Shown here: piece after piece, positions 1-64,000 of the stretch
Layout of the letters: every line of letters starts with the position of its first letter
How positions within the stretch are numbered: the stretch's first letter is position 1
From: Amphiscolops sp. MND2022
Taxonomy: Eukaryota
DNA: 64,000 bases
Direction: 5' to 3'
NCBI GenBank assembly: GCA_964187785.1
Contig: OZ076409.1
Location: 65,226,001-65,290,000, forward strand
Translations under genes and position numbers: made by a program
The notes under the pieces: generated by a model
What the model was told of the DNA's origin: nothing
Databases searched by the model: none
The model's input: the letters and a program-made list of their open reading frames with translations, nothing else

Positions 1-1838
1 TGTACTAGATTTCTTTTTGTCAGATTTTTCAGTGATTTGTTGGTTCCCTCGGCCAATCCTGTGCCGGTATGTAGAATTGGCGTACCGTAACGTTGGATTA
101 CACTATGTTCATTACAGAAGCTTTTGTATACTTTGGAGATGAACGTATGCGTTTTTTATATAGTTGTTGCTAAGGGTCGTGATTGGTGTTTAATCCCAAA
201 CTGCCTGCGTCTATTTTCATCTACAGCGACTATTACAACTGGGGAGGATGTGAGAGAATCTTTATTCAAATTTCACGTTGAGTCTCTATGAACTTCTTTT
301 GAGTTTTTTGGCAGTTTAATCCTTGATTTTTCATTGCTATTAATTTGGTGTGTTAAATTCTTACCGGTATTCAGGTAGGTGGAGCAGGTATTTGATTTTC
401 TCTCAATGTCGGACTGCATGCACGGCCACCAGAAGATTACTGCATCACTGCACATTTCAATTATTCCTGCGTGGCTGAAATAAAGTGCCGCGTAGCATTG
501 ACTTTTTGTGATGATGATGCGGTCGACGACCATCGTAATCCCTGACGGTGTAAACCTTTGTGGCCACTTGATAGACGTCTGGGATTCGTTGCATGTTGTT
601 GTCTTCCAGACAGCTTTGCAGCTCGGTCCAACGCGGGTCCACTGTTGTTTTTCTGTTTAAAGTTTCCTGATTGAGCATAAGATCTAACTCGGCGGATAGG
701 ATGTTTCTTCAATCGGTCCGTCGCGGTATTTTTAAACGGGGGCTCCTGTGTAGGCTCCAAGTGTTGTAATTGGCGCTTCCGGAGTCGACGAGACAGTAAA
801 TTCGGTGTGCTCTGTAAGTTTTTGTATTCTCATTGCCTCCGGATTGGGTTCGATTGATGATACTGGCCTTGACCATGTTTCATTGCTGAAATCCTTGCGG
901 CATTCATCTTTTATCCGTAGCTCGATGTGGCGTCTCTTTTTTTTCATTGATACCTGCATCAACGGGTCTTTGGGGACTGAAATCTCATTAACCAGTTTCT
1001 TGTGCCATTTGTGGCGCATGCAGCCCGGTTTCGTCAACTCGATTCTCCTTTCCACGAGCTCTCTAACCTCGGGGAACCATCTTTTCTGCTAATTTTGTTC
1101 ATTATCTTGTCTTCTGCAACCCAGTGAAAAATTGACCTGCCGTCTCTCAAGAATCTCCCCGGATTTTGTCGGTTGTTAATTTTGTCGTTCGTTCTTGAAT
1201 GTGAATAATCAATGTTTACGGTGTTGATCTGATTAGCAGTCAGTTGTGTACGAGAATGGTGCTTGTTTGTTTAGCAGCGGTGCGTACCAGCTTGCGTGCG
1301 CTTATCATGCATGCTTGCCGTCTGGTCAGTGTTCGCGCCTTCTTATTGGCTGAAAATTAGTCGCACATGGCCTTATGCCGTTGCAAGTCGCGATGGAGTT
1401 AATGACAAACTTTTCTTCGTAATTATCTTCCGCTTTCGCGTTTTTTGTTGGCTCACCGCTTGCAAAATCAGTAAATTTGATTTTTTGTCAACTGCGTACT
1501 TCAGAGTATTGTCGAGCTGATTTAATCTGTCTAGGTATCGTGTTCATCGAGCGCTATACTGTTTAATCCTTTTTTTCGGTAGCAGTTGTATGGCTTGGTG
1601 GTCGGAGCGTAGTTGGAGTTATTTCCCGTACAACAGAAATCTGAATCGCTCGAGGCCTCCAACTACCGCTAACAAATCCTGGTTAACCGACGGAATTTTT
1701 CCTTTCTGAATCGTTAAGGTATCGGCTGGTAAAAACGATGGGTTTTAGTTCACCGATAATTTTTGTTTGCCGCCATAGTTCCATTCCGAGTCCGGTGTTG
1801 CAGGCGTTTGTTCTGGCGATATTTTCTTTGTTACGGTT

Positions 1839-2365
1839 CTTCTTCTTTCGTGTCGTCATCTCAAAAGTCCAGCAACTCCTTTTTCCAACCATTGAACTTA
1901 GTTGGGTCGAGCCTCAAAACACCTTGTTTTCCAGAGGGGGTTTTGAGACATTTGCATTGTGACAGTATGTGCTCGGCTGTTTTGGGGGGCTTCACAACAG
2001 ATGCAAGTAGGGTCAACAGTGAGGCCCCATTTCTCCAGGCAGGTTCTAAAGCACCCATAGCCCCTGCGTAGCCTGTTCAGGTGGCACCAAGCTGGTCTGA
2101 ACAGGTGGGCTCCAATGGGGAGATCAACAACCCCCTGCGATGTGTGTGAACTAGCTACCAAAAACGTAGCTAAGAAAGTCATGAGGGATCCTAATCATAT
2201 CATGCGCGAAATACGAACATCGGTAGAGATACGAACATCGGTTGAGATTGTCATCACGACATCCCATCTATCACAACCTGCAGAGCACTACAGATGATAG
2301 CAGCTAACCTATCGACAAATGGCGGCACATGTGGAGTGATTCCAGCTTCAACCTCAAGAACTTTG
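1839..2365 (-). mobile_element. 5'-truncated non-LTR retrotransposon (LINE) insertion with an inverted 5' part, copy 1
   Basis: Minus strand 1860-2140 encodes a LINE ORF2 C-terminus 'RPAWCHLNRLRRGYG..LEKWG...PTCICCEAPQ/TAEHILSQC' followed by a (GAA)n tail. Flanks TTGTTACGGTT (1828-1838) and TTGTTACCGTT (2366-2376) form a 10/11 TSD. The insertion interrupts the Gypsy RT-RNase H junction. Confidence 0.8.
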
Positions 2366-3976
2366 TTGTTACCGTTGAAGTGTTCCTAGCATGTCTGTTT
2401 TGGTATTTTTTGTTTTTAGATCGTTGAAATCTGCTTTTCGTTCTTCCGTCCAATGTCATTTTGTACTTTTTTTTGCTATTAATTTGGGGTGTTAAATTCT
2501 TACCGGTATTCAGGTAGGTGGAGCAGGTATTTGATTTTCTCTCAATGTCGGACTGCATGCACGGCCACCAGAAGATTACTGCATCACTGCACATTTCAAT
2601 TATTCCTGCGTGGCTGAAATAAAGTGCCGCGTAGCATTGACTTTTTGTGATGATGATGCGGTCGACGACCATCGTAATCCCTGACGGTGTAAACCTTTGT
2701 GGCCACTTGATAGACGTCTGGGATTCGTTGCATGTTGTTGTCTTCCAGACAGCTTTGCAGCTCGGTCCAACGCGGGTCCACTGTTGTTTTTCTGTTTAAA
2801 GTTTCCTGATTGAGCATAAGATCTAACTCGGCGGATAGGATGTTTCTTCAATCGGTCCGTCGCGGTATTTTTAAACGGGGGCTCCTGTGTAGGCTCCAAG
2901 TGTTGTAATTGGCGCTTCCGGAGTCGACGAGACAGTAAATTCGGTGTGCTCTGTAAGTTTTTGTATTCTCATTGCCTCCGGATTGGGTTCGATTGATGAT
3001 ACTGGCCTTGACCATGTTTCATTGCTGAAATCCTTGCGGCATTCATCTTTTATCCGTAGCTCGATGTGGCGTCTCTTTTTTTCATTGAGACCTGCATCAA
3101 CGGGTCTTTGGGGACTGAAATCTCATTAACCAGTTTCTTGTGCCATTTGTGGCGCATGCAGCCCGGTTTCGTCAACTCGATTCTCCTTTCCACGAGCTCT
3201 CTAACCTCGGGGAACCATCTTTTCTGCTAATTTTGTTCATTATCTTGTCTTCTGCAACCCAGTGAAAATTTGACCTGCCGTCTCTCAAGAATCTCCCCGG
3301 ATTTTGTCGGTTGTTAATTTTGTCGTTCGTTCTTGAATGTGAATAATCAATGTTTACGGTGTTGATCTGATTAGCAGTCAGTTGTGTACGAGAATGGTGC
3401 TTGTTTGTTTAGCAGCGGTGCGTACCAGCTTGCGTGCGCTTATCATGCATGCTTGCCGTCTGGTCAGTGTTCGCGCCTTCTTATTGGCTGAAAATTAGTC
3501 GCACATGGCCTTATGCCGTTGCAAGTCGCGATGGAGTTGATGACAAACTTTTCTTCGTAATTATCTTCCGCTTTCGCGTTTTTTGTTGGCTCACCGCTTG
3601 CAAAATCAGTAAATTTGATTTTTTGTCAACTGCGTACTTCAGAGTATTGTCGAGCTGATTTAATCTGTCTAGGTATCGTGTTCATCGAGCGCTATACTGT
3701 TTAATCCTTTTTTTCGGTAGCAGCTGTATGGCTTGGTGGTCGGAGCGTAGTTGGAGTTATTTCCCGTACAACAGAAATCTGAATCGCTCGAGGCCTCCAA
3801 CTACCGCTAACAAATCCTGGTTAACCGACGGAATTTTTCCTTTCTGAATCGTTAAGGTATCGGCTGGTAAAAACGATGGGTTTTAGTTCACCGATAATTT
3901 TTGTTTGCCGCCATAGTTCCATTCCGAGTCCGGTGTTGCAGGCGTTTGTTCTGGCGATATTTTCTTTGTTACGGTT

Positions 3977-4503
3977 CTTCTTCTTTCGTGTCGTCATCTC
4001 AAAAGTCCAGCAACTCCTTTTTCCAACCATTGAACTTAGTTGGGTCGAGCCTCAAAACACCTTGTTTTCCAGACGGGGTTTTGAGACATTTGCATTGTGA
4101 CAGTATGTGCTCGGCTGTTTTGGGGGGCTTCACAACAGATGCAAGTAGGGTCAACAGTGAGGCCCCATTTCTCCAGGCAGGTTCTAAAGCACCCATAGCC
4201 CCTGCGTAGCCTGTTCAGGTGGCACCAAGCTGGTCTGAACAGGTGGGCTCCAATGGGGAGATCAACAACCCCCTGCGATGTGTGTGAACTAGCTACCAAA
4301 AACGTAGCTAAGAAAGTCATGAGGGATCCTAATCATATCATGCGCGAAATACGAACATCGGTAGAGATACGAACATCGGTTGAGATTGTCATCACGACAT
4401 CCCATCTATCACAACCTGCAGAGCACTACAGATGATAGCAGCTAACCTATCGACAAATGGCGGCACATGTGGAGTGATTCCAGCTTCAACCTCAAGAACT
4501 TTG
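3977..4503 (-). mobile_element. Same LINE insertion, copy 2 (product of the tandem duplication)
   Basis: Near-identical to 1839-2365, with TSD copies at 3966-3976 and 4504-4514. Confidence 0.8.
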
Positions 4504-5970
4504 TTGTTACCGTTGAAGTGTTCCTAGCATGTCTGTTTTGGTATTTTTTGTTTTTAGATCGTTGAAATCTGCTTTTCGTTCTTCCGTCCAATGTCATTTT
4601 GTACTTTCTTTCTAGATGTCCAGGTGAAGATGTCCGATATGGCGGTCTAGTTCATTTTTCTCATCATCCTGTATTTGGTATGGTATCGTTCATGCTTTCT
4701 GTTGTATTGGATAACATCCCGTTTTTATTTGTACTTTTACTTCAGCATTTTTGATTGTTTGGTTTGTTTCAAAGCTTTACTCGAATTTTGTTTTTTATGG
4801 TTGCTGATTTTATGGTTCCTTCTATGTCCACTGATGTTTTTCTACTGAAAGTGGTAACTGTTTCTGCTAATTAACCCTCATTATGGATGGGATTTTGTAT
4901 CTCTTTGTGATTCGTCTTGGCAATTCCCTTATGGTACTGTTGTGTTCTTATTCCACTCATGTTTTCTTCAAAAGTTTGATTTCGTTTTTGTTTACGTCTT
5001 GATATCTTTCCTTCATCGACTGGGTATCTTCCCTGTCGTGCATTTTTGGGTAATTCGGCATGTTGGTGGCCGCAGAGCCGGTGTCAATGGCGAAGTTTTG
5101 TTAGATCGACACCATAGTGATAGTTGCCGTCCGGTTTTGTTCTGTTTACTTGTGTAATGCTGCGTGTTTCCTCGGGCTCGCTTTCTTTGTCTTTTTGAAA
5201 TCACGTTTTTGCCGAGCACTTGTCTTGGGGTCTCCAATTTTGTTGTCTTCAGAATCAGCAATGGTTCTTTATGTTGTTTTTGGGAGTTCTCGGTGCTGTT
5301 TTTTCTGTTTTTTTTTGGATTGGTTCTTGCTTTATTGCTTTGTATTTTGCCAATTTGTGTGGTGTGGTTGGTGTGTTAGATTGTTTGTGTCATCGGTTTT
5401 AGCTGTTTTGGGTGCCACGTTTACGGTTGTTTTAATTTCCTTAGGTGTTTTGTGACGGATTAGTTTCTCCCGGAGTTTTTTGTCGCTTATTTTTAGTAAT
5501 GAATTTCGATATAAGAAAAACGTTTTGTTGTATGTCTTTGAAATCACAGTTTTTTCCAGGGTTATTACTTTTTTTCCACGTCTATGATAGGTATTACTGT
5601 TCGCAATACAATGATACCGGAATAGTTGGATTATTCTGTCGATTTTGATGGGTCCGATTTGAAATCGCTTTTGATTATTATGTCAAATGATGATGGTCCG
5701 GCGACTCAGATATAATATTGTCTGATCTGCGGTTTTTTTGCATCCCATCTTTCGCCGGTTGGTGTCGTTTCGTCAACTAGTATTTGTTTGATGTCGATGT
5801 TGTGAGCTCTTCTGATATAATGCCGGAATCTTTCGGTCCATTCTTCTGGTGTGTATAAGTTCTTGCCGTCTAATCCGGGTCGTTCCAGGTACGGTAGTTG
5901 TATATTGGTTGCAGTCTTCATGATTGGTTAACATGTCGGAATAAGAAATGAATTAAGTTAAAAACAGGTC

Positions 5971-5985
5971 TCGCTTACTGTGCCA
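5971..5985 (-). promoter_or_regulatory. Candidate primer-binding site of the decayed Gypsy
   Basis: Minus strand reads ...TAACA|TGGCACAGTAAGCGA, a CA LTR end followed by TGG, 50-65 bp upstream of the gag ATG at 5921. Confidence 0.5.
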
Positions 5986-8900
5986 TGTTAAGATCTCTGA
6001 GTCTACGGGTAAAACGATTTGTTATTTGACATTATCTTCAAATGTATACTCGCGAAACTATCTCAACAATGAAACGATCAAACAGTAGCATATACTGAAT
6101 ACCATAAAGTAAGACAGCATTCTATTTAGAGTTTGATAGATAACAACTCTCGGTCGAAGGTTGTTCAGTTTGAATGTAGCAGTTTGACCTCTGCATTCTT
6201 TAAAGTCAACGAATTGATGAGAACAGCCGAAGCAATGCAGACAGTGCAAACTTCAGGGAACCACTTGAATGAACAAGCAGTAGACAAGAAATAGTAAGTT
6301 CACTATTCCTAGCGTTACCACAAGCAGAGAGAAAAAAGCTCTTGTATACGTTTTGAAACATAGAAGTATCGAAAGTAGTACAGTTGTACAGAAACTTTTA
6401 CTGGAAATTCCTTCACTAGTTCTAGTCAATCCTTTTGGCTCATATTTTTGTCCTCGAAAGAGACCCATGTGAAAAATTGCATCATTTCAAGTGCGCATCC
6501 ACAAGACTAGCAGCAATTTCTGATTTGAGTGATCAGACAAAGAAGCTTGTAAAGGACACGTGGAAGCATGAAAAGGTTTGCAATCGCTTATGAAAAAGGA
6601 ATTAGATAATAGAAAATGGAAATTCAAAACCTAAATCAGAACTAGTTTGTTGAAAAACATCATACAACGAACCGAGCCAACAATACGGGCTGAAATTGGG
6701 CCCCAAACCTCAACAACTTTGCTTAGTGGTACTGAAAAAATGTAGACAAGGTGGTGTAGTTATGCAACAAAGTAAGTGCAAAGTAGCACACAACGGCAAC
6801 TACGGCAAAGGTAGAGGAGCATCAAGAGGCGAGTTAAGACAAGTCAAAGAGAATTGAAAAGACCCGCGATTGAAGCACGGTGAGCAACCGAGAAGACAAA
6901 AAAGTAGTGTTATAGTTGAACTATTATTCAATAACACCGGTCAAAATCAAAAGCAAGATAAACAGAAACCATTCGCACCAGATTTAGGATATGTTTTCAC
7001 AAATTTCGTCCCAGAAGGATAACAATTGCTACAAACGAACTCGTTGTTTTTAAACAAGTCGACGAATGCATACGTACACTTAAATTGTAACCAAAAACCT
7101 GCTGTCAATCTACAAGATAAGAAAAATTATTTTTGGAATTTCTGATCAATTCCAAATCAACTTAGTTAAAGTTGTATCCCCGAGCATTATTTTTTGAAAA
7201 ACTTTTTACTTGCGATTTTTTTATTTATCGCATACGCGAAGAAATAATGCGTTTTCTGTTTTTTTGGGCGTGATCTTAGCCGTCTTTAGTTTCGTGGTAC
7301 CGAAGTGTATGTATGTAGTTCCTTGTGTTGAACTTCCAGACGTTTTGACCTTACTGTATCGATTTGATTCACCGGTACTTTTGAACTTTTTGTGGTAAAA
7401 TATTTGAACATAGTCAAAAAGAAATAGGATGAGAAAATTGCCATAGATGTTCCATTTTAATTGAAGGGAAGAAGAAATTGTTTTCTAGCCTAGGTCACAC
7501 TCTCGACTTTTTCGCGATTGTTCAGAATCAGTTGACGAAACTCAACTTTTTTCAAAGATTGTCAGGTCAAATTCAGTGAATTAGGAACTTCAAGCTGTGT
7601 AATATTCAGTTCATAACTTGCATAACTGTTACATGTCCTAAGCACGGTGGTACTAAACCGTGCAAAAAGTTTACTTCATCATCGCGTCAGTTGGCGAACT
7701 GAGTTTCTGGATGAACAACTTTGGTTTGTTACTCCAGTTTTAACGCCGAATCAAACAAAATACCATTCTCGCTGACATTTCCCAAAAAATTTTGGTACCG
7801 GTTGATCTATAGGTTCGAAATTTGAATAGTATTTCTGATTCAGTGACATCTCCATGTTCTGTTTTCAGATTTGTACTTTGGTGATTTCTACATAACCTCT
7901 TTCAACGTGAAATGAATCATCTTGGATGACTAAAAAAAGTAAAGGTTACCCATTAATCAAGAGCATTATATACGGTGCAACGGGTAATCCGAATTACCAC
8001 TTTTTGTCTACTTAGGTTGGTTTTCATTTTTGCTTTTTAAATTTCCTTTTTCATGAGGTATTTTTTCCACTGCATTCGGTCGTTCAACTCTTCCATTTTG
8101 CATTTTTTCATATTAATCATGGTTACGTGAAAGATATTTTCCAACCCGGAAGGCCTATTACGTAAACAGAGGCACGTTCAACCAATTTTAAACATTTGAA
8201 CGATGTTGCTCAGCTTACTGCGGAAAAAGGATGCTTTGGAGCTTCTTACATGGTTCAAAATTATGAGATTAGCAGATCAACTAGGATTTTTTGACTTTCA
8301 TTCTCTGTCTATCTAGCTCATGCCTTATTCCCACTGAAATGAACTCTACTTAGGAAACTGGGACCAAATCGTGAAAAACGGCTGACTGATCATTAATTTT
8401 TCAATTATAATAAAATGCATGAAACAAAATTAAAACAAAAATCTAAATAACTCAACTTTTTCATCAGTCCAGCTGTGAACGGTGGCTATTCCTATCAGGT
8501 ACGGTACACATGAGCATTTTACATTCAAATTCAGTTCAGGAGGAATAAGTTCGGACTGTCTCGCCAGTTGTCAATAGCGAGAGATTTTACAAAATTAATT
8601 GACTGAGAAAATACATCTATCAATACGCTCTCAGCTTAATTGCAAAAAAGAACAAAAATCTAAGTCTCTAACATCAACTCTGCCCATTATAAGGGCGAAA
8701 GGTAGATGACCTGTAGTAAGCATTTACAATTGAGGGAGTTCCAGTTTTCAAAACTACTTTAAAATTTCTAGATGATATTGAGTGCTGTTCAGCAACAGCA
8801 GCCTTCCTCGTCGCCCTTCAGCGCCTGACCAGGACTAAGGGGTGTGTAGTCGTCGTCGTTGTCTGTAGAGTACGAGTTGGCTTGTGCGCCAGCAGTCCAA

Positions 8901-9375
8901 CATGATGCAAGAATTCAGTCAATTTGAGTCGATTTCAGCGTGCTTTCCTTTCCCTTCATGTGCGTGAATGCGTTTGAATTGCTAGATCTTTTCAATAATG
9001 TATTCACGTTGTTGCGCACAAACGGAAAGGCGGCTTTGGTTGTCTCAGCAAATCGATGTCATGATTGCAGATTGTGAGGACAAAGGTGTTGTTATGGTAG
9101 CACTGTAATCAACTCCCGTTCGATATTGGAAATCGGAAGAGCACTATACGTAGCACATAATTCATTCGTGTTTGAGTCTTGAGTTAATTCACGTGATAGA
9201 CAGAAAATTGAGCGTGAAAATAGTTGCATAAATTATTTTGAGGAATTGTTTCTTCTTTCACAAGAGAAAGAAGAAGGCAAGAGAAGCACCATTTTAGAGA
9301 CATAAGCAAGAGCTGCTGCGATCATCGCTTCTTTCGATGAATCGCAGGAATAACTGCTGCCGCCACGGCTGCTTT

Positions 9376-10720
9376 TTAAGCTTCCAGACTTTCCCCAGCG
9401 GGTTGACCAAGCTGGATCTTGTCATCTGAGTTGTAAATGGAAGGTAAGCTGTAATCTTTGCCTAGGGCTGGCATCTTATTTTGGGCAAAAAGCTCGTTTA
9501 TCTTGTCCAGATCCGTGGACGAACTCGGCCTATAAAGATGGTCCGGTTTCAATATCGAGCAGAGTCGTTCGTACGCACTTCCCTGAGCTTGAATAAACTC
9601 TTTGACAGCGAAAACCGGAATGAACATCACGGAAAACGCGGCTGTAGTCCAACCTATGGCTTCGGCCCAAGGGGGAATTGGCTCTCCGTTGTCAAGCAAC
9701 ATTGGCTTGTACAACACGGCGTTGAAGATGAAAATAGTGAACATGGCCAGAGGAGCGGTGAAGGACCAGGTGAACAGCCACCAGAGGGCTCCAGTCACCT
9801 TCTTATCCAGCATGGCTTCGATCTGCAGAATGAGCTTCTTGCCTCCGTAGACGTACACCAGAGCACTCAGTTCGATGAATGATATGACGAAAAGGCTGTA
9901 TGAACAAGAGTAGGTGTCGAACAGGTTAAGCCAGTGGATTCCCGCTTTGGTCACCATCGGGAGGCCGAGGAGGAACATGAGAACGGACACACCGACTGTC
10001 ACCCAAGCTCGTTGTCTCAAAAGAGAAGGAATTCGGTCAACCACAGCAGTGATCACGGTCTCCACCAAGGCCAGCTGACTTCCAAATCCCAAGTTCAACA
10101 GCATGAAGAAAAACAGGAATGCAAAGAGTGCTGATTGAGGCATTCTAGACACTGCGTCCGGGTACACAATGAAAGCGAGACCAGCTCCGCTTTCTACAAC
10201 ATCGTGTATTTCAAGTCCGGCTTCATGAGCCAGATGTCCGATCACGCAGAAAATGACTACACCGGCAATAATACTTGTGGAACAGTTGACAGTGGTGACA
10301 ATCATAGTCATTCGGAGAACATTGTTGTCGAAAGGAGAGTAACTAGCGAGCGTGATTAGAGATCCAAACGCCAGTCCGAGAGAGTAGAAGATTTGGTTGG
10401 CGGCCGTATTCCACACTTCGGGATCCTTCAGTTTAGCCCAGTCTGGAACCAGGTAGAAGTGGAGTCCATCAAAGGCGCCTTCTAGTGTCAATCCGCGCAC
10501 CAGGAGAATGGCGATCACCAAGTACGGAAAGATTGCGGTGAAGTAGGTAATTTTGCCGGAGCTCTTGACACCTTTGATAAGGAACAAGCACACCATGATC
10601 CACGCCACACAAAATGCGATCAACAGCTCGTATTGGAATCCACCGAAGTCTCCCAGCGATTCCGTCTTCTGCAAAACTTGGTCGTTCCAGTAGTTCTCAC
10701 TCATTTTGGCACAAGTATTC
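9376..10720 (-). CDS. SLC6 (neurotransmitter:sodium symporter) amino-acid transporter, last coding exon (TM4-TM12 and C-terminus)
   Basis: Motifs GVKSSGKITYFTAIFPY, WNTAANQIFYSLG, GLAFIVYPDAVSRMP and FFFMLLNLGFGSQ. The acceptor ttttgcatttcag at 10721 joins in frame with the upstream exon (GA|G = Glu). Confidence 0.95.
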
Positions 10721-10889
10721 CTGAAATGCAAAATGGGAGTAACAAATTGTAGAAACGCACCGGCACCGAAGTTTTCGGTGGTTTCCCAAATGACATAAAT
10801 GCAAATAACATAAAAATAAATTAATTCCCAGAAAACATAAAAGTACATTGAATTCCCATTTAACATAAAAATAAAATATTACTATAACG

Positions 10890-11441
10890 TAGTCAGATAT
10901 GTTCACATACCCCTAGTGCCCTAAATGCAGGAGCGAAGCGAAGCGGAGCGACGTGCCATATGGCCATGCCTCAATGTTGCTACTTGGCGAAGGGAGCGAA
11001 GCGACCGAGCCATACAACAAATATGCAAACCTTTTCAAATAAATCAAGTTCCAACATATTGGCTGTAACAATGATTCAGCGCAAGCGAGAAAGTAACGCA
11101 AGGTTGAATTTCAATTTTCAACCAATCAGAAGCGCTTAATTGTTTTATGTTTTCTGGGAATTAATTTATTTTTATGTTATTTGCATTTATGTCGGCGGCT
11201 ATTCACAAGTCCGAAAATAAATTTGGGTTGCACAAGTCCGAAAATGAATTTGGGTTGCAAAAGTCCGAAAATGAATTTGGGTTGCACAAGTCCGAAAAAA
11301 TGCTTCATATTTGTTGTATGGCTCGGTCGCTTCGCTCCCTTCGCCAAGTAGCAACATTGAGGCATGGCCATATGGCACGTCGCTCCGCTTCGCTTCGCTC
11401 CTGCATTTAGGGCACTAGGAGTATGTGAACATAGCTGACTA
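10890..11441. mobile_element. MITE/foldback-like element in the SLC6 intron with inverted arms of about 136 bp
   Basis: 10890-11025 is the near-perfect reverse complement of 11306-11441, with TA at both outer ends. Confidence 0.85.
11204..11298. repeat. 27-bp minisatellite, about 3.5 copies (CACAAGTCCGAAAATRAATTTGGGTTG)
   Basis: Directly visible tandem units. Related AGTCCGAAAA motifs occur in both orientations at about 16960-17320. Confidence 0.9.
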
Positions 11442-11847
11442 GAGGAAATTGAAAAACTCATTTTAAAATTCTTTGAACGGACTTCGTTCCGGTCCGCCCG
11501 CGTCAACCAATCAGATTGCAGAGAACTATACAGTGCTAAGTATTTCTTGTGCTGGATTTCTGAAATCTTATTGGACGGTAAAAATTTAATTTTATTCTTT
11601 CGGACTTGTGACCCGACACCTTTATGTCATTTGCATTTGTCATTTGGGACGTAATCAAGTTTTCGAGATGATATCTGAGATAGCACGCTTCAAAAATTTA
11701 TTTTAATCAAAAATTTATTATTTTAAAAAATCAAAGTTCTGCCCATTAAAATACCATTCCACGCTACAAAAGATGGCTACTGGTCAGTGCAGAAACAAAT
11801 CAAACTACTTAGTCGTATATAATTGGTTCAATTGAGGCTGAACTTAC

Positions 11848-12395
11848 TCTTGGGTATGATTGAGTTTGCTCTCATCTTTGCAATCCTTATCTTCCCATGG
11901 AAGCGGGTCGTTCAGTATCAAAGCCTTGATGGAGTAGAACAAGTAATGCAGAATCCAGGCCACGATGACATTGTAATATATAGAGCAGAAGAAAGAAATT
12001 GCAACCATTGCGTATCCAAGACCAACAAAAGCTTTTGATACGTGCCAAACGCCAAAAGGACCCTGACTTGAAAATTGGCCGATAGACAATTCCAGGAAAT
12101 ACAATGGCATCCCTGCGATAACCAGGAAAAGCAAGTATGGCACCAAGAAAGCTCCGCCGCCGTTTTGATAACATTTGTAGGGAAATCTCCATAAATTGCC
12201 CAATCCTATACTATAGGATATACAGGAAAATAAGAATTCCGTTTTGTTATTCCATTGATCTCGCCGAACTTCAGTCGATGATGCCATGGAAACAGTATCC
12301 GGTTGAGAACCTTCTTCGCTCAATGATTGAGTGGATTTCTTGCCGATTACGGCAATTTGCGTGAAGATTTCTTTTTCCTGTGGTCTGCAATCCAT
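11848..12395 (-). CDS. SLC6 transporter exon encoding the N-terminus and TM1-TM3; spliced CDS from this ATG is 630 aa
   Basis: RDQWNNKTEFLFSCISYSIGLGNLWRFPYKCYQNGGGAFLVPY signature. Donor GA|GTAAGT at 11847, intron 10721-11847. An upstream acceptor ttgcag at 12411 indicates a further 5' exon. Confidence 0.95.
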
Positions 12396-13889
12396 TTTGA
12401 TTTTTCCAATCTGCAACAAAATATTTTACAGGTAAAATATTTCAGTTAGCTGAAGAGGGAACAAGAATTAGCTCGAAAATTATAATTTCACTCCTTTGTT
12501 AATTTTAATAAACAAGGGGAGTTATAATGCACGTTTGTAATTTTAAGCTTCTTGCAATTGAAAAGTAGCAACTCTTTTCACGCCAAAATGTTCACAAAAT
12601 GACAACCGAGACATTGATTACGTAACTCGGAGAATTCCAGCTTAATATTACGTAAATTTCGTCATCATTCGCTCATACGTGGCTGTGTTTAGCCAATAAA
12701 AAGTGAACGCATAGACTGGTTTAAATATCGTGTCGAATAAAAAGCTTGCATTGAATTCGTCAAATTTGTCGAATGCAATTCGCAATCGATGTTACGTAAT
12801 TTTCTGTTCGTAGGAGACGGGAGACTCCAACGAATATCCCAGTGACAATATTTTCCTAGTACATTTCCTACATATTATTCGTCACTCCATTGGCACATAA
12901 CGCGGATAACCAGTACGATACTGGCAGTAATAGTATCTACTATCTACTAACTAAATGCGCTGTTTTCACTGTATAATGAAGCATGCCTATACTTCGCGCA
13001 ATGCACTAAATTACGTCTTATAAACGACCAGATATACATGTACAAATCCCATGGGGAAGCTTTAAACTTTAACGCACAAACGTAATCTCATTAATTCCAA
13101 AATTCGATAAAGGTAAATATCATTCATTCATTAACAATGATTTTGTGCGAATCAAGGTACAAAACGGTTGAAAACAGACCACTTGGGGAGGGGACTTAAG
13201 GAACATGGTCCCAAAACCGTCATTACAGGAACAAGCAAAAAGTTTTTGCATTCCTGCAATGACGTTTTGCACCTTCATTCGGTCGAAGTCATTGCTAATG
13301 AAGGATTTTTACCTTTTTCGATTTTGGAATTGCGATTACTTTTTGCGTTTAAAATATTGCCAAAAACTATCCAATTATAATAAATATGGTTTTGAGTCAA
13401 TTATAACCAGACTAGATCAAACAAAAAGTGAATTACGTCTCTGGACATTGACCTCCGTAAGAGTCACTTTTAATCTAAAAGTACTGCAGTATTTTAAAAC
13501 CAGAATAATCTTTCACAAAAAAGCAATAGGACAATAGGAAAAACTATAAGCAGAAATGACTAAACTATAATGCGGGAAGATATTTCGTTGGAGTAGACCA
13601 GATAATTTAGGGTCTTATCTGTTATACTTTTTTGTAAATTAGCCTTTTTCGTACTTTGTAATACTGTTATTAGGTGTCTCATAAAAACGGAACGCGTCTT
13701 AATTTTCAGCCGAACATCGAAATGCTTAAATAACATTAGAAACAGACGAAATTATATTTTCAGCCTGTTAACCACCACATTCGAAATGACAACTTCTGTT
13801 CGAACTGAATCACTTTTACACATTCAAATATCAGAACGAACCGGCAAGTTCTTTTGATTCAAGCGATATCTAAAAATTATCACAAGGTT

Positions 13890-15719
13890 TGAAACTTATT
13901 TTTTCAGTCTCGAATTTGATCTTGTTGTGGATCACAAGCCTCTAGTTCCAATTTTGAACTCATATGGGCTTCACCAGATTGTAAATCCCCGTTTACTTCG
14001 TCTGAGACTCAAGATTGAGTCATTCGTATTCACGACGAGTTGGTTAAAGGGCAAGGACAACGTGATTGCTGACGCTCTTTCAAGGTATCCAACTGGTAAA
14101 GCTGAGAATCTTCTGGACGGTGAAAAATGTAATCGACTGGCCGTCCATGTCGCAGATGACATTCATCTAAGGGACGAGAGTATTATCAAACAGGCTTCTC
14201 AGAATGATGAAGGTTATCAGAGGCTTGTTACGTACGTATTTGGAGGTTTTCCCAAGAAACTAAAAGACATGCCTCATTCGTTGTATCCATATTGGAAGTT
14301 TAAAGATCAATTAAGTCTTGAAGATGGTGTTCTTTTCAAAGGTTCACAGTTGCTAGTCCCCAAGAGTCTTCGATCTAAGTGTCTTTCTGAGCTTCATAAA
14401 TCTCATCAAGGTGTTGTTCGCACAAAACGTCGCGCACGTATGCTGTATTTCTGGCCAGGCATGAACAACGACATTTACAATATCGTTGGTAGTTGTGAGA
14501 AATGTTCACTGCATCAAAATAGTCAAGGAAAGGAGCCCCTTATCTTACAGGAAGCACCAAAAATCCCTTTCATGTCTGTATCTGTAGATATGTTTTCATG
14601 TGGTGGGAAAGAATGGTTGATATATACAGACAGGACATCGAACTGGTCATGTGTAAGTTGTTTGAACCACAACACTAGTACAGAAGCTGTGGTATTTTGC
14701 TTGCGCAATTGGTTCTCTGATGTTGGTGCACCAAAAGTGCTTATGTCCGACAATGGGCCTCAGTTCACTTCGCGTCGTTTCCGTGAGTTCTGCAAGAAAT
14801 GGAATATCGAGCAAAAATTTTCAACTCCCTATTATCCACAGTCCAATGGTTTGGCAGAAATCGCAGTCAAAAGCGTCAAAAAACTTTTGTTAAAATGCAG
14901 TAGTGTTAGAGGTTTTGATATGGATGAGTTCCACAAAGGTCTTCTTGAGCTCCGTAATACTCCAGGTGCTTCGGGACTCAGTCCCGCTCAAATATTGTAT
15001 GGTCGTCCTTTAAGTTCCTTCGTCCTCGCCAGTTCAAAACATTTTGCAAAAAACTGGCAAAATGAAATTTCTAACCTCGATAGTTTTAAAACTGTTCTAC
15101 ATGAGAAAATAAAAAGTCAATATGACAAGACTTCGAAAACACTTCATGATTTGAAAATTGGTTCCAGTGTTGATATTCAGTCTCCTTTTACTAAACTTTG
15201 GTCAAAAGCTGGTATAGTAGTGGACAAGGGTAAGTTCAGAGATTTCACAGTGAAATTGCCCAGTGGTAAAGTGATTAGGCGTAATAGGAGGTTCCTTCGT
15301 ATAAGTAGGCCTAGTATCCCTATTTCTATTCCGCTGCACTTGGGTGAAACTGGTTTTGATGAAACAGTTGAGACAGCTCAATTGAAGTCGCCTGCGGTAC
15401 CTGATCAGTTGACAGTTTCATCACAACCAAAGTTAAATCAACATATCAATTATGATCGTCCAAAAAGAAAACGAAGAAGAACGAGAAGAATGAATATCTG
15501 GGAAACCAATTGTAAAACTTATATTTCATGATTTGCCAAAAAAAAACCTCAAAGGGGGCATGATGTATATGTTCCACTCACGTGCTTTTGTATATATTGC
15601 TAGCCATAAGGTGTCATTCATATGTATGTTGTGCACGTGTGTTATTGCACATAAATTCAGTTGATTTACCATTCATAATTCACTCGCTCTTCCCTATATC
15701 TTTTCTCGAGAACATATCA
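13890..15719 (+). mobile_element. 5'-truncated Gypsy (Mag-like) element: RNase H end, integrase, PPT and 3' LTR
   Basis: The open frame below, purine tract AAAGGGGGCA at 15551-15560, and a candidate LTR TGATG...TATCA at 15561-15719. Confidence 0.8.
13927..15531 (+). CDS. pol: Gypsy pol fragment (RNase H C-terminus, HHCC zinc finger, DDE integrase); no native start codon
   Basis: DHKPL, ADALSR, HKSHQG...FWPGM...CEKC, SVDMF, SDNGPQF, PQSNGLAE, RRNRRFL. Confidence 0.9.
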   Translation: MDHKPLVPILNSYGLHQIVNPRLLRLRLKIESFVFTTSWLKGKDNVIADALSRYPTGKAENLLDGEKCNRLAVHVADDIHLRDESIIKQASQNDEGYQRLVTYVFGGFPKKLKDMPHSLYPYWKFKDQLSLEDGVLFKGSQLLVPKSLRSKCLSELHKSHQGVVRTKRRARMLYFWPGMNNDIYNIVGSCEKCSLHQNSQGKEPLILQEAPKIPFMSVSVDMFSCGGKEWLIYTDRTSNWSCVSCLNHNTSTEAVVFCLRNWFSDVGAPKVLMSDNGPQFTSRRFREFCKKWNIEQKFSTPYYPQSNGLAEIAVKSVKKLLLKCSSVRGFDMDEFHKGLLELRNTPGASGLSPAQILYGRPLSSFVLASSKHFAKNWQNEISNLDSFKTVLHEKIKSQYDKTSKTLHDLKIGSSVDIQSPFTKLWSKAGIVVDKGKFRDFTVKLPSGKVIRRNRRFLRISRPSIPISIPLHLGETGFDETVETAQLKSPAVPDQLTVSSQPKLNQHINYDRPKRKRRRTRRMNIWETNCKTYIS

Positions 15720-17647
15720 GTTCACATAGTATATGTACGTAACCAAAAAGTTTCAAAACCTGTCAGAATGAAACAAGGCACTGAAAATCTTTCATTTTCC
15801 ATCGATCATTTGAATGAAGTTCAGTTCTCATTACGTAATCAAATCTTCAACTAAGGATAGTTCCAACCTTCGGAATAAGCTTTTGCTTCGAAGAAAAGTT
15901 GTCAATTTGATTGATTGACAAGCTGAATTGCAAGGTTCTAGAAGTTGTTTCGAAACGTTTGACAATTATTGGAAATTCGGAAACTCGAATGCGTTTTGTC
16001 TGTTTTTTGGTTAAACTAGTAACATTTTTGTTACTTCGAATGTCAGAATCCAACTTCGATATCCCAGCCATCGAACTTTATTCAATTTCAATTCCATGCG
16101 CTTTCTTTTGATATCAGAAATGAAGGAATTTCTGAAAAACATCAATTTACTTATATTTATATGCACATGTACCTGTATATATAATCGTCTACGGGTATAA
16201 ATGAAACCTCTTGATGTTCGTGAACTTTTTTGGTTTCAAAATCAGCGCTTTAGAAAAATTGGGCGATAAATGATTGACTTTCGTAGCCAATCGGTGGCCC
16301 GCATGCCATTGTCCTCTGCACCCGATATACTCTTATCGGTTATGTAACACTGCTCATTTACGTTTACTGTAGGATCAGATTCTGCAGAAGTCAGTCGCCC
16401 AACCAAAGGCAATCGACACTGATGTCAATCCGCGGTCATTGGTCAAAATAAGCCTCGAATGAGGACAAATTAGTGACAAATTAATACAGCTGAAATCATG
16501 TTTCTTTGGAACCTTTTTTGGGGACTTTCTGCGTATTTTGGATTTTTTAAAATTCAAGTTTTCACGAAGGTTTCAACTAAAGTTGACCCGTAGAGGCGTC
16601 AAACGCCTCAGAGAAAGGCCGAGTCATACAGGGCAGTATTTACAGTAATGCGACTGATATAGTACTTAAAAGGTAAGTTGGACTTCTGCTTTTAAATTCG
16701 GCAGTATGACAAGTCACCGTTTTTCAGCATCATATCTTCTGTCAAGCCGTCAGATACGGATTTTGGTACGCCCCAACGAACGCGCACACCGCGAACCCAC
16801 TCAACCAACAGAATAGTTGATGGCGAGGCGTCGTAGACATCCGGTGTTATTTCTGGTCAAGAAAGCAGTCCCTAATTAGTGTTTTTCGAATAGCAAAAGT
16901 TGGGTCATTGATTGCAATATGGAATATTTTGCATCAGCCCGATGCACAGGTGTTTTCCCACGAGTCCGAAAATTGATTTTAATTCCCATGAGTCCGAAAA
17001 TTAATCTTGCACAAAACAAACATTCATATAATAAATTGAGCTAAGTTAGCGAAAAACTCTTTGGTACATGGTAAATTACCTGAAACAAATTATTAGAATG
17101 CCGTGTCGCAGTTGATCATGTTATTTAATTAATATCCACTTCCATTTTGAGTTTCTGTTTTTAGTTACTGTATTTCAATTTCAATTTCCATGGGACTCAT
17201 CCTTTCCACACGCAGAATAGTTAAACTTAATTAAATACGTGGATGAAGTTGCAAAATAACTAAAATACAAAAACAGTTCAGCAATATTTCGGACTCGTGG
17301 AAATTAAAATTTTCGGACTAGTGATTAGCAATCGATGCATATTCGGCTAAAAGCTGTCGGCCAAATGCACATTCGGCTAAATTAACAGTCGGATAGCTGA
17401 TCAGAAGGAACCGCGATGCGTGAAACTAGCTCGTGCGACTGCTCGGATAGACGGGAGTGCAATTGGCCGACAAAATTAGAATAAATCAGAAAATTTCGAA
17501 ATAAAGTGCACGAATAATGCGCGCACCTCGGGTGAGTTCCATGGAAAGGTAAAACTTCAGCGGAAACAGTCGCTATATTGGGCCAAAAGTACATGTACTG
17601 TACTAGCGCGCATAATAAACGTGGATGCTATTTTAGTAAGAGCTTGT

Positions 17648-18067
17648 GGCTCTTTTCTGTTCCAATCCAATCCCCCCCACCACCATAATATTTTTTGGAA
17701 AATTAGTGAAAATCTTATAAAAAATAGACTTGAATACAAACCAGAAAGCTTCAGTTTTAAATTTATTCTCAGGGTGATAGTTCAGGATTCAGATACAAAC
17801 TTTGTTCACACTTTTTCCCTATTTAGTCACGCATTTTTGCTGCAAAAATCAACAGCTTCCTGTTTTGAGTCATCAATAAACACTTAATACGAACATAATT
17901 ATCGTCAAAATGTCTGAACAATGTTTGGGTCAAGCGGAATACTACTCTTATAGATGTTAATTTCCTGTTATGAAAGAAGGTTTTACTTTTAATTAGGCTA
18001 GTCTAAAGTTTTCAAGGAAAGTTATTTTCAAAAATTATGGTGGTCGGGGGGAAAACAGAAAAGAGCC
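17648..18067. mobile_element. MITE with 14-bp TIRs and an 8-bp TSD
   Basis: GGCTCTTTTCTGTT...AACAGAAAAGAGCC, flanked by GAGCTTGT at 17640-17647 and 18068-18075. Confidence 0.85.
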
Positions 18068-18490
18068 GAGCTTGTTTTCAAAAGATGAGTGCACCAAATG
18101 ATGAAAAGGTTTCAGGAACAAAATAGTAATAAACTTCAAAGGGAGTTTTGCAAACCGGTAGACTTCTCATAGCTCCGAAACAAAATCGAGTGCCATAACT
18201 CCGAAAACTAATTTTAATTATCTGGGTAAATAATAAATCGCAGCCCAGAAGTTCATGTTTAAATATAGGCGCTCCCGCAAATCATTAACTTAAAGAAATC
18301 GCTGCGGCAACAAAGGGCATTGACACTGCGGGGGAAGATGAAAAACAGACTTGTCAATATTTGTCAACTTGTGCGAATTTTACATTTAAAAATACGTGGG
18401 CGGTAATATTACACGGACATGACAACTGAAAAATCACGGAAATTTTCATGATAGATTTAAACAAATTACACGGAAAAATCACGGAAAATG

Positions 18491-19084
18491 GGTACTTTCC
18501 TAATAGACCGGACAATTATTTGCTAGCCGGACGCCGCGTTAGGTCCGGGACGTCGTTAGGTCCGTCGTTAGGACGTCGTTAGGTCCGCGTCCGGGACGCG
18601 CTATAAAACCAATCCTAATAGACCTGACGCCCCTAAGCTAAGTTTTTATTTACATAGATGTAACAAGTGTGCTAAGTAGGTTGTTAAGCCTGAAAACTGT
18701 CAGCGTATTATAACATGTCATCAAGTACCCCCTCGGATATGTCCCCATTTCCTCTAGTGCCCCGTGGCCCCTTGGGGCCGCTTATTTTCCCATCTTGCTA
18801 AGCGAGGTCGAACAGGAGCCAAGACCTAGCGGGAACGGAGATCGTGAAGCGATCGTAGTGGGAGCTGGTCTTTGCGACGGTGAGGGCGAGCGTGCATACA
18901 CCGCATATGCCCCACATTATGATATTTCCCCACTTTAATAATATTTTATTACATGTATCTAATTGAGTCAATATAATGTTGACAAACCGTCTTTAAGTCA
19001 ATAAACTGACTGTCCGGTCTCTATATAGTGCGTCCGGTCTATTAGGAATGTTTTTTCAATTGTCCGGTCTATTAGGAAAGTACC
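18491..19084. mobile_element. MITE with 27-bp TIRs and an 8-bp TSD
   Basis: GGTACTTTCCTAATAGACCGGACAATT and its exact reverse complement, flanked by GGAAAATG at 18483-18490 and 19085-19092. Extra subterminal copies of the TIR core lie inside. Confidence 0.9.
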
Positions 19085-19242
19085 GGAAAATGTATAAAAC
19101 ACACGCTTTTTCACGCGAAAAATATCAACACAAATTTATTCAATAAATTTTGCATTGACGCAAAAAAACAAAAGGTGGTCCCAAGCGATTTCTCCTTACT
19201 AAGTGTGGTCCCTGCATATTTTGTCAGAATTATTATTACAAC

Positions 19243-19373
19243 GTAGTCAGCTATGATACCCCTAGTGCCCTAAATGCAGGAGCGAAGCGAAGCGGAGCGA
19301 CGTGCCATATGACCATACCTCAATGTTGCTACTTGGCGAACGGAGCGAAGCGACCTAGCCATACAACAAATAT
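19243..19373 (+). repeat. Single arm of the SLC6-intron MITE family
   Basis: High similarity to 10890-11025 (CCCTAGTGCCCTAAATGCAGGAGCGAAGCGAAGCGGAGCG...CAACAAATATG). Confidence 0.85.
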
Positions 19374-21777
19374 GTTATTCGCCACAAAATATAACCAAAT
19401 GAAAATAATCGCTGGTATGGAATTCTTTCGACGCATCGAATAGCTTTGCATTTTTCGACGATTTGAATGTTCGACGAATTGAAGTTGCACCGTCAACATT
19501 ATATTGACTCAATTTACAACATACCAATTAGATACATGTAATAAAATTAACAATAATTGAGTTAATTTTCGGCAAAAAATGAGCTTTTTCGGCAGTTTTC
19601 GGCATTTCGGCGGTTGCCGAAAATTGGTTTTCCTAGTCAGAACTCAGGAGTACCTTCGATTCTAAATAATTCGACTCTGAAGAGGCAACTCGTGAAAATT
19701 TCTACCACAAAACATTTCATTTTTGATTGGGGAAGAAAGGACTTTTTACTCACATTCGCCATTTATGTTAAAATCCGCGGAGGAGAGTAAGAGTTTCCGT
19801 TGAACGGTAACCTTTGGGATTCTTTACTATTTACGAAGATCGATAAACCCCCAGCTGTATCAGCCAATCAGAATTAGCGATAACTTCAAATATCGAATCA
19901 AGTAAGGCTACAGTTGCGGTGAGGAACAACGGGAAAATGAATGAGGGATTCAGAAGTCTGAAAGAACAAGTTTTACTTTATGTTGTTGCAGACTTTATGA
20001 AAAGTCGACTGACAGCGATAATAATACTATAGATGTAACCGCAATAGCGAAAGTTCCAGAATTGCTATTCTTAATAAGTTGAGGATTATCGTTGGGGTAA
20101 CGAAAGATATGGCTGAAATATTTGATGAATCGGAGGAGATCTGAATAACACACTTCTTAATTTTCATCAATTTTTTTTGCTATAAATTAACGCCACTGAA
20201 TTTTAATCAAGTAAAGAACGAAATTTTTGAACTTGGTGACATCAAATTCAGCTTACGTAATAGTCTGCAATTAAACATACCTTTCAAGGATTCGGAAAAT
20301 CGAACGTATTTATTATGTAATATATTACGTAATTATGGACGACTCAGCATTCGTTTGATACGATTCTCAGTTACGTAATATTTTTGTATCTGTTTTGTAA
20401 TTTTAATGAAGCAAAGTGCGGTAGCCGTTCGTATAACCGAACGAGCTTTAAGGAGAACGAATATAAAGCCGATGTCAAATCTGATTGGACAACGAAATTA
20501 GCAAACTACCTCATTGAGTTTCATTTCCTCTTACCGATTGTCAAGTTGCATAATAGTTTCATCATTCAAAGCTCGCTGTCGAACGGAGCGACCAATCACA
20601 ATTAAGAATTCGATTCGGTTCTGCTATAAATTTGTTCTGCATTATTGCCGTTCGGCTATACAACCTACCACCGCAAAGTGCAACGTGAATGGCTTGCAAG
20701 TGAATCCGAATTACGTAATCTGACTCGGCGATTTATAATAACTTAGTTATTGCATTATGTAAAAATATTTACTTGAGAGTTTCAACACAAATGATGAATA
20801 ATCGAAATAGAAATTTCATCAAAATTTCTGTTTATGGAATAATTAATGAATACTTATAAATCATTAAAATAACAAGTTTGCCATTACGTAATTCAGTCGG
20901 CTGAAAGAACGTTCGTCCAATTGCACTGCCACTAAATTCACCGATCGCGACCTTATTTGCTAAGACCGCCGTCGCGTATAGTCAGTCCCTTCCCTTCGCT
21001 GTAAGCGTTTTCTCACGTAGAATGTGGTTTTTACCATTGCTGGTTGCGTTATTTCCTTTCCATTGAATATCGGACCGACATCAAAATTGTTCATAGAATA
21101 CCGGGATTCAATATGTATATACCATGAATAAGCAACGACGCGGAGGCTCTCGATACGTTAATACAATCGTCATAGCTCCCAGTTGTCATTGCGTCAAAGG
21201 CCGTAAGTGCAGTGCACTGCGAACACGCTGAGGAAATGCAGGAAAGAAAACGAAATAGCGCCGAGTTTGCTCCGCAAAACCAAGGAAGACCACCGCAATT
21301 ACATGCAAATTTACATGGACGTACGTAATATCTACCACATTACGTAATGTTTCCCACGTCAGCTTCAGGAAAGTTGAAACTATGACGTCGAGCTTGGTCA
21401 TGAAAATCATGTAGCGCGTCGGGTGTTCGCTTGATCAATTCAATTCAATTGAGAAGAAAAAAAGGATCCGAGGAGCCCATTCATGCAGCAATAGGACCTC
21501 CTAAATTAACGTCATCGTTTACCACCATTGACGCTGACCTCCAGATCACCAGCAAAAAAGCTGCAGAATCTGTTGTCTTGCGAGAAGTTGTCTGCAGTTC
21601 ACGCACGGTCAATTAACTTGATGACTCATTATTTCCTTAGCTCTAGAAAAACCTAATTTCAGTGTACAGTAACAATTCCACGTAACATTATCGTCATGGA
21701 AAACTCAATTAAAAAACCCAAAATTTCAAAGTAACGCCAAATTTTAACTGTAATCTAAACAGAGTTGAAGCGATTTT

Positions 21778-22058
21778 GATCTTTTTTGCTCCCCAAACCC
21801 AATGTTTGTTGGTGGAAAAAATTAGAACAAAAGACTTGAAATCAAACCAGAAGCCTTCCATTGTAAATTTATTCTCAAGGTGACTGTTTAGGATTTAGGA
21901 TCCAGATACACACTGTTTACACTATATCTCGCATTGTCACGCATTGTTGATTAGGAAATGAACAGCTTCAATTTTTGTGTCACAAAAACAGTTAGTCGAT
22001 CACGATGAGTCAAAATGTGTGAAAATGTTTTGTTCAACTTTTATTGGGGAAAAGAATC
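21778..22058. repeat. Diverged relative of the 17648-18067 MITE
   Basis: Shared internal segments (AGACTTGAA..AAACCAGAA, AAATTTATTCTCA.GGTGA, CAGATACA, GTCACGCATT, AACAGCTTC) and weak terminal inverted symmetry. Confidence 0.6.
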
Positions 22059-22224
22059 CACGGACCACGTGTCTTATTTAACCAACCCCCTCATTTTTGT
22101 TCTTGGAGGAATATCGTTACAGCTGTTTTGACACTTCCAGCAGAAAAAATGACCCTAAGTTTTCGATATTTCTGTCCAAAAGAGCAAAAATTCACGCTCG
22201 GAACATGGGTGAACATGCTAAAAT

Positions 22225-25200
22225 GGGAGGTGGAAACTTCGTCCTAGGAAATTTCGTCGTATGAGCAAATGCAGAAATTTCGTCGTCGGAAATTTCGTCG
22301 AATTGATTAGAATTAACAGCGTTAACAAAACGACATCATTTGATTCATTCAATTATTTAATTATTAAAATGTGATCTTAAGAACAAGTTACCAGTTGACA
22401 CCAAAATTGAGTCAAAAGGTTAATTGCATTCAATCAAACCAAGACCCTTATTGAGCAATGGTATAGTTTCAGTCCTACCGGTGGAACTTACCGGGCTTTA
22501 CAGTACAATTTAGGCTTGTTCCAGGGGTGATTTTTTTATCGGAAAATTATTTTAAAAACTCCTGGTAACTTTTGCTTTAAATGTCGAAACAACTGCGTGT
22601 TGGGGGATAAAAAACAAGTTATATCTGGGGGGCCCAAAACTATTTGCTCTCAAAACCATAACTAAAAGTAGTCAATGATAGCAATAATTGCACAATTATC
22701 GATAATTATTATTAGTATTATAGGACTCTCTATGGCTAAAAAACCCCGAATAATAGGACTCATTATGTCAATTCCAGACTCTCTATGGCCAACCTCAAAA
22801 ATTCAAAGTTCTCAAAAAGCTCTTCAAAAGTTTTTCAGGACAATCAAATGGTTGGAAAACAATCTCTGTTGTGATAAGATTACAATTGCATCTAAATCCA
22901 AGTGTCTTATTTCAGATTAGAATGGTTTTCAGGTCCGAAAACATTTTCAGCTTTTATTTTGGGATTATACGACTCTCTATGGTCATCCAGCGAGAGTATC
23001 AGATGCGAATCGTAATGTGTGACGTAATTCAAGAGTCGTCTCATTTCTCATTGGCCAATCATTTTACGAACGATCAGAAGTTGTTCTCAGTCTAGACACG
23101 CACTGTAGCAGCGGTACTGGCGTTTTACAACGCTTGTACTGAAATAACTATTAGACGTTCATTGTCAATCTAGTTACTATTAGACACTCTTTGTTATGAA
23201 ATTGGTTACACATAGACACGTGGTGGTTTAAGAGATTTCGGCGGCTCAAATTTCAATTCAACAAAGTAACTGAAAACTCTGATTTAGGCAATCGAAAACT
23301 ATCCAGTAATTACCAGCAGTAACAGGGTCACTCATTATCTATGTACAGACTAAAATTTTACAGTAGCGTAAACGTTAACCAGCTTACAAAAAACTTTTTT
23401 GAAAACAAAAGCAGTGTCTTCCTCTTTTAAATTCAATTCGTTTACGATGTCTTTTACGTTGCCTTTCGACAACTTTGCTCTCTTTGAAGCCACCATTCGA
23501 CAAGCTCTTTTATACTGTGATTCCAACGGGAAAGACTTTCTGTTACTGAATTTCAAAAGTTTTTTGGCAATTTCATCATATAATTCCTCATTTTTCAATC
23601 TTGTTTTAATGTTTGTATCTTCAATTTTGACAACTTTTGCATTTCGGGGGGTTGAAATTCTTCGTCGTTATCATTACTGTTGCTTTCAGAATCCTGATCT
23701 GTTTCGGAGTCCCGATTTTTATTCTTTTTTGAAACTTTTTTCCGTTTTGCATCTTTTTGACCAGTTTTCACTTGATCTGTTTTGGACAAACTTTTTGACG
23801 AAGAAGCAATTAATTCAGTTTGAGGATCATCCCCATCTTCAAGATTTTCGGCGGCATCCTCAGAAGCAGTACTGGGAACTGTCAATTGTAATTCTGATTG
23901 TTTTTCGGCGCGTTTTTTTCGAAATTGAACACGGATATCATTTGTCGCATCGAACAAATTTTGTAACTCATTATCTGTTGGTGGAACCACATAGTGTTTC
24001 TCACGCGTCTTCTCAGAGTGTGCCGAATTAGCCTCGAATATTTTGCGGGAATTTGTCGGAATTTTTTGCTTGTTTTTCTCATAAAAAGTCTCCCAAACTT
24101 TTCTGCATGAATTCGGGTTGAATTTTTCGTCTTTTTTGCCAAATAAATTTTTCATTAGACGGCTGATTGTGGCCGATTGCGACGTGAATTCATTATCATC
24201 ATGGCCGGGAAAAATTGTTGTCGGTTTGATACCGTATTTTTCTTCGTATTAACTGTGAATTTCTTGCAAAACTTTCTTTTCAAAAGCTGTTATATAGGCG
24301 TAGTTGGTGAATAAACTTCCGGTTTTATGGTCATTCGAGCGAATAAAGGTCCCTGGTTCATATGCGTCAAGTTGCTCAGTCGTAAAAGACAACAAAATAC
24401 CCACACGCCAATTGGCCCGTGAGTGAATTTGGAATAACATCAGCGACAATTTTTCGAATACGGTCATTGTATGCCATCGAGAGTCTAATTCTAATTTATT
24501 TTCAATGAAAGTTTCCACCTTGTCTTGGATCTCACAAAGTGATTCCATGGTAGGAATTTGTGCAAATCGTTCCTGTTTTCGCTTTGACTGTTCTTTAAGG
24601 CAATCCTTAGAAGTCTCACTGAGCCACAAATTGATCGAGTCGTCAAAACTGACCTTGTTTATACGATAAGATTTTTGATGCCCGGCATTCATCCACTTTA
24701 TGAACTGTTTGATGTCAAAACAAATTTTTCGTGCTGAGCTGAAAGTATATTGGCGATCTTTTTTCAAATCATCAAGACATTTGCCAACTAGTTCAGGTCT
24801 TTTCATGCTGTGTGTGCCTCTAAAAAACTTTGAAATTGCGTCGAATTGGAAATTTGCAAGTGGCCGTTTCATTTTTTCGATACAATAATCGCGATATTTG
24901 TTCAGCATTTCGCCGCCCTTCTCGGATAGGACACCTTTTTCTTTCACGTATTTGATGATTTCGGCTGGAAATACATTGCAATTGTCTCGGGTGATGTTTT
25001 TGATTGAATGTTGAGGGAATTGACTCAAATGTCGCTGACGATGAGTGAAACGGTATACACATTCTGCGCATTCATACACCGGACTTTTGGCATTTTTAGT
25101 AGAAAACACACTCAAAATGAAACGCAGGGGATACCGGTCCATTTGTGGCTCTTGACTAAATGCTGACGAAGAAATTTCACTTTTTTTGGACAGATTGGAC

Positions 25201-26216
25201 ACTGAATTTCACCAGATTGTTTTGGCTTGATTCCGCGTTTTACTGTTTTTTGTTCCGCCGGTAGCGTTGAGGGCCCTTGTTCGGTCTCCGATTCTTCGGG
25301 GGGTATCTCCTCACGACTTTGGGTGGCTTCGAGGGGGGCATCGTCTGTTGTTTTAGGGGAAAACAGGAGGAAATCATTTTCGATGATATCGTCGAGCACT
25401 GGCATGGTGGACTCAGACCCAGCTAAATCGTCTATAATTGCCTGTGTAAGAGGCCCTGGTGCTGGTAAACCGAAACTGAGGTCTAAATTTAAGTTTTCTG
25501 GACTAGATTCTCGCAATTCTGATTGTTCTAATTCTTTTTCCGGTGAATTTTTCAGGATTCGACCAGATCTAAGTATTCTAGCCATCACGTGTCTATATGT
25601 AACCAAAAGGTGAACAAAGAGTGATTATAGGAATTTTAAAATTTCTGAATAAAAATTGAAAACGAACGCAATGATTTGTATTGAATGAAGTTATGAAATG
25701 AACGTTACGTCATGCGGCAGCTTTGTATAAATTACAGTTGTCTGATTACGTCACACAGGTAGTGTTATGGCGGGGAATGTTGATGACGTCACTAGCCAGA
25801 GAGTGTCTAATTACGTCATCGTTATTTACCTGTTCCGCTTATGCGACGAGGCTGCGCAAGTGTATGCGGCAATCATTTCCGGAATGCTTTTGAATGAATA
25901 CCTTTCCGTAATGCTGGAAGTTTCCTATATATGACTTTTTGTAGTACCACTCTATGGCTAACCTGAATTCAGGCCTTGGACACTCTATGGCCACAAAATT
26001 GGCCGTTGCTTAAACCATAGAGCCTCCCACAATTATTAGGATAATTAACAAGACTCGATAAATATTAAGATTCAATGATAAAACGATTTCAAAAAGATTT
26101 AAGAAAATGCGACGGTTTATAGAACGTAATCACCGACGACGAAACTTCTGACGACGACATTTCTGGCGACGAAATTTCTGACGACGAAATTTCCGACGAC
26201 GAAAATTCTGGTAATC
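22225..26216. mobile_element. 3992-bp DNA element with inverted terminal arrays of a 15-bp repeat and an 8-bp TSD, carrying a tyrosine-recombinase gene
   Basis: GAAATTTCGTCGT-type repeats at 22232-22300 and their reverse complement (about 5 copies) at 26134-26210. GCTAAAAT flanks both ends (22217-22224, 26217-26224). Confidence 0.75.
23350..25585 (-). pseudogene. Zinc-finger plus tyrosine recombinase (Crypton-like YR) gene, about 745 codons, with two frameshifts and one in-frame stop
   Basis: Joining ORFs 25112-25606, 24249-25202, 23595-24155 and 23350-23598 gives CPIC..RQHL..SH and CAEC...RHL fingers, then YR-like motifs in canonical order: ANWRVG (R), DHKTG (K), NSCRK (HxxR-like), AHSEKTREKHY (H...Y). 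Lesions at about 25135, 24249-24251 (TAA, same frame continues) and about 23650. Confidence 0.75.
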
Positions 26217-26838
26217 GCTAAAATCATTAAAAGGCCCCTATTTCAATGCGAATTTTCTGCGCGATAAAATAGGGGCCTTTTAAATGATTTTAACTGCAGT
26301 CACTGTAAAAGATAGGAATATGTCGACATCATGTACTTTACTGGACACCAATTTCATCGCAAACGATGTCGACATTATGGTATTTGAATCTTGTGTCTTA
26401 TTCCCCCCTGCTGCGGGGGGATAAGACACATTGTCCGATTTCACTTTTATTCAAGCTAACTAGGAAAATGTTCGAAATATTCCTTCAAAAAATCTCGATG
26501 GGGTTAAAAAAAGCGTTGATCTTTTCTTGGAAAATTACTGCAAACACGGAACCGGTGAGGAAAGTTTCGATGATCGATATCAAAAGATGAATTGCGGAAG
26601 GATGCAAGGTGCTCCGTTTTTTAGGTAAATTTCAAACACAAAAGTTCCAGATCAGAAGTGTTCTGGACTTTGATATGAATCACAATGGTAACTTTTTGTT
26701 TGATCGAAAAAAAACCAATTACGTTCATTCGTATTTCTGTGAACTTCGACAATTTTCGAGTTTTTTCCTTGAACTTTTTCTTACCGGTAATGTCACACAT
26801 GTAGCTCAAAAATGTTGTTAGTTTACAAATTACAAACC

Positions 26839-27291
26839 AACAAGACGGAAACATCTCAAGTCGGCGCTATATAAATGGCTCAAAAAGCGCAAATTTGAAA
26901 TATGCGTAGGACGTTATCATGAAAAACCCTGTTTTCGGACCCGCCTCCTTAAAAAAAACGCAATATAGTTCGGATATAACGACAAAGTTTGCATATAGCG
27001 CTTAACTCCGGATATCACGAGGGGGACTTCAATAAAATCGAAGGGGGACCACAGCACGGAACAAAATTGAAAAGGGGGACCCTTTAGTCTCATCCAGTTT
27101 TGTATGTTACGTTCAAAAAGTGAAAACTGAAAAGAGGGACCCTTTGCGATGACTTAGATGCGTTTCCCAGGTTTTCGTTTAGTTGAACAAACTGAACAAA
27201 AATTTCGTCGCTCCGTGTCTGTCTTTAAAAAAAAGAAAAACGAGTGACTGTAGTAGTCGGGCTCTTTTATAGAGAAAGCGCCGACTAAAAA
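26839..27291 (-). mobile_element. HINE/DINE-1-like non-autonomous repeat
   Basis: On the minus strand it starts TTTTTAGTCGGCGCT, carries the subterminal inverted copy AGCGCCGACT plus a small hairpin, and ends CTTGTT. Internal AAGGGGGACC units. Same family as 42218-43073. Confidence 0.65.
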
Positions 27292-27299
27292 TAATAACG

Positions 27300-30200
27300 G
27301 TTCCTTTATTGTTTGTAAACAGCTTTGATTACAATTGCTGTAGCTCTTTATTCCTCTTCTATTATTGGAGAAGAATCATTCAACAAGCATTCGTCACTAG
27401 AGTGTCTAGTTGTGTGGTCGGTGAGCCGTCATCTGAAGTGTTCGTTTATTCACAGAAGTGCTCGAATTTCTGATCAAGTCTCCGTTGGTGGATTCTTCAG
27501 GATTTGTGCCGGGGTTACTGGTGGGGTTCGCTGCTCCACTACAGTATTGGTTCCGACATTTCCATGAGCGAGGTTAGACTCAGTTTTTTTGCAGTTTTTT
27601 GTAATCATTTTGATAGATTGGATTTTTCAGTCTCACAATTAGATTTGTTTTCGTTGATCTTTTTGACCAACGTAAACTAGTTTTTTCTAGTGGTTATACT
27701 TCACTTTCTCTGTTTGTGCCAGAGATAAGGTTTCTAACTAGTTCTGATTTTGTTGAGTTCTGTTTCTTTTCGGCCGCTTTCCCACAAAGACAAGTAAATA
27801 CTTTTCCATTTTCATATCTGATATGTATTTCCTGTCCTGAGAATTGTGCATCTTGAATTGTGTGATCCTTGTCGAAATCTCACATTCGGTCTGTATGTAT
27901 CCTAAGCGGTTCCAGCTTTGGACTTGTTGATTGTATGATTTGCCTGGTGTCCTCTCTGGCGAGACAGATTTTACGTTTTCTGATCAATCGTATGCGGCCT
28001 CTACCCTGCATACCCACTTGTTATGTGGCCGGTGATTTTGGGCTGGTTTCAAGCTTTTTTTTGGTTTTGGCACCTCTGGCGATTCTTTGAATGTGTCCGT
28101 TGTTGTCCTGTTTTCCTTTTCCTCGAATCTGCCATCCGGTGTTCTTGGCCAAGTGCATCTGTTTGTCGTCTCCTGTTCAAATGGTTTGATATCAATACCT
28201 AATAATTTACGGCGTATGATTTTTCCCGGAAAGTGTCACGGTATACATGGTCTTTTCAATTGTCTACACTGATGCTTTGGTTCAAAGGAGTTAAACGGAT
28301 AACTATTTACTGCCTTTCTGCCCTTTTTCGGAACTACCACGTTCTCCACTGAATGTGTGAAAAGGTTCGACGTCTTGTTTTGCAGAAGAAGAACTCGTGA
28401 ATTGTTCTCTTGAGGATACTACTCCGAGCACTTCTAAGTCGGTTGGCGTCTGAATGTACGGTCTTCCGTACACCAGCAAAGTATTAGAATATAGGGTTTT
28501 AGTTGAGGTTGGTTCAATGTAATCCAATTGGATTTCATCATGTTGTGCGCTTGATGGCGGTAGGCAATGTTGTTCCGCTTTCGGTATTTTAGGTTTAAGA
28601 TAATTACCGGAAAATTTGCATGATATAAAGCTTTCACAATTCCTCTGGATCGCTTGACAGTGTTGGCTACTAGAAATGTTCTGCTGCAGGAGTCGATTTG
28701 TCAACGGTTGTACGCCCTTTGTGGACTAGTGGTGCTTTTTACCGTACGGAGATTCGTAGGTACCGCTATCTTTTCTTCGAAGAATATCAGTCCCTACGTG
28801 TTACAGCTTTTCTTGTGTTGGAAATGTTTCTCTGGAAAATTTTTGTGTTGCTCTCTCTCCAGGCATACTAATGTTTTTAATAGTTTCGGGTCGTTTGTTT
28901 TTTTCCGTCATTAGCAGTTGCAAATCTGTGGTGAGCTCTTCTACCGTTTCCCTGACGGAGTTCTAAAGATCCCAGATGTTGGTTTCAATGACTTTCACTT
29001 TTGATACACTGCACTGCACTTTTTACACCGATATACGTCGCCCAGTTGATGATGCTTTTAACTATGACGTTGCTTCCTTCAAGTCGCTTGGAAGTTCTCC
29101 GTCTTTCATTCCAGTAGGTTCTGGTTGGGCTCGGTTATTCTTCTGGCTTCTGGCAAAATGATGATGTCCGAGGCGTGAAAAATCCTTTTGGAAATTTGAG
29201 GGTTGATGAGAAGTGCCAGTCGGGGAAGTTGTTTCGACGGTTCTGTTAGTTGATTTGCGCAGCTGGGTTTTCTAGTCTGCGAATAATTTCGCTGATGCTT
29301 TTTGCTATCACTTTCTCCTCGAAGGAATTTTGGCTCGTGGTATTTTTTTGATCTGTCATTTGAGTTTCGGTATACGCCTAGTTTTACAATGTTTCGTCAC
29401 TGCCCTACCGGGTCCCTTGGCTCTTGGGAAGACTCATTTGTTTCTAAATTGCCAAAGGTACTTGCAACCATTGCTTTTGAAATGTTATCAGTGGTAATAA
29501 GTCATTAGATTGGATTGTTTGAGATGCTGCTACTTTTGGTACGTTTAAGGCATTTAAAGGCAATTTTTCACGCGTTTTGTTTGGTGGCCGTTTATTGTTT
29601 GTTATCACAGCGTGTTTTGGTTCGTTGCCGGCTTGTGATTGATTGAAATGGTTGCTAAGGTGACCGAAATTTGAAAGAAATTTGTAGTGCGTTACTACGG
29701 TCTATATAACGTAGTCATCTTCGTGCGCTTCGTCTGCAAGTGCCGGTGCGCTTGGATTTCTACTCTAATAATCCGTGAGTGCTAGAAGTTTTCCCGAGAT
29801 GTAATTTTTTTAACTGTATAATTAGCTAATCGGTCCAGCCAGCATTTCAAACGGGCAATGTGTTTTGTTTGAACAGTTGCGTTATAAAAGCGGTTCCAAT
29901 AAAAGCTTTAATGGTTTGCCGGAAATGCGAAAAGTTGGGACCCGCGAACTACCGCCAGTAGTTTAAATTCAATAATGGCGTGTTTTTTCCGATGTCGGAA
30001 AAATCTGCTTGCAAATGCTGTCAGTTTGAGGTCGCCGTTTATTTGTTCTTTCCATAACGTGGCACCTAAACATTTTGTTTTACGTCTGTAGCTGTCGTAT
30101 TAGGAAGGCGAGAACTCTAGTGTGCCAAGTACGTTTTTTTCGTGATTTTTTCCAAAGTTAATAAACGCTTCCGAATGTTCTGTTGTCCAGTTCCAAGTTT

Positions 30201-31418
30201 TTTTCTTCTATAACAGTTGCCTCAGTAAGTTTGCTTGTGCTGAAAATTTCCATGTAACAATTGTAATGTTTGTTATTTTCGGTAAAAAAATTGATTCTTG
30301 TTTTGTAAAGCCCTTGGGTTGCTTTTAGTATGTGTGCCGTGTTACGGTCTGCTTCCAATTCGATCGATTTTATGCCCTTTCCATTCGGTTTCAGTTTTGA
30401 AAATTTCCGCTTTGTTTTCCCTCAATCTACACTTTTTTTATTTGTTAATATGTGCATTAACTTGCGCCTGTGTTGCTCTTTCGCTCCCTTTTGTAACCAC
30501 TAGAATGTCAACCACTTATGCCGGATGTATATTCTCAAGAGCTTGGTCGATCTTCTCTTGGAATATGGCCGGTATATCTGCTAAAGCGCAAAATCTTTTC
30601 AGGAATCTATAACAGACGGTAATGTTGCCTCCCGTGATTGCGAATATGCACAAATCCATTGCCTCCTTTGACAACGGTAAATGACCGTATGCGTAATCCA
30701 AAGCAAACTGTGAGGTCCAAATTTCATCTGTTACTGTGTCAGTGGTTTTTCTTGACATCCAGGTTTTCAGCTACTCCATACATAGCATTCACAGTTATTC
30801 CATTGAGCGTCCGTGAAAGGCTATTTTTATTATGTTCTCTAAAGTTATTACGGTAGGACGGACGAGCAGTTTCTGTCGATGCTCATTGCCATTTCAATGT
30901 GGCCAGTATTCTGCAGTTTCTCGATTTTTCTACTGCCTGCTCGTTTCAAATCAATCGATATTCGTCGGTCATTTGTTGTATTAACTGCGTCTTGATTTAA
31001 CTGGTGATCCACCTCTATTCCTTCTACAGTGTTGTTTTCATTGAATAGTATTTAGAATTTTCTTTCCAGATCTGGTATTCCGTGATCTTCGTGGATATCT
31101 GTAGTTTGTTTTCGTTGTATCCATATTAATTGCTTGAGGCTTCGTTTTGTCTAATCCGAGTAGTAGGTAAGTTCGTTCTGTTGTCATCAGTAGTACGAGT
31201 TTCTTTTTCTCTTTGGATTTGGCTACATTTTCCACTGTCTAGCTTTCGAATTTATATTCGTTATCCTTAAGGTCTACGTACTCTGTTTGTAATGAATGTT
31301 TTGGTGTAAGTCCATTTAAATTGAATTTTGGAATTGATATACTGAAACTGGTAAGTCATTGTCAAATTTGAAGTTGATTGTGCGCTTTTCAACCCATACC
31401 GCTGTAAATTAAGAAATA
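27300..31418 (-). mobile_element. Decayed Gypsy pol remnant, target of the BEL insertion; probably continues at 39209 to about 39800
   Basis: RT-like 'LDYAYGHLPLSKEAMDLCIFAITGG...YRFLKRFCALADIPAIFQEKIDQAL' (30516-30758) and fragmentary RNase H/integrase-like pieces resembling the 1-5985 element. Boundaries are approximate. Confidence 0.7.
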
Positions 31419-31423
31419 CTGTC

Positions 31424-31721
31424 TGTTGAAAGTGACTTCCAAATTCCGCATGAATGAAAACTCATGAATGAAAAACTAGTGACTTGAGACTTGAAACTGC
31501 TGAACAAATGTCTTGAAACTGTTGAAAACTTTCTGATATCTCTAAAATTTGATGAAATTCTTTCGTTACTCCGATTTTCATCTCACAGCAAAGCAAACTG
31601 ACCCAGATTTCTGAGACGGGTCAAAATTCGTTGTTTTTAAATTTTCTTTGTCCCCCTCAGAAATCTGGGCCAAATCGGTAACCGGCCGTCAACTGAAACC
31701 AACGAAACAGCATTTTTTCCA
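31424..31721 (+). repeat. BEL/Pao 5' LTR
   Basis: TGTTGAAAG...TTTTCCA, direct repeat of 38906-39203. Confidence 0.95.
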
Positions 31722-31736
31722 TGGTGCCGCGACTAG
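31722..31736 (+). promoter_or_regulatory. Primer-binding site, tRNA-His-like
   Basis: TGGTGCCGCGACTAG directly after the LTR; resembles the complement of the metazoan tRNA-His 3' end (TGGTGCCGTGACTCG). Confidence 0.7.
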
Positions 31737-31905
31737 TGTGAAGTTCCCTTTGGACCTTTTTAGCAGTTTGGAGCAGTCGTCCTCTGGAGTTTTGTCATCT
31801 ACAATAACCCGGTGAGCTTGTTCCAAAAAAGCACGCTTCACGTGCGAAGGGTTTTTTTATTTTGCAATTTTAAACCATAGTTCAATTCAAGTGACAAAAT
31901 TCATT

Positions 31906-34900
31906 ATGTCAAAAAAACTGCTGCGAAGCAGAAACTTACTAAAAGAGGAGCTCGAAGAGGCACAAGAAAGGCTCTTGTCTTATGTCAGGCGGGTTGGACG
32001 ATATGTTCAAGTTGAAAAACAATTGAAAACATGTCAAGAGATACTTTCACGGGCTGTTGAGAAAAACCTTCAACTAATTGAAAGCGCTGAGCAAGAATCC
32101 GAAAAGGAACTATATCGGCAATGGATTAGCAAAACTACTGACGAAAATGATGCATTTTGTGCTCAAGCTAGAGAATACTTGAAACAGTCGAAATCAACCA
32201 GTGATACGCTCAGCAGCATAGTCAGAAAGTCGACAAATTCCACAGCATCGTCGGAAAAACTCCGACTTGAAGCTAGCTTACGTCTACAAGAACTAGAACG
32301 GCGAGCCGAAGAGAACATTCGTCTTGCTAAAGCGAAAGCTGACTTAGAGTTGATGCAACTAGAAGAAGAAAACCGACGGCAAGTAGCAGATGCCAAAATT
32401 CTTGAGGAGCTACTGGAATTTGACGAAACTATTTCTAAGAAGAAATCGAGTAGTACGTCTTACAAATCATCTACTCAGCGAACTGAAAATTGGGTAACTG
32501 AAGTTGCAGAAACATGTTTTCAACAACCAAGGGTTGATACCGAAATCAATCCAATCGTCACCGAAGTCGTTCATGTGAACGCTAACTCAGTCCCGGAAGA
32601 TGTTCATAGAGTAAGATCAGTTCTAGTTAGTCAACCAGTCTCCGCTTCTACGCAGTCTCAAGGTACTTTGCCTGATTTGGAACGGATCCATCTACACAAG
32701 GAGGCCCAATTCGCCTCTCAAGCCAAGTCATTTCACGTACAAAAACCCATCTCACTATTTGACGAAGCCCTCTCCGACGTGTCTCTTACAAAGAACAATT
32801 TCAGGAAATTTACAGAAAACGAGCCTTTCGAAAACAACCAAAAGTCAACTCCATCGCATCAGCATACATCACTTCGCGATGGGAATGGCCACGACAGTCC
32901 TCAGACAAATGTGAGCGTGAGGCCTGTCATACACGAAAGTCTTTGGCCGCAGACTAACATACCAGAAAAGGCAGAAATCTTCAATCAGCAATCGACCAAA
33001 AAACCGCCAACAGCTGTTCCAGAACCTCCCGCAACACGTATTACAGTTGACGATTTTGCAGCAAGCAGTCATGTTCATAAAGTTTTGCCCTCAAATGAGC
33101 AACCGAAGCATTTAAACGTGTGCACCGCTCCCTGTTATAGCAATTTTCAGCCGATATCTCAACACAACGTTGATCAACCGTCAAAAACAACTTGTTTTTC
33201 GAACCTGTTTCAAGCCCAACAGCCAATCCTATACAACACTTCTCATCAACAATCAGCCGCTTCTCATCCATCAGTTTCCTACCGACAAGAATCTGTTCAG
33301 CCGATAGCAACTACTTACCAACCGTTAAGTTCTTATCAACCAGCGCTTGATATACCGACTTTCAACTCAAAACTTTCAGTTCCTTACCGCCAAGAAGCTG
33401 ATTGTCTCTTCCGAACCGCCCATCAGACACCAGTTGCTCACCGTCAAGTAAGTGAAGAACATCGCCCAAACACCCATGCTAACAGTCACAACTCATGTGG
33501 TAACCCTACTACCGTCTATCAACGCCCAGCTGTTTCTTACCGACAAGGAACCGACAACCCGCAAACAGTACCATCAACTTTCAACTTAGCCGAACTTCTC
33601 GCTTTTTACAAGCGGGATCCATTGCCCGAATGGAAGTTGAGTTGCTTCGATGGAAACCCTCTGGATTGGTTCGAATGGTTTGGCTAATTCAAAAGTGCCA
33701 TCGATTCTTCTCACCTCTCGAATGATGTCAAATTAACTTACCTGAAAACGTTAGTTTCGGGGAAAGCTAAAGCCGCTATTCAACAGTTCGCCTACTGTGG
33801 AACAATGTACGAAGAAGCACTTCGAACCTTGCAAAGGAAGTTTGGACAACCACAGGCAGTTGTGTCAGCATACTTGGAGAAACTTTCAAAGTACCCGCCC
33901 GTGAAAATACACTCATCGGAAAGCATCATAGACTTCGCTACAACGATGGGAAGTCTTGTTGGTGTTTTCAAATCTCTTGGATACGAAGCCGATTTGAACA
34001 GCACCAGCCTTTTGAATCAAGCTGTAGCAAAACTTCCACCAAACCTCAAAGAAGCATGGTCTTTTTTCACTGTCAAACAGTCTCTAGAGCGACCGTCACT
34101 TCAAGAGTTCAACACATGGCTTCAGCAGAAAGCCGAAGCTCATGATCGCATGCAGACTGTTCACTCTCAGCCGTCGTCGTCGCCAATCTACAGCAAGCAG
34201 CCGAGCCAATTACCCCAGCAGCCGAAGATCAAATTCACCAAGTCTTTCTCGTCATCCACAAAAGAGAAACACGAAAACAGCGACTATCAACAACACCTCT
34301 GTCCTATGTGTTCAGGAGCTCATTTGCTGTATCGCTGCAGCAAATTCCGCAACCAAACTCCAAACGAACGCATCAGGTTTGCAGTTGAGAAAAAATTGTG
34401 TTTCTCATGCCTACAAGGAACACATTCATTCCGCCAATGCCCTACGAAATACTCGTGTCCAAAACAAGGATGCAAAAGTTCTCACAGTGTTTTGCTTCAT
34501 GGGGCAGAACGCGTGTTCTCAAAGTCAACATCATCAGGACCGCAGCTACAAAACACAGAAGAATCTTCATCGAAGAACTCTACAATCGCAGCCGCAAAAA
34601 CCTGTAAAGGTCTTCTGCAGATAGCAGAAGTTACCATCTCGTATAAGGGTAGAAATCGAAGAGTCCTTGCGATGCTGGATTCTGGAAGTACCCACACTTG
34701 GATCGCCGAAAACATTGCCGAAGAACTCGGTCTGCCCGGAGAAGAGCAGACCATTCGACTTTTTGGCATCAACAACGAAGAAGACTTACCAACAAGACGC
34801 GTAGTTTTCAACGTCACCGCAGCACATCCTAGTGATATGCAACCTTCCTCACATGAAGTCTACGCTTACACAAAAGCCAACCTTAGCATTGGTAAGGATT

Positions 34901-37900
34901 CATATAATGTCACAACCTTGAAGAAGACATATCAACAGCTGAAACCGTTGCCAAACGTCGTCGTCAACTACCAAGACGTTGTCCTACTTCTTGGTCACGA
35001 TGCCTACGAGTGCATCCAACCACTTGAATACAGAGCCGGTCAGCCAAACCAACCTATCGCAGTGCGCACAGCCCTTGGCTGGGTCCTGAGTGGTCCTGTA
35101 TCCAATCAAGCCTTGAAAGAATGTTCCACCTTTAAAGCCGTCACCACTGAAGATCAACACCTAGCCAACCAGGTTCATCATTGGTGGGAACTAGAGTCGT
35201 ATGGTTCCAGCAAAACTGGTGACTCACAATCATTGGAAGATCAATATGCCTTGAAGATTTTGGAAGCTACAACATATCACGATGGAAGCCGCTACGTAGT
35301 GGGAAAGTTGTGGTCTTCTGAAGCGTCCTCTTTGCCGAACAATTATTACTACGCCTTAGCCCAGCTTCGATCTTTGGAGAAACGCTTTGACCGAGACCCA
35401 GCTCTGAAAGAAAGATATGCCAACACAATCAAAGAAGACATACAGAAAGAATACGTGATAGAAGTACCATCTGCAGAAATTTTTGAAACAACGTCTCCTC
35501 GTCAATGGTATTTACCTCACCATCCAGTACAACACCCGCTCAAACCGGACAAAGTTCGCCGAGTACTAAATGGAGCCGCAAAATTCCGCGATGTTTCGCT
35601 AAACTCAGCCCTGCTTCGTGGACCTGTTCTTCTGCAAAATTTGCTACAAATTTTGTTAAGGTTTCGACAACACCAATTTGCCGTCTCAGCTGACATAGAA
35701 GGAATGTTCCTTCAAGTAGGAGTACCAGAAAAGGACCAACCGTCTTTACGATTCCTCTGGAGAAAAACTCCCTCAGAAGTAATCAAAGTCTACCAGTACA
35801 CACGTCACATCTTTGGTGCAAAGGACAGCCCAACTTGCGCCAACTACGCCTTGAACAGAACTGGCCTGGACAACGCAGCCAAGTTTCCTGAAGCAGCAAT
35901 CGCTGTGAAACAAAATTTTTACATGGATGACTATTTAGATTCGCGTCCAACTTTGGAAGGAATTGAGTCACTGGCGAAAGATCTCATCCAACTCCTTTCA
36001 ATTGGGGGCTTCAAGCTAACCAAGTGGATCAGCAATGCCCCACTGCTAGCAGACCGCCTCAACACTTTCGCCGATTCATATCACAACCGACAAACACAAT
36101 TGATTCCTTCCAGCTCGATAGAAGAAGATATAGACGAAACCCGAAGAAACACGATGTCATCCCCACGACAGAGAACCAGCAAATCCACACAACTTGAATC
36201 CTCTAAAGTATCTTCAGCCAGTCCGAGATACCACACTACAAGACATAGTACGTTAGAAGTTAAAGCAATGGAAAACCTAACAGCAGTGGAAAAGATGCCA
36301 TTGGGAGACGCAGTCAACAATTTACCGTCAGAAGCCAAACATGCCACGTGGCCCGAGTCAACAAAAAAAAGCAATGCGAAGATTGTCCAAGTTCAGCCTC
36401 AATAGTATCACCCGCAACTCCAGCAAACCCATCCGTGCTAGGTTTGCGTTGGAATACCGATCAAGACACCCTGATTGTTAGTCGTGGAACTACTCCAGAC
36501 TTGATAGGAAAGACAATTACCCAGCGACTTGTTCTTAGTACCGTATCTTCAGTTTTTGATCCCATCGGACTAATTGCCCCGTTCACCATACGAGCCCGTC
36601 TACTCTTGAAACAACTCTGGAAGAGCACCGGTCAACAATGGGACGAAGAAATACCCGAAGATTCACAATCAGAGTTCCTGGAATGGTGTTCTGAACTTGA
36701 GAACATTTCAAAAATTGCAGTACCCAGAGCCTTTTTCAGTGAGCCGAACGGACAATACGAGCTTCATGTTTTTGGCGATGCGTCAGCTGAAGCTTTCGCC
36801 GCAGTCGCCTACCTTCGACAGCCAGCTAGTAAGGGAGATGAAACAAGCCAGACAGCTTTCATAATTGGAAAAGCCAGAGTGGCCCCAATGAAACTGCTAA
36901 CTATTCCCAAACTAGAACTTCAAGCTGCTTTGCTCGCATCGCGTTTGAAACGTTTCGTCGAAGATTCACTAACGATACCTATCAACAAAGTCAACCTGTG
37001 GACCGACAGTACCACCGTTTGCCAATGGATTCGAAGTTCTGCTTTAAAACACCCAATTTTCGTCGCAAATCGCCTTTCAGAGATTCTAGAGCTTACATCA
37101 GTAGATCAATGGAAGTTTGTTCCTGGTAGCCTCAACCCTGCCGACTGTTCTACTAGGGGATTCCCTGCAAACAGACTCAATAACTGTTCGTGGATTCATG
37201 GTCCATCCTTTTTGAAAGAAGAGTTCATACCAGACTTTGAAGTTTCAACGACTTCCACAGTCACAAATCCCAACTCTCAGTTCCAAGCAGAAGAAATTTC
37301 GTCTTCAGAGAAAACATGTTTGAAAGAATCAGAAGAAGAAGAAAAGGAAGAAGAAGAAAAAGAGAAAGGACTTTCAGCACCTACGATGCCCAGAGAAATA
37401 GTTTCTGCCGCGCTTCAAGCTAATTATAAGCCACAAGTGGTTCCTTGGAATCGTTTTAGCAACTACAATAAACTAAAACGAGTTTTTGCATACATTTTGC
37501 GCCTACTGCAAAGTCATTATATGTTCCGACAAACTACGAAAATTTTACACCCTGAAGAATACTTAGCCGCCGAGAAACGAATTTTCATTCTTTCTCAGAA
37601 GGAATCTTTCGCCGAGGAACTCAAGCACCTACGGAAGAATCAAAGTCTCTCGAGATGTAGCCGTATCATCAAGTTCAATCCCTTCCTAGGAACCGACAAC
37701 CTTCTGCGATCAACTGGTCGCACATCACGAATGAAAGAAATACCTTTCGAAGTAAAACATCCAATCATTTTGGACAGCCGACACCCTGCGGTATGCCTAC
37801 TTCTGCAACACATACATCAGATTCATCTTCATCAAGGGGTGGAATACTTCCGCTCCGTAATTCAACAAGATTATGCAGTACTCCGCCTTAGGTCAGCCCT

Positions 37901-38939
37901 TAGGAAACTGGAATCCGAATGTTTGTTCTGCCGCCGTAGAAGAGCAAAATGTCTCCAACCCCTGATGGCCGATCTACCGACTGAACGCCTGGCATACAAG
38001 AAGCCCGCATTTACCAACACAGGTCTCGACTGTTTTGGACCTCTACATGTGACCGTCCGACGAACAACTGAAAAAAGGTGGATAATAATATTTACCTGCC
38101 TAACAACCAGAGCAATCCACCTAGAAGTTCTCCATAGTCTGAACACCAGCTCATGCATGATGGCAATTGACAGATTCGTGGCCCGTCGAGGTCGACTTGA
38201 TACTTTCTGGTCAGACAATGGAACCAATTTTGTCAGTGCCAGCAAAGAAGTCAACACCATAGAAACGCCAGCCCTTCAAGAAAAATGTGCCCAACGCCGT
38301 ATAAAGTGGAAATTCAATACTCCATCAGCACCCAATCAAGGAGGAGCTTGGGAAAGCCTAATCAAGTCATGCAAGAGGATACTTTTCACCGTTCTCGGAT
38401 CAAGCAAAGTGAAAGAAGAAGTTCTCATCACCTCAATTTGCCTAGTAGAGCAAGCAATGAATTCCAGACCTCTCGTTCCTGCAAGCTCTGATCCAACAGA
38501 TCTGAATGCCTTGTCTCCCAATAATTTCCTCAATTGTGGAGAAGTACTTCAGCCCGCAGTTTTTGCCCGAGATCCACATCACGCACACCATCGCCGAGTT
38601 TACCAGCAAGCTCAACATTATGCAGACGCCATATGGACACGTTTGCTCAAAGAATACGTGCCAACTCTAAATCTTCGACACAAATGGACAGAGACTACTG
38701 AGCCCTTAGCAAAAGGAGAACTAGTGTGGCTTGTGGAGAGTCACTCACCACGCGGAAACTACCATTTGGCCCGAGTGTGCGAGCTTCACTATGACAGCAA
38801 GGGAGTTGCAAGATCTGCTAAAATTATTACCAAGGAGGCAGTTTTGATGCGCCCTGTCAATAAATTGGTCAGATTGTGGAACGTCAGCAGCGCTACCCCC
38901 GAGGATGTTGAAAGTGACTTCCAAATTCCGCATGAATGA
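31906..38939 (+). pseudogene. gag-pol: BEL/Pao gag-pol polyprotein (Gag with three Cys/His knuckles, protease, RT, RNase H, integrase) with one stop and one frameshift
   Basis: FDGNPLDW, CPMC/CFSC/CPKQGC knuckles, LDSGS, YMDD, HVFGDAS, TIPKLEL, WSDNGTNF, GGAWE. In-frame TAA at 33685-33687 and a -1 shift at the A-run near 36363-36370. Confidence 0.93.
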
Positions 38940-39203
38940 AAACTCATGAATGAAAAACTAGTGACTTGAGACTTGAAACTGCTGAACAAATGTCTTGAAA
39001 CTGTTGAAAACTTTCTGATATCTCTAAAATTTGATGAAATTCTTTCGTTACTCCGATTTTCATCTCACAGCACAGCAAACTGACCCAGATTTCTGAGACG
39101 GGTCAAAATTCGTTGTTTTTAAATTTTCTTTGTCCCCCTCAGAAATCTGGGCCAAATCGGTAACCGGCCGTCAACTGAAACCAACGAAACAGCATTTTTT
39201 CCA
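38906..39203 (+). repeat. BEL/Pao 3' LTR
   Basis: Direct repeat of 31424-31721. Confidence 0.95.
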
Positions 39204-40107
39204 CTGTCAGTCTCTGGATGTTCGTTTTCTTGAATGGACTGTTCTGGTATTTGGAGTGATTTTTGTCTGCAGACCAAATGTCTTCTTCGACACTTTTTGC
39301 TCCTGGTTTTTTATAGATATCTTCAAATTTTCAGTCGGTTTTCAGTTTTGACCGGCATAGCTTTGCGTATTATCCAATTTTGCCACATATTGAACACTTT
39401 TTCCTGTTTTTTTTGCCCGAGAGTCATAGTGCTTGTTCCACTTTGGAGCACCGCATCTTTTCTTTTCTAAATTCACTTTGTTTCTCCTTTTTGGATCTTC
39501 ATCTATCCACATGTTTTAATATTGCTTCTTCATTGGGGTGTTTATTCCGTTCTGGAATAAATGTCTGCATACCGCTTGAAGTCGGTGTTGTAGTAGTGAA
39601 TTTGGTTGCCTATCTATTACCGCCCTTGTCATTTCGTGATAGCGGTTTGTCCGATGGCCGATATGAATGCATCTTTCATGTTTTTCGTCTAGCTTTTTCG
39701 TTTTTATCGGAAAGATGTTTTCATCGATAAACGGTATTCAAAAGTTCACTTTGAAAAGATACAAAAGTTCGACACTAGTTAGATGCGGACTTCTGCCATG
39801 GGGTGACTATTTGGGTAGAAAACGTTTTTGAAAAAAAGGCGTACTATGTCAAAAAACCTAGAGGAGGACTTTTCTGGCAAAACAAATAATTTAAAGGCAG
39901 AGAACATATAAACAATGACGACGAGACCTTCCAGTGAAATGATTGCTTTTCCAGAAACAAGTTGCACAGCCCAAAAATTCCCCAAATGCGCACCCTAACT
40001 GTGCGAAAAATGCTATTTCCTCAGGGAAAACTCGTTTAAAAACTAAAAGGACAAACTTGGGACACCCTATGATGAAATAAGTCGCACAGTTCCAAATGAA
40101 ACCTCAT

Positions 40108-40671
40108 GTCATATCTAAGGTTCAAAAATATTCAAGGAACCATTGTGAAATTTTTCAATTGTCACACAATGCGGACAAATACCCAAAAGGGTTTTCTTCT
40201 AAAAAAAAGTTTTTTTAACTGGAAACATCAGAAAAAACTCATTTGCCTTTGGAATTTTTTTTTCAAAAAATTGATAGAAAAGTCGCATATTGCCGAAAAA
40301 CCCAAAGAGGGACCCTTTAGGCTCATAAAACGGTTTTTACAAACCGAAAATTTCAAAAAAATCAAAGGGACAGAATTCAAAAATTCATCCTTTGATAGAA
40401 TTCGAAAATCTTCAGAAAAAAGTTGCATAATGCCGAAAAAATCCAAAGGGGGACCCTTTGGTCTCCACTCTACATTTGGAAGCATTAAAAAATTTTGTGG
40501 TTTACTGCGAAACTCGAACCCACGCTCTCCTGCTTCTCAGACTCCAGAAAATTAGTCGGCCAAGAAGTTGAACTAATGAACAAAAAAGTGGAGCGATCGC
40601 GTAAGCGAACTTACGAAAAAAAACTAGCCACTGTAAGGGTCGTGCATTTTCTTGAAAACGCCCACTAAAAA
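40108..40671 (-). repeat. Partial HINE-like repeat
   Basis: CATATCTAAGG.TCAAAAA start, internal GCCGAAAAA..CCAAAG.GGGACCCTTT units, and a CTAGCCACTGTAAG...ACTAAAAA end shared with 43021-43073. Confidence 0.6.
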
Positions 40672-41077
40672 CAAAACGTATCGTATCGTTGTAATCGAGA
40701 TTAGAAATCTAGACATTTGACTTCAGTGATGTTTTTGCCAAATTTATATCCAAAAATTTATTCCAGTTCGAAACTTTCAATGAGTGAAATCAATGGTTTT
40801 TAACTGCTTGATACTTTTAGTGTTTTTTCATCAAATTTCTCAAAGACTGGCATATACAAGATTCTCAACTCTAACACTTTCAATGATGTTAAATAAACTC
40901 TAGTTTTTGACTAAATTACGCAAAAAACCAATGTGGCATTACACTAAAATAGTTTAAGCTTGAACAGAAATTGAACAAAGTGTGTGAAAAACCGACCTGC
41001 ATTGACAACAGATGCAAAAATTACCTGCAGTATACAGCATCTCTAGGTTAGATAACCAATTGATGATTTTAACTTAC

Positions 41078-41248
41078 CTGAGATCTTATAATGGAAGTTG
41101 TATGTTCCACTTTTTTTGACAGGGGCAGGTTTCGGCTGAAGACAACTGCCCCCAAAGTTCCCGATGTCAAAGTTTCACTGGCATGATTAGAAGTAGTTGA
41201 AACAAGAGGAGTTCGTTCGTTTAAGGATTCGGAGACTGTGCGCTTCAT
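41078..41248 (-). CDS. Candidate first coding exon (57 aa), possibly of the SLC6 gene
   Basis: ATG-initiated frame MKRTVSESLNERTPLV... ending at a consensus donor CAG|GTAAGT in phase 0, the same phase as the acceptor at 12411. Confidence 0.45.
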
Positions 41249-42217
41249 TGTAATTCCCAAAGAAGGAAAATCCGCTCATGTGGTTCTAATTTGAAGCAAT
41301 AAAAATTTAAGGTTAGCGAACCAACTGTCTCCTGAAAGGTCACCAGAACGAATGAAAAGGGTTTGAGGTGAGGTTTTCTCAGTCATATTTTAGTTTGAGA
41401 GCTCGCAAAATTTTGTTTTACAAGCGTGCTCAAATCGTTTACTCAAACAGTTCAGTGGGTTCATTATTACGTAATACTAATATTTGAGAAAGAAACTAGT
41501 CAAGGATGGCAAATTCCAATTTAAAATTTTTTGGAAAATCTTTGTTCGTTTGCAATTCTCTTGTCTAAATTTCGATTTCAAGTAATTTTAGAAGGCATAT
41601 AAATAGACAGGTTTCTGTTCTATGATACAATTTTAGCTCGACCACATGGCTGCAATGAGGAGATAGTATTCAAAAGGGTGATAATTCGGGAAAGCGGAAC
41701 TGCTTATTCGACGCTAACCCCGAGAAATTTGTTAAATAGGTTTTTTCCTTTCTTTTTCTCTTTTTGTAATGACCAAATAAATGTATCATTTTGTGAAGCC
41801 GGATGCTTAAGGGTTCTACGTACCAAGAGGAATCTATTTCTCGATATGAACAAGCGATTGAACAAAGTTGGGAGAGTTGAGTTGTTCTTAACTGAAAATA
41901 TTTCATAACAGTTGTTTGAAACAGACAAGTGATGTCATGCTTAGACTTCTGAAACAAGCCATGTTCAACAAACTGCATCAAACCCTGTAAAAGCTGCAAA
42001 TATATTTCAAATGCGTGTCAGTGACTGAGTTTTTTAACCTTATGTGATTGCAAATCTTTCCTTCTTTCAAAATATTCAAATAGAGTACCTTAAGTATTCG
42101 CGTCTCAATGGTCAACTATTTGACTTATGCATTGATTTCTTTTCCGAAATGTTCAGGACTAAAGAACTTATTGTGTCACCAGAATCTAACTAACCATCTC
42201 AGTTCAATAAGACGATC

Positions 42218-43073
42218 AACAAGCCGGGAACGGCCCAAGTCGGCGCCATATCTAAGGCTCAAAAAGACTCGAAAACCACTTGTTCTACAACTGGAGACAA
42301 CAAAAGCTCTCAAAAAACTAAAAATTGAGAAAAAAATTTCCGAATTTTTTTTGAATTTTTTTTCGAAGTTTCCGGTAAGTCGCATAGTGCCGAAAAATGT
42401 AAAAGGGGGGACGCTTTTTATCTCATGTTTGACGCTTTGAATGCGTTGAAAATGAAGTACTAAGTACATATGGTAACAAGACGGGAACGTCTCAAGTCGG
42501 CGCTATATCTAAGGCTCAAAAAGCGCAAAACATTTTTTTTGAAAACTTGAAATTTTCGAAAAAATTTTTTTCGGAAAATGTCGCACAGTGCCGAAAAATG
42601 TAAAAGGGGGGACCCTTTTTGATTTATAAACACGCATTCTGTAGCAAAATAACAAAAAACTCAAAGGGGGGACCCTTTGGGGACATTAAAAAAATTTCGA
42701 AAAAAGTCTCACAGCGCCGAAAAAAAATCGAAAGGGGGGGGGGGGTGGGTTACTTTAGTCCCGTCCGGGCTTGTATGTAACGTTTAAAAAGTAAATGAAT
42801 GCGCTCCCCGTTTGCCTTTAGCGGTCCAGTAGTTTAGTACTTATTTAGTAGTTGAACGTTAATTTTAACGTTCGTCGCTTCGAGTCTGTCTTAAATAAAA
42901 AAAACGAGTGACTGTAATAGTCGGGCTCTTTTCTCAAGAAAAGCGCCGTCTAAAAATTGGGAAATGTGCATTAATTGCCTTAATGCACAAAAAGTGGACG
43001 TTCGCGTTGAACTGACGAAAAAAAACTAGCCACTGTAAGAGTCGGGGTTTTCTTCGAAAACGCCGACTAAAAA
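42218..43073 (-). mobile_element. Two nested HINE-like repeats (outer 42218-43073, inner 42475-42956)
   Basis: Two AACAAG.CGGGAACG..CAAGTCGGCGC termini followed by two ...CGCCG(A/T)CTAAAAA termini. Confidence 0.65.
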
Positions 43074-45176
43074 TATGGATTTTTAGAGTTTGTTATTCAC
43101 TGAAATTAGTATAAAGGAAAAATATAAAGAATGTGAAAACTTCATGAAAGAAATCTACGAGCAGACATCAAAAAATCGATTCAAGTCGATTCTTGTTGCA
43201 TCAATGAATAGCGAAAAATGCTTGTCAGGTGAAATGGATTCTCAAAACTGTACATGGTTCACAATATGGCGGAAATGATGACCTAAACATTCAAATGACC
43301 CTCATGCGACTCCCTCATTATATATATATAAAATGTTAATTGTGTTCCACGAACAGATTAGGGTGTGTATGCTTGCAACATGTTTTCTTCTAAGTTTGAC
43401 CCAGAACAAGAAGCGCAGTGACACTGCGATATTTTTCGTTAACTGTGACAACCGAAAACTTTCAGGGTGGATGTAGAATCATTATATTTCGCGGGTCGAG
43501 TGGCCCAAGTATGTAACTCTAACAGAAAAGGTTCTTGCTTGGTGGATCAGGTTTTGCTGAAGTGACTAGCTTAGCTAGTTTTCTCTCCAATATTCTCTTT
43601 GGCATCACCTGAGTGATCAAAAAAAGAGATTGAATAATATTATTACGACCATAAGCGACAAGGAACTAATTCTTTGTAATCATCAATCAAGTATTAATAA
43701 ATTGCCTAAGATCGGTAATGGTGATTCAGCCAACTATGCCACAGTTCCTTAAATCAGTTTCAGACACTGAATCGGTTCTATCACATTTCCCGAACTGATT
43801 CTTCTATCTCTCAAGTTTAGCTCGCGGAGCTACAGCCAACACAATCGTCTAGAGAAGTATCTTGTCTCTTCGAGGTTCAACTAGTTTTCTGCCCGACTGT
43901 TCGGTTGTGTCTACCTAAGTGTTTTCTAATTCCGCCTCATTTTGTTGATTCATCGCGCATGTCTCGGGTGGTTTCATCATGACATTCTATCATACTTGAA
44001 AATTGCTCTACATATGGGGCGTCGAAATCTTGAGTTTGCATGCTTCTACCTTGATGTCAACATCTACGCCAACGACAAATATTTCAACATCTTGTCTGAA
44101 GTTCACATTCCACAATAATGCAAGTCGCCAAAGATATTTGGAGGGTCGAGGGAGTTGCTTAATGACCTTCAAATTCGATGTGCACATGTTCTCTACAAGT
44201 GGGAGTTACGTTTTCGTCATTATGGGTGCGGTTCACCGCGAATCTTCTCGCCTGGCTGAAATGCATAAATTATCACGCAAATACACTGATTTGCAAGGTC
44301 TAAGATACGTTTTTCTATGTAACCAGGGGTCACCAGTCCTTGACCTTGAAGTTCTTTGTATTCATCCAAAGTTCCTACATGCCAAGTTAAACGGTCCCAG
44401 GGTCAATGGTTCCCGAGTTACATGATGTGCGTATCATTTGTTTACTCATGGCGGTTACCCCTGGATTGGTCCGCACGATCGGTCCCGTGTGCGTTAAAGA
44501 AACAATACTCCGCGCGCCATGTGTCGATTAAGGTATCTCCTTATCGCACAAAAGAAAATCTTCGCTCGGAGAGATCAATTTTGATCAAGCCGAATCAAAC
44601 AATTTCATCGGTCATGTCAATTCTACTTCGCTCAAACGAGTGGTAAACGCCAAAATCTGAAATTTTCACAGTGGACCTTTAAAGTTAGAGAGAAGATTCT
44701 CGCTTGAATATTCTTCACAAAAACCCGATTTTGTGATAATTTCCAGTTTTTTTAAACAAATAACAAAGGTGATTTACGCATAGGCCTTAAAAAGCGGTTA
44801 TAAACAGGAAATATCAAAAAGCAGTAGGAAACCTCTATTGAACGTTTTTTTAACCTAAACAAGAGAGAAGAATAGAACATGCAAAATAGACGGGACAAGA
44901 AACAACAGAAAAAAGACACAATCAGCGCAATTGAAACTTTACAAAGTTGAAAATCAACGGCAAATTTGGTGGTCTAAGGCTCTCCTGCTACAATAGTACC
45001 AGCAGATTTCGAGTTATTTGAAAAGAACGATATACAAAAAATGGAAAATTGATTAAATGTGAACAAAAACGTCAAATTGATCAGAAAGATTCCCGTACGT
45101 TTCAGAGACAACCAGATATTCTAGTAACGACGAGAAAAGAATAAACCACTTACGGGAATATACTGTCTTAAAGCAT

Positions 45177-47122
45177 TGTCGCAGGCTGCCGCCTGTGACG
45201 GCACTATGATTACGACAACAAGCAACGACCAAGAAGTCATACCCGGAACGCTGCCGACCTTTTAAGAATAAAACTGCTAAAACTTTGGAAACTGTTTACA
45301 TTATGTATTTTTGTTTGTATTTATTTTATTTGGTTTTTTATATTGGATGTTCAAACTAGTCTGTTAATGTTACGATTTGGGATTAGCCAAATCGGTTCGT
45401 TGATGCAGTAGCTGAATTAAATTGCAAAATTGTATTGATGCTGTAGCAAACAATAAGAGAGCAAGTTAATCGCGAGAAGGAAACGTGTTCAAGTGCGGAA
45501 ACGTCCCTTCTCGGCGATATAGCTCACCACAGTTGTGCTAGCCAATCACGTGCTGTAATTCTTGCTGTGCTATTATTGTATTTGTTAATTGGCCGGTTAG
45601 GGCCGTCTGACGAAATTCCGCTCTCGCTGCTCACTACTTTGGTCAAACGGCCGGTTCCGGCCACAAAGCAATAGTGAAGAGGGATTAACTTAGTACATCG
45701 TTGCTTTAATAATAATAATACAATTGTCCTTTCATGTAGTTTAAATGTTCATTGTTGATAATGTAAAGCATTGTTTAGTATTTGGCCGAGTAAGGCCCAT
45801 TGAACTAATATATATGGTTTCAATTGGTACTCTGGTCAAATGGTCAATTATGGCCACTTCATGCATATTTGTGTTTTATTGTTCAGTTAACCGAGTATTA
45901 ACCCAGAACCAGCATTAATTCATCCCTGAAACATGTAAAGGTGCTTACGATACTATATTATCTGTGTGATCCTAGTATACGTAAAAATAGACGGACAAGG
46001 CTATATTCCTTCACTCCACTATTGTGCTGTATGTACTCACGGAATTAAGCCCATTTCGGCTTCAGCATGAAATGTATTTTTATGAATGGGAATTCGTACA
46101 GTAGTCTTTGTGTACGATTATACATTCCATTCTCAGTGTAGTATATGATAAATCTTGTGTCGACACGTGCCTCCACTTCACTTTACGTGAGTTATGCAAA
46201 CAAAGGTATTTGTTGACACTTTGATGTACATGCCTTAATCGGCAACTCGTTTGAAGCTATCTTTTGACTATATGACCCATAAATGCCATTCCTTAGATGT
46301 CCCCGAAGGTATGTGAATATCAGGGTTTTCATCATGGAACCAATGGTCATATGATGCTATCAACCTAACTAGTTATGTATGGAATGTGACTGTCATTCCC
46401 TGAAGGGTATAAATACTGTCATCCCGTTGGGGAAATCATTAAATCATTTCGTTCTACTCTAGTTAAGTTTAATCCACAAACGGCACCGCTGTTATTTCCG
46501 TGTTGATTAATTTATTATTGATTCGGAACTGTTTCAATGCCAACCACTAGAAAACAAAAGAAAGCTAGAAAGTCTAGAGGACTTGAGATGTTATCAGATA
46601 TTGAAAATCTGGATATTATGTTAGGTGAAAACCACTTTGATAGAGGTGAGAGAAATGAAAGTGTGAATAGTAATCAAGCCGGTAGACCAGAAAGCCTATT
46701 TGGAGACGAACTTGAAAATGAGAATGAGTTCCCGAACTCAAGAAATAATGGACCAAGTCCAAATACTGAATTAGGCCATAATTCAATCAGAGAATGTTCA
46801 AGCGTTGAGATCAATAGATTGTCGAGTGAGTTAAATTCACGTATATCTCGAGAGATGGATGAAATGATGAACAGTGTCAGTGTTCAGATTCAAAGAGCCA
46901 TAAATGAGGCAATTAGCAGCCAAATTTTGCCTCAAATCCAAAATGTAGTTATGGCCGGATCGGGACAATTGACCAAAGGGGGATGGAACGTTCCGGCTGA
47001 GAGACCGGAAGGACATTCTGAAGTACTGCAAAACTTAGAACCTAAAAATAATTCTAAGAACAAACAGGCCAATGACCGTCCCAAAGACGGAGGCACAAGC
47101 ACAAACTCTCGTGCTTACGACA
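45177..47122 (+). repeat. 5' LTR (1946 bp)
   Basis: Direct repeat of 59698-61643; two substitutions found by eye. Confidence 0.95.
46408..46415 (+). promoter_or_regulatory. Candidate TATA box of the LTR promoter
   Basis: TATAAATA about 125 bp upstream of the gag ATG. Confidence 0.5.
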
Positions 47123-48240
47123 TGGTGACAGGAGAAAACGAATCTCCAATCGAAGTTCCTGAGTTTCTCACGGGACGAATCTCATCCAGAAACCATCTCG
47201 ACAGATCCTATGAGGACATTAACCTTGACACGACGATCCCAGCGCAAGAGAGAAATGCCCCGGCTACGCCAACTGACCCTATCACGCGACTAGCAGATGT
47301 CTTGACAACGATGCAGAATAGGCCGACAGCCCAACAACTCACTATACGCCCAGTCAATTCAAACACAATGACCTTTGATGGCAAGAGTGAAAAATTCGAG
47401 CTGTTCGAGGACCTGTTCCACACGATGATCAAGATGCAACCGGAAATGACGGAGCAGATGAAAATAAATCACTTCCACTCATTGCTGAGGAAGAATGCTC
47501 TCCAAACCTTCCGGAACATCAGCTCGAGCAATAGACAGACTTTAGAGGACGTATTGGTAATATTCAGACGAAAATACGTCAAACCAGAATCACAAGCAAC
47601 TGCCAAACATAAATGGCACCGTCTAGTTTTCGATCCTAACACGATGAAACTGCCAGATTTCCTTGAAGAATTAAATCAAGGGGCAGAAAAAGCATTCGGA
47701 GATCATGCACAGAAAATGATTGACAGTTTGCTTTACGCAAAACTGCCACCAAAACTGAAGCGGTCCGTAAACATGGCCAGACTCGAAAACGGCTCTTATG
47801 ACGAAATAGTTGCTCATTTAGAGAGAGAATTAGAACTAAATGCTCTTGAGGAATCAGACGACCTACCAATGGCCACAATGACCTCCTCGACAACAAAATC
47901 CAAAACTCCCCTAACTACTGGGCAAATGTCGGACATCACTTGCAACTACTGCAAGGAAAAGGGCCATATGGTCAAAGACTGCGAAAAATTGAAGAAGAAA
48001 AAGGAAAAAGATGCCCAGCAAGGCAAGCAGACTCAGAAAAAGACATATCCGGAGTGTGGCACTTGTGGCAAAAAGAACCACCCGGAAGAAAGATGCTGGC
48101 AAGGTGCTGGTGCGCATCTCAAACCCAAACGTACCAGACAAGATGACGCTAATGACGGTAACCCCAATTCAAAGGCGCAAAAACCACAAAACAAACCAAC
48201 ATCTTCCAACTCACAGACCTCATCTTCCAAGGATGAGTAA
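46537..48240 (+). CDS. gag: Gag (567 aa) with two CCHC knuckles; starts inside the 5' LTR
   Basis: TFDGKSEKFELFEDLF capsid-like motif, CNYCKEKGHMVKDC and CGTCGKKNHPEERC. Confidence 0.92.
   Translation: MPTTRKQKKARKSRGLEMLSDIENLDIMLGENHFDRGERNESVNSNQAGRPESLFGDELENENEFPNSRNNGPSPNTELGHNSIRECSSVEINRLSSELNSRISREMDEMMNSVSVQIQRAINEAISSQILPQIQNVVMAGSGQLTKGGWNVPAERPEGHSEVLQNLEPKNNSKNKQANDRPKDGGTSTNSRAYDMVTGENESPIEVPEFLTGRISSRNHLDRSYEDINLDTTIPAQERNAPATPTDPITRLADVLTTMQNRPTAQQLTIRPVNSNTMTFDGKSEKFELFEDLFHTMIKMQPEMTEQMKINHFHSLLRKNALQTFRNISSSNRQTLEDVLVIFRRKYVKPESQATAKHKWHRLVFDPNTMKLPDFLEELNQGAEKAFGDHAQKMIDSLLYAKLPPKLKRSVNMARLENGSYDEIVAHLERELELNALEESDDLPMATMTSSTTKSKTPLTTGQMSDITCNYCKEKGHMVKDCEKLKKKKEKDAQQGKQTQKKTYPECGTCGKKNHPEERCWQGAGAHLKPKRTRQDDANDGNPNSKAQKPQNKPTSSNSQTSSSKDE
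47123..47134 (+). promoter_or_regulatory. Primer-binding site, tRNA-Leu-like, within gag coding sequence
   Basis: TGGTGACAGGAG immediately after the LTR; 11/12 match to TGGTGTCAGGAG, the complement of a metazoan tRNA-Leu 3' end as I recall it. Confidence 0.6.
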
Positions 48241-48246
48241 AAAAAC
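48240..48246 (+). promoter_or_regulatory. -1 ribosomal frameshift heptamer A AAA AAC at the gag-pol junction
   Basis: Correctly phased in the gag frame; the -1 frame is open from here into the protease ORF. Confidence 0.7.
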
Positions 48247-51200
48247 TAACTTCGCCACGACTCCAATACAACCAACTAGTATCTGTCCGACAATATATCA
48301 GATCGGACCCTCCAACGCAAACTTTCCACCAATACAACCAACAATTGATGGGCTATCCCTCTGTTGTCTGGCAGCAGCAGATGGAAAAAGCTACCATTAT
48401 TACTTACAATAATACCCATTTGTTCCAAAAACCAATTCCTGTATGGGATCCTGATCACACATCTGCTTTCAATAGCCGATTCAGGCCCATTCCCTTGATA
48501 GATGATTACAACCCTACCTACATAGACCCCGATTACGGACGAGATCCCTATTGGGATACGGAACTCTACAACCAAGATCTGCTACAATTCCAATACGTCA
48601 TTGATGATATCGAACTCTACAACAAATCAGCCCATGAAAATCCTCCAATCACCCACAACAAGAAGACCAGAGCATTAATCGAAAACTGGCAAATGAATGA
48701 TGGTACGAACCATCCGGTGTTCCCAAACCCATTGGGGACCGAGAACCATGACAACAATACTGAACCCATACAACAATCACTACTAGATGAGAAACAATTC
48801 CAAAATGTCCTAATCACAAGGGACGGCGAACCAGACTGTATACCTTTGTCAACCAACATCAATCTCAAATGCAAGAAACGCATGTTGTATTTCCCAATGG
48901 ACTTTGGGGAATTGACCATAGATGGACTCATCGACACTGGAGCGCTGTCCAGTGCAATTCCTGAAATGGACCTCCGGAAAATCCGACTTTTATCTCCACA
49001 ATCTGTTATCCGGGAAGGCCCGCCTCCGAATTTCCAAATAATGGTCGCTAATGGGCAATTGGAAACTCCCAAGAGTACCATAGAGCTCAAATTTGAAGTT
49101 GGTGACATCGAGTTTCACGAAATTTTCATAGTCATGGAACACCTGACAGGTCCGATCATTGGACTAATGTTCCTTCAACGAAATCATACAGTTCTGGACA
49201 TGAGACAAGGAATACTAAACTTCCCATTCTTTTCAATGCAGCTCAAAACAGCTGATCATAAATATTCAAATGTACTAGAACCAATTCTCAACCCCACTGA
49301 AATAACCATTCCGCCAAACGACAGAGTCCTAATTAGGACCAATTCCCTACTGTATCCTGAAAACGCTGTCACTGGGATTTTACAACCGAGCGACCTTCTA
49401 CATGAAGAAGGCGACATCACCTTTTGCCCAGCTTTGGTCACTCTGAATGATGGCAACATATCGATACCTGTGAATAATTTCACAGACCACCCCTATAAAC
49501 TCAAAAAGGGACTCCATATTGCCAATTTCTCTGTCATGACGCCAGAACAAATGAAACATGTCAAACCGGTAGACCCGGCATCAACCTGGCATTTGTTACA
49601 AAACGACTAAGAGCAAGCAGCCCATTATGTCAGTAGCCTGATCAAGACGAACAGAAATTCACAAAACCCCGAAAACTACTGGTTCCCAACTCCGGAAAAT
49701 CCAGGGAATCCAGAAGAACACACTCCAATCCAGAAAAGAATCCTCCGCGAGCTACAAGCCCTACAGGATCTAGAATCCCTTGATCCCACGAAAGACGAGG
49801 AATCTAGGGAAAAATTCTTAAGAAATTTTGATTGGAAAGACTCCACCCTAACCCCGGAAGAGAAAACCAAAATTGAAGAATTGCTAGTGGAATTTCACGA
49901 CATTTTTGCGAGACACAGATTTGATATAGGCATGAATGAGGAATTCAAGGTGAAATTGACACCTAAGGACGATTCCCCAGCCTACAGCCAAAGCCTCCCT
50001 GCGCCAATAAACTTGAAAGAGGACATATTAGTCGAATTAGCCATGCTCCACAAATATGGCATAATAACTACTTTACCGTTCTCGAAATACGCCAGCCCAA
50101 TATTCGCACAAAAGAAACCAAATGGGAAGCTACGACTTCTGGTTGACTTGAGAAAAATCAACAACCTTATCTCGGATGATTATATCAACAATAATCACCC
50201 TGTTAGCACCTTGGTTGACGCTGCCCAACACTTGGCAGGCAAAAAACTGTTCTGTAAATTAGACTGTTCACAGGCATACCACTGCCTACCAATGGCCGAC
50301 CAACGCTCAATCGAAATGTTGGCTTTCAATTTTGCCAGCCGTACATTCGCGTACAGACGCTTAGCACAAGGCCTTAGTCGGTCACTATCCGCATTCTCAA
50401 GTTTCATGAGGGAATATCTCGACAAAGTCATTAAAGCGGATCAGTGCGCCCAGTATGTGGACGATATCGGCATCGCAGCCAATGATGTTGAACACCTCAT
50501 AATGAACCTGAGAGCAACATTCAAATGTATTCAAGAAGCAGGCCTTAAGTTGACAATGCACAAATGTCACTTTGGTGCAAAAGAAATTGATTTCCTCGGA
50601 CGGACTATTACCCCACAAGGCGTCAAACCCCAGAAACAGAACGTACAAAACTTTCTGGAAAAAACCAAATTCCCAAAGTCGAAAAAGGCTTTGCAGCGCT
50701 ACTTGGGGTTCTTGAACTACTACAGGAATTATGTCCCAAGACTATCCGAACGCCTTGCTCCATTCTACAAGATGCTCAAAAGTGACGAAAAAGTCCTAGT
50801 ATCGAAAGAATTAGTCCAACAATTCGAAGAAATCAACAAGGCACTCGACAAATGTTGTGACTTAGCCTTACAACAACCCATTCCTAACAAGCAGATTGCA
50901 CTCATGACAGATGCAAGTTTCGGAGCTGCAGGATACGCAGTACTCATTGAAGATGATCCGAGTCAGAAATTCACGTCAATCCGCAAATCATATGCACCGG
51001 TCGCTTATGGTTCAAAAACCTTCACCCCGGCCCAGATAAAGATGTCAATTTATGCAAAAGAATTTCTTGCGATTTATTTCGCATTCAAAGAATTTGGGCA
51101 TATTTTCTGGGGAGCGCCGAAACCGGTCATAATCCTAACCGACAACAAAGCAGTAACAAGATTCTTCCAAACGAAAATAATACCCCCAGCCCTGTGGAAT

Positions 51201-53450
51201 GCATGCGATTATGTGATCCAGTTCAACTTTGTCATAGCGCATATCCCGGGAGCACAGAACACAGCAGCTGACTATTTGTCCCGATTAGAGGCAGATCCAA
51301 AAGACAAATTAGTCATGAAGATCCGTGAGGACGTACAAACTCTACCAATTGAAATTAATGTTCAATCTGCAGGGGTATCACAGGAAGAACAAATATTCTA
51401 TACAAATGATGACGACGAGACAGAGGAACAGTATTGGGCAAGAAAAGAAGCAATCAGGAAAAATCCAATGACTGATGAGCCCACTGTTACTATAGAAACT
51501 CTGTCAACCAATTTGGTCAAACAACAACCAGACATCCAGGTCCGATTAAGGAAAACAAACCAGATAATCATCGAGCAGTCCAAAGATGCAGTATTGCAAC
51601 AATTGAAGGCAAAGCTCCTTCATGAAGACTATTCAGAAAACATGCTGCAACAGGATGCCCGATATAGACACTATGCAAATAATCTGGAACGAATTGTACT
51701 CAAGGACGAAATCCTGACGAGGCAATATTTTGATGAAACAGGGAATGTTAAATACCATCAAATTCTACTCCCGCAACACTTACTCTGGGAATTGCTTCAA
51801 TCCCTTCACGGGACAGCGCATAAACATCCCGGGATTTCAAAAATGCTGCAGGAAATCAGACAAAAGTATTACTACCCTAGCATGGCTAAACACGTCAAAA
51901 AGTGGGTAGAAGGGTGTGAACAATGTGCCAGAGACAAGAGAGTCCCTAACGCAACGATCACACCTGAGCTGCTCAACTTGCCCGAATGGGACCTTGGACC
52001 TGAAGACGCCATGCAGATTGACCTATTGCCGAATCTTCCCCCAAGTGGAGGGTATGAAAATGTCCTAACGGCAATTGATGTTTTCTCCAGATATTTATTC
52101 GCTTATCCCCTTACAGACGCATCAGCGATCAATGTGGCAAAAGCGCTCATTGACATAATGACCAAGCATGCATATCTCCCAACGACTCTTATTACTGATA
52201 AGGGTACTGCATTCACTTCTACGATTATTGCGGAGGTTACGCAAATTTTGGGCATTACACTCAAATGTGCAACGACAAAGCACCCGCAAACAATTGGGAA
52301 ATTAGAGCGGACCCATGCCTCATTAAAGACAAACCTCAAAATGGCATGTGGGGAATACCGCCGACAATGGCATAAATATTTGCCATTAGCAGTACTTAAT
52401 CATAATACGAGTTATCATGCCAGTATTGGTTGTGAGCCAACGAGAGTATTCCATGGCAGAATTCCCTATAACATTCTGGATCACAAGCTTGGAAATAATC
52501 CAAACGAAAGGATCAACCCTACAACCGAATTTGCAGAAGAAATCCAAAACCGGACAAAAATCCTAATTGACAAAACGAAGCAGAACATTATGCAGTCGTA
52601 CATCAAGTACAAAGAATATTACGACCGCAAAGCAAAAGCTGCTCCATTGGAAGAGAATGATTACTGTTTCGTCTTACAGCCGAAAGCGGATCATCAAGGA
52701 TCAAAAATTCCATTCCGCGATTACCGTTGGGTTGGACCATTTGTAGTCCAAAAGGTTTTGCCAAATGAAAACTACATAGTACGAAGGATCAATACGAACA
52801 AAACTCAAATTTTGCATCGCATTCGCCTTAAAAAGTTTATTCCCAATCAACCGCTTGAGGACAATTTCCGAGAACAACGTCTGCAGCCAGACGAAGAAAT
52901 TGTCATTCCGCAAGACGACCTATACGTCATAGCGTGGGAAACAGATTTTGGAGAGCAGCTAGTTACACGAGACAGCGAGCCTATTCCGACTAGCGCGCCG
53001 AATGGCGAACAGCCGAACACGGCAGAAACGAATGCAAATGACGTAAACGAGACCGAAGCGGATTACATAATCACGCGAGAAGAATTAAACAACGACAACG
53101 CGGCACACAGCCGGAATAAACGCTTAAATGATGACGTCACTGAAAGAAATAAAGCTACTGCAGTGACAGAAAATACCAAATCTGATTGGCCGAATCCGGC
53201 CGTTTCCCCAAAAAACCAAGAAAATTCTTTGCCGAATACGGCAGATGGACCGGAAAATGATGAAACTTTTTCAGAAAGAAATTCAATGAATGAAAACGAT
53301 GCACAAACCTCTCCAAAAAGGGGGGATGATATTATCGTGCCCGAAATATCCGAAAGCGATACTAGAAATGAAAGTCTGAGCCCTAGAGGAGGGAAATATA
53401 ATCTCAGGCCTAACCCTAATCCAAACTACTCAGAAGACTTCAGATACTAA
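48246..53450 (+). pseudogene. pol: Pol (protease, RT, RNase H, integrase) with a single in-frame stop at 49608-49610
   Basis: LIDTGA, RLAQGL, YVDD, TDASFG, ADYLSR, H..H...CEQC, QIDL/ITDKG/GKLE, WVGPF. ORFs 48345-49610 and 49881-53450 share one frame. Confidence 0.95.
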
Positions 53451-53693
53451 AGATTGAATTCTTCCCGAAAATGGGAGTTCTTTCTTATTATCTTCTTTTC
53501 CGTTTTTTTTCAGTCCATTTAGTATCTTTTGAATAATGGGACGAATGAAGGACCCCTCTCAAAATAAATAAATACGGGGGTGAAAGATACAAACAATGAG
53601 GAAACAGAAATCAAGGGCAAACGAAAGAATAAATACAACAAAGAAATTAACAAAGTTTACAGTTCGTAAGTACATAAATACATATGTACAGAA

Positions 53694-56600
53694 TCAGGCC
53701 TTAGTGGAGGAATCTTTATTGGGGCTCCCAGCAACAGAGGAAGCAGACGATCGTGAGCCGCTCCTACCTCTCCTTCGCTTCTTACTACTGGGAAACTTCA
53801 CAGCAGACTGATCACACACAGTACTGCTCTCTCCCAAATCTTCCTGGACTGAAACCCGTTTTGGAGCAGACTCAGCCTTGCGGTAAGTGGACAAGAGGGA
53901 TTTGTAAATTCCCGACCGACCGAAAGTATCCACATAGGCCCAAGGATCATAGTCGGAAGAGAAGGCAGAACGACCAAACGATGTGGAGAGAGTCGAAAAT
54001 TTGGCCAGATTGGAGTCCTCGCTGCTCCGGACGACAGAACCAATGACATTAGCCATATAACTCTGACAAGGCAGGATAAGGTCAGTGAACCGGCTCTGTC
54101 CACCAGCGGTAGTAACTCCCCCAAAGACGACATCTGGATAGCTGGGACGTACACAAACAGCTCAATTTGAAGAGGTATAGGAGATGGGAACGTTCATGGA
54201 GAAACTCGAGCCCCATCAGGAACTCGATCAAATCGGCAGACGTACTGGTGATGTCGAAATCAGGCCCGTAGGCGGTTCGGAGGTGATCCAATAGCTGGAT
54301 ATATTGATCCCGACACTGGGACTCATTTGAATCGTCCACCCAAGATCGGACTGCGAAGCTACTGTACAACACCTCGAAATGTCGTAAGGCTACATCCATT
54401 GGCCTCTTCAGCATAATAAAGGGGTCAAAAGCAGCAAGCCCCTTCACCAGATTAGTGCTGAGCCCAGTTCTTTGATGGATCCCATTGATTACAAACTGGA
54501 TGTAATGCTGGCTATCCTTGACGAAATCAGCCTTTACCGTCTCAGCAGTAGCTTGTATGGCAGCGCGCTCTGATTTCTTGCCGAAATGAAGACCTTCGGC
54601 TCTTGCTTTGCATGCGGCTGAAACCTTACTCGCTAGCTTAAGCCGGACAAGGTACTCGTCTCCTGAAAGGAAGGTGACCTCACTCGTCTGAAAGCGCAAG
54701 AGGAGAAACCAAGCGTTTGCTAGGGGCGCAGTGTCAGGGGTGTATATACGGGAACAGAGCAGGCTGAGAAATCGGCTTACTTCTCCACACAAGTAGAAGG
54801 ACGAATCGCGTCGATACTGTAGATTGACTGAGAAACTGGTGACGACTGAAAACAAAACTGTTGTCCAATTCAGGATGATAGACCCTCACTAAGGCTGCGA
54901 CAGATTATACCTACAATCGTTGACGATCCTACTGAAGAATTCCAGTTTGACGACGAAGAATTCGTCGCATATCACCGACCACTCAAAGCTCTGCACCTGG
55001 AACAAGACTATCATCAACCCTGTGATAAAACTGGACCCTACTGATCAGATGAAGAAAATTGATCTATATTCTCATGTGACTTAAAGGAGAAAAGATGAGA
55101 TCTAACCCTTCCTCGGGATCCTTGACCTTCTTGCAATGGCGCATGTGTGGTCAGGTACCGCACCACGTTCTTCCATTCGGCGATGAGTTCTCGACAAAGA
55201 ACAGGCAAGGTTGTCACTTCGAGCTTACAACTGGTCACAGCCTGGAAAGTACAATAAAGCCGCATGAGGATTCCAGACGAATAGGATGAAAGAGCCCTAC
55301 ATAAGCCTATGACTCCGATGAGAGAAATGCAAGGAAACTACTTACTTTGGTAAGTTCTGGGCTGCGGAGAACCCAATCTTCCGTGAGGGACCCACCCAGA
55401 GAAACCATCAAGGCTTGAAGGACGGAGAAGAAGTCTATCTTCCCAAAAACACTATAACTCGTCTTGTGCAGGAGATTGGGCAGGCTGAAGTGTTCGAAGC
55501 GCAGACAGCTTTGAACCCCCTGTTTGTAGTACTCTGACTCGTCGATGGCCCTGGGTAATTCAGAGTGACATCCAGAACAGGCTACGATCCCAGGTTTGGT
55601 AGATATGGCAGAGAGGAGTCGGGACAAAGACCCAAGTTCTCCTGTCACGTCTGTAGTGATCTGTGAGCTGCGACATATGAAGACTCTACAAAGCTCAGAG
55701 CCATTCCAGAACTTGATGGACATGTGCTTGTAGACTCCTTTGGTCTCGAACTCAAGAGCGAAGCACTGCTGAGTGTTGACATTCTCTGCTATGTCCTCAA
55801 GGCAACAGACGAAGAAGTGTTGGAAGATCGCCTAGAAACAAAACCTTTTGAAACCTTAGAAGGAATGGAACCTAAGTGGATGAAACAAACAAATGCTTAC
55901 CGACAATCTCTCTTCTCCCCAATCAAAGTCGTTGAAGGTAGCCTGATGATTGGTAAATGACCCCATCCGGGACCACAGATTTCGCAGAACCGTCAGATCT
56001 CCTTGGCTCTTGATGAAATCTCCAACCAGGCAGAGCTGAGTCTTGGTGCGAGATTCCGGGGTAACCAAAGCAGTGGTTGATCCTTTGACGAAGTCCTCAT
56101 AAAAGGGGAAGCGTTCTCCTATGTCCACAAGTTCAACGTGGATAAATTTGGGCAGCTCCTTAGCCAGCTCAACTTTGGACAACAACTTCCCATTGCCACC
56201 TCTGACTCTGTGTTGCACCTTCCCTGTCACCGGATCCGTGCTCCGCAAATGTTCATAGCGCCAGCGTTGGTCGCGTCGCAGATGGCGCTCCGTTCGGTGG
56301 TGTCTCAATATCTCGTAAGGGCCCTTGGACTTGATGGAGAAGTTCTTCTTGCAGATATGACACCAAACCATATGAGGATTATGGAGTGGGTCAGCAGGGC
56401 CTGAAATGAAGGACCTGGTCCATCCGATCTTTGCGAAGAACTCTTCTCGCATAGGGACACCTCGTTTGGAGAGATTCCGGTTGCCTCTCTTCTTCTTGGA
56501 CTTGGACGAACCGGCAGCGGCACGTTCTAGGACCTGGTCCCTGACTTCAAGGAGCGTGGCATCTTGACTGCTGTATTCTGGAGTATCAGCCTGAGAATCC

Positions 56601-57907
56601 AAGCCAGACGCCTGCAGAACTAGCGAACCATGTGTCTCAGCGGGTTTCTTGAAGGACTTCGCTATCAAATCCAGCTCAGTAGCATTGTCGCTTTCCCCAT
56701 AATATGAAGAATCTCCAGTGTCTTCCGAACTCGACGATCCGGCAACCCTCTCCCTTGACGTGACTTCCCCTTCAGAGTCACTCCCACTAGAGTCTCCAAT
56801 ACTACTGGGACCCGGTGTCTGAGCCCGCCTCCCTGCAAAGAAATGAGCAGTTCGCGATGGGGCGACAGTAGGTTTTCCACGGACTGCATCTGTGACCATT
56901 TGTTCCATGGTCGAAAAGGACCGGCTGAGAGTCTCGTCGGTGAGGACTCTAAGGAGATGGTACACCTGTGGCTCAGTAAATGACACAGTGGTATGACCTA
57001 CTGGAAGTCGTACAGAGGGGGACTCGTCGAAGTATTCTTTGAGGATAGCCCGACTTCTGCCCGAGAGGTGGGGTGGTTCCCGGTGGGACTCAGCCTGTCC
57101 AGGGGCCTGTCTACTAGTACCAGGGACAGGAAGTTCCGAAGCGGTCTCATCTCCTCCTTCAGTTTCAGAGGCATGTGCGAAGGGAGTGTAACCATACAAG
57201 GCCACAGGAACCACCACGCTAGATTGGTCAGTAGCTCCTTCATCCCCACTAGGGTCAGTTAGGTACCGAATTTTGCATTCTCCTCCAGGAAGTGGGGGAG
57301 CGTCGCCAATGGATGATGCGGCATCGTAGTCCTGATGTGCCAGGGAGTCACTCTCAACGTTGGCATCGGATTGGGTAACATCCACAAGTTCAGCAAATTG
57401 GGACCCAGAACTCTCGACTACTCGCAGAGCAGACTCTAGGGCAGACAAATTAGCTGTTGGAGCCTCCCCCATTTCGGTAACCAAAGGGGTGCTTGCCCTC
57501 CTAGTCTCCCCAACGTTTGAGGCGGACGAATCCTCCTGGACACCAGGGTCCGTACCCTGACTTGGATCGAGCTGTGTGGCTTCTTGTTGAGTTCGGTCTG
57601 ATGTCTGAGAACTCTCTAGCTGTCGGACCATATTCTCGGCATAAATAGTCACGTCCAAATCACTGTCTGCACTATGAATGGAGGTGGCTTCATCGGGTCG
57701 ACTTTCATTCTTCTTTTCGTCAGGATGGATGCTGAGTGTGGTTTGGGACGTATCAGGATGTGGGATTTGCGATCCCATCTCAGTTGGAAGACTAACTATC
57801 GGGACAGTTGTAGAAGGGTTGGCTGATGTGCTGGCAATTTCAGTTGTCTGATTCTCTAAACGAAAAGAGATAAAGTTTGGCGGTATGCTTCCTCGAAAAG
57901 AATCCAT
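53694..57907 (-). CDS. Antisense multi-exon accessory gene (about 1250 aa): disordered N-terminus, BED-like zinc finger, degenerate hAT-transposase-like body; one frameshift near 54150
   Basis: VWCHICKKNFSIKSKGPYEILRHHRTERH. Predicted GT-AG introns 55832-55900, 55242-55345, 54997-55106, 54846-54914 and probably 54688-54780 join the minus-strand ORFs in frame. Confidence 0.75.
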
Positions 57908-59003
57908 TCTACCGCATTAGAAATCTTCCGGAAGTACTTGAGAATTTGAACAAAATGTGCTATCACGCGCTTATTAGTGGAAACAGGAAGCTTATTATGA
58001 ACGAAGTCTAGCCCTGATCAAGCTAAACTAGTTCAATATATGAAAATCAGACCAACCTGTGTTCGAAGACATGTTCCCTCAGTGTTGTTGTTCCAACGGA
58101 AGTTGTTTGTGCTGAGAAGAAGACTTTGTAGAGCTGAATTGACTACGACAGGGACAAAAGGAAATCTGGGATACTCCGGAGAGAAGAGCTGGAGGAAGCA
58201 GTTGTGTAGTTGTGGACACACAAGGATGAATGACGGTTAGATAAATGCAAATAGCAGAAGCAGATATGAATGATCAGAAATGGAATTGGCTTAGAACTTT
58301 AATGTAAAGGAATTGAAGAGTTGGAGTTCGTGGCTGAAGATTATTACCAGACTAATATTATGGGATTATTTACATATTTATTCTGTACATGGAGTCTGCC
58401 AGCGAAATGTACAAAGATTACTTCATTATTTACAACTTATGGAATTATTGGCCGGTTACGGCCGTTTACCCTATTTCGGTTTACCATCTCGTTCCATTTT
58501 GTTTGTTGTCCTAATCGGGACTTCCGTTATTTTAGTTACTCAAATTGTTATTTCCGCCATTTTGAATTATTTTAATTTATCATTTTCGCCATTTTATTAC
58601 TTAATTTTTCATTTTATCGGAGCTTAACTCTGATTGGCTGAAGCCATGTTGAAAGAATTTAGCGGCGTGCGCCGTTAATAGCCTTCAAGCGACCCGTTAA
58701 TTACCCACTTGAGATGGAGAGAATTGACGTTAACAACTCAAGCGTCGTTCACACCTCTTCAGGCGATGGCGTTGATGACGAGTAAACATCGGTATATCAA
58801 AGGCGGCCAACTAATTATGGAATTCCATTCAGGAATGTTTATGTCGGATCAGGACAATTTACCGAAGATTCAACCGCCGAAAACGAATTGCCGGGAAAAA
58901 GCCCGAGTCGGCTAAATTCTCAAATTTGTTGGGTTCATTCTATCTCAAACTTTGACTCTGACTAGTTGCCTCCTCAAGCTTCAAGATAGCTAAAAAACTC
59001 ATA

Positions 59004-59786
59004 ATGAGCAAGTACAACCTGGCGAGAAAATTATTCAACTTGGACTATGATTCTGATGAATCTAACGAATCTGTCATCTACATATCTAGTAGTGAGAGTG
59101 AAGCCTCAGATTGGGAAACCGATTATTCCACTGATACTGAACAACTGGTAGCCAGGATCGAGAGAGAGGTAATCTCCAGCCCCATGTTAACAGGGGGCCG
59201 CATTATGACTGTAGACTTGCCCAAAGAAGAAGAAGATACAGAAGCTGGCCCAAGCTCCAGACAGATGCAGGCGGACGTTACCCCGAAGTTGGACCACAAA
59301 TACTTCGATAAAGAAATGTGTTATGCTCCTCCAAAGAAGATAGGGAAATCTCGGATAGAGCTTTGCAAAACTCTACTTCCTGTCACGGAATCACCACTGT
59401 CACCGCCTCCTCATGAGAGAGGACCGTCTGTGGACACACCGCTAGTAGTGGCTGATTCAGGATTCAGGGCTTCATACCACATTCAAAACACGAGGCCGTA
59501 CGAGAACGTGAGCGAAACACGTTATACCGGATGTATGGTCTGCGGCCGCTCAGTAGATGCGATCAAGAAACAACGAGTCGACTGGTACATGAACAGATCT
59601 ACACCGAGAGATGAGCCAGAATTCATAACGAAGCTGAGGAGAGAAGCCTACGAAAACGGATTGAATGCAGGTTCGTTTCTTTTTCTTGCACCCGCAGTGT
59701 CGCAGGCTGCCGCCTGTGACGGCACTATGATTACGACAACAAGCAACGACCAAGAAGTCATACCCGGAACGCTGCCGACCTTTTAA
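59004..59786 (+). CDS. Accessory ORF of unknown function (260 aa); its last 29 or so codons lie in the 3' LTR
   Basis: ATG-initiated intact ORF with an acidic Ser-rich N-terminus and a CMVC motif; AATAAA directly after the stop (59788-59793). Confidence 0.7.
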   Translation: MSKYNLARKLFNLDYDSDESNESVIYISSSESEASDWETDYSTDTEQLVARIEREVISSPMLTGGRIMTVDLPKEEEDTEAGPSSRQMQADVTPKLDHKYFDKEMCYAPPKKIGKSRIELCKTLLPVTESPLSPPPHERGPSVDTPLVVADSGFRASYHIQNTRPYENVSETRYTGCMVCGRSVDAIKKQRVDWYMNRSTPRDEPEFITKLRREAYENGLNAGSFLFLAPAVSQAAACDGTMITTTSNDQEVIPGTLPTF

Positions 59787-61643
59787 GAATAAAACTGCTA
59801 AAACTTTGGAAACTGTTTACATTATGTATTTTTGTTTGTATTTATTTTATTTGGTTTTTTATATTGGATGTTCAAACTAGTCTGTTAATGTTACGATTTG
59901 GGATTAGCCAAATCGGTTCGTTGATGCAGTAGCTGAATTAAATTGCAAAATTGTATTGATGCTGTAGCAAACAATAAGAGAGCAAGTTAATCGCGAGAAG
60001 GAAACGTGTTCAAGTGCGGAAACGTCCCTTCTCGGCGATATAGCTCACCACAGTTGTGCTAGCCAATCACGTGCTGTAATTCTTGCTGTGCTATTATTGT
60101 ATTTGTTAATTGGCCGGTTAGGGCCGTCTGACGAAATTCCGCTCTCGCTGCTCACTACTTTGGTCAAACGGCCGGTTCCGGCCACAAAGCAATAGTGAAG
60201 AGGGATTAACTTAGTACATCGTTGCTTTAATAATAATAATACAATTGTCCTTTCATGTAGTTTAAATGTTCATTGTTGATAATGTAAAGCATTGTTTAGT
60301 ATTTGGCCGAGTAAGGCCCATTGAACTAATATATATGGTTTCAATTGGTACTCTGGTCAAATGGTCAATTATGGCCACTTCATGCATATTTGTGTTTTAT
60401 TGTTCAGTTAACCGAGTATTAACCCAGAACCAGCATTAATTCATCCCTGAAACATGTAAAGGTGCTTACGATACTATATTATCTGTGTGATCCTAGTATA
60501 CGTAAAAATAGACGGACAAGGCTATATTCCTTCACTCCCCTATTGTGCTGTATGTACTCACGGAATTAAGCCCATTTCGGCTTCAGCATGAAATGTATTT
60601 TTATGAATGGGAATTCGTACAGTAGTCTTTGTGTACGATTATACATTCCATTCTCAGTGTAGTATATGATAAATCTTGTGTCGGCACGTGCCTCCACTTC
60701 ACTTTACGTGAGTTATGCAAACAAAGGTATTTGTTGACACTTTGATGTACATGCCTTAATCGGCAACTCGTTTGAAGCTATCTTTTGACTATATGACCCA
60801 TAAATGCCATTCCTTAGATGTCCCCGAAGGTATGTGAATATCAGGGTTTTCATCATGGAACCAATGGTCATATGATGCTATCAACCTAACTAGTTATGTA
60901 TGGAATGTGACTGTCATTCCCTGAAGGGTATAAATACTGTCATCCCGTTGGGGAAATCATTAAATCATTTCGTTCTACTCTAGTTAAGTTTAATCCACAA
61001 ACGGCACCGCTGTTATTTCCGTGTTGATTAATTTATTATTGATTCGGAACTGTTTCAATGCCAACCACTAGAAAACAAAAGAAAGCTAGAAAGTCTAGAG
61101 GACTTGAGATGTTATCAGATATTGAAAATCTGGATATTATGTTAGGTGAAAACCACTTTGATAGAGGTGAGAGAAATGAAAGTGTGAATAGTAATCAAGC
61201 CGGTAGACCAGAAAGCCTATTTGGAGACGAACTTGAAAATGAGAATGAGTTCCCGAACTCAAGAAATAATGGACCAAGTCCAAATACTGAATTAGGCCAT
61301 AATTCAATCAGAGAATGTTCAAGCGTTGAGATCAATAGATTGTCGAGTGAGTTAAATTCACGTATATCTCGAGAGATGGATGAAATGATGAACAGTGTCA
61401 GTGTTCAGATTCAAAGAGCCATAAATGAGGCAATTAGCAGCCAAATTTTGCCTCAAATCCAAAATGTAGTTATGGCCGGATCGGGACAATTGACCAAAGG
61501 GGGATGGAACGTTCCGGCTGAGAGACCGGAAGGACATTCTGAAGTACTGCAAAACTTAGAACCTAAAAATAATTCTAAGAACAAACAGGCCAATGACCGT
61601 CCCAAAGACGGAGGCACAAGCACAAACTCTCGTGCTTACGACA
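59698..61643 (+). repeat. 3' LTR (1946 bp), including a second copy of the gag N-terminus (61058-61643)
   Basis: Direct repeat of 45177-47122. Confidence 0.95.
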
Positions 61644-64000
61644 AGCATCAAAAACTAATGATCAGATTACTTCAATTGACGAAAATGGACCAATAGGTAA
61701 AAATGAGAAGTTTCAAGAATTTCAAAGACCTATTCGAAAATGTCTCCGAAAGACATTGTCTCACGCAGAGAAGTTTGAGGTAAAAGGGTAGGTTAGAAAG
61801 AATTTCTAAAGGTCATTATCCACGGGACACTGAAGGTGATCCGATACCATGTTGAGAATCAGGTGAAGTTACCAGCGAACTAAAAGAAGGCCAATCGGAT
61901 TTTGATTGAGAAGAAAGAGAAATGAGGCCACGAGAAACGAGGCCTCGGAATTTGCTGCCATTCAAACTCAACCGGATGAACGGCACGAAGAGGAATCCGA
62001 GGTCAGTTAATTTAGACTCAATCGATTCCTCCCAATTATAATCGTTGTTGAACTGTTCTGCTGCTGAACCGGAGCAGAATGTTTTGCAAAAAAGTTTTTG
62101 CTGCAGAGTTCTTCAGCTTTTTTCCCAGCTGAAGTGTGCTCGAAAGCTTTCTTCAAAGAGTTTATTGCAGATTTCAGAGCCGCCGCGTTTTGTAAGATCA
62201 CCTATAGCTGCACACACATTATCATTACTCTGGCCTTTTATAAACTTTCTAGCGTTGTTCACTCTAGTGTTTCTCCTTGAGATGACTTTTCCCAACATAT
62301 TTGTCACAGGGTAAGAAGCAAACTACATGTTTTATTGCAGTATAGCGACATTGCAAAACTGTTTGTCAACTTTTTTCTAACTAATCCAGATAGTGTACAT
62401 GCGACTAACGTATTTCCAGCAAATCAATAACCTAAACTGAGCATACAGTTGATTACATACATATCATTCAATAAACGTGACAGTTAATTAAAAGTTCGGC
62501 ACAGTTTTTCACTCTGACTCACGTTTCGTTGAGTTGCTTTTCCTCAATAAATTTGCTGAGCGTTGCCCTTTATATCATCTTGCTTAAGAACGAGTGGAAG
62601 AATTGTCAAAAAGCATAGAGCAATCAACGTGTGATGTGCATTGTCCTGGAGACAAACGTATTGTCGGAAACTGAAAGTGGGAGTAGTTTTGAAAACACAC
62701 GTATTGCAATAAAAACACACTAACTGAAGTTACCACTGTCATTTTGGTAAACACTCTATTTTTTTCGGTATAATGTACTGTCAGACGCCTGAGCATAATA
62801 TGTCGTGGCTGCGGTATCAACTTGCCTAGTTACTTCACCATTCTGTTATATCAACTTCTCCATCAACGATTTGAGAACAGAGATTTCGCTCTGTAATTTC
62901 CCAAGCCTCTCTTCAATTTCACGCTGTGTTTGGTGCGTGATCGAAGGAGAAGAAGAGTTTTGTTGTCCTTGTTGATTTTCAATAATATCGGTGCTATCTA
63001 TGTTGTGTAACGGCAAGCTGTTATCGGTCGCTTAACACGTTAACAGAGGTGGAGGAACCTGCAGAAATGGGTGAATCGCTCGGGACAGGCGCCCATCGCC
63101 ACAGATCCATTTTGCCTCCAGGGGTGAAATACGTCCCGGGGCCGCGGGTGCTTCGACGAATACTGTCCAACCGGTCCTAGTCTTTGATTGCTAATAGTAA
63201 CGGGCATCTTTCTGGCTCTCTAAAGACCACCGCTTAACTAGCATATAAAAACAATGCCAAGAATAAGGTAAATTTCCAGTTCCAGGGTGACATGTGAATA
63301 AGATCTAAAATTGGGGAATAAGATCTAAACTAGCGCTAGCGCTACTGAATACAGCCAAAATCACTGAAAATACATGAAAACAGGCACGAATATGGCAAAC
63401 CACACAGCTAAAAAGCTGGGGCGCAGGGGCTCCAAGCACCAAACAAGGATCTTTAGGCGAAAAGACTCATTTTTACGGTTTCCGCTACATAGGGTAGCAT
63501 AATGCTGAAAATCGATAAAACCGGTGTTAGCACCTCAAAAAGAGTCTATTTTCGGATGTTCTTGCCGTCTCTGGCTTCTGTCATGGCGGCGCGCCCGTAT
63601 TTTTGCTCGTTCTTGCTCTTTGTTGTCGAAGTACCTGCCAATTTCGTGGAAACAGCGAAAAGAGCAATCACATGCTCAGTGCCACGTCACACATCGGATT
63701 AGAATTTTTGACAAAATTTCTGAACATGTCAAAGTTGCAAAATCGGTTGATATTGCTGTACCAGAGCTTGCCGTTACATCACTCCCCGGGCTTTATGCAT
63801 GACGTCCCTGTCATGCGGAGAGGCTGGCATTGAATACATCGCCACATCATGAGTGCAATCCACGGGGGTCTCAAACTGGTGATGTTGCAACGGTTCAGTG
63901 GCACTGTCATCTTTCGCTGATTGGGCAACCATGAGGTCTTGCTTCTTGCCATCCAGAGAACCTGCATGGTCCACAAACTGTTGAAACAGAGCTAGCTCGA

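Follow-up and report, generated by a model that had tools for sequence, protein, structure and literature searches.

A single-gene element with a predicted tyrosine recombinase, belonging to a microsatellite-targeting family, nested in a MITE of Amphiscolops sp.

Microsatellite-targeting transposons that carry a recombinase are, to our knowledge, known almost solely from a database note. CryptonV elements have TIRs. CryptonV has been described as a DNA transposon with a tyrosine recombinase, some families of which are microsatellite-specific (Kapitonov and Jurka 2012, as cited in PMC8869645), and CryptonA, F, I and S are characterized by one recombinase gene, short direct end repeats, a proposed circular intermediate and R-H-R-Y-type residues (PMC3212892). 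A fusion of Mariner and Crypton, MarCry-1_FO, has four copies more than 97% identical, with TIRs, TSDs and its own transposase (PMC3212892). Simple repeats are also entered by the telomere-repeat-specific recombinases of endogenous nimaviruses (such as BDT62627.1), which are encoded in viral genomes that measure hundreds of kb and have (TAACC)n as their target (PMC10871703); in the 2023 tree these integrases were unrelated to the eukaryotic elements that the account names, CryA, F, I, S, Kangaroo and Tec, a list that does not include CryptonV (PMC10871703). The MULEs of Aedes, finally, have 8-9-bp TSDs and 9-15-bp subterminal repeats (PMC5225508).

The locus described here lies in a 64,000-nucleotide stretch of the Amphiscolops sp. 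MND2022 genome (the window), which elsewhere contains SLC6 transporter and LTR retrotransposon frames, as would be expected of an animal. A sequence-only reading had treated positions 22225-26216 as one element with terminal inverted arrays of a 15-bp unit, an exact 8-bp flanking duplication and one gene with two zinc fingers and R, K, xxR, H and Y motifs; all of these are indeed present and, as it also stated, no DDE frame was found inside the element among the ORFs of the window copy. It had left a choice between a recombinase gene carried as accessory or cargo by a DDE element and a Crypton-like unit nested in a MITE, either of which would be an unusual hybrid. The second is what we find: the locus is a 3.3-kb predicted-recombinase element nested in a MITE of about 670 bp, and not one hybrid. 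In a DNA search with 22200-26250, in which 40 of 1807 candidates were scored, 25 matches of at least 3 kb mostly covered ~22702-26047 alone, and nine loci had both outer parts joined directly with the core absent. Because most cores lack the arrays and hundreds of array copies lack the core, these are two separate elements, each found independently of the other, and a constant association of the recombinase gene with the arrayed ends, which the reading had asked about, does not exist. The reading had overlooked that the inner 3.3 kb is bounded by ends of its own and flanked by a separate target duplication, ATTATTA at 22705-22711 and 26032-26038. With two independent elements, and with three nested cores each in a different MITE variant, the supposed hybrid falls away and the nest itself is ordinary.

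The left part of the MITE (22225-22711, plus strand) has the terminus GGGAGG, the array of the 15-bp unit at 22232-22300 and the target heptamer at its end, and the right part (26039-26216, plus strand) has its array at 26124-26211 and the terminus TGGTAATC. An exact pattern search of the 1.07-Gb genome returned 505 left and 527 right ends, with reversed-pattern controls returning 0. Both ends were present in 26 of the 28 MITE loci that were fetched, 25 of them spanning 601-1192 bp and one 2429 bp. The flanking duplication, GCTAAAAT at 22217-22224 and 26217-26224 (plus strand; a third copy lies in the window at 38817), might have been a coincidence, as the reading had allowed, but core-free copies of the MITE have such duplications as well: an 8-bp TSD was exact in 12/26 and present with at most one mismatch in 18/26, and a 9-bp TSD in 3/26 and 4/26, respectively, so that 22/26 copies have one or the other at no more than one mismatch, with inverted subterminal arrays also present.

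In these traits the MITE is like the Muta1-like MULEs (type 2 Foldback) and their non-autonomous derivatives, which have 8-9-bp TSDs, a short terminal motif and 9-15-bp subterminal tandem units (PMC5225508), and unlike them in that the first 7 bases of its two ends are unequal (GGGAGGC vs GATTACC). Among MULE-domain loci of the same genome, of which 30 out of 150 listed were retrieved, inverted arrays built of 15-16-bp units, unequal ends that start with G, and 8-9-bp TSDs are frequent; one of them, L192, consists of a MULE plus FLYWCH with the array unit AGGAAATTACGCCCA and the ends GGTTCTAGGAAATTACG and GGTGTCCGGAAATTACG, which, like the ends of L179, resemble those of the MITE and are not identical to them. 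The outer MITE is likely a non-autonomous element of MULE (MuDR/Foldback) type. A set of 60 DDE loci, taken with flanks of 1.5 kb (30 of 150 listed MULE loci and 30 of 42 Merlin loci), yielded no autonomous element with the exact MITE ends, and the longer copies with a DDE gene for which the reading had suggested looking were likewise missing from the long end-to-end candidates: L125, L130, L135, L137 and L138 contained other insertions or host DNA. Merlin loci considered as the source had only short internal matches to MITE copies (L114, L051), with the ends not matched, and L136, considered as a symmetric MITE, turned out to be an inverted duplication, its flanks being inverted as well.

The inner element (22715-26031, minus strand; 3317 bp) carries a single gene and belongs to the subfamily F761, whose target is (TAA)n. 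Read in gene sense, the F761 core starts with TGTGGGAGGCTCTATGG and ends with CATAGAGAGT(A/C)CTATAATAC. Its 5' ends (n=30) lie in pure (TAA)n, without arrays, in 22 cases, in the MITE site in three and in other AT-rich sites in five, and the flank ends in ATAAT in 30/30; a gene carried as cargo by a DDE element is not what this distribution describes. At the 3' end (n=26; the pattern excluded ends with G in the last place, the window copy's among them), 19 cores lead into pure (TAA)n and 25 flanks start with TAATAA. In the window, the target heptamer stands a second time at the 5' junction (26032-26038, minus strand), as TAATAAT in gene sense, and the 10-bp 3' junction (22705-22714, minus strand) is TAA plus TAATAAT, the heptamer being common to the empty MITE site. 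That empty site, which the reading had suggested looking for, was found and contains a single TAATAAT. The filled site has the heptamer on both sides plus an extra TAA at the 3' end, which gives a junction length of 10 bp in the window and in L062 (7+10-7=10). At L004, where the neighbouring satellite unit serves as the empty site, the junction is also 10 bp (7+7-4=10), and at L002, for which no empty site was found, the two sides share just one junction base if the spacer is 10 bp.

These junctions bear on whether a DDE transposase acting in trans moves the inner element by cut and paste, with the recombinase resolving intermediates or riding along as a passenger. DDE elements can target microsatellites (PMC4486113; Ginger2-like, PMC10871703), and short TIRs do occur in some subfamilies: in F766 and F788 they are imperfect and measure about 21-22 bp, so that the reading's rule that Cryptons lack TIRs is not valid for the inner family. 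F761, however, is almost without TIRs. The filled MITE site carries 3 bases in addition to the duplicated heptamer and the sharing at L004 is limited to 4 bases, as expected if a circle junction, and not a TSD, has a constant length. The gene and its catalytic residues are kept in all subfamilies, with a dN/dS of 0.13. We consider this the least probable of the alternatives weighed here.

The MITE has been entered more than once. In the three MITE-nested cores the MITE sides are 81-88% alike over 110 nt and the cores 92-99%, with no shared outer TSD found; judging from this divergence, the three insertions were independent. The rough chance that 3/8 non-microsatellite insertions would fall in the MITE site is 1e-4 to 1e-7 for 5000 to 530 MITE copies (from the local TAATAAT density), and because this chance is so low we regard the MITE TAATAAT site as a secondary hot spot. 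The intact MITE ends and exact TSD around the window core, together with two further cores at the same MITE site (that of L061 being 98.6% identical to the window core), could be read as a composite of MITE and recombinase core that moved as one, as cargo of a MULE transposase, and a composite formed by nesting could still move later. The L061 MITE side, however, is just 81.5% identical to that of the window and the left MITE part is absent from the 14 kb examined there, and L062 is a core of the young subfamily (92.4%) in a different MITE variant with no TSD seen; joint movement is therefore very unlikely, if somewhat less so than the other alternatives. The comparison with MarCry-1_FO runs parallel: a recombinase gene lies between DDE-type ends in both, but the present case has yielded neither a repeated composite nor a transposase, and just 3/30 cores lie in MITEs, the variants being all different. 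Nesting of one element in the other, our preferred reading, also has an order in time, since the window core is ~99% identical to L002 and the MITE only 85-89% identical to its closest core-free copies; the core likely arrived later than the MITE. Stacking is common as well, with 10/23 F761 copies adjoining another family member in the same tract, in the orientation that its subfamily predicts.

Several short motifs lie inside the ends. Three CATAGAGAG-type motifs at the 3' end (22724-22988, minus strand), a motif that also occurs near the ends of F759, F788, F757 and F766, and two CATAGAG motifs in gene sense plus an inverted one near the terminus at the 5' end (25946-26022, minus strand) are predicted to be binding arms for the recombinase. 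An inverted 42-bp copy of the gene's start region at 23185-23226 (plus strand), with its partner arm at 25582-25623, is found in F761 only; it was considered as the true element end or as an inversion switch and set aside, the real ends lying ~450 bp further out and the repeat being absent from seven subfamilies.

The window gene (23350-25585, minus strand; about 746 amino acids) is broken and split over four frame pieces. Comparison with the intact L002 shows three lesions and no more: one base is deleted near 25129 and four near 23652, and a TAA stands in frame at 24249-24251. The window copy also differs by 36 substitutions over about 3317 bp, one of which puts W in place of a Cys that is invariant in 14/14 alignment rows. 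Intact copies encode 746-748 amino acids, arranged as an acidic N-terminus, two C2H2 fingers, a SAM-like helical domain, a catalytic domain, an acidic linker and a helical C-terminus. The catalytic motifs (23991-24407, minus strand) are R at 24405-24407, NDHKTG from 24335, NPNSCRK from 24119, SAH from 24026 and KHY from 23999. Across 24 rows, R394 is conserved in all, K421, R495 and H523 in 23 and Y532 in 22, and the His of HxxR is replaced in every row (N in 17, T in 5, D in 1, K in 1).

On the strength of these motifs and of profile links, the protein is predicted to be a tyrosine recombinase. A profile alignment with XerD placed the HxxR, GH and Y motifs in the same register, weakly (E 0.57). 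Pfam gave no match of P0001 or P0002 to PF00589, and relatives reached it at E 4e-5 (P0044) and 3e-4, below the cut-off; single-protein searches of Pfam, PHROGs and PDB returned nothing useful, a broader alignment found nothing in PDB at E<=1, and tblastn against phages gave just three chance matches (E 5-8). The AlphaFold model of residues 120-560 has a mean pLDDT of 85.6 and a pTM of 0.58. A search of 1.84 billion representatives yielded 150 matches at E<=0.001; among the 20 that were looked up, 18 were unnamed, one was a "hypothetical protein" and one was the nimavirus tyrosine recombinase BDT62627.1 (E 1.7e-4). The nearest Atlas neighbours were unnamed eukaryotic clusters (0.96-0.98), most commonly from Mollusca and Chordata, followed by integrases at 0.94; the named ones are tyrosine recombinases (0.93-0.94). 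The Atlas matches have only 109-118 of 256 features in common.

The nearest named relatives are thus the tyrosine recombinases of nimaviruses, and not CryptonA or DIRS. Aligned by hhalign with eight nimaviral-type proteins, the family reached 97.9% (E 5e-13) across 402 columns, spanning the fingers and the SAM-like and catalytic domains. At equal database size the family profile scored the nimaviral proteins at 49-64 bits and XerD at 12, and the nimaviral profile scored the best family members at 25-29 bits, against 17 for XerA, with most of the 42 family rows scoring below that. The two groups are alike in the order of C2H2, SAM-like and catalytic domains, in the HKT motif and in insertion into simple repeats (PMC10871703; BDT62627.1). 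They differ in sequence (~19-23% identity) and in setting, since the gene here makes up a whole 3.3-kb element, and the repeats targeted are AAT or ATC. Our literature search, which covered sources other than Repbase and subscription journals, returned no paper linking nimaviral integrases to the inner family. The shared domain order, the reciprocal best profile scores among those tested and the common use of simple repeats could mean that the inner elements derive from a large integrating DNA virus, as its reduced remnants or its satellites. Every subfamily, however, is 3.25-3.38 kb with one gene and fixed ends, 0/36 candidate stretches from IMG/VR were confirmed as relatives, and in a quick tree (48 rows, unrooted, with long branches) the nimaviral proteins fall outside, on a long branch. 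We give a viral remnant very little credence and take these to be ordinary transposons.

By the tests made, the inner element is neither CryptonA nor DIRS. DUF3504 was detected in 0/35 relatives and 0/14 alignment members (positive control L132, E 9e-24), and a DUF3504 recombinase from the same genome gave no profile match (hhalign E 0.06-0.12). Pfam returned no match to GCR1_C, the domain that marks CryptonF. The element resembles CryptonA, F, I and S in the traits listed at the outset, but has NxxR for HxxR and a strict choice of microsatellite and strand. It is like CryptonV as a recombinase-only DNA transposon in microsatellites, a likeness by description only (PMC8869645). Most likely the inner family represents a known but barely described kind of transposon. 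DIRS-type elements use a tyrosine recombinase for integration (PMC13465315), and a non-autonomous DIRS- or Ngaro-like element might move through RNA with a borrowed reverse transcriptase, its own recombinase integrating circular cDNA; the 42-bp inverted repeat of F761 would be in keeping with this. That repeat is missing from seven other subfamilies, however, the one-gene inner element has no RT and no LTR-like or split direct repeats, the DIRS-like recombinase of the same assembly shows no profile similarity (hhalign E 0.66), and in six subfamilies an AG stands shortly upstream of the ATG and looks like a retained splice acceptor, which would also argue against an RNA route. We judge such a route highly improbable and return to movement as DNA.

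The genome contains at least nine subfamilies (a lower bound from protein searches). Read along the gene, the tract is (TAA)n for F761 and F759, (TTA)n for F788, F757 and F669, (CAT)n for F726, F766 and F715 and (ATG)n for the single copy of F735, and orientation within the AAT or ATC repeat is fixed per subfamily. Among near full-length matches of the eight subfamilies other than F761, a tract of at least four units lies on one side in 41/42 and on both sides in 33/42 (8 of the 42 rows being the reference copies themselves); the background, from 262 kb of other DNA, is 5 AAT tracts and no ATC tract. In the quick tree the AAT-targeting subfamilies cluster (support 87 with the long F669 branch, 100 without it) and the ATC-targeting ones form two groups. 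Metagenomes gave 1/120, and an F726 relative on an unrelated JGI contig has (CAT)n at both ends.

Of 24 F761 cores, 15 from different loci show no difference over 3328 bp and, judged by these copies, the F761 family has moved very recently. Several identical copies are on unplaced contigs, and copy identity could in part be an assembly effect. Between the two F761 groups dN/dS is 0.13 (codons 120-560). The recent coding function that the sequence-only reading had seen in the three lesions is upheld for the family by the identical copies and this ratio, and not for the window copy, which is broken.

Taken together, we think it highly probable that an element of this family became nested in a MITE that has its own 8-bp TSD and was likely moved earlier by a Mutator-type transposase encoded elsewhere, and that the element's predicted recombinase excises it as a circle and crosses it into TAA repeats. 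In outline, a MULE transposase would have inserted the MITE and produced the GCTAAAAT duplication. The recombinase would then bind the CATAGAG-type motifs and the ends and join the ends into a circle with the 10-bp junction (TAA)3T, and a staggered crossover between this junction and a TAAT-containing target would integrate the circle, so that the repeat at the flanks would be homology common to circle and target, unlike the duplication that a DDE element makes. Copy number may rise by gap repair or replication timing. The tract that remains beside each copy would still be a target, which would account for the stacking, and a GAGTC motif stands ahead of the MITE TAATAAT at roughly the distance found in the 3' end of the element itself, a likeness that would explain the three hits on the MITE. 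Last, the window copy would have decayed. What we infer is the circle, the domain that reads the target and the part played by the CATAGAG motifs. By analogy with the circle-integration model proposed for Cryptons (PMC3212892, PMC13465315), excision as a circle followed by recombinase-mediated crossover into a matching repeat is very probably how these elements move, a model that agrees with the constant junction length, with shared homology in the place of a TSD of set length, with the single orientation of each subfamily and with stacking.

More important than the nest is the inner family. It is possible, though we would call it doubtful at present, that the inner elements form an animal zinc-finger tyrosine-recombinase family apart from all Crypton groups, CryptonV included, that was repeatedly re-aimed at different microsatellites and strands and was the source or the sister of the repeat-specific integrases that let nimaviruses into crustacean genomes; if so, the nine recently spread subfamilies would be a natural series for the residues or arms that read a trinucleotide repeat and its strand. 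A single genome offers nine subfamilies or more whose genes are intact or nearly so and whose ends are defined, with sites both empty and filled and with differing choices of repeat and strand. The inner family is also a candidate origin for the telomere-repeat integrases of nimaviruses, and in this genome the model of circle integration in eukaryotes and the way in which repeats are targeted can be put to a direct test.

The outer miniature transposon in which the predicted tyrosine-recombinase element of the window sits (the MITE, 22225-26216) has received other insertions elsewhere in the genome: another of its copies carries broken Tc1/mariner-like frames (L125:1063-1955, with motifs judged by eye) and is a second instance of nesting in this transposon. 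In the window, a short palindromic element with 24-bp arms and a 9-bp loop (26219-26292) comes immediately after the right target-site duplication. Clusters of long frames at L137:7246-9901 and L138:449-5053 look Polinton-like by their motifs.

The remainder of the window holds an SLC6 gene for a sodium:neurotransmitter symporter, split over two long frames (9379-12425, minus strand), a BEL/Pao-type element with DUF1759, protease and RT (31816-38936), a Gypsy-type element with RT, RNase H and integrase (46522-53447), whose first frame is duplicated at 61043-61693, and an integrase fragment (13858-15528). A 686-codon open frame on the minus strand (55859-57916) matched no Pfam profile at E<=1e-4. 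A frame with a similar start adjoins another genomic locus, L020.

Recombinases of other kinds are also present in the assembly. Near 2.083 Mb of C3, a 1055-aa open frame (L132:682-3183) consists of near-identical DUF3504 (CryptonA-type) recombinase repeats of ~331 aa, arranged head-to-tail and retaining the R, HSLR and GH motifs; it is likely an in-frame tandem array with a unit of about 993 bp. The DIRS-like recombinase (L131) lies on a contig, C1368, that is GC-rich whereas the chromosomes are AT-rich, and this contig may derive from a symbiont or contaminant.

Within the family itself, copies occur in close company. Three loci (L065, L066 and L069) hold internally deleted copies of F761, the subfamily of the window copy, in tandem with full copies and separated from them by (TAA)13-15; in L065 and L066 the deletion joins codon 285 to codon 567. 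Clusters of several subfamilies span tens of kb in ATC tracts at C8:53.06-53.12 Mb, C1:21.83-21.85 Mb and C2:40.04-40.07 Mb.

Gene structure may vary among the subfamilies. In six of them (start codons in L060-L090), AG and then AC lie 5-8 bases upstream of the ATG, preceded by a pyrimidine-rich stretch, an arrangement that resembles an acceptor site for splicing or trans-splicing. Subfamily F669 has a SET-free frame of 669 codons (L091:2533-4539) that stops short of the C-terminal domain; a GTAAG-like donor lies close by, and the subfamily is probably intron-bearing. A distant relative, the 895-aa JGI protein P0041, carries an N-terminal SET domain that exceeds the Pfam cut-off.

F761 has a further feature, a 42-bp inverted copy of the start region of its gene (23185-23226 in the window, with its partner arm at 25582-25623), which sits 120-170 bp 3' of the stop codon. 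This repeat is present in both F761 groups and absent from seven other subfamilies; it could allow the RNA to base-pair between its 5' and its 3' portion, or could mark the start of an antisense RNA.

What the first reader, a model, noticed from the sequence alone, without database searches (positions are those of the whole stretch)
46537..47134. Gag begins 195 codons inside the LTR and reads through the LTR end and the PBS
Seen: the ATG at 46537 is 586 nt before the LTR end, and the frame continues through CGACA|TGGTGACAGGAG, so the integrase attachment end and the PBS are protein-coding. Established: yeast Ty1 gag overlaps its LTR by only a few codons, so this overlap is far larger. Consequence (inference): every 3' LTR and solo LTR carries a promoter plus a 195-aa open frame that runs into flanking DNA. 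Here that gives ORF 61058-61696, a potential source of fusion genes or a truncated-Gag restriction factor.
Basis: partly seen in the sequence, partly recalled or inferred. Interest (0 to 1): 0.7.

Follow-up and report, generated by a model that had tools for sequence, protein, structure and literature searches.

The report
Retrotransposon Gag starting inside its LTR
A high-copy animal jumping gene keeps the first third of its shell-protein gene inside the long repeat at its ends, so each spare copy of that repeat carries a ready-made 195-amino-acid reading frame; the layout is real and shared across the family, but nothing yet shows that the spare frames are expressed or do anything.

Summary
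Confirmed. The window holds a young 16.5-kb Ty3/Gypsy element (45177-61643; 1,946-bp LTRs; AGCAT target duplication). Gag opens at 46537, 586 nt inside the 5' LTR, at the first ATG after a TATA/Inr pair, and reads through LTR end and PBS. This is a family trait: 118 of the 120 best capsid-anchored relatives carry LTR-encoded residues in frame, and 13 subfamilies keep the frame open at about 60% identity. In 99 of 99 placed stand-alone copies the foreign tail starts with a residue that an A-first codon can give, which fixes the LTR end at the same codon phase. The LTR part holds a basic N-terminus and a helix (83-140) predicted to self-associate (0.72, best control 0.01). Most likely it is the translated oligomerising N-terminus of Gag, lying in an unusually long U5. 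Spare LTR frames (1,071 clusters) have tails of chance length. One fuses to a lectin-like frame, as chance allows. Fusion genes and restriction are unshown; no RNA or relatives' DNA was available. A 260-codon ORF also crosses the 3' LTR's left edge. New variant of a known kind.

The parts
45172..45176 (+). 5' target-site duplication AGCAT
   Evidence: same 5-mer at 61644-61648
45177..47122 (+). 5' LTR, 1,946 bp, TGTCG...CGACA
   Evidence: 2 differences from the 3' LTR
46408..46414 (+). candidate TATA box (TATAAAT)
   Evidence: position and motif only
46436..46449 (+). candidate initiator(s) TCATT/TCATTT, first A at 46438 (30 nt after the TATA start), overlapping ATTAAA 46438-46443; inferred U3/R border
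   Evidence: Inr TCAT(C/T)T described for Zam LTRs in PMC3601003; not mapped by RNA
46537..47121 (+). LTR-encoded Gag residues 1-195: basic N-terminus, conserved block 1-33, predicted helix 83-140, variable linkers
46783..46956 (+). predicted helix, residues 83-140, self-associating in the model
   Evidence: pLDDT 83-89 over residues 91-130; 0.72, best control 0.01
47123..47134 (+). primer-binding site TGGTGACAGGAG, read as M-V-T-G
   Evidence: one base from the PBS of relative L012 over these 12 nt; tRNA-Leu type is recalled, not tested
46537..48240 (+). gag ORF, 567 aa, capsid-like region and two CCHC knuckles; closes a few residues earlier than most full-length relatives
48237..53450 (+). 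pol in the -1 frame: protease, weak dUTPase-like match, RT, RNase H, integrase; in-frame stop at 49608-49610
54082..57907 (-). antisense accessory frames: 683-aa ORF 57907-55856 and further open stretches, probably exons of one gene
   Evidence: cluster of 77 members; no family match
59004..59786 (+). 260-aa ORF whose last 28 codons and stop lie inside the 3' LTR; AATAAA follows at 59788
59698..61643 (+). 3' LTR; no purine tract directly before it
61058..61696 (+). 3' LTR copy of the 195-codon frame with a 17-residue tail from flanking DNA
61644..61648 (+). 3' target-site duplication AGCAT

Best explanation
The 195 codons are the true, translated N-terminus of this family's Gag, and they lie in an unusually long U5. 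Shown in sequence: LTR limits, the open frame, its retention across subfamilies and the fixed codon phase of the LTR end. Inferred: RNA starts near 46438, R is short (the ATTAAA sits at the start site), and a 99-nt leader with no ATG leads to 46537. Ribosomes then make a Gag whose first third is a basic tail plus a self-associating helix and flexible linkers, ahead of capsid and two knuckles. Reverse transcription copies R-U5, so these codons end up in both LTRs and in every solo LTR. Selection acts on them through full-length Gag; the spare copies are mostly by-products with random tails.
For: First ATG after the TATA/Inr pair (ATG list). 117 of the 120 best N-terminal hits (of 258) align from residue 1; D195 is present in 119 and M196 in 118. 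Capsid-anchored search, blind to the N-terminus: 118 of the 120 best (of 4,196) carry LTR-encoded residues in frame, 93 with 185 or more before the junction motif. The cluster that starts at the junction Met is a mix of fragments; 3 of 15 listed start there. 13 subfamilies at mean 60% identity keep 189-198 residues, with blocks at 86% and 78% between linkers at 43% and 28%. 99 of 99 foreign tails begin with T, N, S, R, I, K or M against a background of 0.44. Helix 83-140. Three-copy model scores 0.72 against a best control of 0.01; this mark was reached by 21 of 30 solved pairs and 0 of 23 single chains, and on eukaryotes by 17 of 29 pairs (animals 7 of 16) and 0 of 30 single chains; runs agree in at least 93% of contacts, pLDDT at least 81.
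Against: No RNA, ribosome or peptide data, so start site and start codon are unmapped. The ATG at 46537 has T at -3, and 6 of the 72 new rows printed start at Met18, so Met18 may also be used. No DNA of close relatives, so no dN/dS. Over the whole 195 residues the substitutions are not more conservative than single-base changes would give (-0.51 against -0.32); only the two blocks are (+0.60, n=25; +0.29, n=55), and the capsid control also scored low (-0.63, n=48), so this test is weak. Both protein samples see only open frames and cluster representatives. The complex score is outside its calibration (three copies), and passes were rare (1 of 7) for eukaryotic pairs with no older solved relative. 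The whole-Gag model is poor (mean pLDDT 41.6) and has no fold match at E <= 0.001.
Confidence: 0.82

Rival explanations
1. Besides serving in Gag, the LTR peptide made from the many solo and 3' LTRs joins full-length Gag through its helix and, lacking capsid, spoils particle assembly in proportion to copy number. This adds to the best explanation rather than replacing it.
For: 1,071 clusters of stand-alone LTR frames. The helix lies wholly inside the LTR part and self-associates in the model (0.72, best control 0.01; counts as above). Each spare LTR carries the candidate promoter, leader and ATG. Truncated Gag restricts Ty1 (PMC8458377).
Against: No expression data. Tails show no sign of selection. 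The family is very numerous (clusters of 281, 180 and 138 members). Ty1 p22 works through the capsid C-terminal domain, which this peptide lacks. Spare-LTR transcripts would have an early stop and no element-borne poly(A) signal downstream (inference), so they may be unstable or silenced.
Confidence: 0.15
2. The LTR frame is a productive source of host fusion genes.
For: P0015 joins the 197-residue LTR part to a 262-residue tail with a C-type-lectin-like stretch (Pfam E 0.009, below the cut-off; langerin E 8e-5).
Against: P0015 is a single-member cluster. A tail of 262 or more codons occurs at 0.7% of random starts in this window's non-element DNA, so several are expected among over 1,000 frames. 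Of 27 longer stand-alone or truncated proteins scanned, only P0015 gave a host-type domain, leaving aside weak YpjP matches on the LTR helix itself. It may be an insertion that simply broke a lectin gene.
Confidence: 0.08
3. Gag is really made from the Met at 47122 (or by splicing), and the upstream frame is an untranslated remnant or is conserved for a DNA/RNA signal.
For: The junction Met is nearly invariant (118 of 120). A distant relative, L012, has the same A|TG phase but stops within about 16 codons upstream in that frame. R-U5-PBS folded at z -4.6 in one test.
Against: Any CA|TGG junction makes an ATG, so that Met's conservation needs no translation. Linkers at 28-43% identity remain free of stops and keep their length in 13 subfamilies. 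Many ATGs precede 47122 on the inferred RNA. In 360-nt windows the coding U5 folds no better than pol (z -1.2 and -1.3 against -1.0 and -0.8).
Confidence: 0.07
4. The repeat is mis-bounded: the true LTR is shorter, and a duplication or assembly fault makes gag look LTR-borne.
For: There is no purine tract before the 3' repeat, and an ORF crosses its left edge.
Against: Target duplication, TG/CA ends, 5-bp inverted ends and a PBS all fall at these limits, and 99 of 99 independent foreign tails break at the same base phase.
Confidence: 0.02

Closest known systems
Yeast Ty1 (Ty1/copia)
   Same: PBS lies inside the GAG frame (PMC4974528, passages); gag starts in the LTR (recalled).
   Different: Other superfamily; overlap about 13 codons (recalled) against 195 here, which includes a whole predicted helix.
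Ty1 p22/p18 copy-number control
   Same: An element-encoded piece of Gag that could co-assemble with Gag.
   Different: p22 is the C-terminal half with the capsid CTD, made from an internal transcript (PMC8458377, passages). The LTR peptide is the N-terminal third with no capsid, and no function is shown.
Plant CRM group A centromeric retrotransposons
   Same: [quoted passage not shown]
   Different: There it is the end of the polyprotein and a PPT is present; here it is a separate ORF, no purine tract is seen, and the main overlap is gag in the 5' LTR.
Large invertebrate and plant gypsy elements with extra ORFs (Burro, Ogre, rotifer elements)
   Same: Long LTRs (Ogre 1.9-6.5 kb), extra ORFs, dUTPase-like domain between protease and RT (PMC6431247, PMC5408684, passages; weak match here, E 0.04).
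   Different: The passages I saw describe no gag start inside the LTR.
C. elegans Cer1 GAG/CERV
   Same: A long Gag N-terminus with a leucine zipper and basic motif, shared with a second product (PMC10309623, passages).
   Different: The sharing is by splicing, and positions 957 and 1175 are called 5'UTR beyond a 492-bp LTR, so its gag starts after the LTR.

Membership tests
Ty3/Gypsy LTR retrotransposon | Two direct LTRs with TG...CA ends and a target-site duplication | tested here: met
Ty3/Gypsy LTR retrotransposon | pol order protease, RT, RNase H, integrase | tested here: met
   RT matches Ty3 RT at E 1e-27 and foamy-virus-type chains slightly better
Ty3/Gypsy LTR retrotransposon | gag with capsid-like region and CCHC knuckle | tested here: met
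   zf-CCHC E 0.003, DUF1759 E 2e-5, both below cut-off; feature hits 0.93-0.94 to Retrotrans_gag/Ty3_capsid/zf-CCHC clusters
Ty3/Gypsy LTR retrotransposon | PBS next to the 5' LTR | tested here: met
   TGG-starting site at 47123; the host tRNA could not be checked
Ty3/Gypsy LTR retrotransposon | Polypurine tract before the 3' LTR | tested here: not met
   pyrimidine-rich stretch ending CAG; nearest run of 11 purines is about 50 nt upstream. A common rather than defining feature, but unexplained
Named gypsy clade (Mag, Osvaldo, Gmr1, Mdg3 and others) | Placement in an RT tree with reference elements | not testable with these tools
   no named reference set was available; all protein hits were unnamed
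Errantivirus or env-bearing element | env ORF | tested here: not met
   the extra ORFs have no Pfam or NCBIfam match; a remote env is not excluded
p22-type Gag restriction factor | Contains the capsid C-terminal domain | tested here: not met
   the LTR part ends at residue 195; the near-invariant capsid region begins near 260
p22-type Gag restriction factor | Expressed and lowers transposition in trans | not testable with these tools
   needs RNA and bench work

The most novel reading that the evidence does not exclude
By placing Gag's oligomerising helix inside the LTR, the element turns every solo and 3' LTR into a gene for a capsid-less Gag piece that co-assembles with full Gag. This would be a copy-number brake that grows stronger as recombination leaves more solo LTRs, an N-terminal counterpart of Ty1 p22. 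The fast divergence of the LTR part (60%) on a near-constant capsid (95%) could then reflect escape from the brake.
Probability: 0.15. Interest if true: 0.8.

Novelty: new variant of a known kind. Interest (0 to 1): 0.5.

Why it matters
LTRs are treated as non-coding in annotation and dating. Here 30% of the LTR is under protein constraint, including the integrase attachment end, and gag models drawn from the internal region alone would lose a third of the protein. Both LTR edges fall inside reading frames, which bears on how LTR limits move in evolution. Over a thousand clusters of promoter-plus-ORF modules make the truncated-Gag and fusion ideas directly testable in the host, and they will also inflate gene counts in automatic annotation.

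Tried and rejected
No host genome is held, so no copy-level DNA, dN/dS or tRNA check. RNA runs: none was listed; this is no evidence on expression. Gag in metagenome contigs and RT in viral contigs: no relatives. RT in metagenome contigs gave 14 short, mostly decayed loci at 62-73% identity; I found a clear LTR/PBS junction only in L012, of five loci examined. ESM Atlas: no useful hit for residues 1-195 (best 0.75). Foldseek on the whole-Gag model: nothing at E <= 0.001. Weak YpjP and ZorA matches on the helix were set aside as generic helical hits. The RNA-structure signal did not survive windowed controls. The bacterial promoter scan does not apply. Conservation of Met196 was rejected as evidence of initiation because CA|TGG creates it. 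Literature: ten full-text searches gave no report of a long gag start inside a gypsy LTR, but the tool cannot search phrases with 5', holds only open-licence papers and no Repbase or GyDB entries, so absence from print is not established. I have an unverified recollection that some Repbase gypsy entries have ORFs starting in the LTR. No supplements were opened; element tables in them could hold such cases.

Full report
Element. Self-comparison finds one long direct repeat. Its limits are 45177-47122 and 59698-61643: 1,946 bp, two differences, TGTCG...CGACA ends, and AGCAT on both flanks. Between the LTRs lie gag (to 48240), pol in the -1 frame with protease, a weak dUTPase-like match, RT, RNase H and integrase, antisense frames, and a 260-aa ORF. 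The domain order and RT matches make it a Ty3/Gypsy element. This copy is recent but probably not autonomous: pol has an in-frame stop at 49608-49610 and gag closes a few residues earlier than most full-length relatives. The host looks like an animal (an SNF-family transporter ORF nearby); no genome is held.

Observation. All coordinates hold. The ATG at 46537 is 586 nt before the LTR end; the frame crosses CGACA|TGGTGACAGGAG as Y-D-M-V-T-G; and 61058-61696 is the 3' LTR copy with a 17-residue tail. An open run of 195 codons has probability 7e-7 at this composition, and this frame alone has element-like codon use. A TATAAAT at 46408 is followed 30 nt later by a TCATT initiator-like site that overlaps ATTAAA, and there is no ATG between these and 46537. 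I infer a 99-nt leader, a short R and a U5 of about 650 nt that is mostly coding. This is motif reading, not mapping.

Family evidence. A search on residues 1-200 gave 258 proteins of 311-993 aa; of the best 120, 117 align from residue 1, 119 have D195 and 118 M196. That sample is biased towards the extension, so I searched again with the capsid alone: of the best 120 among 4,196, 93 have 185 or more residues before the junction motif, 14 have 150-184, 7 have fewer, 4 more start in the LTR part but have a variant motif, and only 2 start at or after the junction. The clusters behind those two are mixtures of fragments, not a short-Gag subfamily (15 members listed of 74 and of 46). Seventy-four full-length rows fall into 13 subfamilies. 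Residues 1-195 are 60% identical between them (49-79%) while the capsid is 95% identical; blocks 1-33 and 88-143 hold 86% and 78%, the linkers 43% and 28%, and the length stays 189-198. Stops make up about 6% of possible non-silent single-base changes here, so 401 distinct substitutions with no stop are hard to explain without translation, even allowing that only open frames can be seen. Against this, the substitution-quality test was positive only in the two blocks and failed on the capsid control, and no dN/dS could be run.

LTR end. The stand-alone search gave 1,071 clusters of 116-371 aa. Of the 120 listed, 99 reach the junction and go on into foreign sequence, 11 continue into gag and 10 could not be placed by the motif (a stricter alignment placed 85). 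All 99 tails start with T, S, N, R, I, K or M, the residues an A-first codon can give, against 44% in later tail positions. So the LTR ends at the same codon phase in subfamilies as far apart as about 60%. Several weaker hits at 42-55% identity end their match in Y followed by such a residue, which suggests the same layout further out; that is by eye only. One distant relative with DNA, L012 (RT 68%), has a PBS with the same A|TG phase but stops upstream in that frame, and its helical-looking pre-capsid stretch lies after the PBS. It is a single decayed copy, so it only hints that the layout is limited to this lineage.

What the LTR part encodes. A basic N-terminus, a conserved short block, a long helix at 83-140 that is the only confident part of an otherwise poor model, and variable linkers. 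Hydrophobic period is 3.75-3.9. Three copies of residues 80-145 score 0.72 against a best control of 0.01, parallel and in register; runs agree in at least 93% of contacts, pLDDT at least 81. The mark was reached by 21 of 30 solved pairs and 0 of 23 single chains, and among eukaryotes by 17 of 29 pairs (animals 7 of 16; 1 of 7 without an older relative) and 0 of 30 single chains. The job is outside the two-copy calibration and I tried no other copy number. It supports self-association and does not show it. No family or Atlas match explains this part.

Spare LTRs do carry the frame. Their tails look random: median 17 residues and 14 of 99 at 50 or more, against 14 and 11% for random starts in the window's non-element DNA. 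One longer fusion, P0015, adds 262 residues with a C-type-lectin-like stretch, but it is a single sequence and 0.7% of random starts give such a tail, so it shows opportunity, not selection. [quoted passage not shown] It survives only as poisoning through the helix, at about 15%. No RNA could be examined.

Second overlap. ORF 59004-59786 runs 28 codons and its stop into the 3' LTR, with AATAAA directly after. All 15 listed members of its 105-member cluster cross the edge alike, though these are over 90% identical. No purine tract precedes this LTR. Both LTR edges thus lie in reading frames. One reading is that priming sites moved inward and the LTR swallowed coding sequence; the other is that the frame grew upstream from the junction ATG. 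I cannot choose between them.

Prior work. Passages only were read, by term search: PMC4974528 (Ty1 PBS within GAG), PMC8458377, PMC3059260 (CRM coding region enters the 3' LTR), PMC3601003, PMC6431247 and PMC5408684, PMC10309623. PMC7175516, PMC7055915, PMC6317226, PMC11302176, PMC8282616 and PMC4402516 gave nothing on gag starting in an LTR. Ten searches found no report of this layout in a gypsy element, with the limits given under Tried and rejected. The scan's own index had no look-alike by sequence, place or words.

Verdict. The feature is real, family-wide and best read as a coding U5 that carries Gag's oligomerising N-terminus (0.82). A coding LTR end and PBS are known from Ty1; the scale and domain content here are the new part. 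New variant of a known kind, interest 0.5, rising to about 0.8 if the spare-LTR peptide proves to be a copy-number brake.

Noticed in passing
window 59004-59786 and 59660-59697: A 260-aa ORF with an acidic N-terminus and a CxxC motif ends inside the 3' LTR, with AATAAA right after its stop. The DNA before the LTR is a pyrimidine tract ending CAG, like a splice acceptor, rather than a polypurine tract; the plus-strand primer is unexplained.
   Followed up: partly
window 57907-54082, minus strand: Antisense accessory gene, probably spliced: a 683-aa ORF with a C2H2-like motif plus further open stretches; 77-member cluster; no Pfam or NCBIfam match. A hAT-transposase-like origin is my impression only.
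   Followed up: partly
Gag relatives P0001-P0120 and P0384-P0455: LTR-encoded residues diverge to about 60% identity while the capsid stays 95-100% identical, which suggests LTR exchange between subfamilies or fast change in the LTR part.
   Followed up: partly
P0271: The LTR frame runs straight into the peptide encoded by an LTR's left end, pointing to a head-to-tail LTR junction in frame.
   Followed up: no
P0015: LTR frame fused in frame to 262 residues with a C-type-lectin-like stretch; probably an insertion into a host lectin exon.
   Followed up: partly
window 31424-39203: A BEL/Pao element with 298-bp LTRs (one difference) and a broken polyprotein; its ORF starts about 185 nt after the LTR, so it does not share the layout.
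   Followed up: partly
window 9376-10866, minus strand: An uninterrupted 496-aa sodium:neurotransmitter symporter ORF (Pfam SNF, E 6e-118).
   Followed up: no
window 328-4611: Tandem duplication of about 2.14 kb at 99.5% identity.
   Followed up: no
window 10792-11441 and 19228-19374: Nested inverted repeats (136 and 51 nt) around a 27-nt tandem unit, with a third arm copy 8 kb away; MITE- or foldback-like.
   Followed up: no
window 45500-45860: A stretch of U3 folds better than shuffles (z -3.9, 12 shuffles), unlike six other windows tested.
   Followed up: no
window 14269-15531: Integrase fragment of another LTR element (rve, Integrase_H2C2).
   Followed up: no

Follow-up and report, generated by a model that had tools for sequence, protein, structure and literature searches.

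An antisense gene of apparent hAT transposase ancestry carried by a Ty3/Gypsy retrotransposon family of Amphiscolops

Where the antisense accessory genes of LTR retrotransposons come from, and what they do, are acknowledged as open questions (PMC7264820, PMC11963269). The 64,000-nucleotide stretch of Amphiscolops sp. MND2022 analysed here (hereafter, the window) raises them in an animal: why does a retrotransposon carry, on its minus strand, an intron-bearing gene that resembles a DNA transposase, and what might the protein do?

The element, its antisense gene and the first intron

The element at 45177-61643 is a young Ty3/Gypsy LTR retrotransposon, as identified by its TG...CA LTRs, short TSD, primer-binding site and the pol order protease, RT, RNase H and integrase (Table 1). 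Its pol is broken by an in-frame stop at 49608-49610. A short G-rich tract, possibly a polypurine tract, precedes the 3' LTR in the divergent clade, and none is obvious in the clade of the window. There is no tRNA in the window, and an Rfam search gave one chance-level match, outside the antisense gene.

Table 1. Features of the element and of its antisense gene (window coordinates)
Feature	Position	Strand	Remarks
TSD, left copy	45172..45176	+	AGCAT, 5 bp
5' LTR	45177..47122	+	1946 bp, TG...CA; contains gag codons 1-195
gag ORF	46537..48240	+	start inside LTR; DUF1759 and CCHC knuckle (weak)
Primer-binding-site-like TGG motif	47123..47140	+	kept in 18/18 elements compared; gag frame runs through
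pol	48237..53450	+	-1 frame to gag; protease, weak dUTPase-like stretch, RT, RNase H, integrase
Exon 6	53694..54845	-	all-helical region, then basic tail; window copy frameshifted near 54150
Intron 4	54846..54914	-	69 bp, phase 1; precisely missing from L106
Exon 5	54915..54996	-	82 nt
Intron 3	54997..55106	-	110 bp, phase 0
Exon 4	55107..55241	-	135 nt
Intron 2	55242..55345	-	104 bp, phase 0; precisely missing from L106
Exon 3	55346..55831	-	486 nt; RNase H-like core
Putative CxxH equivalent	55507-55496	-	CxxF
Putative Hermes D248 equivalent	about 55573	-	Gly
Putative Hermes D180 equivalent	about 55747	-	Glu
Intron 1	55832..55900	-	69 bp, phase 0
Exon 2	55901..57855	-	acidic/Ser-rich region, basic patch, BED-like C2H2 finger, conserved helical linker
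Intron 0	57856..58056	-	unusually conserved; in-frame second ATG at 57907
Exon 1	58057..58072	-	16 nt; ATG 58072
Spacer, non-coding	58073..59003	.	~930 bp, between ORF3 and antisense gene
ORF3	59004..59786	+	second accessory gene, 260 aa; extends 89 bp into 3' LTR
3' LTR	59698..61643	+	2 mismatches vs 5' LTR
TSD, right copy	61644..61648	+	AGCAT, 5 bp

The sequence-only reading had placed a minus-strand gene between pol and the 3' LTR, and this placement was borne out; the gene model comprises six exons and five GT-AG introns. Four of the 4-5 short introns of 69-110 bp claimed there were recovered, and the 93-bp fifth candidate (54780-54688) was rejected as coding, since divergent copies retain the peptide there but not the GT and AG. 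That intron set also lacked intron 0, and the start moves from the ATG at 57907, which is itself conserved (16/16 aligned), to the one in exon 1. Splicing is inferred from conservation: across 20 divergent elements the GT and AG sites stay in place and in phase even though the introns vary freely in length, which argues against chance, and the lengths of exons 3, 4 and 5 are invariant. A single divergent element, L106, has precisely lost two introns.

The window copy is frameshifted relative to 12/12 sisters and stops at aa 1146, so its ORFs do not join into the claimed protein of ~1250 aa. In the sisters the product is 1278 aa (8/12 modelled, all open); four could not be modelled with exact anchors, two of which show single-base gaps in the gene. 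The acidic/Ser-rich N-terminal region (aa 1-250, D+E 17%, S+T 25%), the basic patch (56503-56483) and the BED-like finger (C-x2-C...H-x4/5-H, 56362-56282) were all found as described; the basic tail KKRRRGRS is encoded at 53783-53760 and lies out of frame in the window copy.

Intron 0 is the one conserved intron of the gene. It contains a covarying hairpin (about 58035-57997) with an invariant GAUCA loop (58019-58015) and a long-range stem (57991-57986 with 57892-57887). In an alignment drawn from few related clades, 93.9% of cells are paired and 42 cells are double-changed (0/500 shuffles). The U-G pairs fit the antisense pre-mRNA strand, and in one helix the 5' splice site is paired with a segment close to the 3' one. 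Single-sequence folding was no better than shuffles (z -0.2 and -0.7). Several invariant blocks could be DNA sites of the GGAA type (ETS motif).

Conservation, selection and allele exchange

In 20/20 divergent elements fetched, whose Pol is 70-98% identical and whose finger region is 46-77% identical, the antisense gene occupies the interval from pol to the 3' LTR and its introns sit at matching positions; it is open in 13 of them. Its dN/dS is 0.01-0.27 where estimable and far below 1 in all estimable windows except one tail window at 0.61, dS being saturated for most between-clade pairs. The expectation that other genomic copies carry the gene under dN/dS<1 thus held for the elements compared. 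Flanking hAT TIRs with an 8-bp TSD, which would mean a simple nested transposon, were sought around the gene, and only 39 chance-level 12-mers with a best TSD match of 5/8 were found. Sequence comparison therefore supports the gene as an integral, selected part of the retrotransposon family and not a nested transposon. At the locus L152, only the LTR and the ORF3 tail are present. Metagenome scans matched one 1.2-kb contig, without context, and the scan with the finger alignment gave no match.

ORF3 is a conserved sense gene, head-to-head with the antisense gene; it has an acidic N-terminus and a conserved C...H...CxxC, and no Pfam match. The spacer between the two genes is a candidate bidirectional promoter. 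No strong repeated binding motif was found in the LTR or the spacer; CGGCC is weakly enriched in 8/18 LTRs. In 10/12 sisters, a 99% identical antisense gene is accompanied by a different LTR and ORF3. Its synonymous sites are saturated (pS 0.7-1.0) between elements whose RT/IN pS is 0.1-0.66, and the data of one gene reject clades found with the other (p-AU 1e-3 to 1e-156). By these sequence comparisons, the alleles of the antisense gene are shown to be old, kept and swapped among pol lineages.

Ancestry and catalytic site of the protein

The derivation from hAT claimed earlier found partial backing. In Atlas, a language model, the finger region scored 0.81-0.83 to hAT-derived families and the last exon 0.92-0.94 (23/30 hits; recognition value 2276, below the 2300 mark). 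The model of the exon 3 region has an RNase H-like fold, found for the N-terminal half only; in the structure search Hermes gave the longest alignments, at a Z score level with those of kinases, integrases and RNase H domains, so that the fold match is not hAT-specific by Z. The C-x2-C and His ligands of the finger are invariant or nearly so in the family, and zf-BED (Pfam) matched in only 1/15 sequences (E 0.62). The last-exon region is all-helical in its structure model (pLDDT 65.5; last third under 50), which matched no hAT structure in PDB, VIA-wide or BFVD.

Searches for sequence homology did not bear out the derivation. Pfam on the window exons, the alignments and 40 divergent proteins gave no hAT family at threshold, and PDB sequence profiles gave nothing under E 0.2. 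The family HMM reached a best E of 0.05 against ORFs of 55 loci of this genome with PF05699 matches, many of which are fragments or mainly other elements. HHalign of the family against the local hAT alignment gave a best P of 0.07, at the finger only (controls 0.12-0.83); hAT C-terminal and core sub-profiles gave no score >=5 bits against 509 family fragments; and the PF05699 dimerisation motif was detected by neither Pfam, our own profile nor fold searches. On the language-model matches for two regions and the RNase H-like fold, hAT ancestry is nevertheless likely.

Typical hAT transposases have a CxxH motif after the second Asp, which is also seen in hAT ORFs of this genome. Under a catalytic register inferred from aligned ranges and these ORFs, Cys occupies that site in 86/118 sequences, followed by Phe in 117/118. 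The hAT catalytic set in Hermes numbering is D180, D248, E572 and R318/W319 (PMC6027215). The D180-equivalent residue is Glu in 90, Ala in 24, Val in 3 and Ser in 1 of the 118; the D248 equivalent is Gly in 116/118, with <=3 Asp across columns 83-89. By eye, neither a conserved RW nor a late Glu was seen in the family alignment. Catalysis has thus very probably been lost, as the second Asp and the CxxH His appear to be missing. An inactive derivative had been proposed because of a replaced first Asp; the inactivity is supported, mainly through the other two residues; the first site mostly holds an acidic Glu.

Two other origins were weighed. A simple nested hAT transposon or an active transposase is extremely improbable: this genome does contain many genuine hAT transposases (150 scored PF05699 matches) and the first site is acidic in most sequences, but the gene's family-wide conservation under purifying selection refutes nesting, the TIR pair and the second Asp are absent, and no free-standing copy occurs among the loci fetched with flanks. 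A real accessory gene from another source, either a further DDE family with CxxH and a helical insertion (MULE, P, Kolobok) or a host ZBED-like gene, is rather unlikely. For two separate regions, the Atlas matches that carry a family assignment point to hAT-derived families, the longest structural alignments are to Hermes, the domain order matches hAT (PMC6027215), and a ZBED gene of the host, had it been the donor, would itself descend from hAT.

Proposed role and known systems

The analysis established family-wide presence, exon structure by conservation, purifying selection, the RNase H-like fold and allele swapping; expression, nuclear location, DNA binding and a regulatory role are proposed for the antisense protein. 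In the distant past the gene of a DNA transposon, most likely of the hAT group, would have come to rest on the opposite strand within the 3' internal part of a Ty3/Gypsy ancestor; the ends and catalytic site of the captured transposon would have decayed and the protein been retained. Antisense introns of an LTR element escape splicing of the genomic RNA and pass with it into each new copy, so the introns would have been carried over. The gene would be transcribed from its own internal promoter and spliced, giving a nuclear protein of about 1250-1320 aa that works in trans. Its finger and dead transposase body would bind DNA and its acidic disordered N-terminus would recruit host machinery, most likely so that family members stay transcribed or protected from chromatin silencing, the part that TnpA and VANC play for DNA transposons of plants. 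This whole chain, a captured and disabled transposase kept as a trans-acting DNA-binding regulator like TnpA, has in our view slightly less than an even chance. The alleles are not locked to LTR type, which argues against tight pairing of the protein with an LTR motif, and CpG is barely depleted in the window (o/e 0.7-1.1), which makes a VANC-like demethylation role unlikely as such. More tentatively, a class I element may have domesticated a whole class II transposase within a head-to-head two-gene cassette of dead hAT transposase and small zinc-binding ORF3, with a structured self-regulating first intron, and ancient cassette alleles swapped among pol lineages may underlie family expansion as a counter-silencing system.

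Other functions would account for parts of the data. The dead transposase could bind LTR tips or chromatin, tether or import the pre-integration complex and steer insertion, which we consider unlikely. Transposase bodies are established to bind element ends, the family's DNA is most constant at the LTR tips (TGTCGCA...GACA in 17/18 elements compared), which fits free allele swapping among LTR types, and two basic patches could serve nuclear import; however, family members have 5-bp TSDs that vary and show no recognisable target consensus, a separate mRNA encodes the protein, which has no evident route into particles, and the integrase remains intact and far more constrained (pN at most 0.014, near clade). 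Action on RNA is a weaker candidate than either this or a non-hAT source: the protein would bind element RNA (export, stability, packaging; like Rev or CERV) or its own intron 0 hairpin, autoregulating splicing. The conserved, covarying structure of intron 0 alone, the strand of its U-G pairs, its splice-site helix and a genomic RNA of ~14 kb fit this, and the large Gypsy element Cer1 of C. elegans, with its accessory CERV, is reportedly a precedent; yet the folding result and the few clades behind the covariation speak against it, the invariant blocks could be GGAA-type DNA sites, and the finger and transposase body point to DNA. Slightly less probable still is counter-defence by protein contact, in which the product would titrate or block a silencing factor of the host and the wealth of old alleles would stem from an arms race, with no sequence-specific binding to the element. 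The saturated, old and shuffled alleles agree with it, but dN/dS is low and the finger is the most conserved part.

The preferred reading of a regulator derived from a transposase can be set beside known systems. Antisense aORFs occur in the plant elements Retand (TRP28, PF04195), Grande (gene23) and RIRE2 and in fungal Boty (PMC11963269, PMC7264820); an own internal promoter and a nuclear protein are demonstrated for Grande, and a nested-TE origin lacked support in the account of PMC7264820. Our family shares the Ty3/Gypsy element and the conserved antisense gene between pol and the 3' LTR, but differs in its animal host, five introns, about 1270 codons and BED-like finger with RNase H-like body; the protein has no Pfam match to TRP28, and the gene looks like a nested-TE-derived aORF. 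SMC1 of the host is much nearer to SMC1A entries (E 6e-98) than to two fungal SMC1 entries of 1228 and 1225 aa (E 2e-40 and 1e-25). TnpA of En/Spm is transposase-derived, has retained the DNA-binding part alone and controls its cognate copies in trans (bioRxiv 10.64898/2026.08.24.746577, PMC13547354). Like TnpA and VANDAL VANC, the antisense product is a transposon-encoded accessory protein; those stay in their own class II element, whereas the present family, of class I, seems to have retained an entire class II transposase of foreign origin, with a presumed regulatory role. The order of finger, helical linker, RNase H-like core and long helical region is shared with hAT transposases (Hermes, Ac) and with ZBED5/FAM200/GTF2IRD2, which hosts have domesticated. 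Unlike the former, there are no TIRs, the catalytic set is incomplete and no PF05699 motif is detectable; unlike the latter, which are single host loci, the owner is a many-copy retrotransposon family. Planarian Burro is likewise a large Gypsy element with extra coding capacity and a dUTPase-like stretch, there between protease and RT, and the available text of its description names no transposase-derived or spliced antisense gene (PMC6431247). A literature search covering titles and abstract starts, mostly outside subscription journals and Repbase Reports, found no such layout, so an earlier annotation is possible.

This family offers a traceable aORF origin, apparently a disabled transposase, together with a clear selection signal, and it illustrates how introns, and RNA structure within them, can persist in a retroelement over long times when they lie in antisense. 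If the proposed reading is true, it would provide a candidate animal counterpart of plant TnpA and VANC, and would add retrotransposons to the host genomes and DNA transposons in which transposases have been domesticated.

The retrotransposon and its antisense gene

One complete LTR retrotransposon lies in the window; its LTRs (1946 bp each, starting with TG and ending with CA) differ at two sites. A 5-bp duplication, AGCAT, is common to both flanks, a TGG primer-site motif directly follows the 5' LTR, and Pfam finds protease, RT, RNase H and integrase in the Ty3/Gypsy order. Target-site duplications of 5 bp occur in 17 of the 18 family elements checked in this 1.07 Gb genome, whose SMC1 marks it as animal-like. 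The pol of the window copy has an in-frame stop (49608-49610), and the same frame is continuous in two other members. The part of Gag encoded in the LTR is present in all 20 more distant family members (divergent elements, studied as two sets of ten), with 34-90% identity, and is much more variable than the remaining Gag. An obvious purine-rich tract before the 3' LTR (59670-59697) is absent in the window's clade, where ORF3 codons span this junction; in the divergent clade, a short stretch rich in G lies there.

Features of the window and of the antisense gene model
Feature	Coordinates	Strand	Remark
LTR retrotransposon, complete	45177-61643		5-bp duplication AGCAT on both flanks
gag frame	46537-48240; 61058-61642		starts within LTR (~585 bp inside it); reads across primer-binding site
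dUTPase-like match	49293-49550		Pfam, weak (E 0.045); between protease and RT
Antisense exon 1	58072-58057	-	fixed by conservation
Intron 0	57856-58056		
Antisense exon 2	57855-55901	-	fixed by conservation
Antisense exon 3	55831-55346	-	fixed by conservation
Antisense exon 4	55241-55107	-	fixed by conservation
Antisense exon 5	54996-54915	-	fixed by conservation
Antisense exon 6	54845-53694	-	fixed by conservation
ORF3	59004-59786	+	head-to-head with antisense gene across ~930 bp
Second LTR element, unrelated	31424-39203		LTRs of 298 bp at 99.7% identity; duplication CTGTC; TGG primer site; Pol of the family described here gave no tblastn match to it at E 1e-4
Tandem duplication	328-4611		~2.14 kb, 99.5% identity
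MITE-like inverted repeats, nested (51 bp, 136 bp), with 27-bp tandem array	10792-11441; 19228-19374		one inverted-repeat arm recurs at 19.3 kb
Integrase-like stretch, degenerate	14338-15144		23% to window element's Pol

A dUTPase-like stretch in the position of the weak match is reported likewise for Burro, fungal and rotifer elements in a section of PMC6431247.

In the first ten divergent elements, which include one with a single-base shift in exon 3 and one internally deleted after exon 5, five introns of 65 to 205 bp have GT/AG at identical codon positions in 9/9 retaining the last exon (exon 6). The second ten use the same sites, except for one shifted donor and for locus L106, where introns 2 and 4 are exactly absent; this precise loss is strong evidence that the intervals are introns. 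The sequence-only reading had proposed four to five GT-AG introns joining a protein of about 1250 aa. Four of its introns stand, but it missed intron 0 and the ATG at 58072, and its 93-bp candidate (54780-54688) was rejected as coding sequence. Of the 12 near copies (sisters), eight could be modelled, and each of these predicts a protein of 1278 aa; the window copy has a frameshift near 54150 relative to 12/12 sisters and stops at aa 1146. The gene is open in 13/20 divergent elements (1252-1319 aa), one of these without the usual first ATG. Judged from these comparisons, the antisense gene is real, family-wide, selected and probably spliced.

Family-wide presence, selection and exchange

Genome protein searches returned 7,000-8,900 first-look candidates, which are not copy numbers, and the last-exon profile gave 579 clusters at 50% identity. 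At 20/20 divergent loci, spanning Pol identity of 70-98% and finger-region identity of 46-77%, pol lies antisense and downstream of the gene, with ORF3 and the 3' LTR upstream; these loci were picked via the antisense gene, so gene-less elements fall outside this count. The neighbouring element L151, found via gag and pol alone, also carries the gene. The dN/dS is 0.01-0.09 over the BED-like finger of exon 2, the RNase H-like core of exon 3 and most of the last exon, with a single distant pair reaching 0.21. For the N-terminus, the values are 0.08-0.27 wherever dS is estimable. The gene is integral to the element, as had been suggested, and no pair of TIRs with an 8-bp duplication was found around it; simple nesting is not borne out, and a nested or active transposon is extremely improbable. 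Among the rearranged members (L070-L071, L072-L073, L076-L077, L108-L109), one has an unrelated LTR element with 133-bp repeats nested in it, another an internal duplication, a third has lost exon 6 together with half of pol, and a fourth lacks gag but keeps the antisense gene, with an LTR on either side. Other organisms probably have relatives too: the protein P0321 matches this genome at 26-31% only and a metagenome contig at 61%.

ORF3 is detectable in 20/20 divergent elements (28-78% identity), with conserved C...H...CxxC residues, a pN/pS of 0.11-0.42 and no Pfam match. Intron 0 is conserved even across the most distant clades, and it pairs up as a hairpin, closed by a GAUCA loop that is invariant, and as long-range stems. 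Compensatory change is seen in 9/27 pairs (42 cells against 16.8 in shuffles, a figure inflated by relatedness); single-sequence folding was no better than shuffles. Since intron 0 contains a second in-frame ATG, its retention would alter the antisense N-terminus. Several GGAA-type blocks are also kept, among them the palindromic TTCCGGAA; these blocks might serve as DNA sites of ETS-like factors.

Lineages of the family have exchanged the antisense gene. In comparisons with the window copy, finger-region synonymous sites are saturated (pS 0.80-0.98) where RT and IN differ by 0.11-0.66. Clades from one gene's tree were rejected on the other's in 6/6 tests, with groups named after seeing both trees, and in 10/12 sisters the window's allele goes together with another LTR and another ORF3.

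Ancestry and catalytic residues of the antisense protein

Sequence profiles (Pfam, PDB profiles, family HMM, HHalign, hAT sub-profiles) did not place the protein, but three other, weaker lines favour the suggested hAT derivation. Atlas, a language-model protein-family search, linked the finger region to FAM200/GTF2IRD2/ZBED5 (0.81-0.83, lead level) and the last exon to Dimer_Tnp_hAT in 23/30 matches (0.93, with a recognition value slightly short of the threshold set for this tool). Built on an alignment of 118 rows, the model of exons 3-4 shows the topology of RNase H in residues 1-100 (block pLDDT 73-89). Foldseek ranked Hermes second, with the highest query TM-score (0.35-0.36); among low-rmsd alignments, those to Hermes were the longest and took in the helix preceding the first strand, and the Z of Hermes, 6.1-7.0, tied with other RNase H-like folds. 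The order of finger, helical linker, core and long helical region is that described for hAT in part of PMC6027215. The last-exon model matched no hAT structure in structure searches; the borders of this exon do not follow those of domains, and prediction is poor over its last third. Overall, hAT ancestry is quite probable, and a different origin, a question separate from function, is improbable.

Elsewhere in the genome, several hAT transposase ORFs of 597-697 aa, without introns and apparently complete, occur at L110 (-), L111 (+), L112 (+), L113 (-) and L114 (-), none detectably related to the antisense gene. At L136, long exons of the host gene SMC1 (1622-2680 and 4802-5770) adjoin a hAT remnant.

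In the inferred register of Hermes D180, D248 and CxxH, the second Asp position is Gly in 116/118 and the His of the CxxH motif is Phe in 117/118. The first position is Glu in 90/118; the remaining 28 have Ala, Val or Ser there, and an invariant Glu (116/118) lies two residues before it. Given these replacements, cutting activity is unlikely; this favours the inactive derivative proposed earlier, chiefly through the apparent loss of the second Asp and of the His, with mostly Glu at the first site.

Proposed role in the family

As the gene is not translatable from genomic RNA, it would logically need its own promoter and act in trans. An own promoter is shown for the Grande antisense gene in portions of PMC7264820, which call the origin and function of antisense aORFs unknown and a nested-TE origin unsupported. 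The present gene resembles the Retand and Grande genes in mode of working but is not a member. In plants, according to an excerpt of bioRxiv 10.64898/2026.08.24.746577, TnpA is transposase-derived, and the AtMu1 transposase by itself suffices to activate cognate copies; the likeness to TnpA is by inference, and the present gene does not belong there either.

The conserved finger, two basic patches, dead transposase body and acidic, fast-evolving N-terminus together suggest a trans-acting DNA-binding regulator, a reading we hold tentatively, as a real possibility somewhat short of probable. The same protein might instead help integration, which seems unlikely, and we give still less credence to a factor working on RNA or, least of these, to counter-defence at the protein level. 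Weak CpG depletion makes it less likely that the opposing mark is DNA methylation. For the DNA-binding regulator, a fast-changing LTR motif is an unlikely target because alleles swap freely; better candidates would be the linked spacer and intron 0, or else the LTR tips, which are constant. No longer a hAT transposon, the antisense gene probably stems from a hAT transposase that was disabled and that the retrotransposon has retained.
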